Assembly (NCBI RefSeq): GCF_036971445.1
Contig: NC_091472.1
Location: forward strand, 168,640,264-168,704,000
Direction: 5' to 3'
DNA length: 63,737 nucleotides
Source of the DNA: Narcine bancroftii
Taxonomy: Eukaryota
The translations under genes were made by a program, and so were the position numbers. Below the pieces are notes generated by a model. It was not told the DNA's origin. It did not search any database and saw only the letters and a list, made by a program, of their open reading frames with translations. Below, piece by piece: positions 1 to 63,737 of this stretch (its first letter is position 1; each line of letters opens with the position of its first letter).

Positions 1-3000
1 GGGCTAAAATTATCTTGAAACATTTCCAACTTTATATTTGCACATGCATTCAGAGCACATACACTTTTGTCACAGGAAAAAAAACTTTGCACAGCTTAAG
101 ATTTTTGTGCACACTGACCACTTAAAATTACAGGGAACATTGCTTGCACACCTCTTGCATAAGGAGAAGAGTACTCATGAATGCTGCCAGCTAAAAACTA
201 TGCTGATAAATGTGAGGGCCTGCCTTGCATACAAACAGAAAATGCTGGAAATGCTTAGTGACAGTGGAAAAGAAAACAGTGGCACTGTTTCATTTTAAAT
301 GCTTTCTCTGCATTGACCTGAAATATTAATAGATACTTCTTGATATGCTTGTTTCTGGCCTTTTGTTTCAGGTTTTCAGCATCTGAAGTGCTTAGTTTTA
401 TGTAGGCCTAGCCCATGATTCCTCCAAGGCAGTTAAACACAGTGGTGGAAGATCATGGGTGGTTAGGAGCGAAGGAAAATGGAGAGCAGATGATGGTGCC
501 TGAAGCACCACTTGGGGAATTATAGTGCCTGGGCAGTGGGAGGCTGTGGGGATAACTGCCCACTGAAGAAAGACTATTAATTGAACTTGGCTGTTCAAGT
601 GCTGCCTCAGAAATAGGAAATGAGAAATATTCCATGATATAGCTGTTATTTCCTGTTTGCAGAGCCAGTCTCAATGGTTCACCAGCAATATGTCCACATC
701 AGCAGAATACTTTCTTCCAAAAATTACAAAGTCCAAATTTGTTGCCAAATGTACAATTATCAAATTATGTCTTTGTTTGCAACCAGCCTCAGCCCAGATT
801 TTTGACTTGGCAATAAAGCAGTGACATTTGCTACTGACCTTGGTGAAACCAGCCCATGTACTGACCTCGTAATTTCTGTGGTGTCTATTTTTTTTCCCCT
901 TCCCTGACATTGATGTTCTTGCTGTTGACGAATGCCAGAAATCAAACTAGTGGAGCAACCGATTATGTTGTAGAATTATCTTGGACAACAACAAACCAGA
1001 AGTTGAAAATGTTTTTCAAGTTTTCAGTTAACATTTTAAACATTTTATAAAATATTAAAATAATTGTGATATCAATATAGGAATAAAGTCCTTGTAAAGT
1101 TTAACTTTTTTAGGCAATATTATTTAAATTATTATTCTGGGAATCTCAAGGGTCCATGGATAATTAAAGTTGCTTAGTATCATTTATACATTTTTTCCAA
1201 TTTTAAAACAACACAGTTATGCCTCATTTGAAAGTCTTTCCAAAGTTTTGACATCAGAAATTGAATATTTAAAAAGTCAAAGTTCTCCTCAATATAATGA
1301 TTATTAAAATAAGTTTATCAGCATGACCCTGGATTCTTGTGTTAAACAGCATACAACAAAGCTCCAGATGTCTCTAGGGATACCTTTCATTACAACTGTA
1401 AAATTTAGGATAGCATTTACTCATTGAAGATTCTTTATCAAAAATCAGCGAAGGAACCCCAGATAATTATAAATGATTCAACAAAATAATTGAAAACACG
1501 AAAGATTTTAGAACCAATCAACTAATATCAATTAATTTTGAAGAACGTAATTTATCACGTCTTTCTTTGCAGTTGATTTTCTCCATTCAAATGCAAAAGC
1601 TTTCAGTGCTGGGCAGATTCCTTCAAACTGAAACAGTGAGACCTTGCTGACAGGCTACCAGACAGTCTGAGTCCTCTGTTTCTGTGGCAGCACTGAACCT
1701 CTTGAACAGAAAAGAAGAGCTTGAAATTGGTCATAGACCTGGTTTTCTTGGTGAATTCTGCCCTGTTTGCAGTTTTTTTTTGCGCCATTGCTTTGTCTAT
1801 GGAGGTTGGCTTGAGTCATTGTTAAATCTTTTGCTATTTACTCGTTGGTTGTGCTGGCATCTGCAGACTTTAATCCCAAGGTTATATTTCCCCAATCATG
1901 TGTAATTAAATTTCTAAATGAATAGATAAGGATGGCCAAATCATTATTTGATTTAGGACTCCTGTCTCTAATAGATGGCATTTTAAGACATTAAGGCATA
2001 GAACAGAAGAAAGCCATTTGGCCTATCAAGTCCACTCTGCCAGTCGATCATGAGCTGATCCAGTCTTTCACTCAGCCCCACTTCCATGGATTTTCCCCAC
2101 AATCTTTGATACCCTGACTATTCAGATACCTATCAATCTCTGCCTCTAAAATCTTCCTCCACGGGCGACTTCATAGATCATTGTTCTTGTCTTTCATAAT
2201 TTTCAACGTCCAATGATCTCAAACTGATGGTGTCTCACTCTCTGAAACACTCATCTCTTACTCACTGAATGAGTGATTACAGAGTTGGATCCCCACTCTA
2301 TCTCTGATTATAGTCGAGGATGAAATGCAATATGCTGTCATGTCTCACTTTAGATCAATTTCCAGATGAAGCACTCGGACAGCGTGATCACCATTTTACA
2401 TCATCGACAGTGACTCTTCAGCTGCATCATCCAGCATAAAAAATAGGAGGCCTCATTGCTGAGCCTTATGAGAATTGTACAAGTTTCAGAGTAGCTGTTT
2501 GGGCCCAGAAACCAAAGTTTGCAGTCTCTGAATCGCTGGGAGGATATTTGGTACTGACATGAAAGTGGTGAATCATTAAAATTCTCAGCTCATTGGAGGC
2601 GCAGCTACTGACCTCATTCAAAACTGAGTCAAAAACCTATTGACATGAAGAGAATCAGGAGATATTGGGAGAGTACAGGAAGATGGTGCCATGGTCTTGA
2701 TAATTGGTGGAGCAGACAGGGCCATCTATCCTGCTCTTATTCTTATTTCTGGATTTACCCTTTTGGTTCCCTGTGCAGTGAAGGCATGAACTTGGCCCGA
2801 GGGACTTTCATAATGACTGTAACCTACTTTCTTTCAAAATTTGGTATTCAAATGTTCTTCTAATTTTAGTGAGTTAGCAGAAACCAGGATACAAATCTGG
2901 TTCACTCGGCAGGGCCTCCATGCTGAGGCAAAACGGCAGCACAATCTCCCCGCTTGTTTGGTCCACACTTTCCCTGGGTTGGGTGGGAAATGTGCCCGTG

Positions 3001-4494
3001 ACCTGCAGGTTCCTCCTTAATACTGGCATATGAGCTCAGCAACCATGCCATTGTGGGCTGTACTGAAGCTCAAGAGTGAATGCAGCTGTGGCTGAATTGC
3101 TGTGCATCACATGTTCTATCAAACTGAACCAGAATGCTCCTGGTAATGTGACAATTATAGAATTCGAATTCCAGCGTACTCTTCTCTGGCACTTGCCCAA
3201 TGCAAACAAGATGATAGCATGGCTTAAGCCTTGTGTTTTATTGGAAAGATTAATAGAGTAGCCATCACATCTTTCTGCTTGGAAAAGAAGACAGCATCGG
3301 ATCAAACCATAGAATGTTCAATGGATGCCAGAATTGTCTGAGCCCAGAGTTTATGTAACATCAATGTTTGTATCTGGGGTGGCTTTACATTGTGAATTTT
3401 ATCACAAAATTAACTGGAGATCATTGGTTAACATTTGTAGGCAAATAAATACTGCAAGGAATAAGATGGTTAGAAACCACATGATTAAAAAAGAGAGTCA
3501 TTGTGTAACAGTGCAGGAGGAGTAAGAGATGGAGGAATTGGCACTGCAATCAGAAAGATTGGTCTGGCTTAGACAATGATAGCAACTGCCAGAAATTCCC
3601 AGAATTGGCCCATAAAATATGTTGCAGATGAAATTAATGCCTCCCAATATTCTTAGAAGTAATGTACTATGTAACATGATGGAAAATTCAAATGGCACAG
3701 GAGGCCATTGGTGCACCTTGCCTGAGCTAGCTTTTTAGTTGAGTTATGCAAGTAACCCCAAATCCATGGTTCTTTATATAAAAAGTCCACCAAAATTTTT
3801 CCCCATTGGGTTTCTGCAGTTCCTTATCGAAGTTGTTTTTTTTTGTTTTGTCTGTTGCCTGCAAAAATTTGATGTCCTAATTTCCATTGTATATTGGAGC
3901 TGTTGTCCTGTGCAATCTCCTCATGTACACTTCCACCAATCAAAGATCCTATGTTCAACAATGTTCTCTGTTTTCTGACCGATTTATTTTTAAAAACAAT
4001 TCTCGCTCACTCTTCCACTTATGTCCTCTGAGAATGGGAGGAGCACTAGGTGGAATCATTTGGAACCCCTATGTTTGAAAGTGCATCTATAGTTCCTTTT
4101 TAGCTCCCTCAACAGAAGAAAGCTTTCTTCAGGAAGCAGGAAAAACAGGTCTTGTTTGGGGCTCCTGCTTTTGCTCTTCAGATATTTTTCAGCAGGCTGA
4201 TTAGAAACCTTATCTCCAGGGATTTAGTTGAACAGAGGGCTGATTCAGAACATCAGAAGCCTGAACAGTTGTCTTCCTGATTTAGTCAAAATGTGTGCCT
4301 TTAGATTTTCAGCAGTAGAGTCGATGGGAATAGAATTTCAATCGTACAATGATGTACACAAAGATGGGTAAATTCACATTATCGAGAACACAGAAGTTCT
4401 TGCATCGGCCATTACTACATGGAATATTTAATTAACTCGAGCTGCAACTTCATGCAACTAGCATTGAAGATTGGGGTCATTGACCTTCAAGCAG

Positions 4495-4810
4495 GGTCAC
4501 AGAGCAATGCAGCCGAGAAATAATTCTCAGCATACCTAATCCACTCCAACCATCAAGCACCTGCCTCTGTTATTCTCATTTTATTCTCCCTCCACTCCCA
4601 ACTACACCACACAGATTCTACCATTCAACTCCACAATCCTAACAACTCCCACTCAATTAATCTACCATCCCACCTATCTTTTGAGGTGTGGGATAAAACC
4701 AGTGAATCCAGAATAAACCCACACAAGAAGAAGCGAGCACTGACCATACCAGAGGTCAGGATGAAATTTGGGTTGCCAGAGCAATGAGCTCAAGCTCCTC
4801 TCACTGTGCC
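4495..4810 (-). mobile_element. Decayed SINE-like repeat
   Basis: Resembles the GTGGGA.AAAACC..AACCCAC..AGGAT..AA repeat seen again at ~37380-37570; heavily diverged. Confidence 0.4.
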
Positions 4811-5015
4811 TCTGTGCTGCCCTAACTACTGCCCTTGCGTTTGGGCTCTAGTGTATTCTACTCTGAATAGTAACAGCAAGCTTTATGGGGCTTCTGTCTT
4901 AATGGAGTTTCTGCTTCTTTCACTTATTGGGTTTGATTTGGATGCAAAGGTGAGCCCTCAAAGTCAGGGTGGGAAACTAACATTGGAAGAGTTGGCGAGC
5001 ACATAAATTATAAAT

Positions 5016-5819
5016 CAGGGGTGTCAAACTCAAATTCACAGAGGGCCAAAATTAAAAACTTGGACTAAGTCGTGGGCCAAACTAAATATTTATTGAAAAT
5101 TTTCAACAACATCTGCATGTTTTCTCTTCTTTCAACATATGTAATGTTAAACTTTTTCTTATTAAAATAAATGTTTAATAATAGTTTTGGTGAAACTCTT
5201 TCCAGAAGAAGTATTAACAAATGAGAAATAAAATATTCAATAAATAATATTTCTCTATAGCCTTTAAGCTCCTTTTAAATGTATTTTTTTCCGCAAGCCA
5301 ACAAGTCAAAAAAATAACAACTTGCTTCAATGAAAATCCAATCTTTCAACTATGAACAGTCCAAAGTTAACCAAAGAAAATATGAATCCAAGCTTCGCTT
5401 GCTACACTGTGATTTACTCTGATGCACCTGGGTCTAAACCAGATACTTGGCATCTCTTCTTAGATGCAAGTTCATCAAACTCTGGGGTCAGAGTTTGCCT
5501 CCCACCTGTCTTGAAAGGTCCTATTTTCTGTCTTTCGTTTGGCCATTTTTCGTAAGGGGTTTATTACATGTGAGTTGGGCGACAGGTCGCAGATGCTAAT
5601 AAAAGTAAAGAGAGGAGGTGGGGGCGATTAGCGGGCTGACAGGCCGGCGCCAACACATTTGCAAAGCATTCTGGGATTTGTAGTATTAGCTGTGCATGCG
5701 CTATACTGGCGCGGCGGCCAGCGGGCCAGCTCTAATACATATTTGATATGATCTTGTGGGCCAAATATAATTATATCACAGGCCAAATTTGGCCCGCGGG
5801 CCTGAGTTTTACATGTGTG
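5016..5819 (-). mobile_element. Non-autonomous hAT (Charlie-like) DNA transposon, internal deletion derivative
   Basis: 8-bp TSD TTATAAAT (5008-5015 and 5820-5827); imperfect TIR CAGGGGTGTCAAACTC / GAGTTTTACATGTGTG. Minus strand keeps a transposase N-terminus (MAKRKTENRTFQDRWEA from 5546) beside a C-terminus (LTPEFDELASKKRCQVSG). Confidence 0.85.
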
Positions 5820-5952
5820 TTATAAATCATAGCTGCTGAGGTAAAGGATCTGGCTCCAACTAGTTTTATTAACTGACCATTCATTGCATGCTAGCTCAAT
5901 CTGATGTCAGATCTTTGACCTAAAGGGTTAATGTTGTTTCCCTTTCTACATA

Positions 5953-6205
5953 AAATGCTGGAGAAACTCAGCAGGTCAATTAATGCGCTTTATAGAGCAA
6001 AGATAAAGGCACATGACCAACATTTCAGGCTTGAACCCTTCATTAAGATATGGTATGGTACCTTGATAAAGGGCTCAAGCCTGAAACATTAGTTATGTAC
6101 CTTCATTTTTGGTCTATAAATACACTATTTGACCTGCTGAGTTTCTCCAGCATTGTGTTTTTACTTCAACCATGACGCCTGCAGACTCTTGTGTTTTACT
6201 CCCCT
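5953..6205. repeat. Inverted pair of Penelope-type terminal repeats
   Basis: AATGCTGGAGAAACTCAGCAGGTCAA...TTGACCTGCTGAGTTTCTCCAGCATT arms; each arm carries a TTRATRAAGGG..CCTGAAA motif. Confidence 0.7.
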
Positions 6206-6309
6206 TTCTGCATATGCTGCTTTCCCTATTTTCTGTTTTTATTTCTTATTTCTGGCATCTATGCTTTTAATATTTTCAATATAAGGTTTATTGCAGGTGA
6301 TCAGTGCTA

Positions 6310-6865
6310 GTAAAAGCACATAGAAATGCTGGAGGAACTTAGCCGGTCTTGTAGCATCCATAAGACATTGTCACTGATGTTTCAGGCCTGAGCCCTTCTT
6401 CAAGGAATAAGCAAAGAACAGGAAGGCACAAGAATAATGAGACTGAAGGCTGGCTGGGGGAGGAGTCCAACCCAACAAAAGGTGTTAATTGGATATGATC
6501 AGAGGAGAGGTGAGAATTGATTTTTGTCTCTGTGAAAGAAGACATTTGGGTAAAGGGTGACAGAACTGGAAGAAAGGCAACACTGGAGCGAAGAAGTGGT
6601 GGGGGGGGGGTGGTTTTATAGAAACTGGAGTTGTCGATGTTAATGCCATCCGGTTGGAAGGTGCCCAGACAGAAGATGAAGTGTTGTTCCTCAAATTTGC
6701 GGGTGGTCTCCATTTGGCAGTACGTGCAATCATGGACAGGCATGTCAGCAAGGGAATGGGATGGGGAAATGAAATGGGTAGCCACTGGGTGATCCACGCT
6801 AATGCAACCAACAAAGCTGAGCTGCTCAACCAACTGATCACCCAGTCTGCGCCCAGACTCTCTGG
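6310..6865 (-). mobile_element. Penelope-like element 3' fragment (GIY-YIG endonuclease C-terminus plus terminal repeat)
   Basis: ORF 6339..6833 contains PVATHF...RKFEEQHFIFCLGTFQPDGINID, typical of the Penelope GIY-YIG C-terminus. Confidence 0.85.
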
Positions 6866-7559
6866 ATAATGCTAGTACCGAAGATGAATTTCTATATGGG
6901 ATTTTTAATTATGTACTTAATAATTTTATTATGAAGATAAATATAATTAAAGTGAAAAGGAATATTAAGAGCTTGACCTACCAGGATATGTATGGCAGAG
7001 CAATAGTTCATGAATTTCATTGGTTTGGATCTTGCCTGATAAAAACAGCGAAATCTTTGATACTGAAATCACTTTGGAGGTTGAGGAGGAATGATACTCT
7101 GAGCTCAATGCAAGGTTATAACAAGAAGGACTTGACATTTGTACAGTGTCTCATTGCCTTGGAACGTAGGGACTAAGTGATTTGCTCAGATATGAAGATG
7201 AAACCTGACCGGGGCTGATGACGGTTTTCATAGCCACCCTAACCACCCTCGATCGCTGCTCTCTTGCAGTAGTTATGACTGAAAGGCAATTACAGAAAAA
7301 GGTGTGCTATTACAAAAATGCATTTAAAGTATTCTGTTGACTATCCCTGTCTGACCCATCCTGAACTCCGATATCATGACTCCAGACAACCTAGATTTTG
7401 CTTCCTGAATATTATTAGATGTATTGAATGAATTTTTGGCTCATGATCAGGAAAATTACCTCAAAATATTCCTATCACATACTGTTTTTTTTTAGTAATA
7501 ATCTATTTTTGTGATTTCCTGTCATATTTTAAGTCTACTGGTATATTGTCCATAAAGCA

Positions 7560-8410
7560 AACCGTTTTGGTCACTCCAAGAATGGCTGGGCATGTATCCC
7601 GTTTAGGTGCTATGGAAATCTTGTCGGGCATGGAAGACATTTAAAAATGTTGAGAATTCTCTTGGCAATTATAGAGCACCAAACTACATCCAGCTGATTG
7701 ACAACATGCTGCAAGCACACTAAACCATGAAAGGTGACATGTCATTGAAAATTCGTTTTCTGCATTCGCACTTGGACTTCTTCCCTGCAGATCTTGGTGC
7801 AGTCAGTGATGAATGTGGTGACATTGGTCACCAGGACATTGCGACCATGGAAAAGCAGTATCAGGGCAATTGGAATCCATCATTGCCAGCTGACTTTTGT
7901 TGGACACTGGCATGAGAAGCATCAAGTGCTGAACACAAATGAAAATCAGCAACAAAACATTTTTAGGTCAGTTGAACTAACGCAATGTGTTAGATCATTA
8001 TGTGATTAAACAAGCTAAATTCAATAAAAGTTCATTTAATGATTCTCCAACTTCCTACGTGATGAAGCAAATCTGAAATTAAAAGTGAAACATGAAAGTC
8101 TGCAGACATTGTGGTTGAAGTAAAAACACAATGTTGAAGAACTCAACAGTGTTCTTTATATAGCAAATATAAAAATACATTACTGACATTTTGGGCCTTT
8201 CATCAAGGTATGGAAAAATGTCGGCAGGTGTCCAACTTTAAAAAGCTAAGCGGAGGAGGTGTGGGGGGAGGAGCATGGTCGTAAAGGCAGGAGGTAATAG
8301 GTGGAGAAGTCATCATCTGCAATTATCTTTGTATTCAGCTTGAAGTTGCCTATCATAATCCTCATTTTTGTTTCATGAAGCAAACCTTTTGAAAAACATT
8401 GTTGTTCATT
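7560..8410 (+). mobile_element. Chapaev3-like (CMC) DNA transposon 3' fragment, interrupted by a Penelope-type repeat (~8081-8320)
   Basis: MSLKIRFLHSHLDFFPADLGAVSDE..HQDIATMEKQYQGNWNPSLPADFCWTL matches a conserved transposase C-terminus. Family assignment is from memory. Confidence 0.65.
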
Positions 8411-10249
8411 CCAACCTGAACCCAACACAGACAGTTGGATTGTGTGCTGGCTGCGTCAGGTAGCCAGGATTTGGATTACTTTTCTAATGTGCTGTCGTTG
8501 TTAAAAGGGAAAGCCAGCATGGCTGAAAAAACAAGTTTTGTCCCTGTATTATATTAAGATATGCATGGGGCTTTTTGAATGCACCCTCTGGGGATCGCTG
8601 TGAAATTAAGCTTGCTTTTTCTGTATTTCAATATACATGCCCAGAAAATAATTCTATCTATGTCTATGTCTATGTGTGGCATGACACAACCTATAATGTG
8701 GTGCCTACTCACTTAGTTGAAAAGCAATAAACTACAGAGTCTGGAAAAGAGAAATAAAAATAGAAAATTCTGGAAATATCCAATCAGAATTTTTTTCTTT
8801 TTTCTTTTAGTTCATACAATTTCTAGCCTGATGTAGATTTTGCTGCCAGGATACAGGTGTTATCACAATTAAAAGTGTAGGAGATGAAACAAATCAGATT
8901 CATCTATGTCCCTTTATTTAGTAATGTGTGTTCAAAACTGGAATCTTTGTGGTCTGTGAGTCATAATCTTCACTTTGGGTTCTGAAGTCTTCGAACTTCT
9001 GCCCACTTGTCTTGAATGCAGTTTTATCATCAGGCTTGCACATCTTCGACCAGTGATTTGCTAATCATCAACAGTATTGCTTACAAAGAATTGGAATCAT
9101 GAAAATGTGATTGGTCTGCTGAAAGAGATCCCTGGAAATTTATTTCACTGGTTGCTGCATGGTGCAATCCCAGAATATATGACTCCGAATCATGCGTTGA
9201 TGTTGCTGGGGGGGGGGGTTTGTCTTGCACAACACGAGTGGAGCTTTTTGAATGCACACTGTGTCAATCATAGTGAAAAGAAGTTTTTTAATGTACTGTA
9301 TCTCAGTATGTGTGCTAAGAGACAATTCAATTCAATTTGATTTTTGCACATTGCACTTTACCTACCAAGCCTTAAGATTCCATTTGTGCTTTCCAATGTG
9401 TTAACTAAAATTTACATGATTTGACAAATCATACATACTCCTCAATGTAATTAGCAGTTTTGTATTGGAAACTCTATTTCTTGATTGAATATATTATTTG
9501 GGCTATCTGAGAATATAAATTTGGTGCATCATTGATAAATCCTTACTAATATTTGCATATTCATTTCAATTTAAAATTATTGGATATGTTTTCTGGTGAA
9601 GTGTTTGGTTCTCAAGAACCACTGGACAGTGGTGCAGTCTGCAGGTGTTTCACACCTGTTGTGAGCAGTTAGGTAAAGTAGGAAAGGGTGTCCCCTATTA
9701 TCCTTTCTGTATGTCCACCCAAAAGATCCTCCTACACCAGAAATAGCAGATCGCGGAGCCTGCATTGGACTTTCCAAGGTTTTGTGGCTTCCAGGCACAT
9801 TGCAAAGGTGGATAGCCATTGCATTGATGTCCCTTCACTCTCCTAGTTTGATTTTCATGCTTTGAGCAGACAAGGTCAACTTCAGCCTGGAGAACCACAA
9901 CACACCTTTCAGGTCCAAGCCATAAAGTTAGGCTCCTTGTGCCTCTCTGGTGCCCAGTATCACTCACGTTTATTTGTGACACTAATTACTTAATAGACCA
10001 TGTAGTGGAAACATGGTTTGGTGAATTTTATGGATTCCGTACAATGAAGGTGATTACTCATTGTATATTGATTTCTGATTGCTATGATAAATATATTTCA
10101 ATATAATTCATTTTTGGATCAAATTGATATAAAACCTTACAAAACATTTTTCTGCTTTTGCTAGGTGGTGGTATGCTATCAAATCTGGCCAATATTCTAA
10201 ATGAAAATGGTATTGACAGATTGCCCATATTGCTTTTATTTCGATATGA

Positions 10250-11006
10250 CTCCCTGGTGTGACAGGTGCAAGAGCGGAGGAATGTCATTAATTCACATGT
10301 TCTGGACTTGTCCTAGTCTAGAAAAATACTGGAGAGAGGTATTCCATACTTTATCAAACATTTTCAATATAGATTTAACACCGAATTGTTTGGTGGCCCT
10401 TTTTGGGTCAATGGGAGGGAATGATTCTTCTTTATCTCTGGTTCAGAGTCACGCTATCTCTTGGTGAGGCAAGTGATTTTACTTAAATGAAAGGATGCTT
10501 ACCCGCCTACTCATGATCAGTGGTTGTGTGACATCATGTGCAGCTTGAATATGGAAAAGATTCGTTATTCAATTACTAATTCAGATATAAGATTCCAGAA
10601 GTTCTGGGGGTCATTTATGACTCAATATCTTTATAATTTTACTCCAATGTAATTAAATTGTCTGACTTTTATATTTCCATGTTCTTTATATTATTTTTTT
10701 AACCTTTGGTTTTTTCTTTAAATACCAGTCAGAAATAGTATCTGACAACACGGTTAGGTAAGGGGTTTGAGTTTTTCTCCTTTACTATTTTCTTCTTTAC
10801 TTTTTTATATTATTAGAGTTTTTTTTCTAAAAATGTATATGCTATTTAGAATATGAATTATGGATATGATTTAGAATTTATGTATGTTAGTGATATATGG
10901 AATATCTTGTTTAGTTCGTGTAACTATACATACTATCTTATTGTACCCTTTCTGTTTATATAAGTTCTTTATTAAAATCAATAAAAATATTTTAACAAGA
11001 AAAAAA
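10250..11006 (+). mobile_element. L1-clade LINE 3' fragment
   Basis: CDRCK...LIHMFWTCPSLEKYW zinc-knuckle motif, AT-rich 3' UTR, AATAAA and A-rich tail. Confidence 0.85.
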
Positions 11007-11090
11007 TAAGATAGATCTGCGCAGTAACTGTAATGGTTCTGGAGCTGTGGGGGAGCTCGTTGATGACCTGAGTAAAAATCCTGGAGCTCT

Positions 11091-11483
11091 GGTAGTGGCT
11101 ACTATGGTAGAGCTACTGAGGTAATACAAAAAACACACGCCAGAGTAGTCAAGTCAAGACTGATTTATTCAAGGATTACAGGCTTCTTTTATGTACTTCA
11201 TGTCCCAGGCTCCATAGTACAAGGTGGGTCGTCACTATGACATTGCTGCAGATCCACAGTACTGGCAGTTTTAAATTTAGCCTTATAAGTGTCCCGCGCC
11301 TTCTGGCTCAAAGTCTCAACAGCTCAACATGCCGTTCCTCAGCACTCCGTATCTCTCGTGTGCGGTCCATTAGGTAAGTGTGCAGACATCCATATTATGG
11401 TTCCGCATGCCTGCAGAACCGAGTCAGTGACAGTTCACATTGTCGCACTGTGTGCCCGCTCGGCGTGCTACATGGCCACTACA
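11091..11483 (-). repeat. Gypsy 3' LTR
   Basis: Aligns end to end with 15195-15587; outer end reads GGTAGTGG instead of TGTAGCGG. Confidence 0.9.
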
Positions 11484-14400
11484 CCACCCAGCACAGAATT
11501 GTCGCCAGAAATTAAAACACCAGTTGCGTGTGCCTTAGGAGGATGGCCACGCCGACTGGGCTGGGGGCATTGAATGGGTGCAGTGGGATCCACATGGGAA
11601 GACTTGAGTCTGTCCACACTAAACAGCTGCAAATGTCCAAAGTAAACACAACCCCATCCCTCTTAATCACGTGGAAAGAGCCCTCATATGGTCGTTTTAA
11701 TGGCGCTTCTGCTGTCTGCGTACAAAAACAAAATCAATGTCCAGAAGCTGTGGGGGCACATGTTGTTTAGGGGTTCCATGCCAGCTGGTAGGAACAGGTT
11801 TCCTTCTAGTGATACTGCGTCGAAGTTGCTGAAGGACATCCAGGTCAGAGTTGGTTGCAAAATGAATGTCCCCTGGAACTGTAAGGACCGTACCATAAAC
11901 CATCTCTGCAGATGATGCAGACAAATCTTCCTTTGGGGTCATGCGAACTCCCAGTAGAACCCATGGCAACTCATCGACCCAATTGGGACCGGTGAGTCGG
12001 CCTTAAGCGCGGACTTTAGTTGCCGGTGGAAACGTTCCACAAGCTCATTGGACTGTGGATGGTGCAGGTGTGAGCCACAAAAACACAAAGGCAGAGGTGA
12101 ATTGTGCTCCATGGTCTGAAGTTGTGTGCGTTGGGACACCAAATCTAGTGATCCAATTGACAATGAATGCCCTAGCACGTTTCAGTGTCACTGGATGGCA
12201 ACGGGATGGCCTCTGGCCAGTGCGTGGAACGGTCCACCACTGTTAAAATGTATCGCATGTTTTGAGATACCTGCAATGGCCCGACCAGGTCCACATGCAC
12301 ATGTTCAAACCTCCTGCGTCCCGTTGGAAAGGGCTGAAGAGGTGCCTTAGTGGGCTGCTGAATTTTGGCCGTCTGGCAGGAGGCACATATATGTGCTCAT
12401 TGAGCGATGACTTTTCTTAGTCTATGCCATACGTATTTATTTGACATGAGCTTGACTGATGTTCTGATGGACGGATGAGACAAGCCGTGTATCTGGTCAA
12501 AAAGGCGTCACCTCCATGATGCCAGAATCAACGGTCTAGGGTAGCTCAAAGACATCACAAAGAAGGGTTGGGCCGCTCTGCTGTGGTGCCACCCATTGTA
12601 TGTCCAGAATAGTAATGGCCGTATTGTATGCTGAACGTCGGGGTCTATGGCCTGTGCACTAGCCAATTCAGGAATATCAATTCCACCCTGAATATGATAT
12701 ACAGTCGGTCTGGACAGCATATCTGCGACAAGATTGTCTTTCCCTGAAACATGGCGCACGTCCATCATGAATTCTGAAACGTATGATAAGTGACGCTGCT
12801 GTCTTGCCCTCCATGGATCCATTATTTTGCTGAAGGGAAAAATGAGTGGCTTATGATCCGTAAACCCAGTGAAATGGTGACCTTCCAAAATATTTTGGAA
12901 GTGCTGTGTGGCTAGATACAGTTGCCGATCAAATGTACTCTATTTCACTTCCGCTGGCCTTAAATGCCTGCTGAAGAAAGCAAGGGGTTGATAATGGCCA
13001 TTGACCTACTGTTCGAGAACTGCACCCACGGCCATACACGAGGCGCCAGTGCTAAGTCCCAAAGTAGCCTCAGGGTTGGGATGGGTGAACATTGCTGCTT
13101 TGGCCAATGCCTCTTAGGCAGTCATAAATACAACCTCCGCCTCTGATGTCCAGGTAACGTCCCTGTGCTTGGTGGAGACGATTTGGAACAGTGGTTGTAG
13201 AATGTCAGCAGCTGCAGGAATAAACCTGCAGAAGTTTATCATGCCCAGAAATTTCTGCCGTTCCTTAACCGTGGTAGGTTTGGAAAAATCATGGACTGCG
13301 TCTACCTTGCTGGATAAGGGAAATATACCGTCGGCCGTGACCTTGGGTCCTAGGAAGTTGATGGTGGATCTATCAAATTGACATTTGCCAGGGTTGATGG
13401 TAAGACCAAATTCCTCTAGCCGTTGGAAAAGGCAGTGCAAATGCAGGTGGTGATCTTGCTCAGTTTGACTGGCTACGAGGATGTCATCCAAGTAAATGTA
13501 TGCAAACTCCAAATCCCTGCCTAAAGCGTCCATCAGCCGCTAGAAGGTTTGAGCAGTGTTTTTCAAGCCAAACGGCATCCTGAGGAATTCAAAAAGCCCA
13601 AAAGGGGTAATAATTGCTGTTTTAAGAATTTCATCCTGATGGATAGATATCTGATGATATCCCTTGACCAGATCAACCTTGGAAAAAATGTGGCAATGGT
13701 GTAGATGGGCAATGAAATGAAATCCTGTATATGGAAGAATTGGGTACCTGTCAGGTGTAGTAACATCATTAAGCCTACGGTAATTGCCGCAGGGTCTCCA
13801 TCCACCTGTATTCTTTGGTACCATGTGTAATGGTGATGCCCAAGGACTGTTGGAGCATCAAATGATACCCAACTCCTCCATTGCCATAAACTCCGCCTTT
13901 GCCTGCAACAGTTTATCAGGTGGAAGACAAGGAGGAGCTCTGGCATGAATAGGTGGTCCTGAAGTGTCCATGTAATGAGACACACCATGGGCTGTTTTTG
14001 AGGCATTGAAATTAGGAGTGAGAATACAGGGAAATTCATTGAGCAGGGTAGCATAGGCATTCTTGTGCAGCATATGTACCCCGAGTGGGTATGTCTGAAA
14101 AGTGGTGGCATGAACCAATTTCTTCCATTTCACATCCACCAAGAAGTCATGGGATCGCAAAAAATCCACACCCAAAATTGGCTGAGCAACAGAAGCTAAG
14201 ACACAATTCCAATGGAATGTGGTCCCACCTATTCCAATTGTGATCCATCGTGTGCCAAAGCTGGGAATGGTAGTTCCATTTTCCGCTCGGAGAGCCAGGT
14301 GTTGTTGTTTATGCATCCTTTCAAAATAGGTTGGCGGGTGTAAACTCAGCTGTGTCTACTAGAAACTTGCGCTTAACTGTCATCTTGAAGATACAATAAG

Positions 14401-15150
14401 CCAGCTGCCGAGGCCACTACTGGCAGCCGGCTCTTTTCGTTTCCTGCCTTTTTCCTGTAATAGGTTCATGGCTGGACACATTTATGGGCATTTTTTCCCC
14501 AACGGTGGTGCTAAAAACACTAATCTCTATGCACGTCACCACGTTCCTCCTTCTTTGATTGAGCTGCAGATACAGGAGGCTCGTTGGATGTGGTAGATGT
14601 ATCTGCTGCCAAAACAGGCTGTATTTGAGCAGACTCTTGTGTAGGAGTATGATAGAGCCTGCCAGCGACACGTGCTATATCATGGGGATGGCGGAAATCC
14701 ATGTTAGCGATGGGTATGGTGACACGAACTGGGACCTTTGATAGGAATAGGGTTTCAAAGAGCAGGCAATGAGAATGATCACCCGGCAATGCAAGCATTT
14801 CATTCATTAGGTCTGATGGATTCCTTTCATCCAGGCCTTCCATATTCAAAAGCTGCATGCCACGCTCAAGCCTTGTCAATTCCAGTGTATCCAGCAGAAA
14901 CTGGTGGAACCTGGTGTACTGGTTTTCCGCTGGAGGATTGGCAATAAATTAGCTCACTCAAGATGGGGTAGTGGCGTCCAACGCACCTACAACATGCCAG
15001 AACCTTGTGTCCTCCACCATTATGCCCCAAAGATGAAACTGGGTTTCAGCCTGAATAAGCCAAACCTGAGGCTGATGGGTCCAGAAAGGAGGCAAGTGAA
15101 GTCCAACTGCATTAACTGCTGCGGCTGGTGTAGCTGCGTCCATTATTACT
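11484..15150 (-). pseudogene. Disrupted gag-pol of the Gypsy element
   Basis: Track ORFs 14958..15233, 14520..14879, 13858..14316, 13540..13824, 13114..13533, 12508..12888, 11939..12178 and 11697..11969 are successive frameshifted pieces. Confidence 0.9.
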
Positions 15151-15179
15151 GTAGACTCAGGCTTCAGTTGAACCTTGCA

Positions 15180-15192
15180 GTCGGGGTCACCA
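15180..15192 (-). other. Primer-binding site complementary to the tRNA-Trp 3' end
   Basis: Minus strand TGGTGACCCCGAC begins 2 nt inside the 5' LTR boundary; vertebrate tRNA-Trp ends ...GUCGGGGUCACCA. Confidence 0.8.
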
Positions 15193-15194
15193 AT

Positions 15195-15587
15195 TGTAGC
15201 GGCTACTACTGTAGAGATACTGAAGTAATACAAAAATCACACGCCAGATTAGTCAATTCAAGACTGATTTATTCAGGGTTTACAGGCTTCTTTTATATAT
15301 TGCATGTCCTGGACTCCATGGGACAAGGTGGGATATCACTATGAGATTGCGGCCGATCCATGGGACCGGGAGGTTTAAATTTAGCCTTGTAAGTGTCCCA
15401 CACCTTCCGGCTCAACGTCTCAACAGCTCAATGTGCCATTCCTCGGCACTCGGTATCTCTCACATGCAGTCCATTAGGTAAGTGTGCAGACGTCCGTGTT
15501 ATGGTTCCGCATGCTCGCAGAACCATGCCGGCGACAGTTCGCGTTGCTGCGCTGTGTGCCCACTCGGCCCGCTACACGGCTGCTACA
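15195..15587 (-). repeat. Gypsy 5' LTR
   Basis: TGTAGC...GCTACA termini; adjacent to the primer-binding site. Confidence 0.9.
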
Positions 15588-16034
15588 ATATCTTCTTTAG
15601 TTTGTGTAACTATCAATACAATCTTATCGTCCTTTTTGTTTATATAAGTTTGTTAATAAAATCAATAAAAGTATTTTAAAAAGAATAAAAGACAGATATG
15701 CCCAGTAATTGTAATGGTTCTGGAGCTGTTGGGGAGCTCGTTGATGATCTGAGTGAAAATCCTGGAGCCCTGGTATATGGCAGGGAATTTTAATTCATGC
15801 ACCTTCCTACTCATTACCACAGCACATGGTTGGAATGGGGCAGATTAGTTGTGGGTTTTATTCATGGAGATAATGATGAAGCCAAACAAATGCCTCTTGC
15901 CCAAACAACAACTGCTTGATGGTCGTGTCTGACAGTCAAAGTCACAGTGGGATCAAATGGGCTAAGATAAAAATGGGGAAATAAGATTAACAAGTGGGGT
16001 GGGGTTGTGAACTGTCCAATCTTGAGGGGACAGA

Positions 16035-16975
16035 GTGTCATCTAGCCAAGTTTGCAGATGATACTAAATTGAGTGGAAAAGCAAATTGTACAGTGGTTGT
16101 GGAGAGGCTGCAGAAAGACATAGTTAAGTTAGGTGAGTGGGCAAAGGTCTGGCAGATGGAGGACAATGTTAGTAAATGCGAGGTCATCCACTTTGGCAGG
16201 AAAAATAAAAGAGCAGCTTATTATTTGAATGGTGAAAGACTGCAACATGCCGTCATTGCAGAAGGACTTGGGAGTGCTTGTGCATGAATTGCAAAAAGTT
16301 GGGTTGCAGGTACAACAGGTTATTAAGAAGGCAAATGGAATATTGGTCTTCATTGCTAGAGGAATTGAATTCAAGAGCAAGGAGGTTATGCTGCAACTGA
16401 ACAAGGTACTGGTGAGGCCACACCTGGAGTACTGTGTGCAGTTCTGGTTGCCATATTTGAGGAAGGATCTACTGGCCTTGGAGGCAGTCCAGAGGAGGTT
16501 CACCAGGTTGATCCCAAAGATGAGGGGGTTGACTTACAAGGGAAGACTAAATCAGCTGGTATTATACTCAATCGAATTCAGAAGAATGAGAGGAGATCTG
16601 AGAGAAATGTAAAATTATGGAAGGGATAGATAAGGTAGAGGCAGGAGAATTGTTTTCACTGGTAGGTGAGACCAGATCTAGGGGACAAGGCCTTAAGATT
16701 CAGGAGAGTGGATTCAAAATGGAGACAGATTCAGTGCACTCCAGAGAGTACTGAATCTGTGGAATTCTCTACCCAGGAAAGAGTTTGAGGCTACTTCATT
16801 AAACATATTTAAGGTTCAGTGAAAAAGATTTTTATATAAAAAATGAATCAAAAGATATGGGAAAAAGGTGGGCAGGTGGAGTTGAGTCAATGATCAGATC
16901 AGCCAGGATCTTATTGAATGGTGGAGCAGGCTCCATGGGCCTGATGGCCTACACCTGCTCCTATTTCTTATGTTC
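16035..16975 (+). mobile_element. CR1 LINE 3' fragment
   Basis: LAKFADDTKL, KCEVIHFG, LVRPHLEYCVQFW, LEAVQRRFTRLIP; ends in the CR1-type tail CTCCTATTTCTTATGTTCT. Confidence 0.9.
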
Positions 16976-17019
16976 TAATGACCAAGACACCAAATTGAAT
17001 ATTTGGCATCCTTCTGAAA

Positions 17020-17590
17020 CTAGGAATCAGAATTTATGGTCATGAATTGTTTGTGGCAGCTTCATAGTGGAAACATTCAAAGAAACCTCCTTGCAACAAT
17101 AAATAAAAAGAGTGTTTGAAAAGTCCAAGTAAGGCAGTGTCTGGTTTATTAATCCTTCAAGAATCTGGCAGCGGGGAAAAAACTGCCCTTGTGCCCCTGA
17201 GTGTTCATCTTTAGGCTCCTATACCTATTTCCCCGATGGTAGCAGAGTGAAGAGTACATGGCCTGAGGATGGAGACTGCTTTCTTAAGGCTCCATTTCTT
17301 GTCGATGTCCTCGATGGAATGAAGACTGGTGCCTGTGATGTCGCAGACCAAGTTAATAGCCCTCTGGAGTTTATTCTCACCCTGAGCGATGGCACTTCCA
17401 TACCAGACAGCCATGCAACCAACCAGAATCCTCTCTGCAGTACAACTTTTTGAATGTCTGCGATGACATACCAAATCTCTTCAAAAACCTCACAAAGTCT
17501 AGCCGCTGGTGAGCCTGCTTCATGATTGCATCGACATGGAGGTGCCAGGACAGATCCTCAGAGATGGCGACACCCAGGAACTTGAAGTTT
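17020..17590 (-). mobile_element. Rex1/RTE-like LINE 3' fragment
   Basis: FKFLGVAISEDLSW...KQAHQRL and GHVLFTLLPSGK motifs. Confidence 0.8.
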
Positions 17591-19214
17591 GGAAGTAAGA
17601 TAAAGCAAAGTGAAGGTACTGTCAGTCTAGAGTAATGGTATTCCATGGTTCTGGTTTGGGAGTTTTGAAACACTACCCTCTATGAGTTGCAGTCCTATCA
17701 GGGGATTCCAATTCCATGAAAGGACTGATAAGCAAAATATATTTTCATTTATGCTGATTGTATGTTCTGGATCAGAATTTTCTATATTCTACTGTTTGAT
17801 TACAACTCAAAAACACTTATGCCTTTGTTGTTCTAAACATACCAGGAAATGTAAAAGAGCAGCCCCGAAATGAGCGGCGAAGGGAAACAACCTCTCCATT
17901 TGTAGATGTAGAGCAATTTCTCAACAATTTGTGATGCAGAGAGCTTAACTTAAATTTCTTCCGATGAAATTCAACACACAATCATAAAATGCCTGTATTG
18001 CTATTGGTTGTGTACATAATTGACAACAAAATTAATAACTTTAATGGCAACATTATTGGATATAATTACAGCTATAAATTGAAGTTAAAAGTGTATCATT
18101 TATCACTTCATTGCTGCTTCAGGTGAAGTGCCAGGATCTTGATAGTTGTGTTCATTTCAGTATCTCATATCGTTCTCAAATTATACTGATCCGTTGTGAT
18201 TTTCCATCATGGTTGCAGCCACAATTAGGGGTAATTTCTCCATTGTTTCCAACGGTTTCCAGTGAAGTATCTGCAACTCTTAAGGCCTCATGGGCTCACA
18301 TGCTCTTCACCATTTTCCCCATCTTGAGGCCAATGACAACATGTCAACAAAACAAGCTGAAAGTTAAGGTTGATTTCCTGCTTTTTTCCTTGGAAGTCGA
18401 AAGGACATGTCACTTTTGGCACCAAACTTGATTGCGGGTAGACATTTTGAAGCCTCTTTTTGGTGAATGTATTGTTCAGAAAAAATGAGAGCCGGAATGG
18501 CAGACAAATGTGAAACACTTCATTCTCCTTATTGGCTGCACACATTAGCACAAAACCATAATTATCTGACATTTCAAGCTAAAAAATCAACTATGCTACA
18601 CAGATCAGAACTCGTTTAAGATGAACAAAGTGATGGAATATTTTTAAGAATCCTGTATTATTTTATCAGCCTATATTCTCCCACTTCCCTACCTCCTACC
18701 TGAATGAGTATAGGTCTGTTCGTTTTATAGATTAATGCTGCTTCTCAACTGGGAGAGTAAAAGGAGGAAATTATCCAACAGAAATTCAGAAACTTTTGGA
18801 AATACTAAGTCAGTGAACTCTGTTAACTGCAAAAGGGGAATAAAAATGTATAGTGTATAGAAACAACAAAGTTCACAGGTGCTCACTGATGAAATTGTTG
18901 AAGGGAAAAGAACACCAAAAATCAGCAGGAAAAAGATGAGCAGGAGAAAATTTGAAAAAAAAAGGTTTAATACTCCTTAGTTTGTACTGGACGACCATGC
19001 AATTTCACATGAAAAGGAAGATGAAACCACACACATTACTATTTAAAGTACAATAACAACAGTCTATCATCTTTTCACTAACCAATCACATTTGTATTAC
19101 GATTCCAGTCAAGTCAAACTTTAAGCATTTCTCAAAGAGATTTGGAGATGAATATGAAATTTTGAAATATGACAATGACATAAAATTGTGGTATACAAAA
19201 TAAAGGAAGGGCAG

Positions 19215-19530
19215 GTCCTCTTGGAAAAACTTTGTGGAGTTCTCTGAGGATGTAACGAGCACCATGGATGGAGTATTTGAATTTTCAGAAGGCATTCAAA
19301 AGGGGCTGCATAATAGACTAATCCATGAGATAAGGATGCATTGAGTGAGGGTATGGATGGAGGATTGGCTAATTGACAGAGGGCAGAATTGGGATACACA
19401 TATATTTCTCTTGCAAAGTAGGGGAAATTAAGGGTTATGGCAAAGGCAGGTAGGTGGAGTTGAGTCCATGGCCAGATCAGTCATGATCTAATTAAATGGT
19501 GGGCCAGACTTGTTGGGTGAGATGGTCTTC
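19215..19530 (+). mobile_element. Short CR1 fragments
   Basis: Degenerate RT segment (GRSSW.NFVEFSEDVT..MD) followed by a CR1 3' UTR similar to 16860-16960. Confidence 0.55.
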
Positions 19531-21799
19531 TCCTAGACTTTCAAAGAGTAAATCCAGAACAAATGTGCTTTTCTGCTTTTTTATATGTACTTCATGGAAG
19601 AAACCTACTCAGTGTTTAAATTATTGTAAGTACTGGCACACAAATTATGGTAATGTGAGATCTTCCTGGTTCAGGTAAAAAAAATGGATCAAAAGAGTGA
19701 ACAAAACAGTTAAGATTAAAATAACCTCTCAGTATTGATGAAATTGAGATGCAAGTATCTGATTGTAATTGCCTTGCATTTTTCATTGGTATCTGACTCA
19801 CTTCTTGACACACAAAAGCCTTTCTGCCATTTCTAAGGTGCAAATCAGAAGGGTGATGAAATATTCTTCATTTGCTCAGATGTCCCGCAGCTCTCAAGAA
19901 GTACCCTTCCATCCAGTACTGTTCCGCATCCAAATGCTTATTTCCTCCGCCTGCAGTGTGTATCATTCAAATGCAGTGCAGTTACTCTCCAAATTCAAGT
20001 CCGTGCCCATAACAACCTCCATCAATTGGTCTGCGCAGTCCTTCAATACCCGACCAGGGGTGTAGACTCATCAGGTACTGCAGTAGTTCTTGCCAAACCT
20101 CTGCTCTCTGTTACCCGGAAGGGCAAGGACAGCGGATGTTTGGGAACACCACCACCTGAAGGTCACCTCCATATTTACACACTGTCCTGATCTGGAACTC
20201 TATCACTAGTACATTGTGGCTGCATTTGATCATGAAAATTGTTTTCCAATGGCACTGGGAGTAGCTTCAGCTGTGGTTCAAGAAGACAACAAGGCAATTA
20301 TGCTAGTGATATGCAGATCTTAAGAAACCAATTGGAGAAGCAAAAGATTTGGGTGGAACTGAACTCTAACTCTGATCTTCATCCCTGACAATTTGACATT
20401 TTGGATCAGAAATGTTCCTATTATTGGGTACTGTGTGTAATTATAAAAAGTCGTGTCCCAGATGGTCTCATCCAGGGCTGCATATCCTGATGCTGCTACT
20501 GGAAGCGTGTATGCTGACCCTCTACTTAGTGCCAGTGATTTGAGTTAAGTGCTCAGTCCTGAAGTTTAATAGCCTTCAGGCTGTTTAAACTGTGGTTTAA
20601 AAAAAGATTTGCATTACTGTGCCAGGATTCTGGCAGCAAACAAATAGTGACCTCACCATTGCATACCTTGGGGAGGGAAGGATCATTGTGCAGAGGCTGG
20701 TGTTTAGGAGGGCTGACAAGAGAGCACCAACCACCCAGTGAACTGAGACTTTTGCCTTTTATTGAGTTTAATTTATTTTATTCACCTACTTACCCAGAGT
20801 TGTCAGAATGTCAAACCTGCATAACTGGCAAACAGGATTAGCCACAGGGGAACCCAGTTGTCCTTTCATCACATGAAGTAGTGAGTGAAAAATGGAAAGT
20901 TGTGCTGGAACTGCTTAACCAGGCATCCAGCAATTGTAAAGGGAGATGTGTGTCATTTTTTAATTCTTGGGTCAGGTAAGAGAAGACAATAACTTGGTGG
21001 CTTGATGGGCTTGTTTGTTATAAATCCCATGCAATTCTCTGTAATACAGCACTGTTGTAGTTTATCCCATCAGCTTAATATGTACAGCTGGTGTATCTCC
21101 AGTGGGGTGCATTTGAAATCAAACGACCATGTATAGATATTCATAAGATCACCTACAGAGTCAACTTTTAAAAGATTGACATTTTAAGATCATGCTTCAT
21201 TTATGAATGGCTATTGTTCTCAAAATATCTGCAATATTTGATAATTGCTGTTCAGTCTTTCTACTGGCCTTTTGATTCATTAGCTTCTCTGATAAATAAA
21301 GGTATCAAATTATGATGCACTCCCATTACCAATTAATGAATTATCAAAAAGGGAAACGATTACATATTCATTGCCAAAGACCAAAGCTTGGTCACAGTCA
21401 GGAATCCCAGTACAAAGATATATTGCACCATTCTGTCATGCAATTTCCTTCCTTTTTTTTCTCTTGAAAATCATTGAATATTTAACCTTTTACTTGAAAT
21501 GACAAAGTGATCTCTACCCATGAGTACCAAGAGCTGATTGAGGAAATTATCCACTTTCTGGACACTCCTGGTATCCTTTCTCAAACATAATTTGAACCAA
21601 TCTTTATTTCTAGGTTTGGAATTTTAATCTAGGTCAAATGTTTCTGCACAGTTGTTCCCAGAATCCATTTTGCTTGTAAATAGTGGCTTACATTTGGAAA
21701 TGGGGGTCATGACTCCTGTAAGGTAGAGGGGTACAGGTTAGCAGCAGAAGTTGTCTCCTTAGGGGCTTTATTTATGTTGACCAAAACCCTCAAAAGTCA

Positions 21800-22305
21800 A
21801 AAAGCTTTGAGCTTACTTGGTGAAGACGGTACTTGGTGAAGAAAAGATACACACTTTTTTTTTGGCCAAGGCCCATCTTTTGGTATCCAGAGCTGATAAT
21901 AGCATCCAATATCCATCTTGAACTGAGCGAACGCTCCTGGAGGTGTAAACTGGCCCCTTAATGGCTCCTTACTCTTCAGTTTCCACCACTTTGTCACTTT
22001 TATGCCCCACTGTACCAACCTTTCCCTCCCAACTCCACCCTCCCTCCCCCTGCCCTATCTGGGTCTTTCTGCCCATCATCCTTCATCCCTCCTCAGTCTA
22101 CCAATCACCTACCCACCCCTTTGTCACCTCTACCCCTCTCCTCTTTATTACTGGCCAACTTCCATATCAGTCCTGGTGTAGGGTCTCTACCTGAATCATC
22201 GGCAATTCCTTTCCCTCCACAGATGCTGCTTGTCTTGCTGAGTGATCCACCAGTTTGTTTTTTTGCTTCCGATTCCTATATCTGCAGTCACTTGTGACCT
22301 CCCAT
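21800..22305 (+). mobile_element. Decayed Penelope-type fragment with terminal repeat
   Basis: Pyrimidine-rich tract followed by CCTGGTGTAGGGTCTCTACCTGAA...CCACAGATGCTGCTTGTCTTGCTGAG. Confidence 0.5.
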
Positions 22306-23462
22306 TGAATATCTTTGTCTGCTTGCTTTGAATCTGGGAACTGTGTTATCAGGTGAAAATAAGAGGAAGACAAACCTTTTTTATCAGTGCAAAGGATGAC
22401 ATCACCATCATACTGACCGAGATTATGGTCTATTGAAGAATCATAGACACAAATGAACTGGCATGCCACAGATTATGCCAGAGTTCATGGTTTTTATCGT
22501 GTGTCATAGGCCCAGACAGCTGCTGGCCATTACATGCTTCCCATATTGTTTCACCACTCAATGTGTTGTCCTAACGTTACTTTTCCCTAAGATTCCTTTT
22601 CTGAAAAATACTTGCTTAGGTTTTTGTGCAGTGTTTATCAGGTTTGTGTTCTGATTCATATTCTTCACACCAAATTTATTAGCCAATTTGTTTCTCAGTT
22701 GATGCCCTTCAGTTTTATGATTATAGACTTTGGTGAGCTCCACCCTTGCTTTCTACCTTGATTTATCGTTTGATGACAGTCCAGGGTCCTGGCAGGTCCT
22801 GCACCTTGATCATGAGTTTGTGGAAACACTTGTCAGTTTGACGCAATGAGTAATTCTCTCCAAATCCTCTCACGGAATGTGAAGTGTCTCCTTGGAAATT
22901 GACCCTGCATACATTCCATTCATTCTCTACCTTTTGTTATTATTCACAAAGTGCATGGGATACTCACTCTGAGATTGTCATAAAGTAAGTCCTAATCCTA
23001 ACTCAAAATCATTCTCGATCTTAAAGCACAATCCAAAGGACCATTACATTTAATGCTGCCTCTCCTTCAGCTAGACAGGTATCCCTGGAGCAAGGTGAAA
23101 GGGAGTGGCACCGGACGAGGAAGGTACAGCCAAAGCTGGCCACGAGTGACATCAAATATTGAAGAAAGAGCCCGTTCAAATTCACATCGGAGAAGCCAAG
23201 CCTTGATTAACAAAAGGCAAAACATTGGGTAAAAGGCAAAGAGAGTTAGCTTCAGTTGTATTAAAGCCATTTAGAGATTGTATTCCAAAAAAAATAGAAA
23301 GTAATGAGTATCACACGTTATTACACATACAGATGCTTCAATGTTGAACCCATCTGCAGCTGTTTTTAATGCATACATTCAGCATTAAAAGTGGTTTGCT
23401 CCTGCTCTGAAGGGGCTTGCTCCCTTTTCCTGTTGCAGCTCACCTTATCAGGACGTTGAATC

Positions 23463-23536
23463 GGGGAGTTCCTTATGCAACTCATCCTGATGCAGATTTC
23501 CTTTGCCTGTCACATTTGCTACGGGTAATGACATCA
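23463..23536. promoter_or_regulatory. Candidate NF-kB/C-EBP composite element
   Basis: GGGGAGTTCC 23463-23472 abuts TTATGCAA 23473-23480; TGACATCA at 23529-23536. Confidence 0.35.
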
Positions 23537-24974
23537 TCAATGTGCGTGCTTTCTTTTCATTCTTTTCATTAACTAATGACAACAATTGAACCAAAATGTC
23601 AACACTTCATAAATAACTCAAGATAAAGTGAGTTGCATATGGTGCGAAAGTAGCCAACGATGTGAATTAACATAATTTTTAAATGTGGAAAAGCTATTTC
23701 ACATCAGCTGAGTGGATGGGATGGGTGGTACTTGCTGAGACACAAGCAGCCTGGCCTCAAGATTACGGAGAATGAAATGTATGAAGCTGTTCAAAGAGTG
23801 CATTGAAATAGTTATAGAGGCCCAGAGCATGAAGAGTTTTACAGCACAGAAAAAGGATATTTGGCCCAAAGTGCCTAATTGCTTGTACAATAAAATCCCT
23901 TGTATCTGACACCCATGGGTAATTGCAGATGCCGGATATGCAAATATTTTGGTTGCCTGAGACTCAGTCTCACAATGCCTAACTAAAACACCTGCATTAA
24001 GAATAAACAGTTCAAAAGACAGTGCCAAATGTAAAGTAATTTGGAAAAAAAATCAGAATTGTGCCCCTTATTGAGTTATTGATTTACTTATTAAATTTTT
24101 AAAATGTATTTACTACCCCGATTTTTATTCCTTTGCTGGTTGCCAGTAGCTTGAATTCCAGGTACCGGGGATTTTTACAGTATTTGGATTTGAATATCTT
24201 GTTGCAATGGCCCCTTGTACACTTCTCAGTTTTGTCTCCTCACTCCAATTTGCTAAGGTGCTTTATGGTCACTTATCCACTTCACACCCCAGTGACAATC
24301 TGTGGATGGGAACACATTGTGGATAATGGACAAATGCAAGTTTATGAAGAGCTATGAGTTAGTGTCTGATTACATAATGTGAGAAGCAAAGTATCACTAA
24401 ATGCAGTTTGGCCCACACCAGTATGATGTAAATGATCATGTTAGCATTGCACATGTACTCATGATGGAGCTATTTTATAAGAAAATACATTTCTTATTTT
24501 GTGCTGAATATGAATTACCCAAAATGTAATTAACAGTTCTGGTTTAATGTATTCCAGAACTACATACAACAAACTTAAAATGAAAAAGTTTTGTTACATC
24601 TCCTTCCTGTTAATTGATATCTTACACCTCAAATGTTAAATATGTTTATACTTGGAACTAGCAAACTGGCAGCAGTTCCACTGGAACAGATTGCCGCAAC
24701 ATATTTCTGAGTAAGACCGTGTCAAAATCACTCATAAACCATAGGTTTGTGATTCTCTCAGAATCGCAAATATTCTACATTTTGATCTATGTTTGCAATC
24801 TGATACAAGTTGGTACCATTGATGGGTATGAGCCTCTAAGGAGGAATTTGATTTAAATGGTATATCATAATCCTGGTCATCAGGTTGCTTGGAAACCGTG
24901 TTCAGCGTAAACAGGAAGGCCTGTTCATTCATTCTTCCAGTTATCTAAAACACGAACAGGTTTAAGGGTGTAGA

Positions 24975-25435
24975 ACTGAAAGGAACATATTGGGTTGCAG
25001 TATTGCATGTTCTTTTGGTTGCCCAGGTTTAGGAAGGATGTGATCAGGCTGGAGAGGACAAAGAGATTCACTGGGCTGTTTCCTGCGATGGAGCAGTACA
25101 GACACTGGAGAAGCTCGGCCTGCTCTTTCTGGAGTGGAAGAGGCTAGAAGGGGACCTGATTGAGATTGAGGGGTATTGATAGGATAGACTGCAATAAACC
25201 TTCCCCAATATCAGATGTAACTAAAGCAAGAGGCTTAGTGTAACAAGATATGGGGGACATCCCTCTTTCACCCAGATTGGACTGCTTGAAAGTAACAGCA
25301 TTTTAAGAAGTGTTGCTTGGGTACAGAAGGCTAAGTGTCAAGTTCTGGGTGATGGGGTGAATAGGGAAGGGTGCCCACTGATCAGTGTGGACAAGTTCAG
25401 CTATAGTCTGTTTTCATCTTGTACAATTCTATGTT
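24975..25435 (+). mobile_element. Old CR1 3' fragment
   Basis: AGGAAGGATGTGATCAGGCTGGAGAGG...AGATTCACT...GGGGACCTGATTGAG matches the other CR1 copies in the window. Confidence 0.65.
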
Positions 25436-25999
25436 TGCAATAGGCTTGACCAGCCTCACTCATTTTATAGCATATATTCCTGCTGTTAATTGGCTCTGTT
25501 TGTTGGACAGCACATAAGCATAACAGGTATGAAATTTGGGGAGCCTCACAATAATTGCTTCCTGGATCTGCATGAAGTGCTCATTAGAACTCAATGGAAA
25601 CAGGAGAACTGTATGAATGAAAATAATCAGCAGAAATAATCTTAACCAAATTTGTTTGGTGTAATTCCCAAAACTCCGGGGTGGGAACAAGGGCAGCAGA
25701 GCTAAATTGGATTTGAAATGGTGGCCCGAAGCTTGGTGAAAGAAATCCATGTTCAAAAGGTGTGAAGCAGTAGAAAGAAAGAGGGAAATGTGGCAGGAAG
25801 CCCAACTGCCAGGGGTGGAGTCATTTATGTCAAGGAGGACTGGAGGAGGTTACAGAACTGGGGAGGATTGAAGCATTCTGGAGAGACTTCTCAATTTGAG
25901 AGGCTGGAGACACAAGGTGAGCGCAGGAGTTGGGCAGTAAACAAGCCAAGGGAGCAGAGAATGGAAGATCGCCATTGGGTATAGGCAGGAGCAAAAGAA

Positions 26000-26590
26000 G
26001 GTTGAATCAACTTATGGTTAGTCTCCCTGTGAACCTTTTGAAGATCAACATGTAAACAAGCTTGGCTTTCATGGTTTAGCGATTCCTTTCGCTACTTCTC
26101 TGGGGCTTCTGTTATCTCCTGATGCATGGACCAGGGTTTCTCAATTTCATACTAGAGGTTCAGTGGGGATGTTGTATTTCTCCAAGGAGGCTTTGAAAAC
26201 ATCCTTCAATCTTTAGCTCTGCCTGCCTCTTATTCTTTTCCCACTACAGAGCTCAGAATGAAGTGTTTGGTACTGGACATGTCGATAGGTTAGCATGTCC
26301 AGCATGTTTTCTTGAATGCAGAAGCTTGCTGTGTGGTGATTGCCCTATTACATTTTCTGTCTTGATGTCTGACTGGCCAATGATTTTGTCGTTAGTTTGC
26401 TTATCCTTCCAATGAACTTGGAGGATTTTGAGGGCTCAGGAATGATGGTAAACCATGTCGCAGAAACCAAGAGGAGAGTAAGGATGTATGCTTCCTGGTA
26501 GACCATGAGTTTTTTTCCCCTCTGGGTATGAGGCCTCGATCTTTAAATGGCGAAAGATTTTCATTGAGGAAAAGGTATTTGAAACCTTTT
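26000..26590 (-). mobile_element. RTE-BovB-like LINE 3' fragment
   Basis: Minus strand RLKDVFKASLEKYNIP (~26166-26212) and degenerate upstream RT C-terminal motifs. Confidence 0.6.
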
Positions 26591-27311
26591 CAGCCTTTGG
26601 TGAATTGAGGAATAGGGCATCTTCGATAGCATAAAGGCTAAAGATGCATGCTTAGCAATCAGTATGTCTCTGAGATCATCCAAGCCTTGGTCACATCAGA
26701 GCCACAGTATGAAGACGAACAGAATGGATTGACCTTTAACATTTGGCAAGGATCCTTGGAATCCAGATACAAAAGAATGATCCCTGTGCAAGTTAATTGC
26801 AATCACAGTTGTATCATTTCCTATTCATGATGTGGTTAAAAATATGTATTTGTGTTTGCAAAAATGTATTCTCTTTTGTTAAATTAATATCCCACATTGA
26901 AAGTTACTTCTTTGCCCTCTGTGTTGATCTAGTGTACAGCAAATACATATTTAAAACTAATAGGCAATTCATCCCAGACACTGAGTGCTCCACCCTTGTG
27001 ATGTAATACCAGCCGCCTGTCCATTCTGATCCAAGCTGCAGTCCCAAGAGATGAGAAAACCACTCTCACTCTGACTCTTTGGATTCAATAGACACTGATC
27101 AGTCCAAACCTATGCATGGACTCAGTGGCTTGACAGTGCCTCATGGAAATCTGCCCGCACATGACAAGTAAAGAAGTGAAGCATTGTCAGAAGACCAAAG
27201 GCATGGGGCCAGCCCTTCATCAAGATGCTTGTTAGCTCTATTCCTGCTTACTGATCAGCTACAAACCACCAGCCACATGGCCTTGAAAACATTAGTCTGC
27301 CCTTCGGCTGT

Positions 27312-27535
27312 GGGAGTTTCCCACTGCTGGCAAAGCTTTCTAAGAAATTGCATTGGCCACAGGAAATTAATTAAAGTGCCAATGTCATTGTTTTTCTTAG
27401 AACAATCAACTCCATATTTTGTTGATCATGTTCAGGTATTTGGTTGCCATTTAATTTCAACGTACTAAATGTTTTAAAGTACCATTGGAACAGAATAGTT
27501 GTGTGGATAGAACTGCTTTCCTTCTGGGAACTTCC
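27312..27535. promoter_or_regulatory. Candidate NF-kB/STAT enhancer ~4.7 kb upstream of the cytokine
   Basis: GGGAGTTTCC 27312-27321, TTCTAAGAA 27338-27346, TTCTTAGAA 27394-27402, and TTCTGGGAA 27522-27530 overlapping GGGAACTTCC 27526-27535. Confidence 0.6.
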
Positions 27536-27559
27536 TTACCTATTAATGGTAACAGAACA

Positions 27560-27950
27560 ATTTGAAAACCTTGCCTTTATGTCACAACTTTCATGATCCT
27601 TAGATGGTTCCAAGGCCCTCTACAGCTAATAAATAACTTGCAATTTGCTTAAGTAACACAGAAAATGTAATAGGCAATCACCACACAGCAAGCTTCTGCA
27701 TTCAAGAAAACAATGATGTCCTTGGATGTGCATTAAGGGATACATATTGGGCAGCATATTAGGTATAAAAACCCTGGTCCTCTTGAAGACCTTGGGACTT
27801 TACATGACCATCTGAAGGACGACAAGGGGTATCTTTTTAATCTTTCAACAAAGAGATAGCCCTTCTGACAGCGAAGCATTCCCCATTTCTGTATGGGAAT
27901 AATGGGGTGAGCTTGTGTGTGAAGTCTCTGGAATGGAGCCATTAAGTGTC
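27560..27950 (-). mobile_element. Ancient SINE (Deu-domain/SacSINE-like); related copy at ~30040-30330
   Basis: Shared TTGC.TT.AT..GCCTTT..CCAAAGC.CT.ACAG pattern between the copies. Family name is from memory. Confidence 0.45.
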
Positions 27951-28919
27951 AAGGGAGGGTAATTAAACTTTCTTTTGTTGAAGGTGATCAGTGTCTGGCA
28001 CTCTTGCCATTTATTATCTTCAGCCCGAATGGTGGCAAGTCTTGCATTATCTGGGCATTACTGAAGGAGCTGAATGTGGGGTGTTTTTCGTGAAGAACTG
28101 ACTTTATGATGGAGGCAGATCTTTGATTCTGAAGCAGCAATTTTAAGTAACCTATAGCCATGCAAAGCCAAGTTGGCAAAAGTCCCTTCAGTTGCCCAAG
28201 AAAATGGGAAACGATCAAAAGATGACAAACTCCTTTACCTCTGACAACAATGATGTCATCACACCCATCCTCCTTCCACAGCTTAGCTGCCCAAAGTCAC
28301 TTGCTTGTAAGTATCAGGAGATGACTTGACTCCGGAGGAAGCACGCATCACAAAGAGACCAAAGACTGTATTCTTTGCACAAAGTGTGGTTGAGATTGTG
28401 ATGGTGTCATTCGGTCTTTGGGTACTCAGTCCTGAATCAATTTGCACCTGAGTTGAAGGATCAATGCCATTCCTTCCTATAAGGGATTCTGGCACACCTT
28501 GCCAATAGACTGCATGTTGGGAGCAATAGTATGCATCATGAAAGTCAGGATGTAGAGGTTAACCTGAGTACAAACTGTAGTGATACAATCTTGGAAAGAT
28601 TAAAAGATACTCAGTTGATCCCTTCTGAGAGATTTGTGACCTTTTAATCCCATTAGCGTTGGATCACCAGGAGCTCTATGTTGAATCGCATATGCCAAAG
28701 AAACTCTTTATATCAACGAAGTTGAGAAATTTCAGCACCAAGAGTAATGCTTTATATTTATGTAGCACATAGCATCATGTCCCATTTGTTCCTTGTAGGA
28801 GTGCCATCTTCAAAACTATTCCTTTCTCTGATATACTGAAAGTGGGATGCCCTATAAGTACTAGAACAGGGTAGTGAGAAGCTTGTGTGATCATTAGGGG
28901 AGAGTTGGATAATTGTGGA

Positions 28920-29980
28920 TGGAACAAAGCACCCTGGAAACAAACTCTTCAGCTCATATCGTCCATGCCAACCAAGGTTCCCATCTGATCTAGTCCTGTT
29001 TTTGTTTGTGCTTGGTAAATCCTATCCTCTCTGTGTATCTGTCCACGTGACTTTTAAATGTCATAATTGTACCTACCTCTAACACATGTGTACCATCCTC
29101 TAGGTGAAAATGCTGGCTCCAAAGTCCCTTTTAAATCTTCATGCCCTCCCAGTTTAAACCTGTGCCCTTTAGTTTTGCCCCTCCTATCTTTACCTTATGT
29201 TACCTATGTTCCTCGTGATTTTGTATAGCTCTATATCACCACCTTTCCACCTCGGAAGCTGCAGGGATAAAAGTCCTGCCTATCCATCCTCTCCTTATAA
29301 CTCAAGCCCTCCAGTCGCACTAACATCCTTGTGAATCTTTTTTGCACCCTTTCCAGTTTGGCTTCCTTCATATAGCAAAGCCACCCAGAATTTCATTCTT
29401 CCACCCTGCCCACAGCATCTTTCGGCTGCTCCTGTCAGGAAAGAGATACAGGAGGATCAGAGCCAGGACCACCAGGCTGAGGAACAGCTTCTTCCCATGG
29501 GCAGCGAGAATGCTGAACGACCAAAGGAACTGCTCACACTAACCCTCTGAGTCTCTTGTATTTACGAAATAAAATTTATTTATTTGTTTGTATGTCCTGC
29601 ATATGTATTTTTTGTTTGAATGTGTGTTATGTCTGGTTGTATGTTTTGCACCTAGGGCCAGAGAAGGATGTTTCGTTGGGTTGCACTTGATTTGACTTGA
29701 AATGTGGCCCAATCTACTGTAGCATCTCAACTCCTGTACTTCATGCTCTGACGGATGAAGGGAAGGCCCTCTTCACTACCCTGTCTACTTGTGTTGCTAC
29801 TTTCATGAAACTGTGAACCAGTGCCTAAAGGTCACTCTGTTCTACAGCACTCCCCCGGGGCTCTTCCATTCAATGTGTTAGTCTGACTTTCCGAAACGTG
29901 AACCCTCACCTTAATCCGAATTGAACTCTAATCTACCATCCTCGGCTCTCAGACACAGTTGATCAAGATCCTGTTGTTAT
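28920..29980 (-). mobile_element. CR1 fragment with a nested plus-strand Rex1 3' end (~29375-29700)
   Basis: Reverse-complement CR1 motifs flank HPAHSIFRLLLSGKRYRRIRARTTRLRNSFFPWAARMLN, which ends in an ACTTG-repeat tail. Confidence 0.75.
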
Positions 29981-30389
29981 CAGTCTCATCAGTTGAGATG
30001 TTGATGCTCAAGATTCTGATTACCAAAGGTATTATCTGGAAGGATCTTGCATTCATTTAGTGCCTTTTAGATTTAGAACATCCCAAAGCCCTTCACAGTT
30101 ACGAATATTTTTTGAAAAATTCCACTGTTGTGACAAGAGATCAATCTCGCAGCTAATTTGTTTGATTCCTTACAAAAATTAATAGACAGGGTTTTTTTTT
30201 TATTCACAGAGGAAGAGATATTGGCCAGCTCATCTTCAATGATACAGTGGGAATTTTTTTTTAAACCTTCAACTATGAGTGTAGATAAGCCCTATTTTAC
30301 CAATCCACATACTTGGTAATTAGCTCATTCTTGGCAAGAAAAATCTAATATAAAAAATCAGAAGGGGTAGAAGGCTTGGTCCTTTAAAT

Positions 30390-30630
30390 CAGCCGTTCCC
30401 AACCTTTTATTATGGCTGTGGCCCCCTTCGGACTCTGCTCAAAATTTATGGGCCCCCTTTCTCTGTGAAGCAGTCAAGTTTTGTGTTTTTTCTTCCCCCG
30501 TACTTCTCTCCTACCGACTACAGAAAAAATATTTAAAATATATGTTGATTTCAGTTCGTGGCCACACTTAAATATGCCATGCCCCCCACCTCCTCACCCC
30601 ACCCCCCACCCCCCAACCACCACCATACTG
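30390..30630. mobile_element. hAT-type MITE
   Basis: 8-bp TSD CTTTAAAT (30382-30389 and 30631-30638); starts CAGCCGTTCCCAACCTT and ends ...CTG. Confidence 0.75.
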
Positions 30631-31604
30631 CTTTAAATAACATTAAAATGGAAAGCAGCACCACGGCCAAAATCGGAACAGAAACGATCAGACATTGTAA
30701 ATTATTTCCAAGCATAGAACTGAAAAATATGATTGCATTTCAGTTAAAACTCACGCATATAAGTTTTTAAGATGGTACTGAAGACAGTGGAAAACAGGTG
30801 GAAAGAATGTAGAGCAAACTGATGATACACAGTGCTTGAAAATTGTACCTACTGTGAAAGGACAAACTCTCTTCACTGCCATAATGGGAAGCCCACAACC
30901 TTCTCTACAAAAGTAGTGAAAGGTTTCAATATATTGCACATAGAGTGTTTCCATTTTGAGGTGGAAATAATAACCGAGAAAACACATAAGAGTTTTCAGA
31001 ACAAACGAGAATGAGAGAATAAGATAAATACCATTGATGCATATAAGGGAAATTGGAGAAGGATCTGAAGAATAAAGGAACAGAGATTAATGCTGATAGA
31101 GTGAGGCAGGGGACCATGGAAAGGAGCTCAGAGAAAGGAGCATTGAGAGAAGCACAGATGCTGAGGTGGCTGAATAGTTTGTGCTTGTGCATTTAAAAGG
31201 CCCCTTTCCTTTTTCAGTGCTGCATGATGCATGACCTTCTGGCTCAATGATAAAGGCCCTATCAAAGTTGCGATAAGTCCAAATCCTGTGATGCCCCAGT
31301 CTACAGCCTCTCCTGTCTCTGCTGCCCCACTTGTCAGCTTCCCAGTGAGCTGTTTTTTTAAAAAATTTTCAGACTCCCAAGTCTTCAATCAAGCTAAAAA
31401 GAAATTCTCGTGGCATTGTCCAGAGATTTCCCTTGATAGCCTGACCTAGAACAACTGCTTGACATCATATGGGAGGGGGAAAAAAAGCTAATCCAACCCA
31501 GTTTTTGTAGTGCTGTTGGGAAACTTGCAGCTTGCTCCTGCATAACATTGCCAATCCACATCTGCATAAGGTGAGGGGAGCAAAGTTTAGGAGTGATGTC
31601 AGTG

Positions 31605-31835
31605 GCAATTTTTTTTTTAACCACAGAGTGGTGGGTGCCTGAAATGCATTGCCAAAGGTGGTGGTGGTGGTTGGTACAATAGGGACATTTAAAATCTCTC
31701 AGACAGCCACATGGATGCAAGAAAAATTGAGCGTTATGGATGTGCAATAGGAAAGGTTTAGATTGTTGAGTAGGTTTATACAGGTTGGCATAACATTGTG
31801 GTCCGAAGGACCTGTACTGTAATGTTCTATGTCTG
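31605..31835 (+). mobile_element. CR1 3' end in the proximal upstream region of the cytokine
   Basis: CAGAGTGGTGGGTGCCTG.AATGCATTGCC...GAAGGACCTGTACTGTAATGTTCTATGT tail. Confidence 0.75.
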
Positions 31836-32085
31836 GAGGGGGATTCAATGTTCACATAATATTTTGAAATGTTGAGAAATGAGGTCGTAGGATACCATAC
31901 ACTTTTGTGTGTTGTGTGAAGTCGATGCAGTGTAATACATTGTGACGTGGCTATACTCTTTACTTCACCAATCTGATTGCTGGATTAACTCTACCAAACT
32001 GTACCAAAACTACCAGACTATCATGTCATAGCTGTGACAAAGCAATTTCATCAATGATATGTGCTGGATGCCTGTAAAAATGTTT

Positions 32086-32135
32086 TGTGGTTTCACTTCC
32101 GTATATATAACGTAATCTGAAAAGTTTGTCAGAGC
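32086..32135 (+). promoter_or_regulatory. Core promoter of the cytokine gene (RUNX, ETS and TATA elements)
   Basis: TGTGGTT 32086-32092, ACTTCCG 32095-32101 and TATATAA 32104-32110; predicted start near 32130-32135, upstream of the ATG. Confidence 0.7.
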
Positions 32136-32198
32136 AGAATGCACTTTAAAGAGCTCAGCCACTTGCTTTCCACGTTCATGTGTCAGAACTGCAAAACA

Positions 32199-32214
32199 AT
32201 GGAACTTGGAGCAG
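32199..32214 (+). CDS. Cytokine coding exon 1 (MELGA + first base of Val)
   Basis: Strong Kozak AAAACAATGG, donor CAG|GTAATT at 32215, TATA box ~90 nt upstream. Mirrors the tiny phase-1 first exon of LIF (MKVLAAG). Confidence 0.8.
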
Positions 32215-35200
32215 GTAATTCTCACTTGCATAGCTATTCTGCTGGTCTCCGACAAGTTTTATGTGGTTATTTTTTTATTTGACATTTAGGAATGATGGTT
32301 CGCTGTGATAGAATATTTAAAGTAATTGCAAGTTTCTTCAGTGTATTGCAGAGAGCAATGTCACTTTAGAGATCAATTGTTGTACTGGTTTTAAACTTTT
32401 TACTTTCTTTTCAGTGGTCCGATTTGTACTTCTGCTGTTCCCTTTATCTTGTCTCAACACCAGTGCAACTCCTGACTTAAACAGAAAAATAAAAAACTGC
32501 TATCAACTGGCAGTTGAACTAAACCACTCTGCTCCTGTCGCACTACAGTCATACGTAAGACATTTTTACCTTTTTGATATAATTGTGAGTTTTACATATT
32601 TAATTTGAAAATCCATATTTCAATTTGGTTTTAGTTCTTGAACTATTAATATGTAATTGATTGAGTTTCTAATCTTTTCTGCAGACCCATTAGCTTTTAT
32701 TTCCAGTTTAGAGATGTGATGGAGCAGTGGATTTACTTACAGTTTTCTCCGCTGTGACACAGGATTTAGCTACTTTGATAGGATGAAACTTTAATGCAAC
32801 TGCCAATAGGAGTGGGTCAATATCAAATAATGGTTCCATGCCATCATGATGTTAGTTATGACCTCTGAATGTTAGTTATGACCTCTGAACACTGTGGTCA
32901 CTTCTCCCTCTTGTGGTCACCTTGATGGAAGATGGGGATGGCTGGAGATCCTCATGGTCAGGAGGGAGAGAACATTGTTCTGGATATTGATCTCAGGAAG
33001 AGGCCTAATGGGAACTTGTGAATCCATGTTTCATCAAGTGTGCTGGGTTATGTGAAATAGAATTGATAGACCTGCTTCATTAGCTGGAAAGGTATGGTTA
33101 GTGGACTTGTTGTCAAGACCTTTGGGCAATTGATCCAAATGTGTGAAGTGTCAGTTCACATCCCAATATGACTATAATCAGATAATAAATCTTATAAATA
33201 AAGCACTAGTGATTGAAATACTAAGAGTTTGCTGTAAAAACTCAAGGAGGAACCCAAACTATCTTGCAGATGACACCAGTATAGTTAATTTTTCGCCTAG
33301 GAATTCATTTTAAAATGTGCAGGTAAGCCTTGCATCTTCCTGTTCACCTCCTCAATGCTTGCAGTTTTGCCATCTGTCATGCTTTTTTTTTTATCTCCAG
33401 TGATCCTGTTTGACCAATGTACACTTACCATTCTAAGAAATCTCAAATTGTAACCAGTTACTAAGTTCAAGACCAATAGAAATCACTTGAACATTGAGTG
33501 TTATGGACCAAGTGCAGGCAATGTGATAGGTGTGGAAGGATTTGATGGACTGATTGGGATGCAATATGACCATGAAGAGGCAATAAATGTCGGTTTGAAG
33601 GTCCTTTATATAAATTGGTTGACAGATCTGAGACACGGTAATTCCTTGCATCAGATCTTCTGATAATTTCTTTGTGTTGAAGGCCAATTATTGGGTCAAT
33701 ATGGATAAAGACTCCTCTATCAAACTGGACCTTGGATCTCCTGAAAAGCTGTTGATGTTCAGACTGGTTCACCTTAAATAACTAAACTGAGGTGAAAAAC
33801 ATGACAACAGCCAATAGAGGTGCTGAAACTGGTGGAAGTTGATGAACCCCAGGTGAATTGCCATGACACAGGGATGGCGAAATGATCAGAGGGCAAACCC
33901 CATCCCCTGCCATTAGCAGCATGTGGGCAACTACTCAATACCCTTTGGTGCCAAGTTGTTGTCTACCTTTGTAGTCAAGAACTTGTGTGTAGCATTAGAA
34001 ATAGCCTTACTCAGAGATAGGGAAGCTTTTGGAGGAAATTCTGAAGGACAACATTTATATGGCTGGGATTAATGGGAAGGACCAAAATGATTTTGTGCAG
34101 CAAATCATGTCTCACAAATCTGAATGAGGTTTTTTTAAGGAGGTGTCTAACAAAATGAATGAAGGCAGCAAGATAGAGAAAATATACATGGATTTAAGTA
34201 AGACTTTTTCTGGTTAATCCAGAGGTTAAGGCACAAGGGACCCAAAATATGCAATGTTAATCCAAGATTTCCTTGGTGATAGAGGCAGAAGACAGTGGTG
34301 GGTTCTACATGGCACTTGGCAGGGATTGGGGGTGGGACCCCTGTTGTTTGTAATATATATAAATGAGTTGGATGAGAATGTAGGTGGAGAGTTAGTAAGA
34401 TTACAGACCACATGATAATTGGTGGATGGTAGATGGCGAAAAAGATACAGTGGGACATAGATCAGCTGAAAAGTTGAGCGGAGGTGCAACTTAATTGATT
34501 TAATGTACTTTGGGAAGTCTATAGGACTCATTAAGTAAAATGGCAGGGATCTGAGGAGCATTGGTATACAGATTGACTTTAGAAGTGCAAGTCCATAGCT
34601 TGCTGAACGTGTTGATGCAGATAATCAGTATAGTGCAGAAGAATTTGGGATGCTTGTTTTCATGGCCCAAGGCAATGAGTATGAGAGTTGTCATGCCATG
34701 TTGCAGCTAGACAAAACTTTGGTTAGATCACATTTGGATTATTGTGCACAGTTCGGGTTGTCGAACAACTTGAAGGATGTGGTAGCAATAAAAAGAGTGA
34801 AAAACAGTTTCCCCAGTTTGATACTGAGAGTGGAAGAATGTAGTTAAAAGGAGAGATTGGATAGGGTAGATGTATTCTCACTGGAATATAGGAGACCAAG
34901 GGGTGATCTTGTAGATGTTTTTTAAATTATATGGGGCATTGAAAGGATAGATGATCAGGCAATTTTCCCAGGCCAGGGTAGGTTAGAGCCAGGGAACATA
35001 GGTTTAAAGTGAGAAGGGAGAAATCTGATGGGCAAGTATTTTCACACTGAGGGCAGTAGTTATTATGGAACAACCTGCCAGATGAGTTGGGTAGAGGTCG
35101 GCACAATTGTTGCATTTAAAAAAAAATTCGACAGGTACTTGGATAGAAAAGGAGTGGAGGGATATGAGCTAAAGCAGGCAAATAGGTTTAGCACAAAGAG

Positions 35201-36511
35201 GTAACATGGTCAATATGGATGAAGTTTCTGTGCTGTATGATTCCATAATTCAGAAGGGAAGAAAAATTTAATTCAATTTATATTGGCCCCTTCATGAAGC
35301 AAAATATGCTGGAATGAACTTAAAAATTCTTGTTTGTCTTAACATTAGCTGTACCTCATGCAAATCTTTCAAAATAAGATGGTTAGCGTGGTATGTGTGT
35401 CACAGCTGCTTCAATATAATATAAGGAGTATTAATTGTAGCAGGATGTCAGGATGATCTTCCATCTTCCCGCTTCATGATAGACCGGTTGAGAGAGGGTA
35501 ACATCTCACCCCACCTAGAGTTGGCCTCTGTTATCTCTGCAATAATGCTGAGAGTGTTACGACATGGGCTAGAGTTAAGGTGGTGAGGATGAATGAAAAA
35601 CAGGAAATGATACAAGTCATAAAAGGAGTCTAAAGTGAAAATCCATTCACATATGGTTTGAAAAAGTAATGTAGAAATACATTAAAATTTCCAGTAAACT
35701 AGAGGTGGTTGTTTTACCAACAAAACATTTCCTGTTTAATAAAGCAAGATTTAAACTTCTTTAGCATGTTCCTTCAAATAAAACAGAACTTACTAAGTAA
35801 CATCTCAATTGATTTTGCTGTGACTTTCAGTCTCATAATTTTGATCTGGGATTGCATTCGTATTTGGATCCTTAAAGCCTACTTTTATGTTGCAGATTTC
35901 GATCACTCTTCTCTCTGTTTTTCTCATTTGAAGTCTCTGTAAAATGCTTGTAATGTTTATCAACATAAAAGGTGTTACATCATTGTAAGTTGTTATTCAG
36001 TTTTATTAATACAGTTGTCTTTTTCTTTCAGCTTTCTGTCCAAGGACCGCCATTTAATAATGCTCTGATAAAAAATCATGTATGCCACAGAAATGTGAGC
36101 TGTCTTCCCAAGAGGCATCTGAACAAGATGGAGGAAAATGAAATGCTTAAGAAAATATTTATTGGTGTGCAACAGTTCACGTGGCACTTGAATAATACAA
36201 TTATTCAGCAGAAGAACTTGAACCCTTCTTCAAAGCTTCAATTCGAGCTTGAAAATATTCGGACATATCTCATGTCACTGGATGCCAACCTGCTGTCAAT
36301 TCTGCGCAACAAAGGCCATCATGTTTCCAGACAATTTGAATGTTCCTCAGGACACAGAAATCTCTCAGATAAACCGTTCTTACAAAAGCAACAAGGATGT
36401 GTAATTCTGACAAACTTTAAACACTATATTGCACAAGTGTTAAAGTACTTTCATCATTTATTAAGGAACTTTTCCCATTTGTCATCTACAAGCCATAAGA
36501 CCTCAGAATAA
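32199..36511 (+). CDS. Three-exon IL-6-family long-chain four-helix cytokine, LIF/OSM/M17/cardiotrophin-like, 211 aa: join(32199..32214,32415..32554,36032..36511)
   Basis: Spliced ORF MELGAVVRFVLLLFPLSCLNTSATPDLNRKIKNCYQLAVELNHSAPVALQSY|LSVQGPPFNN...QQKNLNPSSKL...KPFLQKQQGCVILTNFKHYIAQV...KTSE*. All junctions are GT-AG with pyrimidine tracts, intron phases are 1 and 0, and 16+140+480=636 nt. Signal peptide present. Motifs Y-x3-QG-x-PF, Q-x2-LNP and F-x2-K-x2-GC match LIF-type cytokines (human LIF YTAQGEPF, QKILNP, FQKKKLGC). Exact orthology cannot be decided from this window. Confidence 0.9.
32415..32554 (+). CDS. Cytokine coding exon 2 (signal peptide and helix A)
   Basis: Acceptor ACTTTCTTTTCAG|TG and donor TAC|GTAAGA; in frame with track ORF 32414..32608; hydrophobic VRFVLLLFPLSCL. 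Confidence 0.9.
34090..35250 (+). mobile_element. Decayed CR1 fragment in cytokine intron 2
   Basis: GPLLFVIYINELDEN and LDKTLVRSHLDYCAQFG motifs, then CR1 3' UTR. Confidence 0.85.
36032..36511 (+). CDS. Cytokine coding exon 3 (AB loop, helices B-D, stop)
   Basis: Acceptor TCTTTTTCTTTCAG|CTT; 159 codons to TAA, in frame with track ORF 35972..36511; QGPPF, QKNLNP and FLQKQQGC motifs. Confidence 0.92.
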   Translation, partial: LSVQGPPFNNALIKNHVCHRNVSCLPKRHLNKMEENEMLKKIFIGVQQFTWHLNNTIIQQKNLNPSSKLQFELENIRTYLMSLDANLLSILRNKGHHVSRQFECSSGHRNLSDKPFLQKQQGCVILTNFKHYIAQVLKYFHHLLRNFSHLSSTSHKTSE

Positions 36512-36539
36512 GAAAGTGGTTAAACTATAGAACAACCAT

Positions 36540-36795
36540 GCATTTTTAAAGGGGACTTAAAGGGAAATGTTTATTTTTACATAGAAAGTGGTTGATGTCT
36601 GGAACTCACACCCAAAGAAGATGGCGGAATCAAGTACAATCATTATATTTAAGAGATATTTAGACAGGCACTAGAATAAGCAAGGTACATCCTAAAGAGG
36701 GCAAATGGGATGTGCAGGTGGGAATAAAGGGGTTGTCATGGACATAATGAACTGAAGACCGCGTGTCTGTGCTTGCACAACTCTGTGACTTTATG
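36540..36795 (+). mobile_element. CR1 3' end directly after the cytokine stop codon
   Basis: TTTTTACATAGAAAGTGGTTGATGTCTGGAACTCAC...ATTTAAGAGATATTTAGACAGGCA...CTCTGTGACTTTATGACTC. Confidence 0.7.
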
Positions 36796-37042
36796 ACTCC
36801 AAGATGGCTCACACTGCAAATCCCTGGAATGTAGAGACACTTATATGTACCGAACTATATCCAACAGATTCAACCACTTTTACCAGCATTTACAATCTAT
36901 GTTTGGTTCCAAACATTTTTTTTTTAAATTTCTCCTTCCAGATGTTTCAGATAGAAACATCATCAGGGTTAAGAGCAGAGCCTCAATATTTGAGGATTTT
37001 GTTCCTAATGTTACTAAATTAACTTATCATCAAGCTAGTTAT

Positions 37043-37048
37043 AATAAA
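37043..37048 (+). other. Candidate polyadenylation signal of the cytokine (alternative: AT-rich tract ~38090-38140)
   Basis: AATAAA ~530 nt after the stop codon; further AATAAA and ATTTA motifs near 38090-38140. Usage unknown. Confidence 0.3.
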
Positions 37049-37091
37049 GAAATGCTGCAGCAATGATGTGAGGGTGTAAACATAACCAAAC

Positions 37092-37268
37092 AAGGGGTGG
37101 CCAACCTTTCCATTTTTAATTTGGACCTAGAGCACGGTAACAGGCCATTTCGGCCAATGAGTCTGTGCCGCCCAATTAACCTACACACTTGGTAGGTACT
37201 TGTGGGCTGAAATGGCCTGTAACTGTGCTGTAGGTCTAAATTAAAAATGAAAAGGTTGGCCGCCTCTA
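37092..37268. repeat. Fold-back element with ~65-bp inverted arms (hAT-like ends, SINE/LINE-like core)
   Basis: AGGGGTGGCCAACCTTTCCATTTTTAATTTGGACCTAGAGCACGGTAACAGGCCATTTCGGCC versus GGCTGAAATGGCCTGTAACTGTGCTGTAGGTCTAAATTAAAAATGAAAAGGTTGGCCGCCTCT. Confidence 0.8.
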
Positions 37269-37669
37269 ACCTAGACGAAAGAGCATGGGAGATACAAAAT
37301 GCAGAGCAGGAAGATCTGTGGTAGGCGTAGCTTGACTTAAATTGTATTTAAATTTTAATTATTTTTTATTTATAACATAGTAGAGGTCAGTCCCAGCCTT
37401 TGAAAACCGTGCTGCCCAAATTTCACCCAAATAACCTACAACAATTTTGGAGGGTGGGACGAAACCCACCCAGACACTTGGAGAATGTACAAGCTCCTTA
37501 CAGACAGCACAGGATTTGAACATGTATTGTTAGTGGTGTAATAGCCTCATGCAAACTCCTATGCTCACCCTAAGGATCTGGGCTCCCTTCCTAAAGAAAA
37601 GAAACAAACCAATAGGCTGAGCCAAAATCACAGGTGGATGAATGATCTAGTCAGAGAAGTCAAGTTACT

Positions 37670-38040
37670 TGACATTGTAAAGTCAATATTGAGTCCAGAA
37701 GGATGCAACATGCCCCAAACCAAGATGAAATGCTGTTGCATTGGGTCTCATTATAACAGTTCAGGAGGTCACAGATTGATGGGACACAATGGGAGTGGGT
37801 TGGAGAATTAAAGTGAAGGCAATAGAAAGCCAGGGGTCACCCCTGAGGATTGAACATGGATGTTCTGCAAAGCGGCCACTCGATTTATGTGTGGGAGGCA
37901 TGGGGGAATTTAAAAAAATAGTCCAGGTAGCTGTTGGAGATGGTAGGCTTGTAATGCATATTAGTAGTGAGGTGATCTCTTGTGATGGACTCAGAGAGGT
38001 CCAGAAAAGGAAGGGAAGGGTTAGGGTAGAGGTAACAACA
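37670..38040 (-). mobile_element. Penelope GIY-YIG fragment
   Basis: Minus strand QQHFILVWGMLHPSGLNIDF, homologous to the peptide at ~6640-6690. Confidence 0.7.
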
Positions 38041-39469
38041 GGGCAATATTTACCTTATTTGAATATATTTCAGTTTTGTACACAGAAGTTAATTTAATAT
38101 ATTTTTTGTAACTATTTATTTCAATAATAAATAAAATTAACCAATTTCATCTTGCCATTTTGTATCTTTGGACGAGAGCGCAGAGAAATTAAAAGTTTCA
38201 TTGAGGTATGTACTGATGAGGTTTTTTTATTCTCTATTGTACAAGATCTAGAGATTTATTATCTTGAAAAATAATATCTTAATCGAGTCCATATTACCCA
38301 GGTGATTCACCATCTCAGCAACACCCAACCCCAACCAACCAATTTTCCCTTGCAACCGCTGCAACCGTGCCTGCCTGTCCCGCATCGGACTTGTCAGTCA
38401 CCAACGAGCCTACAGCAGACGTGGACATACCCCTCCATAAATCTTCGTCCGCGAAGCCAAGCCAAAGAAGAATTAATGCTGCTTTGGATACAACTGAACT
38501 TCTTCCACATCCCATGCACGAGTTAGCAGGTTCATTGACAGTTCTAAATTATCACTAGTGTGTAGGTGGGTGGCTAGACAATCAGTGGGGAGTTAGTAAA
38601 AATGGGTTATATGGAAAGATGTTGGGGAATGAGTCTGATGGGAATGCTCTGTGAACTATCATAGATGGGCCAAATGGCCTATATCTATATTGTAATGGAA
38701 ACTGAAATAAAAGTTGGATATTGTGTGCTCAGACTTAAAATATCAAATGCAAATTGGCCTAGATTTCGAAGTAAACGCTAAACAACTAATGGAATAAAAG
38801 AATTATTTTATTCCATGATTTATTTTTCATTCAAAATGTGTAGAATTGCTGTGTCATGTTTTTTGAGTACTCACTATTAATTATCTAAATTCCATGATTC
38901 CTATTCAAGTTTATTCACATTCAAGTTTATTATCAGGACCATCACGTTCTTCCATACCTCAATTTTTTTGCAGTAACTACAACTGAATATTTTTTATTTG
39001 TCCTTTTATATTTATTATCTATTTTTTGTCTTGGTAATTTTATTGTTGGTGTATTTTACATTCCTGTCTGGCAACAGCAAGTAAAAATTACAGTACACTC
39101 TACTTATGTACATGACAACAAACTCTCATTTACACTCCTCCATCTTGCCACTCCTCCCTTTGACCCATCCATCAATCAATATCTTCTTCATTCCTCCACC
39201 CTACGTATGATATGATTTCAAATCAGGTTCTGAACACTAGCCATTTGAGGTAGTGTGTGTCTTTGGCCAGGGCTTGGTGGTAATTATTTCAATAGTGAGT
39301 CGCAAGTTTTTGCGTTCAACCCACATGAGCATTTGAAGCATAGAATTGAGCTGCCAAGCTAGGATGGTACTTAGGGAGGCGGGAGATGAAATTATCATCC
39401 TCATTGCCAAACTAATTGGTTGGAAAAGTTTACACCGGCAATAATTGTGCATCAACTAATGCTTCTAAA

Positions 39470-39795
39470 GAACCTAAGACATAGGTGCAGAATTAGGACA
39501 TTCGGCCCATCACATTTGATCCACCATTCAAATCATGGCTGATGCATTTTTCCTCTCAACACCATTCTTCTGCCATCTCTCGATAACCTTACTAATCAAA
39601 AACCTATCAACCATTACTTTAAATATACCAAATGACTTGCCATCCGCACAGCCACAGATTCACTACCCTCTGGCTGACGCAATTTCTACTCATCTCTGAT
39701 CTACAGGGACAACTTTTTATTCTGAGGCTGTGCCCTTGGGTCCTAGACTCTCCCACTTCGGGAAACATCATATCCACATCCACTATCCAGCCTTA
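39470..39795 (-). mobile_element. CR1 3' fragment
   Basis: AAGAACCTAAGACATAGGTGCAGAATTAGGACATTCGGCCC, the reverse complement of the CR1 tail. Confidence 0.75.
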
Positions 39796-40624
39796 AAACA
39801 GATTAACTGGTTATTAATTTGACCTTGCTAGACCTTGCTGGGTACAAATGAGCTCTCACGCATCCGACGTTGCATAGAGATTGTGAAATCATTGTAAATT
39901 GAACTGATGTGTCCAAAGACAATATTTATGCACACAATTGCCCTTTATTTACAAGAGATTGAAGACAAAATATAATAAGACCAATTCTTTCTATTATATG
40001 TTGGTTTGCTCTTGATATTTTGGAAATACTAATGCATCAGACAATCTTTGCCTGTCCCCAGTGGCCCTGACTATATTAAGAATCGACTACATAGTGTAAG
40101 ATTGGGTAGTGGGGTCAGTTTCCCCAGCAACCTGTTGGCTTTATAAAATGAAACAGCAACTTTCAGTCGTTTATACCACAGATTCCTATATAATTGAATT
40201 CTATTCCATAACATGTCACGATGAGATACAAAACTCATGCCCTGCGGGTCTTTGTTGTATCCTGTCACCACTGAATTATAATATAGGTATCCACTATTAT
40301 TTCAGACGTAGTGAAAAACAAACTGCTTGGAAGAACTCAGCAGGTCAAGCATCATCTCTGCACAAGTAAAGAGATGGTCGACTATCCCTTTGCCTCCACA
40401 GATAAAGCTTGATCCATTGAGTTTCTCCAGAAGTTTATTGTTTTGCTCCAGATTCTAGCTGGCTCTTGTTCCTCATTTCGGGTCTATTTATTGTGCAGCC
40501 CTCACAAAATAGACTGTAGAGAGTTAGTGGTGGAAAGAACAATTGTATTGGAGTTTATTTCTGCATATTTTATCCTCCTTAAGGTTTAATCAATGAGTAT
40601 CAATAATCAGTAAATGTTTGCATT

Positions 40625-41080
40625 ATTGAATGTGAAAGGTGTGCAGTGCAGATCCACCACAATATTACCAAGGGTGAGAAGGATAAATTATGAGGAGAGT
40701 TCATTTCCCTGGAATATTAAAGGTTAAAAGTAATTTGCTTGAAGTATATAAGATTTGGAAAGGAGAGATGAAAATGAACCGCTTCGATGCCATGTGCATT
40801 TGAGAGAGAAGGATCTAATCTTAACCTCAGAGATGGACCAGTCAAAACCAAACTTTGCTCAGTTGTTTAATCAGGGTGGAATTTAGGAAGCTTTTGTTCC
40901 AGTAAATATGTGGGATTGTTACTCCACAAAAAGCTGTAAACAATAAAATGATAATTTTAACAGAGGGTGATGGATTTTTGTTAGTCGAAGTGTTACTGGA
41001 TATGGAGGCAAGTTAGGTTGGAGCTGTTGAAGATCAACCACGATATCTTTGAAAGTTTAATATCCTGCTCCGACATCCTT
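40625..41080 (+). mobile_element. Old CR1 3' fragment
   Basis: Degenerate GTGCAGTGCAGATCCACC...AATTATGAGGAGAG...CCTGCTCC pattern. Confidence 0.5.
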
Positions 41081-41859
41081 ATGATGAACCCAGAATTCAT
41101 TTATGTATGTGCAGAATAAGTGGAGTCAGTTATGAGCTTGTCCGAAGTGTGGTCGAATGCTTCTCTGCGGAAAATACAAAGGACTTGCATGTTATATGTT
41201 GGTTTTCGTAGTGAACTGTACTGACAAATATAAAATGTATCTTTGTCAATGGAACTTAAGGGTTGATGGCTTTTGTGAGTGCTCCATGTGCTCCACTAAT
41301 TCATGTTGATGGTTCAGTTCAGAAGAATGCATTGCGAAGACCATGGAGTTTAGGTGTTTTCTTTCAGACTGAAGTAATCACAGGAAGTGAAAGATGTTTA
41401 CTTGTATTTCCAAACTGATATAGTGATCCTGTAAAATGGCTTTTACAGAAACTATAATTTGGTCTTTGAATCTGCAGAGTTGAGGACAAATAATGATTAT
41501 TATTAAGCTTGGATTTTGCAGAGTTCTGATAAAGATTGTTGCAACTCACTGAATTGAATTAAAATTAAACATTTCACTGACATGTGCTGGAATGCAGTAA
41601 AAAGTTTTGTTTACTATACAGGCAAATCAACTTGTACAGCAGTTTATCAAAATAAATGTGTAAATAATTGTGTTACAACAGTCAAATAGTGCAGGGTTTA
41701 GAGAAAAGTGCAAAAATGAGGTGCAGGGAGCCAGGGACACTAAGGTACTGTTATTAAAGACTGTGAGATCTTTAGCCAATGTGAGATCCACTTAAGAGCC
41801 TGACAACAGCAAGAAAGAAACTGAAGTGCAATATTGGATCTTCTATGAGGGAAGGAGAC

Positions 41860-44030
41860 AGGACAGGTGACAGGAGTATGTGTCGGGGAACATTTTTGGT
41901 CCAGTGATCAAAAGGCTTTTAGTTTCAGCTTAATTATGGATAAGGATAGGTCTGAATCTCAGTTTGAGATTCTAAATGGGAGAAAGGCCAATTATGAGGA
42001 AATGAGAAAAGTTCTAGAAAGCATTGGTTGTTTTTTTTTCTAGCAAGGATGTGTTCATTAAGTTGAAGGCCTTCTAAGGTGAAATTTTGAGAGTACAGAG
42101 TTTGTATGTTTCTGTCAGGATTACAGGCAAAGTTAACAGGCATAGGGAACCTTGGTTTTTGTGGGATATTGGGGATTTGGTTCAGATGGTGTATAGCAGG
42201 TATAGGCCATATTGGAGCAAATGAGGTATTGAGTATTAAAAAATGCAAGAAAAAAAATTAAGAAGGAAATCAGGAAGGCTAAAAAAAAGATGAGGTTGCT
42301 TTGGCAGCAATGTGAAGGAAAATCATTACAACTTCTACAGGCATATTTAGACCTAAAGGATGGTAAGGGACAAAATTGGTCCCCTTGAAGATTAGAGTGG
42401 TTGACTATGTATGGAGCCAAAGAGATGGGGGAGATCTTACATTTTTTTGGATCACTATTTGCTCAAGAAACTGACACAGAGTTGTGGGAAGCAAGGAAAG
42501 CAAGCAGTGAGGTCATGGAACCTGTACAGGGGAGGTACTTGCTGTCTTAAAACAAATAAGGGCAGATAAATCCCCAGGGCATAATAAGATATTATTTCAG
42601 ACCTTGGGGGATGCTAGTGTAGAAATTGCAGGGATTCTGGCAGAAATATTTAAAATGTCCTTAGCCATGGGTGTGGTGCCAGAGGATTGGAGAGTAGCTT
42701 GTTTAAAATAGGCTCCAAAAGTAACCCTGGCAATTCTAGTAGATAAATTATTGGAAGGTGTTCTCAGAGATGTACAAGTACTTGGATAGCCAGGGACTGA
42801 TTAGGGATAGTCAATGTGGCTTTGTTCATGGTAGGTCAATGTTTAGCCAACCTCATAGTTTTTTGAGGTAACCAAGAAAGTTGATGAAGGAAAGGCTGCT
42901 AATGTTGTGTACATGGACTTTAGTAAGGATTTTGATAAGGTCCCACATGGGAGGTTAATCAGGAAGGTTCAAATGCTTGGTATTCCATATGACATAGTAA
43001 ACTGGATTTGACATTGGCCATGTGGGTTAAGCCAGAGAGTGGTGGTGGATGATTGCTTCTCAGACTGGAAGCCTGTGTGTCTTGGGGATCAGTGTTGGGA
43101 CAATTGTTGTTTGTCATCTATATCAATGATCTGGATGATAATGTGGTAAATTGGATCAGCAAGTTTGCAGATGGCACTAAGATTGGATGTGTTGTGGACA
43201 GCAAGGAATGCTTTCAAAGCTTGCAGAGGGATCTGAACCAGCTGGAAAAATGGGCTGAAAAATGGCAGATGGAGTTTAATACCGACAAATTTGAGGTGTG
43301 GTATTTTGGAAGGACAAAGAAAAGTAGAATGTACACATTAAATGTTAGGGCACTGAGGAGTGTGGTACAACAGAGGGTTCTGGGAATACAGAAACATAAT
43401 TCCATAAAAGTGGTGTCACAGGTGGATGGGGTTGTAAAGAGAGCTTTTGGCATATTGGCCTTCATAAATCAAAGTATTGTGTACAAGAGTTGAGATGTTA
43501 TAGTAAAATTGTATAAGACATTGATGAGGCCAAATTTAGAGTATTGAATGCAGTTTTGGTCACCTAACTACAGGAAAGATATCAATAAGATTGAAAGAGC
43601 TTAGAGAAGATTTACTAGGAGGCTGCCGAGACTTCAGGAACTAAGTTACAGGGAAAGATTAAACAAGTTATGACTTTATTCCTTGGAGCACAGAACAATG
43701 AGGGGAGATATACACAATTATGAGGGGTGTAGATAGAGTAAACGCAAGTTGTTTTTTTCCCCCTGAGGTTAGGTGAGATACAAACCAGAGGATGTGGTTA
43801 AAAGTGAAAGGGGAACATTAGGGGGAACTTTGTCACACAGAGAATTTTGGGAAGTGATGAATGTGGGCTCAATTTTCACGCTTTAAGAAAAATGTTGACA
43901 GACACATGGATGGGAAGGGTATGGAGGGCTATGGACTCGGTGCAGGTCAGTGGGACTAGGCAGAATAATAGTTTGGCACAGACCTGAAGGGCAGAAGGGC
44001 CTGTTTTCCTCTCCTGTAATATTCTATGGT
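41860..44030 (+). mobile_element. Long 5'-truncated CR1 LINE (endonuclease end, RT, 3' UTR)
   Basis: GQVTGVCVGEH, DKSPG, YMDFSKDFDKVPH, GSVLGQLLFVIYINDLD, SKFADGTKI, WAEKWQMEFN; many stops. Confidence 0.92.
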
Positions 44031-44039
44031 TGGAAACAG

Positions 44040-45240
44040 TCCTTGAATCTGGAGGTTCATGCTTTCAAGCACGTTTATGTTGTGCCCTGGGGTGGGGAGG
44101 GGGCTGGGGTGGGAGAAGAGATTGTGACTAGGGTGAGAGGGGTCCTTTTATATGTTAGCAACTCTCCTAAAGCACAGATAAAGTTGCTGAAGGGGAGTTT
44201 GGTTTTCCTAATGGCCTGAGCTGTACTTACTCCCCTCTGCAGTTACTTGTTGTCTTGGGCAGAGCAGTTCCTGATTCATCTGAACAGGATATTTTCTGTA
44301 GCGATAGAGTGCTACCACCAGGAGGAGTAAGAGACGGAGTGTGTAGCATCTGGGGAATGTTGCATCTTGTGAGGTTGTTGCACCTTTAATGGATTCAAGA
44401 TGTATGCCTTGCCATGAGGTTTGCATGTGTGTGTTGTGTTCTTGGAGCTATTTGCTTAATTAATAAATCGTATTGTTTTTAAAAGAACACAAGTTTTCTT
44501 TATTGTAATAAAAAGAAAAATCACACTTTCTATGATACATAGATCGGTAACCATTGGTAAGAGACCTTGGGGTCATGCTGAATTTCCTCAGGCTTCTGAG
44601 AAAAGTGGAGTCTCTTGTGCACTTGCTTAGTTTTAACGTTAACATGGATAGACCAGGACAGGTTGTTGGTAGTATGCACTTTAAAGCACTTGAAACTCTT
44701 CAGCTCCACCTCAGCACTGTGGATATACACTGGGACACATGCAGCTCCTTCATTTTGCTGAGAGTGAGGGAGAGGCTGTTATTCCAGCACCATTGCCATC
44801 AGACTCTCTATGTCCTTCCTACATTTCATCTTGTCACTTCTTGAGATCTGCCTGACAATAGTTGTGTCATCTGCAAACTTGTAGATGGAATTGGAGCAGT
44901 GTTTGGGCACTTATGGGTATATAGGAAGTAAGGGTCTGAGCACATATCCTTATGAGACAGAAATACTGTGCAGAAAAACAATTCCCATTGCTTGTAATCT
45001 ACAGGTCAGGAAGTGAGTTACCACTTGCAAAAGGTGGTACTGAGACCTATATCCCAGAGCTTTGAAAAGCATTTGTTCGGGACGATGGTGTTGAAAGCAA
45101 AGCTGTAGTCAATAAATAGGTGTGGGACATGAGTGTCCCTTTGGTCCAGATGTTGCAGGGTAATGTGCAAGGCCACAAAGATGGCACCTGTCATGGACTT
45201 GTGACAGTGGGCAAATTGTAGTGGATCGAGGCTGGCGTTA
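44040..45240 (-). mobile_element. Decayed Rex1/RTE-like LINE fragment
   Basis: Minus strand IYKFADDTTIV (~44860-44890) and FKVHTTNNLSWS...KRLHF. Confidence 0.7.
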
Positions 45241-46026
45241 ATGAGGGCCTTGACTAATATTTGAGATTTGGATGTGATTCTGAAGAATGATCAGGTAATT
45301 TTCTCTAAATGCTAGAATTAAATGTCTTTTTATTTGGTAAAAGATGAAATATTGGTCACTCTTTACACCCTGCAGATGCTGCATGGCCTGCTGAGTTTCT
45401 CTCGCAGATTTGTGTATTGCACTCGACCCCAGCATTTGTAGATGGAATTGGAATTGTTTAACCTTAATTAAAATTTCTGTTTTATGGTTTTGCATTGGCT
45501 CAAATGTCCTTGCTGGATTCTGTTATTTTTATTAAGAAACTTCTTAACACATGTCTAGCTCAATGTTAACTCAATTTTGTTCTGTTGTGCGATGGTTCAC
45601 AGGGATGAAACATTTATATGTAATGTTATGATGCAGTTGTGCTTGGATTGTTCCTTACAGTGCATTTCAACTGCACTCATGTTTTGTAGCTATTTTAGAG
45701 GATTATATTATCCAGCAAAATGTTTAGGGAAGAGAAAACAAATCAGAAGGTCTAAGATTTGATGGAAGCAGGAGAAATTAAATCCTAGAAAAGGCCGATG
45801 ATGCAAGGTAAACATTGAAGGTAAGAGGACATAAAGAATTAAAGGGTCAATCTGGAGGAGATGTGAAATGCAGAAACATTGTCAGAAGTTGCCAATTACA
45901 TCAACGGTGGAAATGTTGATTGTCTGAAATAGTTGGACATTGCTGAGAATGAAAGGCTATAATACAGCAAGTTCCAAGATTATTTGCTGTTTCTTAAACT
46001 TCGAACCATTGGAACAGTCAGAATCG

Positions 46027-46865
46027 GACATTTTGGTGCCCGCAGTTTGGTTCTGGATATTTTGGTGCTGGGCATTTTAACAATAAAACACTTCTGTAAC
46101 CCCTCAGACATTTTGGCATCCACAGTTTGGCACCAGCTCTCATACTTGGCGAAGGACGTGGCTTGTAATTTATTATAATTTTAATTAAATATAGTAATTA
46201 TTAAGTATTGATTAAAATTGTTTCTTGGCGTTAACAGTTAGGCCATAGCAACATTCATTTATTATACTTATAATGAAGTGAGGAGCAGTGCTTCAGGCTG
46301 TCGTGTGACCCTGAACTCGGGACAGTGGCTATCACTCGGTCACATCAAACTGACTGATATGGCACTATGGGCGCTGGAGGCTTACCAGCGATGACTGAGT
46401 CAATGAATCAACAGGACCGGGAACAAGAGGGAACCAGGTGGAGCAGGACGGGGGGGTAACTGTGTGGAGGGGACTGGGGGCAGGTGGAGGGGACCAGCTG
46501 GCAGAGGGGGACTGGGAGCAGAGGTGATCAGGGATCATGAGGGTATCGGTGTCCGGTCCCAGCCCTGGGACAACTTGCCTCTGCCACCCTGAAAGGGCTC
46601 AGGAATGGGTTCCCTCCTACCGTCTGCCGCCGCCGCTTACCGCCAAATGCTGGTAAGCCTCCAGCACCCATAGTGCCGTGTCCATCAGATTGACATGATA
46701 GAGCGACAGCCGCTGTCCCGAGTGCAGGGTCCTGCACGACAGCCTGAATTTCTGGTCCTCGATGTTTAATAAGTGAATAAACTGTTAGCACCAAAACGTC
46801 CAGCACCAAACTGTGGGCGGCAAAATGTTTGGTGCCAAATTGTGGAAACCAAAATATCCTAGACC
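46027..46865. mobile_element. Putative non-autonomous DNA transposon with repetitive inverted subtermini
   Basis: 46027-46069 and 46787-46829 are ~43-bp inverted copies built from ~10-bp TTTGG units; GC-rich interior; no TSD found. Confidence 0.55.
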
Positions 46866-47565
46866 AAAGGTCAATGACATTTTTTCACTGCCTTAAAACT
46901 CTTTAAATCTTCTTTTCTCATCTAATCAAAGGTCATCAATCATTTCTCTTCACAGATGCTGCCTTTACCTCTCTTGAATATTTCCAAGAAAACATTATCA
47001 TTATGTCGATGATCAATGTTAACTTGCTGCTGACTCGGCTTAGTATGAATGATTGCTGAATGGAATGTAGGTAGATGAGATAGAATCTGTTATCGGGAAG
47101 CTGTGAGGTTCCTATTGCCACTAATCTGGGTTCATAATGGATAGCTCCGAGACGACCTCTTCTAGTTCTCTATCCTCTCTACTGTTTTGTGTCTTTTTTC
47201 CTGCAAGGAGGGCAGTAAGACTACTAAATGAGAGTGAGTTGTGAATCATTTATCTGGAGGATTTACCAATGATCTGTATAGGGAAGGTACACGTCTTTAG
47301 GAAGACCTATGTTAAATCTTAGGGTTGGACAGATGGGAAAGTATGGAATTGGAGTGATGTGAGGGGTGGGATCATCTAAAAATGTGTTTCAATTGACTTC
47401 AGGCACCATATTAAGCCAAGAGGTGCTGTGTCTTATACGTCAAGACACAGGTGAATGAGGAACAACTCTCACCTTTACTGATATGATGAAGTCATGAAAT
47501 CACTTATGGCGCTGAATCTGGGAGAAGGGGTCACAATCCTGCCCTTTATTATGCTGGCAATTGAC

Positions 47566-48554
47566 TGTGACAGAGTATATAGATAGATTTTTGGGAGATA
47601 AATTGAGACAGTTTTTTTTAGTGTAGGTTTCATGCAAACACTTTAAAACAACATTTATTTAAAATACTGGAGCTCTGCTCATGCTAGAACAGGAACAAGA
47701 CAAGCTGGAAAGCTTGTGGAAAAACCCCATTTGGAATATGGATTGTGAGTGCTTGGTTCAGCCTGGTCAAGGTTCATGCAAGAGGAGAAGACTGGCTGCC
47801 TAATGTTTCACTTGAAATAAGAGAAACAGAAAGGTGGTGACCTGAAAGAAAGAGGTTATCATCTGGAGAACCCTGAGGGGGCAAGTTTCTTCAGCAAGAC
47901 ACTGAAGTGGCTGATTGAAAAGGAATCAGTTGTGGTGTCCAGTGTACAACAAATCTCTCTCTGAAAACCGACATGAATCTTCCTAACTGATGACCATTTA
48001 CCTTTCAAGCACCAAAGCCTGGTGAACTTTATAAATGTTAAATTCTGTGCACAGAAATGTGCGCAACCAGTGAATTTGGAAGAATGAGAAGTGAGAATGA
48101 ACTGTGAACCAAAGAACTTTTCTGAACTTACACACACATTACATACACGTGCGCTTAGCATTAGAAGGGGGTTGATTTAGGTTAAGTAAGTCAACAGTGA
48201 TAAGTTAAAGGTTGATTCTATTTTCATGTTTAAAGATAATTAAAAGTTGTGATAGTACAGACCTATCACCAATGTATATAGTTACAGTATCTAGAGTGTA
48301 ATGACTGTGCTTACAGCGATTGGCTGAGAGCTTAGCCACGCCTACTGTCTGGGCCTTAAAGGGTTGTGCCCCTAGCCAGGTCGGATCATTCCGGACTGGT
48401 CGGCCACCTGTGAAGAGCTCCTGTCTTTTGCTAATAAAAGCCTTGGTTTGGATCAACAAGTCTTTGGTTCTTTCGACGAGCTCTACAAAAGTAACTATTT
48501 GTCTTGGTGAATATCTATTGCTGCTGGGTTTTGGGGTCCTCTGGACTCGTAACA
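47566..48554 (+). mobile_element. Solo LTR (family A, ~745 bp net) carrying a nested solo LTR
   Basis: Termini TGTGACAGAG...CTCGTAACA; 4-bp TSD TGAC (47562-47565 and 48555-48558). Confidence 0.8.
48248..48487 (+). mobile_element. Solo LTR (family B, 240 bp)
   Basis: TGTGATAG...CTCTACA termini, AATAAA, 5-bp TSD AAAGT. Confidence 0.9.
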
Positions 48555-50743
48555 TGACAACAGTCAAGTCACCTTTATTTATCATTCATACCATAACTGC
48601 TAATGCAATGCTTAGTAAAAACAAGATGGCATTTCTCCAGGACCATGGAGCAAATTTACATAAATAAGAGTTAAATAGTAAAGCATAATGCAATAAAAAT
48701 CCATGATACATGCATGTTCTAAGAATTGAGGAGACTGATGGCTTGTGGGCTAAAACTGTTTCATAATTTGGACGTGTGGGCCTGAATGCTATGGTACCTC
48801 CTTCCAGATGCTAGAAGGGAGGAAAGTTTACAAGAGGGGTGTGAAAAGTACTTTACAATGTTATTTTCCCTACTGCATGCATTGTGTATTGTAGATGTCC
48901 GTCATGGTTGGAAGCAAGACCCCAATAATCTTCTCCGCTGACTTTACCATCCCCTGCAGGGTCTTACAGTCTGAGATGGTACAGTTTCCAAACCACGCGG
49001 TGATGAAATTACTCAGAATACTCTTGATACATCCTCTGCAGAAGGTAGTGAGGGTGGAGGATGGGAGATGAACTTTCCTCAGCCTTCACAGGAAATAAAG
49101 GCACTGCTGGGCTTTCTTGGCTACGGAGCTGGAGTTGAGTGACCAGGTGAGATTCTCCACAAAGAGTATACCAAGAAACTTGGTACTCCTGATGACCTTA
49201 ACGTTCGAGCTGTCAGCGAGAGTGATTTCCCCCAGGCCCTCCTGAAGTTGACAACAATTTATTTTGTTTTATTAATGTTCATATGCAGTTGTTGGCTCTG
49301 CACCAGTCCGTTAGTGACTGGACCTCATCTCTGTACGCTGACTCTTCGTTCTTGCTGATAAGAGCCCACAATAGTCATGTCATCAGTGAACTTGATAATG
49401 TGGTTTGAGTTGTGTTGGGCTGCACAGTCATGAGTCGGCAGAGTGAACAGCAGTGGACTAAGCCCACAGCCCTGGGGGGGGGGGGGGGGGTGGGGCCCCA
49501 TGCTCAGTGTGATGGTCTTGGAAATGCTGTTACCGATCCAGACTACCTGAGGTCTCCCCATCAGGAAGTCGAGAATCCAATTGCAGAGGCAGGTGCCAGG
49601 CCCAGCAGGTTCAACTTCCCTACCAGGTTCTGAGGTATGATTTTACTGAATGCCAAAATGAAGTCAATAAACAACATTTGAATATATGCGTCCTTGCTTT
49701 CCAGGTGGGTGAGGGTTAGATGGGGGATGGTGGTGAAGGCATTGTCCGTAGAGCTCTAAATGGATCTATATGTGAATGGCAGGGGTCCAGAGATGAAGGC
49801 AGCAAGAGCTCGATGTGCCCCATGATGAAACTCTCAAAGCACTTCATGATGATGGACGTGAGTATGACAGGAGGATAGCCATTGAGGCAAGACACTGACA
49901 ACTTCTTCGGCACGGGGATGATGGTGGTGGCTTTGAAGCACATTAGAAACACGGCGCTGCTCAGGGAGATGTTAAAGATATCAGTGAGAACATCTACCAA
50001 CTGAGCTGCACATCCCCTGAGCACTCTGCTGGGAATGTTATCCGGACCACCAGCTTTCCATGGGTTAACTTTGCCTAACACTCTCCTCACATTGGCCACT
50101 ATAAGATACAACACTTGATCATTTGGAGGAGAGGTGGTCTTCTTCGTTGCCACATAATGTTTTTGCCTCAAATGCATGTAGAAGTTGTTTAGTGTAGTTG
50201 GGAGGGAGGCATCACCAGCACAGGCAGGTAGTGTAGTCTTGTGTTTAGTGATGTCTTGAATGCCCTTCCACATGCATCCTTGCTGTCCTGAAAGTGACTA
50301 TGAATTTGCTTGACACATGTACGTATTGCATCCCTGATGGCCTTAGACAGCTCAACTCTTGCAATAGCTAGGGCTACCTTGTCACCCATTCTGAAGGCAG
50401 AGTCTCTGCTCCTTACAAGCTCACGCTCCTCTGCAGTCATCCATGGCTTCTCATTAGAGTGAGTAATGATGGTCTTGGGCACAGTGATGGCGTCAGTACA
50501 CTTACTAATGTAGCTGGTCACTGATGCGGTATACTCTTCTAAGTTGATGCAGTTGCCATTGGTTGCTGCTTCCTTGAACATTCGCCAGTCAGTATGCTTG
50601 AAGCAGCCTGAAGTGCATAGATGGCTCCTGCTGGCCAGGTTTTAACCTGCTTCAGAACTGGTCTGGAGTGTCTGATGAGTGGTCTGTATGCTGGGGTTAG
50701 CATTACAAAGATATGGTCTGAGTATCTAAGATGAGGACAGGAC

Positions 50744-51072
50744 TCACCAGGGCTTTGGTGCTTGAAAGGTAAATGGTTATCACTTAGGAAGGTTCTTGTC
50801 AGTTTTCAGAGAGAGATTTGTTGTACACTGGACACCACAACTGATTCCTTTTTAATCAGCCACTTCAGTGTCTTGCTGAAGAAACTTGCCCCTCAGGGTT
50901 CTCCAGATGATAACCTCTTTCTTTCAGGTCACCACCTTTTTGTTTCTCTTATTTCAAGTGAAACATTAAGCAGCCAGTCCTCTCCTCTTGCATGAACCAC
51001 AAGGGCCTTGACCAGGCTGAACCAAGCACTCACAATCCATATTCCAAATGGGGTTTTTCTACAAGCTTTCCA
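50744..51072 (-). repeat. Inverted internal copy of solo LTR A (47706-48025)
   Basis: Reverse complement aligns along its full length with few differences; track ORFs 47859..48161(-) and 50762..50995(+) share the same peptide. Confidence 0.9.
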
Positions 51073-51589
51073 CAACGTCTAATGTGTTCGCTTGTCTCAT
51101 AGCAAAGTCCACATACTGATGTAATTTAGGTAGCAATGACTTGAGGTTTGCCTGGTTGAAATCCCCAGCAATAATAAACAGCCCATCAGGGTGTATGGTC
51201 TGCAGTTTGCTTGGAGCCCAGTACAGTTCCCAGATCTCCTCTTTAGCATTAGCGCTGGGTGAGGGAGTGGGGGAGAGGGGGGAGGATGTACACTCCAACT
51301 ATGAGGACCATGGTAAATTCCCACGGTAGATAAAATGGTCTACATCTGACAGTCACAAATTCCACCAGTGTTGAGCAGTGTTTGGAGTCTAGTACAGAGT
51401 CCTTAATCCATTCTGTGTTGCTGTAAACACAGAAGCCACCATCATGGACTTTGCCACACAGAGCAGCATCTCTGTCAGCCTGGGAACCTGTTGCTGAGCC
51501 AAGTTTCAGCAAAGACCAAAACTCAGCAGTCCCTGTACTCATGCTTTGCGGACCTGTAGAGTCAGATGTGGTCCATTTTGTTTTCCAGG

Positions 51590-51829
51590 TGTGATAGTAC
51601 AGATTCTATCACCAAAGTGTATATGTACATATGTACAGATGGTAGTGTAGGATGACTGTGATTGGCTGAGAGTGTAGCCATACCTACTGGCAGGTCTTAA
51701 AGGATTACTCCTAGCCAGACCAGGTCATTCTGGACTGGTCAACCCTACTTGTGATATGCTCCAGTCTTTTAGTTAATAAAATCCTTGGTTTGGATCAACA
51801 AGTCTTTGGTTCTTTCAACGCGCATTACA
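51590..51829 (+). mobile_element. Solo LTR (family B variant, 240 bp)
   Basis: TGTGATAG...ATTACA termini; 5-bp TSD CCAGG (51585-51589 and 51830-51834). Confidence 0.9.
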
Positions 51830-52970
51830 CCAGGGAACAGACTTTGGCGAGCAGGATGGATGGGAGACCTGGCAGCAGGGATTCTCTGTCAGTCTAGTGC
51901 AACTCCCTGCTCAATTACTGTGCTTTATGCACTGCTTCTGTCTTCTCTGCAACCTGAGGCTCTAAGATCTAGTCCACACAGCAGCCTGTGATCGAGTAGC
52001 TTGACCCACAGATCTTCCTGGAGGTAAGTAGAGGAGTTTCTGAATATCATTAAGTACTGCCCTTTATGTGCCTTCCAGCCCCAACTTCAGGAATCAGGAG
52101 TCTTGGTTCAGTCTTCACATCTGTTGTCCAAACACAGACTTGCTTGTTACATGCAGAAATCATAACTGCCTTGTACAATGTGTCTTCAAATGTTGGAGAA
52201 CATGTTTGTCACCAACACTCAATCTAATTTCCAGGTCTTAAAGGGTCTCTGATGAGCAAATGACAGAATTGAGGAGTCTCAATGAAAGGTCTTGACCTGA
52301 AATGCTGTCTCTCCATTTCCTTTCACAGATGCTACCTGACTAGCTGAGTCCCTCCAGCAACTCGACGTTCGTGTATGTAACGAGTCGATTTACACATGAT
52401 ATGAATCTGAAATTTACAAGTTTAAATGCGGATAGAAGTTTTGTCCACGGGGACGGGTGAATGCAGTCAGGCATTATTGCCGTAGTCTCACTGCCACTGG
52501 TTTCGGTGGTATTAACATCTTTTTTGTCTCTGCCCCTATTCCTCATGCATAACAAAGACAGTGTGTTGATTTTCTCACTGATAGGAGATCTGCCTTTGCC
52601 ACCAAATTAAGTGAAAGTGAGAAGAACAAGTGTTAAGATAACACATATCAGGGGCGATGAGGTGAGATATATTATCAAATGTGTTATGTTATTCTTTTGC
52701 TTATAAACATTTTAAAATGTGGGTGAAGAAATGCTTCATCAGAAGGCTATTAATAATTAAAGTACCTCCATGGGCAGGTCACAAAGTCCTTCCTAACTGT
52801 GTGAAAGGATGGCAATTTTAGATGGCATACAGGCTTAAGATTTGAGTGTGAGTTTATTGTCATATACAAAAATGCAATGTAATTGCTTAAAATTCTTTCT
52901 TGCTTCAGTTAAAGAGGTACAGAAATGACGACTGCAAATATTAAATTTACCCAGTACAGAAATATAAAGT

Positions 52971-53211
52971 TGTAGAGCTCGTCGAAAGAATCAAAGACTT
53001 GTTGATCCAAACCAAGGCTTTTATAAGCAAAAGACAGGAGCTCTTCACAGGTGGCCGACCAGTCCGGAATGATCCAACCTGGCTAGGGACACCAACCCTT
53101 TAAGGCCCAGACAGTAGGCGTGGCTTAGCTCTCAGCCAATCGCTGTAAGCACAGTCTAGATACTGTAACTATATACACTATATACATTGGTGATAGATCT
53201 GTACTATCACA
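52971..53211 (-). mobile_element. Solo LTR (family B, 241 bp) nested in a Rex-like 3' fragment (~52840-53560)
   Basis: Reverse complement of 48248-48487 with few differences; 5-bp TSD AAAGT (52966-52970 and 53212-53216). Confidence 0.9.
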
Positions 53212-54706
53212 AAAGTACAGACTGATTAAATAAATATTCGGAGTTACATTTAATGCAAGAAAAAAGCGGTGCTTCGAAAAGACAGAGAATGGTGGTTCTG
53301 GAGTATATGATTAGGGTATAGGGAGAGGTTCAAAACCCTGATAGTTGTTGGATAATAACTTTTTGAACCTAGAGGTGCTGGACTTCAGGCCTCTGTACCT
53401 TTATCCTGAAACTAGCAGCAAGAAGAGCAGGTTGATGGATGCTGCCTTTTTGAGGCAGTGGCTCACATCAATGTCTTCAATGGGAGGGAGGGGAGAGCCT
53501 GTGAGGTCCTCAATGGATGGGAGAGCAGATCCCGTGTTTGCTTTTTCAGCAGCTTCCTTTTAGTTATTTGTCTGTTCGTGGACAGCAATTGTAGGAATCT
53601 GATTTGAGATCAACCTGCTCAAACCAGAGGAATCTCCCTCATTGGCAAAGCTTTCTAAGTATGAGGTTCCAGCATTGAAATTCATTTCTTGATGGGTCGA
53701 TTATACCTCACTCTGTCTTCACTGCGCAGTGAAACCTTGTGTTCCTTTATGAAGTGTGAAGACACAATCCTAATGTAAGGGTTTGAATTTGAATCAACAG
53801 CAATTCCCTTTCCTTCAGACGATACATTAATTTCCTCCAGCTGTTTATCTTTATTCCTTTATGAAAGATATTAAATTGTCCATATTTCTCATGAGACTAT
53901 AAAGATATATTTAGAGGCATGAATTAATTAATAATCAGCAAGTTAGATGAAGAATCACACTTCATTCATGTTTTCAAGCTACTTTTTGTTCAGTCAGTTG
54001 GGCAACCTGAACAACAATGCTTTACAAACTTTGACTTGTACATGACCTGTTGCATATCCCTCATAGCAACTCGAACAATGAACCAGATGCTACAATGGAG
54101 TCAGACACTCAAATGGTGGAACTGATAAAGAAGTGCAAGTGCTCCACATTGCAATATTTCAAGGATGTGAACCACATCTTGAAATACCTCCGTTAACTTT
54201 ATGCATCTATTTGGATAAAAGGTGTAATGAAGATAGGAGGCAAAATGTAGATCACTTAACTAACTGCACCTTTGTGAAACATCCCTGCATTCAACAATGT
54301 ACTCAGTTTTTCCATTAGTGTTGCAATACTTGATTGTTAGTTTGAAGACATTAGAACTGAAATATGTAATATTTCACAGGCAAACTCCCTTATAACAATT
54401 TATAACTTTCATTATTTGAATTCCATCCAACATTTTGACAACTGAATACATACAGCAAAAATGATCTGCCCTTACTTCTCTTACAATTTCAGTTTTGTTA
54501 TGATGTTTGTGCTATTGGCTATAGGTCTAAGTTCCACCTCATCGTCTAACCCAGATTAGTACTTTCCTACTGAGTGTGCAGTTAAAGCTGCATGGTAAGT
54601 TCTCAAACATTAATCTGCTGCAAAGAATTGCTGGATGTACGCAGCAGATCAGGTGGCATCATGGGTAGAAATGGTCAGTCAACGTTTCAGGTCTGAACCC
54701 TTTATC

Positions 54707-57700
54707 TTTTTTTTAAATATTTTATTTAAACTTTTCAACCATGTAATTATACAATTTATATAAGCAATAATTAAAATACAGAGATTACACAGTATTTAAC
54801 CCCCTTTCCCATCCCCCTAACCACAACCCCCCCACTATATGGAATAGATAAGACAGTAAATATATTATATAATTGATGAAGAAAAAACAAAGTAAAGAAA
54901 ATGAAGTGTTCCAGATAGCACAGAGGATTGGCACACACGTTGATATCATACAATGTTTATATATACATAACTTTTAGGGAAGAAGATTATTACAGGACTT
55001 AAGAGGCCAGAGATGGATTCTTTACATATTTATTCCTGACCTTTGCATATACAGGCTCCAAATCTGCATAAAATGTGAATATTTATTTCTTAAATTGTAA
55101 GTAATTTTCTCCAAAGGAATACAGCTTTGTATCTCTGAATGCCATATTTCCATTTCTAAATATATATCCGATTTCCAGCTTGCTGTAATACACTTCCTCG
55201 CCACTGCTAAAGCAATTTTATCAAATTTACTTTGATGAAGTAGTAAATTTAGTTTACTTCAATGTTCCCCAACAAAAATAAATCTGGATTTTATGGAAAA
55301 ACAATACCAGCAAATTGTCCCCAAAACATTCCCAGATCCTCCCAAAAAATTCTAACCATGTAGAATGTAAAGAAAAGAGTACCTGTTTCATTACCACATC
55401 TAAAACATAGATCTGATAAATCTGATTTCATTTTATGCAGTTTTTGAGGTGTTAAGTATAATTGATGTAGATAATTACATTGAACTAAACTATATCCAAC
55501 ATTTATAATATCAGTCTTACAGTCATGGCAAAGTTCTGCCCATCTTTTCTAAGCTATCCTATTTTTGTCTTGATATATGAACTCCCTTTTTAATGGTGCC
55601 TGATTGTCGTAAGAGGTACATTACAGAAATAAATTTCTTAATATAACCTTTCCTGATAATGGCCTCCAGCTCACTACATTTCAATAGTGCCATGGTTGAA
55701 CCTAATTTTTCCTGTAACTATCCTCTCAACTGTAAATAGCAAAAAAGTGTGTTTTGCAAAACTCCATACTTATTTCTAAATTATTGAATGACATCAATAG
55801 GCCTTGTTCAAAGCAATCCTCTACAGTTTTGATTCCATTTTTAAGCCAAATATGCATAAATTGATTATCTTTAGTAAAAGGTATAAAATTATTTTGAAAC
55901 AAAGGCATTTTAAACAAAATACTACCTTTTGATCAAATATCTTTATTCAACTTATTCCAAATATTGATCAAGTGTTTGAGCAAAGGTATTTCCTTTGGAC
56001 CGGTGTTTAATTTTGAGTCTGATTTATAAATAAATTCTTCAGCTAAATTCTCTCCATTTTTATCCAGTTCTATTTTAACGCATACCATTTTTCTCAGTCC
56101 CTCAAATAAAGAGGTTGTAAATATCAATTGAGCCACCTGGTAATAATTCTTGATATTAGGGAGTTGTAAACCTCCCATTTCATATTTCCACATTAATTTT
56201 TTATATAGATACCCTTGACATCTTTCCTTTCCAGAGAAACTTCATAATATATTTAATTTTTGAATTTTTTTTGTGGTAACAATATTGGCAAAGTTTGGAA
56301 AAAGGTATTTATCAGTGGAAAAATTCATCTTAATGCAAGTTGCTCCATCTACAAATGTTATAGGGAAGGTGACCCATTAAAATAAATCCTCTTCAACCTT
56401 TTTAAGCAATAGTAAATAATTTTATTTATACAAATTATTTGAATCCTTAACTATCCGTATTTCCAAATATTTAATCGCTTATTTTGGCCATTTAAATTGA
56501 GTATTCCTTCGTCAGAGATTGTAAACACCATGAGTAAGAGGCATAACTTCACTTTTGTCCCAATTTACCTTGTAAACTGAGATCTTGCCATATTCCTCCA
56601 AATTTAAGTGCAATTTATGTAAAGAGGTCTCTAGTTCAGTCAAATAAATCCAAACATCGTCTGCAAATAAACTTATTTTATACTCCTCTCCCCTTTATTT
56701 CCACATCACTCCTATTAATCTCAGCTAAAATAAATAAAGCTGGGCATAGGGGAGAGCCTTGTCTACTAGACCTCCCCAAAAAGAAAGGATTGGACATTTG
56801 TCCATTGGTATCACTTTTGGTTTAGGATTGTTAAATAATGCCCTTATCCTATTTATATAAATTTGGCAAACCCGAATTTATCCAGAACTTTAAACAAAAA
56901 GTCCCATTCTCATCTATCAAAAGCCTTTTTAGCATCTTAAGCCAATGCTAGACTCAAATCTTTTTTGTGCTGCATGTATAATATTAATTAGTCTAGCTAT
57001 ATTATCTGCCAAAAGTCTTTGTTTAACAAATCCTGTTTGATCTATATTCAATAATTTAGTAATTCTATCTGCAAAAAAATTTGGTTACTAATTTATAATA
57101 TGCATTCAATAAAGAAATTGGTCTATAAGAAGAAGGTTTTCAAGGGTCACTATCCTTTTTCGGTATCACTATAATTACTGCAATTGAAAACGTATCTGGT
57201 AAAGTATGGGTTCTAGAGGCTTGATCCAGCATTTTCCATAAAAATAAGTATCAATTCCTCTTTAAATTCCTTATAAAACTCAGGTGGAAAAATGTCTTTG
57301 CCTGGTGATTTATTGCTTTATAGTGAACTTAATGCTTGTTTTGCCCCTAATCCAAGAATTGTGCACTTAATTCTGTCTGCTCTTCCAAATATAAAGTGGA
57401 TAAATTCATATTCGCTAAATGCCAATCTACTTTATCATCATCTTTTAAGGATTCTGAACTATACAAATTTGCATAAATGTTCTTAAAAGTTTCATTTATT
57501 TCTTGAGGATTATGTCATAATATTAAAAATCTTTTTTAATTGCATTAATCGTTCTTAAAGCCTGTTCAGACTTCCATTGCTATTCAAGCACTTTAAGCAC
57601 TCATTCCCCTTGTTTGCAAGATCTCCATTTAGTTCTTGTAATCTTTTTTTCAGTTCTCTCAGTTTGCAAAGATCTTGGATCTTTTTGTTAATTAATTGCC

Positions 57701-60271
57701 TACATTTAACTGAAGAAGCATGCTTCTGAATATCTTTTTCTAATACTATATCTAATGTTCCAACTGTTCGACTTCTTTCATGTAATCTTTCTTAATCTTA
57801 GTTGTAAAACATAATTTGATCTCTCAAATATGCATTTAATGGATCCCAGATTACAATTTGTGCTCGACCAAGTTTAAATTTGCATCACAAAAGAACTGAA
57901 GTTGCCTTCTGATGAAGTCACAAAAATCTTTTAAATAATGTTGAATTTAATCTCCATCTGCATACTGTTTTTTTATTTATCTAACATTGTGATTGCCATT
58001 AACAAAGGCCAGTGGTCCGACAACATTCTAGCTTTGTATTCCACATCCAATATCCTACCTTGTAATTGAGCAGATATTAAGAACAAATCTATTTTGGAAT
58101 ATGAGTTCATGTCTGTTTGAATAAAAGGAATAGACTCTTTCTCTGAGATGTATTCTTCTCCATGCATCTATCAAATTCAAATCTTTCAGCAAATCCAAAG
58201 TTGCTTTTGTTGTTTTTGTTCTCATCATTCCCCTGGTAGTTCTTTCTAAAATTGGATCTAAGCAGAAATTGAAATATCATGCACTTCTGCAAAATTCAAG
58301 AGAGTATCTGAATCAATCTCTCATCATCTACATTTGGTGCATAGAAATTAAGAAATCTCCATAACTCTGAGAATATTTTGACAGTGAACTGTTATACATC
58401 TTCCCACTAAGCCTACTACTACATTCTGTATTTTAATTACTATATTCTTTTTGACCAAAATAGCTACTCCTCTTTCTCTAGAATTAAAAGTTGCTGCTAC
58501 ATATCCAACCCTATCTCTTCTTTAACTTCAAATGTCCTTTCTGTTAGATGAGTTTCCTGCAAAAAAGCTACATCAACAGCTATTTTTAAAATAGTCAAAA
58601 CTCTTTTCCTCTCATGGACTCGTTTAAACCATTAACATTATAATTTATGATTTTAAGCATCCTCGCGTTTCAATAGTCCTTCTACCTCTCCCTGTAAATC
58701 TTCCTTCTTTAATGCCATTGCAGAGAAAACCCATATACTCAACACCTCTCCTTCAGCAATCCCGATACAATAGAAGAAAGAAAAAGGTTCCAAATAAATG
58801 TGTAAAAATACATCCAATTGTTAAAAAAGTAGAAAAAAATCCCTCCCAATCGGTGTTGAGAAAAAGTAATCCAATACCATTGCCCTCTATTTTGTGGGCC
58901 ATGACCTCCTACTCTCCCCAACCTCCTGGTACTATTTCATTAAACCTTCAAATCTTACTGCAAACTATAATTAATGAAAAAAAATGAAATAACATATACC
59001 ATATGAATAACACATTTATATAGAAATAAAGAGGAAAAAATCAACATGAAGCATCTTAAGTCACTTCTCGCTATACGAACAAAACAGAAAGAACATTTCA
59101 TCAAAAGACAACCGCTGAACAATTGGGAGACTTTGGGCATACTCTTCTGCTTCCATCACATTCAGACAAAAATTTATTTCCTTCACCCGGTACAAAGATC
59201 TTCAGTGTTGCTGGGTGACATAAAACAAATCTATATCCATTTTCCCGTGAGATTTTCTTGACTGTATTGAATTCTCTTCTTCTTTTAAGTAGATCAGCAC
59301 TTACGTCAGGGTAAAATAAAACTCTCCCACCTTCATACCCAAGCAGAGCTCCAGCTGATCTAATCTTTGCTGCTACTAATGAGAGAATCTTCTATTTGTC
59401 TTGAAAAAAAAGAAATTTAACCAGTATGAACATGGACTTTGATTCGGAGGTGGCTTGGGTCTAAAAGCTCTATGTGCTCTTTCAATCTCTATAGGGCAAT
59501 CAAAATGTTTTGCTCCCAGCATTTCAGAGAGCCATTCCAAAAGAAAAGCAGACATATCTTGGTTTTCATCTCCTTCTTTAAGACCCACAATCTGGATATT
59601 ATTCCTCTGACTAAAGTTTTCTAATACATCCAATTCTTGCTGCAGCTTTTTGTTTTTCATTGTCAAAGCAGTCATGGCATCTTTTACAATAGTAACTCTA
59701 TATTTCACATGCTGTATATCTTGTACTCTCCTCATTGACTTCTTTTTTTTCTCCATCATGTTGACAGCCCCCAACACTTATTTCCCCCTTTATATTCAAC
59801 CACAGTTCATTAATGGTCATCTCTTTTCTTAGCTTTAGCAATTCTACTTTGTTTTCTCTCTTGATCTTCTTCATCATCTTCCGACTCTTGTTCAGATGCC
59901 AACGCTGATGGCCTCCGTCGTTCGTGCCTGCGCGCCACGTCATTTCTGGGTTCGTCTTCCTCGAAGCCATCTCTCAACTGTTGGGGGAGAGCAACATCGA
60001 ATGAAGAACCCTCGAAAGGGTCACTCACCCAGGGAGCTGCATGGGCACTAGCTCCCTGCTTCTGAGATCCGGTAGGCCTGGTACCTTCTTTTGTTTTGCC
60101 TTTGTGTTGGGTTCCCATAGCAGCAGCTGTAGCTTTGTCTTTTTTAGGAGGCATTGTGTAAAGTGTTATTTAAATGATAGGATGTGTTTTAAACAAGTTT
60201 TATTCCATTAATTCATTTCTTATCTGAACTTTTTTAAGGGATTTCCCAGGAGGGTTAGGATCTGCATCCCC
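54707..60271 (-). mobile_element. Full-length decayed L1 LINE (ORF1 ~59200-60154, ORF2 ~55020-58660)
   Basis: 15-bp TSD TCTGAACCCTTTATC (54692-54706 and 60272-60286) and a poly-T at the left end. ORF1 LENFSQRNNIQIVGLKEG and IEIERAHR; ORF2 YNVNGL, YSKIDLFL, LSDHWPL, SLFADD, GGLQLPN. Confidence 0.95.
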
Positions 60272-60799
60272 TCTGAACCCTTTATCAAGAGTAAAGTGAA
60301 AAGGGGTGATATTATGTTTATTAAGTGGAATACGTTTTCTTCTTTTCTCTCTTCATTTTTCTCTCAACAACGCCCCCCACCTCTAGAGGTTTCTCTGTCT
60401 TCTTGTCTTTTCACCTCTCACACCTTCTGTCCAGTAGGCATATGATGGGTTGTTCTTTAAGTTTATGTTTGGCCCAACCCTGAGGCCAACAACAAATTCC
60501 TACAATCATATATGATTCAGGAGTTGGTGGTTGGCTTTTGGAAGCTAAACATGAAAGTCGGCAGGTATTGGGGTCGAGTGCAATGAACAAATGTGCTGGA
60601 GAAACATAACAGGTCATGCAGTATCTGTAGAAAGTGAAGGGGAATCAACTTTTGAGGCCTGAGCCCACAGAGTGTAAGAGTTTGGCGAAGTGGTCACTCA
60701 ATCTGAGTTGGGTCTCACAGATGTAGAGGAGAGACCAAAATGTAAAGAGACCTCAAACTGATGAGAACAAATTTTACGTTTGTTTATACATCCACTGCA

Positions 60800-60925
60800 T
60801 TCCATGAAATGATTCCTATTTTCTCAGAATGCAGTCTGTATAAAAAGGTAGGAATGGGAATAAGGAGTCATTCCTGTTCTGAATTTTTTTCTATATCTCC
60901 TCGACCCTGAGTGAATTTCCAGGAA
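60800..60925. promoter_or_regulatory. Cluster of three STAT (GAS) motifs
   Basis: TTCCATGAA 60800-60808, TTCTCAGAA 60821-60829 and TTCCAGGAA 60917-60925. Confidence 0.4.
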
Positions 60926-61859
60926 GACTTGCAGTCTATAGTTAATTGCAGGCATCCATGAGCAACAGATGACATGCGATTCACATCACACTCGACATCT
61001 CCGCTGTACGTCCCACATACATCAGGCGTCAAGGTCGACATTGCCACAGCGACGTCGCAAGTCCTGCCTCCTTAATCACTGCACTTCCGGTATTGTGCCT
61101 AAACACGGTGTGATACGGACATTTGGAGTTTTGGTCATTCCTGTGTGAACAGCCTCTCCCAGAAGGTAGGAAGATACTTCAGAATGGAAATAAAATCATG
61201 TAAGTTCTATGTTAAAAAAAATTAGATTGGGTGACCACTTTGCTCTTTTCACTTTTGACCAATAAGGGGTCAAGACCAAAAATGTGACTGACCACTTCTA
61301 CCCACAATTTCTGTCTCTCCTGTGGAGCTCCTCCAACAATTCTTTGTTATCTCAAGATTCCAGCGTCTGCTATCTTTCTGCTTCTTTATGAATCCACTTT
61401 ACCCAAATGCTGGTATAATTTGGGTGAAGTGCAGCAGATCCCTGACATCAGTTAAATAAAACCAGGAAGCTGCACTAACCACTTTACTGGGCTCTTGCTG
61501 GGATCCCATTAGCCGAGGGTCAATTGTGATTTTCACTCAGAAGTGGAAACATCTTCTGTGGACTGTTGCAAAGTCCACTTGAAGATGGTTACAGGTGCAG
61601 TCTTCATTTGCATGTCATCAGAGCTGACGATGGCCCTGCTGAATTCTGCCTGTAGCAGAGATCCCTACTGGCTGATGTGTTGGATCTGACAGTGTATCCA
61701 TTCAAAATCAAAAATTAACATGGTATCAAGCCTTATCCATGCAGCTGACTGTGGTCCTTTCAGTCAGATGCATCCAGCCAAAGGAAGCACAGATCATTCC
61801 TCACCAATTTGTACCTGGAAATTGCAATCATGTGCTTGTAACTGATGTTGAATGTCAAA

Positions 61860-62065
61860 ACTGCATGTTTGAGTAAAAACACGCAGAAATGCAAGAGGAA
61901 CTCAGCCAGTCTTACAGAGTGCATAGGAGGTAAAGATATATTACATGCATTTCAAGCCTGAGCTCTTTACTTCTAATGGACGCTGCAAGACCGGTTGAGT
62001 TCCCCCAGAATTTCTGTGTGTTTTACTACAATCACAGTATCTGCCAACTTTCGTGTTTCACTGCA
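61860..62065. repeat. Inverted Penelope-type terminal repeat remnant (similar remnants at ~220-385, 40305-40480, 45350-45440, 46940-46990, 52270-52360, 54620-54706, 60585-60670, 61260-61385)
   Basis: GAGGAACTCAGC...GTTGAGTTCCCCCAG arms, same family as 5953-6205. Confidence 0.6.
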
Positions 62066-63274
62066 TATTTCGAGTGGCTATTAAGGAGCGTAATTCAGCA
62101 GGAAGTTGATCACTCATTTGTAGGTGTACCAGAAATGTTTACCAGATGTCAATGGCACATTCAATGTACTCAGCAAGTTTGTGATGAAAATTAGCCTGTT
62201 TTCATACACATTTCCTTGACTTGTCTGACTTGAGAACACGGGAGGCACAGAATGTATATACCCCTCCTCTGCTTTCTTTCTCTTACAATGCAGTTAACTC
62301 AAAGCCATGATTTACAGTTCCATCTTTGATAGTTTTTTAATTATACAGTTCCACCTGGACATGTGAAATATTCTGCTACTTTCTCCAACGTCAGTAATCA
62401 TCCACTTTTGTTGGGCATATTTGATCACCACATATTTGAATGTTGAAATATTTTAATGTTCTGATGAAGTATATGTCTTATTGTACAGTTAACTCAATGT
62501 TTGCTTTCTTATGTCATATGTTTAATGGAAAATTTTGACTAATTCTTGCTAGTAGACCTACGTAAAATTAATTTCTGTTCAGGAACGCATAGTCTGAGCG
62601 ACTGAAGTTGTTTAGACGGTAAATTGTCCAATATTAATTTCTTTCAATTTACAACATCATAAACTCTGGAGCTGATTTGTATTTGTGGCGCTTCATATTT
62701 TCTATTTTGATAATTAATTGTATTTCATGCAGAATTTAAGAACATTTAAGAAAAAGGAGGGGACACACGGCAAAGTATGCATGGGGAATACTTTAACAGA
62801 GAAGTCGTATTTGAAGTGAGCATGCAAATTCAATATGCTGAAATATCAAAGTCATTGTATCGGAATTGGAATCTCATCTCTATAATTATCACAACGTTGA
62901 CTAAGTTGACATTTCAGCAAGATGCGATTAAATCTAGAATTAGTCGTTAAATTTCATCTCCGATGTGTCAGCGTGGAAAATTTGAGTGTATTTTGTATAC
63001 TTGAGAGATAAAACAGCTGAAGTATAAAATTGTCTGACAGCATCTTGTAATAATGGATCATTGAGAGAGAGATCTGTTAAGGTAGCAAATATATTGAAAA
63101 TTCTTCAAAACTTGATGAGACTGAATTCTAGGGAGACATAATTTTCAGACCAATATGGTTTGATGTACGGTTATGCACTGACCAATTGGCACACTGACAC
63201 TGAAATGATCAGGTGACAAATGCATCAGAGCAGGACACAGTTCCACATTCTTATCATACTTTACATTGAGTTGC

Positions 63275-63555
63275 TGTGGTGGCCCGCGGCAACCCAACAC
63301 ACAAGGTGGCACCTGAACACGGCAGCTTTCTTCACGGGCTGCCGGCTGCACAGTGGGAAACAGTGAGCACCAGCAGGAATGCCGGCCTATCAGTGGCCGG
63401 CTAGCTGGTGACGTCATCGCTACTGGAAGCAGCGTGACAACCAGGCCCAGCGGACCTATATAAAGAAAGTGTGAACCGTCAGTAAAGCCAGTAGTGACTG
63501 TACTCGCCTCATGTCAGTGCCTTGCTTTCACGCCCTGCCGGAGCACGCGTTGCTT
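63275..63555 (+). mobile_element. Probable small solo LTR with intact promoter motifs
   Basis: Starts TGTGGTGGC; CpG-rich; TGACGTCA 63409-63416, TATATAAA 63457-63464, AGTAAA 63481-63486. Right end and TSD unclear. Confidence 0.5.
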
Positions 63556-63737
63556 GCTCATAATATTTGGATAGTTGTGATGTTGTAATGCTACTGATTC
63601 ACCACAGCTAACAAACAAACAAAAAACTACACTCACTCATTTCTTACAGCACACCATGACATCGACTTTCTTTTTTATTATTTACTAGACACAATATTGC
63701 ATTCCTCAACTCCCCAAACACCACCCATCTAAACTCC

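Follow-up and report, generated by a model that had tools for sequence, protein, structure and literature searches.

Structure and annotation of the gene

The analysed window, a 63,737-nt stretch of the Narcine bancroftii genome (contig NC_091472.1, positions 168,640,264 to 168,704,000), contains a real cytokine gene with three coding exons and introns in phases 1 and 0 (Table 1). The exons comprise 636 nt and encode, in spliced translation, 211 amino acids followed by a stop codon; among 16 combinations of junctions, only this one placed GT..AG at the ends of both introns and left no stop codon other than the terminal one. The product is 100% identical to residues 21–231 of an N. bancroftii protein annotated by NCBI as 'uncharacterized protein' (P0003), so the NCBI model uses the same junctions. 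Nine shark orthologues, from the genera Heterodontus, Pristiophorus, Heptranchias, Carcharodon, Rhincodon, Scyliorhinus, Mustelus, Chiloscyllium and Stegostoma, showed 51–59% identity over 85–92% of the query, with similarity far above chance (E 8.8e-41 for the first orthologue), and aligned without gaps over both splice junctions. The spliced three-exon reading frame proposed in the earlier note is thereby confirmed. The gene had also been called hidden: it is indeed unnamed in NCBI and its start is probably wrong, but the gene itself was already annotated.

The NCBI start probably lies 20 codons too early. Eight of the nine shark orthologues start at a Met matching the ATG at 32199, from which translation would begin; at a further in-frame ATG at 32178, the Met matches the annotated start of the Pristiophorus protein (P0005). 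The N-terminus is hydrophobic (Kyte–Doolittle means of 2.1–2.8 for 9-residue segments starting at residues 3–11), and a putative signal peptide would be removed after Ala23 (32465–32467).

Table 1. Features of the cytokine locus; positions are those of the window, and residues are numbered in the 211-aa product
Feature	Position	Strand	Remarks
TGACGTGG, candidate CRE/ATF-like site	31943..31950	+	weak
GGAAGTGAAA, ETS-IRF composite-like site	32091..32100	-	directly adjoins the TATA box
TATA box	32102..32110	+	consensus match only; 37 nt 5' of the first in-frame ATG
Upstream in-frame ATG	32139..32141	+	start of the 231-aa NCBI model; adds 20 aa
Coding exon 1	32199..32214	+	16 nt; start-codon context A at -3, G at +4; followed by a phase-1 intron
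Exon 2	32415..32554	+	140 nt; remainder of the putative signal peptide, then helix A; phase 0 at its end
Exon 3, coding part	36032..36511	+	159 aa and TAA; AB loop, helices B, C and D
QGxPF, start of AB loop	36041..36055	+	from alignment with LIF
Cys70, AB loop	36083..36085	+	presumed partner Cys175 in helix D (36398–36400), by analogy with LIF
Cys76, AB loop	36101..36103	+	presumed partner Cys156 in the CD loop (36341–36343)
Site III FxxK, F168/K171	36377..36388	+	invariant in 10/10 chondrichthyan sequences; aligns to LIF FQKK
Candidate poly(A) signal	36723..36728	+	first AATAAA 3' of the stop codon; the next is at 37043

Upstream of the gene, GGAAGTGAAA, which we take to be an ETS-IRF composite-like motif, belongs to a motif class with 9 matches in the window versus 3.86 expected. 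The evidence is weak for TGACGTGG, presumably a CRE/ATF-like motif, with 2 window matches versus 0.48 expected and as many reached in 11 of 100 shuffles. A bacterial promoter scan, not applicable to this gene, gave no match.

No tandem paralogue was detected by tblastn in the window, and a search of its 1685 ORFs of at least 25 aa with five family profiles, covering some 32 kb 5' and 27 kb 3' of the gene, revealed no second family member (best unrelated E 0.47). Pfam analysis of all 448 ORFs of at least 52 aa identified pieces of retroelements, the cytokine and an ELL fragment, with sub-threshold matches to SDH_C and LDLRAD1_C; domains of the MTMR3, HORMAD2, CASTOR1 and TBC1D10A types, which would mark the LIF-OSM neighbourhood, were absent from these 448 ORFs, a set that short exons escape. 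A crude exon finder proposed 18 candidates in the window, none of them convincing except the gene's own.

Family membership, predicted fold and cysteine pattern

Against the LIF_OSM and CNTF profiles of Pfam, P0003 passed the former at 28.1 bits (cut-off 23), its sole family match, and matched neither CNTF nor PRF above the gathering score; exon 3 alone gave 22.1 bits with LIF_OSM (cut-off 23), and sequence P0004 fell below the gathering score for both CNTF (21.9 vs 22.7) and PRF (20.5 vs 22). LIF_OSM matched all ten orthologues (best E 2.8e-13), PRF nine (best E 6.6e-6) and CNTF five (6.5e-8). In a search of the PDB, the orthologue profile matched LIF at 64–69 bits and CLCF1 at 23 bits, while OSM and CNTF gave no match at E<=10. 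The structural model (pLDDT 85.7) is a predicted long-chain four-helix bundle, as had been anticipated, with helices at residues 27–56, 87–115, 119–145 and 167–207. Its five best fold matches are all LIF (Z 19.9–21.4; rmsd 1.7 over 158 residues for the top match); OSM structures gave Z 15.2–17.7. The alignment used for folding contained LIF-like sequences, and an earlier fold from 10 close sequences (pLDDT 45) was discarded.

For comparison, a set of 64 sequences was assembled: the 10 chondrichthyan sequences found, of which Narcine is the only ray, 50 of 68 similarity hits and 4 named M17 proteins. Eighteen hits were left out as fragments, near-duplicates, fused or mis-predicted models, or, in two cases, because of uncertain origin. 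All comparison sequences were chosen by similarity to the shark profile, and unnamed ones were labelled from Pfam, sequence features and PDB profile searches; since the 'OSM-like' profile itself matches LIF in the PDB better than OSM (98 vs 67 bits), that label is presumptive. The best of four group profiles was M17 for eight chondrichthyan sequences, OSM-like for one and LIF for one; the cardiotrophin (CT)-like profile was never the best and scored lowest for six of the ten. Profile–profile scores were close (LIF 150.2, M17 142.8, OSM-like 134.7, CT-like 133.3), and pairwise identity was 21–24% to each group. In the Atlas, the top-ranked cluster was cardiotrophin-2-like by features (0.95 vs 0.94 for LIF) and cardiotrophin-1 by structure. 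The M17 and OSM-like profiles also match mammalian LIF best, so that LIF as the best match is not diagnostic. Nor would the exon layout be, since three coding exons with phases 1 and 0 are probably common to LIF, OSM, CLCF1 and the cardiotrophins.

All the motifs reported in the earlier note (QGPPF, QxxLNP, FxxK and the helix-D GC) are present in the protein. The intact spliced ORF is conserved in ten sharks and rays, with the FxxK of the LIFR-type site III invariant; this motif is common at the start of helix D to all LIFR ligands and is therefore not specific to LIF, OSM and M17. Pro59, within QGxPF, aligns to the AB-loop proline of LIF, P73, which contacts LIFR (PMC10022904, in the part available).

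Four mature cysteines are invariant across the cartilaginous-fish sequences. Cys70 occurs in 10/10 of them, in 16/17 LIF, 12/12 OSM-like and 15/15 M17 sequences and in none of the 10 CT-like ones; the helix-D GC, assigned correctly to the LIF/OSM/M17 type, is likewise common to those three groups and missing from all ten CT-like sequences. Cys76 and Cys156, present in all ten chondrichthyan sequences and in 0/54 others, are a pair private to cartilaginous fish and would form a disulfide bond. The helix-C cysteine, found in 16/17 LIF, 9/12 OSM-like and 7/15 M17 sequences, is absent from the chondrichthyan ones (0/10). As noted earlier, the N-terminal cysteine pair of LIF is missing; the mature N-terminus carries no cysteine, and the LIF arm with its two cysteines tethered to helix C has no counterpart. 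Narcine has an extra Cys34, shared with two of the nine orthologues. The cardiotrophin-like look of helix A holds for a Tyr found in 10/10 chondrichthyan and 4/9 CT-like sequences and in 0/39 of LIF, OSM and M17. Conversely, the residues W, R and D in helix D (9/10, 8/10 and 9/10 CT-like sequences) and a late AB-loop Trp (8/10) occur in none of the ten chondrichthyan sequences; in the register checked against CLCF1, these positions match residues that CLCF1 requires to bind CNTFR-alpha (PMC10022904). By its sequence, the Narcine protein is thus an IL-6-family member with the cysteines of LIF, OSM and M17 and without cardiotrophin-type CNTFR-binding residues.

The elasmobranch proteins named 'leukemia inhibitory factor-like' or 'IL-6 subfamily cytokine M17' in NCBI and UniRef share the four invariant mature cysteines and FxxK with the Narcine copy, which differs in being unnamed and faster-evolving, and in its 20 extra annotated N-terminal residues and Cys34. 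Tetrapod LIF (PF01291; PDB 1EMR, 7N0A) is alike in fold, FxxK, QGxPF, the helix-A LN and the AB-loop/helix-D cysteines; at about 24% identity, the ray protein differs by lacking the N-terminal arm and both arm-to-helix-C disulfides and by having a longer helix D and the extra Cys76/Cys156 pair. M17 of ray-finned fish resembles it in helix B and the AB-loop/helix-D cysteines, but lacks the PF of QGxPF and carries its further cysteines at the N-terminus, in helix C or in the tail, so the statement in the available text of PMC9601804 that the shark protein has four cysteines like M17 is true for number and not for position. OSM shares FxxK and the AB-loop/helix-D cysteines, and the AB loop resembles non-mammalian OSM-like sequences, while the N-terminal Cys tethered to helix C and the basic C-terminal extension are missing from the ray protein. 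Cardiotrophin-2/neuropoietin, PRF, CLCF1 and CNTF share the helix-A Tyr, QGxPF, FxxK, a short N-terminus and the lack of a tethered arm, but differ in the helix-D and AB-loop residues described above and lack the cysteines.

Phylogenetic position and alternative origins

On the phylogenetic tree, the chondrichthyan sequences form one clade (support 100/99), in accordance with the proposed cartilaginous-fish lineage, and Narcine has its longest end branch (0.44). The suggested novelty is partial: the protein is unnamed in NCBI, but it groups one-to-one with sharks published as LIF, two of the orthologues appearing as such in the phylogeny in the available part of PMC9601804 and the Chiloscyllium sequence matching by eye the 'LIF' listed in its supplement. 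Rooted on the CT-like sequences, the tree has the topology (chondrichthyan,(M17,(LIF,OSM))), which is the species order. The split of chondrichthyan and CT-like sequences from M17, LIF and OSM has support of 97/86, which, the set containing no IL-6, IL-11, CNTF, CLCF1, CT-1 or placental LIF/OSM, would fit membership of the cardiotrophin lineage equally. LIF and OSM were joined in 949 of 1000 bootstrap trees, and the chondrichthyan clade joined LIF or M17 in only 8 and 9. With the mature region only and another aligner, the order among groups changed, and AU tests rejected none of the groupings of the chondrichthyan clade with LIF (p 0.171), M17 (0.147) or OSM (0.162). In the parts of the literature available, a cartilaginous-fish OSM/LIF orthologue, perhaps the same gene, was reported with UB 85 and BPP 0.59 (PMC6238376), shark LIF was placed near M17 (PMC9601804), and M17 was seen as possibly descended from the ancestor of LIF and OSM (PMC4929537).

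The explanation that we consider likely is that this single-copy gene for a secreted cytokine descends, in cartilaginous fish, from the ancestral gene behind M17, LIF and OSM. That ancestor would have become M17 in ray-finned fish, and a later tandem duplication would have produced LIF and OSM in tetrapods. Alternatively, the LIF/OSM duplication could predate the split of sharks and bony fish, which would make LIF (or M17 alone) the one-to-one orthologue of this gene, whose partner was lost or lies elsewhere. This is improbable: although LIF is the solved structure that the protein resembles best by sequence and fold and has the highest segment log-odds total (59.9), the helix-A LN is shared with 11/15 LIF sequences and no other group, and the AU test rejects neither grouping, the bootstrap trees rarely unite the clade with LIF or M17, the ORFs of the window contain no second family member, the N-terminal and helix-C cysteines of LIF are missing, and the best match to mammalian LIF is shared with M17 and OSM-like profiles. 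We find it a little less credible still that the gene is a member of the cardiotrophin lineage (CT-1/CT-2/CLCF1) whose product signals via CNTFR-alpha with LIFR/gp130, its cysteines being ancestral or convergent. Not one of the ten sequences has the CT-type W, R and D of helix D or the late AB-loop Trp, all ten carry the LIF/OSM/M17 cysteines, and the CT-like profile is the best for none of them. Their position next to the CT-like sequences in 971/1000 bootstrap trees would be produced in an unrooted tree by an early-branching LIF/OSM/M17 gene as well; the helix-A Tyr, QGxPF, the short N-terminus and the first Atlas matches speak for this lineage, as does a CT-1/CT-2-like gene inferred for the jawed-vertebrate ancestor, though not reported, in the available text of PMC6238376.

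The earlier note had described the protein as a mosaic, and its segments do match different groups best: early helix A (4.0) and helix C (20.8) score highest against CT, the AB loop (13.1) against OSM, helix B (20.3) against M17 and helix D (30.1) against LIF. Control sequences are equally patchy, however: helix C of LIF and OSM likewise scores highest against CT (22.5 and 19.8), as does helix B of M17. The patches ignore exon borders, and the N- and C-terminal halves, each with its own tree, are placed alike and weakly (63 and 65). Some of the supposed marks vary among orthologues: PPF, taken as CT-like, occurs in only 2/10 of them and also in 1/11 LIF-like sequences, and LNP in 1/10. The OSM-like extension past helix D did not hold either, as the tail after the helix-D Cys (25–45 residues in chondrichthyan sequences) overlaps all groups in length and has 1–4 basic residues versus at least 8 in 9/12 OSM-like sequences. 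Recombination or gene conversion between LIF/OSM-type and cardiotrophin-type genes is thus very improbable, and the mixed appearance is best explained by early branching, with the helix-A Tyr, QGxPF and the short N-terminus probably being retained ancestral states. The chance that this is a pseudogene or a chance ORF is negligible: the long end branch would fit it, but the ORF is intact, with canonical splice sites, a TATA box and all the invariant residues of the family.

Predicted receptor binding and possible relation to alpha-receptor independence

The best reading of the protein is that of a secreted LIFR/gp130 ligand. Judging from LIF, CNTF and CLCF1 structures, F168/K171 of site III and Pro59 would bind LIFR, helices A and C would bind gp130, and the heterodimer would activate JAK/STAT3; the protein would contain putative C70–C175 and C76–C156 disulfides. 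By analogy with teleost M17, inducible expression and roles in macrophage activation and nerve injury may be expected. No functional study of shark or ray LIF/M17 was found in the literature searched, which lay largely outside subscription journals.

A disulfide-tethered N-terminal arm, proposed in the available part of PMC10022904 to free gp130 binding of LIF and OSM from an alpha-receptor, is absent from all ten cartilaginous-fish sequences. Lacking both this arm and the CNTFR-alpha site, the protein may depend on some other alpha-receptor or partner, or may have reached independence by another route, to which the private C76–C156 bond may contribute. That it retains an intermediate step in the evolution of alpha-receptor independence is a tentative and rather unlikely idea; if true, the bonds would form a ladder, from none in cardiotrophin-type proteins, through the AB-loop to helix-D bond in sharks and an added arm to helix-C bond in bony vertebrates, to two arm bonds in LIF.

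Altogether, this is a mostly ordinary gene, for which the analysis adds a name and a probable correction of the start codon to the existing annotation. The cysteine positions, with two private cysteines and no arm to helix-C bond, of which the literature examined, in its available parts, contained no mention, would be a modest refinement rather than a new cytokine class. As a lineage probably at the base of LIF, OSM and M17, the cartilaginous-fish protein would be a natural ligand for dating the alpha-receptor independence of LIF and OSM.

Gene structure and other elements of the window

The three exon positions proposed in the earlier note were borne out by a junction test, since among 16 combinations only 32199–32214, 32415–32554, and 36032–36511 combined GT..AG borders for both introns with a single stop codon at the end. 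The spliced cytokine ORF (intron phases 1 and 0) encodes 211 aa, identical to residues 21–231 of an NCBI "uncharacterized protein [Narcine bancroftii]" with which exon 3 is 100% identical; the gene is already modelled by NCBI without a name, as had been suspected. The 211-aa form is likelier to be the product than the longer NCBI model because of the spacing between the TATA box and ATG 32139, the contexts of ATG 32178 and ATG 32199, and the start of 8/9 shark orthologues at the Met matching ATG 32199. The in-frame stretch that precedes the main ATG (32178–32198) shows conservation with the annotated start of the sawshark orthologue P0005 (MCQNC..MELG), a hint that the 5' leader is conserved or that a longer form can start further upstream. 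Next to the TATA box lies an ETS-IRF-like site; this and a CRE-like site, both consensus matches only, would fit inducible expression.

No neighbouring gene or tandem paralogue was found within the 63,737-nt window. The Ty3/gypsy-type element is flanked by long direct repeats of 83–87% identity. In the foldback element, for which Atlas returned no usable match, the minus-strand ELL-like stretch terminates near a GTAAG donor-like site and is possibly a transposon-captured exon.

Positions of start-codon features and other elements in the window
Feature	Position	Strand	Remarks
TATA box	32102	+	probably only a few bases between expected cap site and ATG 32139
NCBI model start, in-frame ATG	32139	+	annotation
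Second in-frame ATG	32178	+	weak context
ATG of 211-aa form	32199	+	A at -3, G at +4
Broken Ty3/gypsy-type retrotransposon	10901–15775	-	DUF7041, RT, RNase H, integrase fragments, several frames
LINE-type fragments	15991–16609, 43053–43490, 49089–51605, 55936–60169		RT matches
ALKBH8_N matches	17380–17679, 49089–49268		probably LINE 3' ends
L1 ORF1-like frame	59379–59777		by eye
Foldback element	46028–46858		~830 bp, nested inverted arms; inner arms both carry ELL-like sequence
Elongation factor ELL first-exon-like sequence	46620–46784	-	Pfam ELL positions 1–39, 24 bits (cut-off 22.9)
Degenerate inverted ELL-like copy	46254–46388	+	53% identical
MITE-like short self-complementary elements	5954–6154, 37093–37267		
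Dispersed repeat	47706–48488, 50744–51072, 51587–51829, 52970–53212		

Family assignment and orthologues

In Pfam, the NCBI protein matched LIF_OSM (28.1 bits, cut-off 23) and no other family. Among solved structures, LIF was the only match to exon 3 alone (E 1.5e-7), and a profile of ten cartilaginous-fish sequences matched LIF (64–69 bits) and CLCF1 (23 bits), with no match to OSM or CNTF. The predicted model, folded with 66 sequences (pLDDT 85.7), has four long helices; Foldseek and VIA ranked LIF on top (Z 19.9–21.4; best rmsd 1.7 over 158 residues), followed by CNTF (19.5), IL-11 (19.2), CLCF1 (18.5), and OSM (15.2–17.7), a narrow lead that is not independent evidence because the folding alignment contained LIF-like rows. 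In Atlas, a cardiotrophin-2-like cluster (0.95) came just ahead of a LIF cluster (0.94).

Nine shark proteins with 51–59% identity, six named "leukemia inhibitory factor-like" and three "IL-6 subfamily cytokine M17", form a single clade with the ray protein (100/99). The ray protein, though unnamed, belongs to an orthologue group that is already known and is not a new mosaic cytokine. In earlier studies, two chondrichthyan sequences are treated as LIF and placed near M17 (PMC9601804; its Chiloscyllium LIF matches shark orthologue P0011 by eye), OSM/LIF orthologues in cartilaginous fish receive moderate support in a whole-family tree (UB 85, BPP 0.59; PMC6238376), M17, active on macrophages, may derive from a LIF/OSM ancestor (PMC4929537), and zebrafish M17/LIF drives STAT3 following optic nerve injury (PMC4146584). 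The dating of LIF origin to amphibians in PMC8226699 conflicts with the shark genes only in part, since on the best reading they predate the LIF/OSM split. An unnamed fragment (P0021, 100 aa) has QGPPF and the C-x5-C-LP spacing of the shark proteins, is far more divergent, and perhaps represents a further chondrichthyan lineage or a paralogue.

Sequence characters and lineage position

The ten chondrichthyan rows were compared with 17 LIF-like, 12 OSM-like, 15 M17, and 10 cardiotrophin-type (CT-like) rows, drawn from 50 of 68 profile-search matches plus four named M17 sequences; unnamed rows were labelled by us. The observations behind the earlier proposal of a distinct LIF/OSM/cardiotrophin mosaic were confirmed, and its interpretation was upheld only in part. 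Helix-A Tyr is a genuine CT-like trait (10/10 chondrichthyan, 4/9 CT-like, 0/39 other rows). GPPF varies among the orthologues: PPF occurs in 2/10 of them and in 1/11 LIF-like rows, and PF, being common to chondrichthyan (10/10), LIF-like (9/11), and CT-like (9/10) rows, is ancestral. LNP is found in 1/10 chondrichthyan rows. The supposed OSM-like extension is a tail of 25–45 residues past the helix-D Cys, with 1–4 basic residues and a length overlapping LIF-like (17–40) and CT-like (23–40) tails, whereas 9/12 OSM-like tails carry at least 8 basic residues; in the predicted model it simply extends helix D. The best-scoring group differed between segments, control groups were equally patchy, and N-half and C-half trees placed the chondrichthyan rows similarly, weakly in both, with no sign of recombination in either analysis. 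These controls and trees speak against a mosaic origin, and an early branch retaining ancestral states explains the pattern.

AB-loop Cys70 is present in 10/10 chondrichthyan, 16/17 LIF-like, 12/12 OSM-like, 15/15 M17, and 0/10 CT-like rows, and the helix-D GC, correctly recognised earlier as LIF/OSM/M17-type, in 10/10, 15/17, 12/12, 15/15, and 0/10, respectively; as sequence characters, these favour LIF/OSM/M17. CT-type helix-D Trp, Arg, and Asp and the late AB-loop Trp (9, 8, 9, and 8 of 10 CT-like rows) occur in 0/10 chondrichthyan rows. In a register set here by profile comparison, the Arg, Asp, and AB-loop Trp are counterparts of CLCF1 residues described in PMC10022904 as required for CNTFR-alpha binding. 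The best of four group profiles was M17 for eight chondrichthyan rows, OSM-like for one, LIF for one, and CT-like for none; profile-profile scores spanned a narrow 133–150.

A careful tree gave ((chondrichthyan, CT) 97/86, M17 100/97, (LIF, OSM) 95/80). Rooted on CT, it follows species order, as one ancestral gene duplicated later on the tetrapod line would give; because the tree has no outgroup, its chondrichthyan+CT split is equally compatible with the chondrichthyan protein being a CT-lineage member. Another aligner altered the group order for the mature region, and AU tests rejected no alternative (p 0.171, 0.147, 0.162). A lamprey CT-2 homologue, reported in PMC13081863, implies that the CT-2 line arose before sharks did, so a separate shark CT-2 would be expected. 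Four unnamed rows (P0028, P0037, P0041, and P0054) group together (99/97) as the sister of the reptile/bird OSM-like rows, which, with LIF-like rows of similar depth, suggests that the LIF/OSM split predates amniotes.

Proposed receptor engagement

PMC10022904 proposes that LIF and OSM owe their independence of an alpha-receptor to an N-terminal arm that is fastened to helix C through disulfides. Unlike these, the chondrichthyan protein has only ~3 residues ahead of helix A, and its helix C contains no Cys (0/10 rows versus 16/17 LIF, 9/12 OSM-like, and 7/15 M17); unlike CT-like proteins, it lacks the CNTFR-alpha site residues. The C76/C156 pair is private (10/10 chondrichthyan, 0/54 other rows). 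CT-1 signals in many cells without an alpha-receptor; therefore, the absent arm need not mean dependence. The reading of the protein as an intermediate state toward alpha-receptor independence seems unlikely.

The ORF is intact and conserved and has a hydrophobic N-terminus and invariant F168/K171; its product is predicted to fold into four helices. The protein would be secreted following cleavage at Ala23 and would form disulfides C70–C175, as in LIF, and C76–C156. By analogy with LIF, CNTF, and CLCF1 complexes (PMC10022904), site III with AB-loop Pro59 would bind LIFR and helices A/C would bind gp130, an engagement that may activate JAK/STAT3. Taken as a whole, the protein is probably a secreted LIFR/gp130 ligand signalling via JAK/STAT3.
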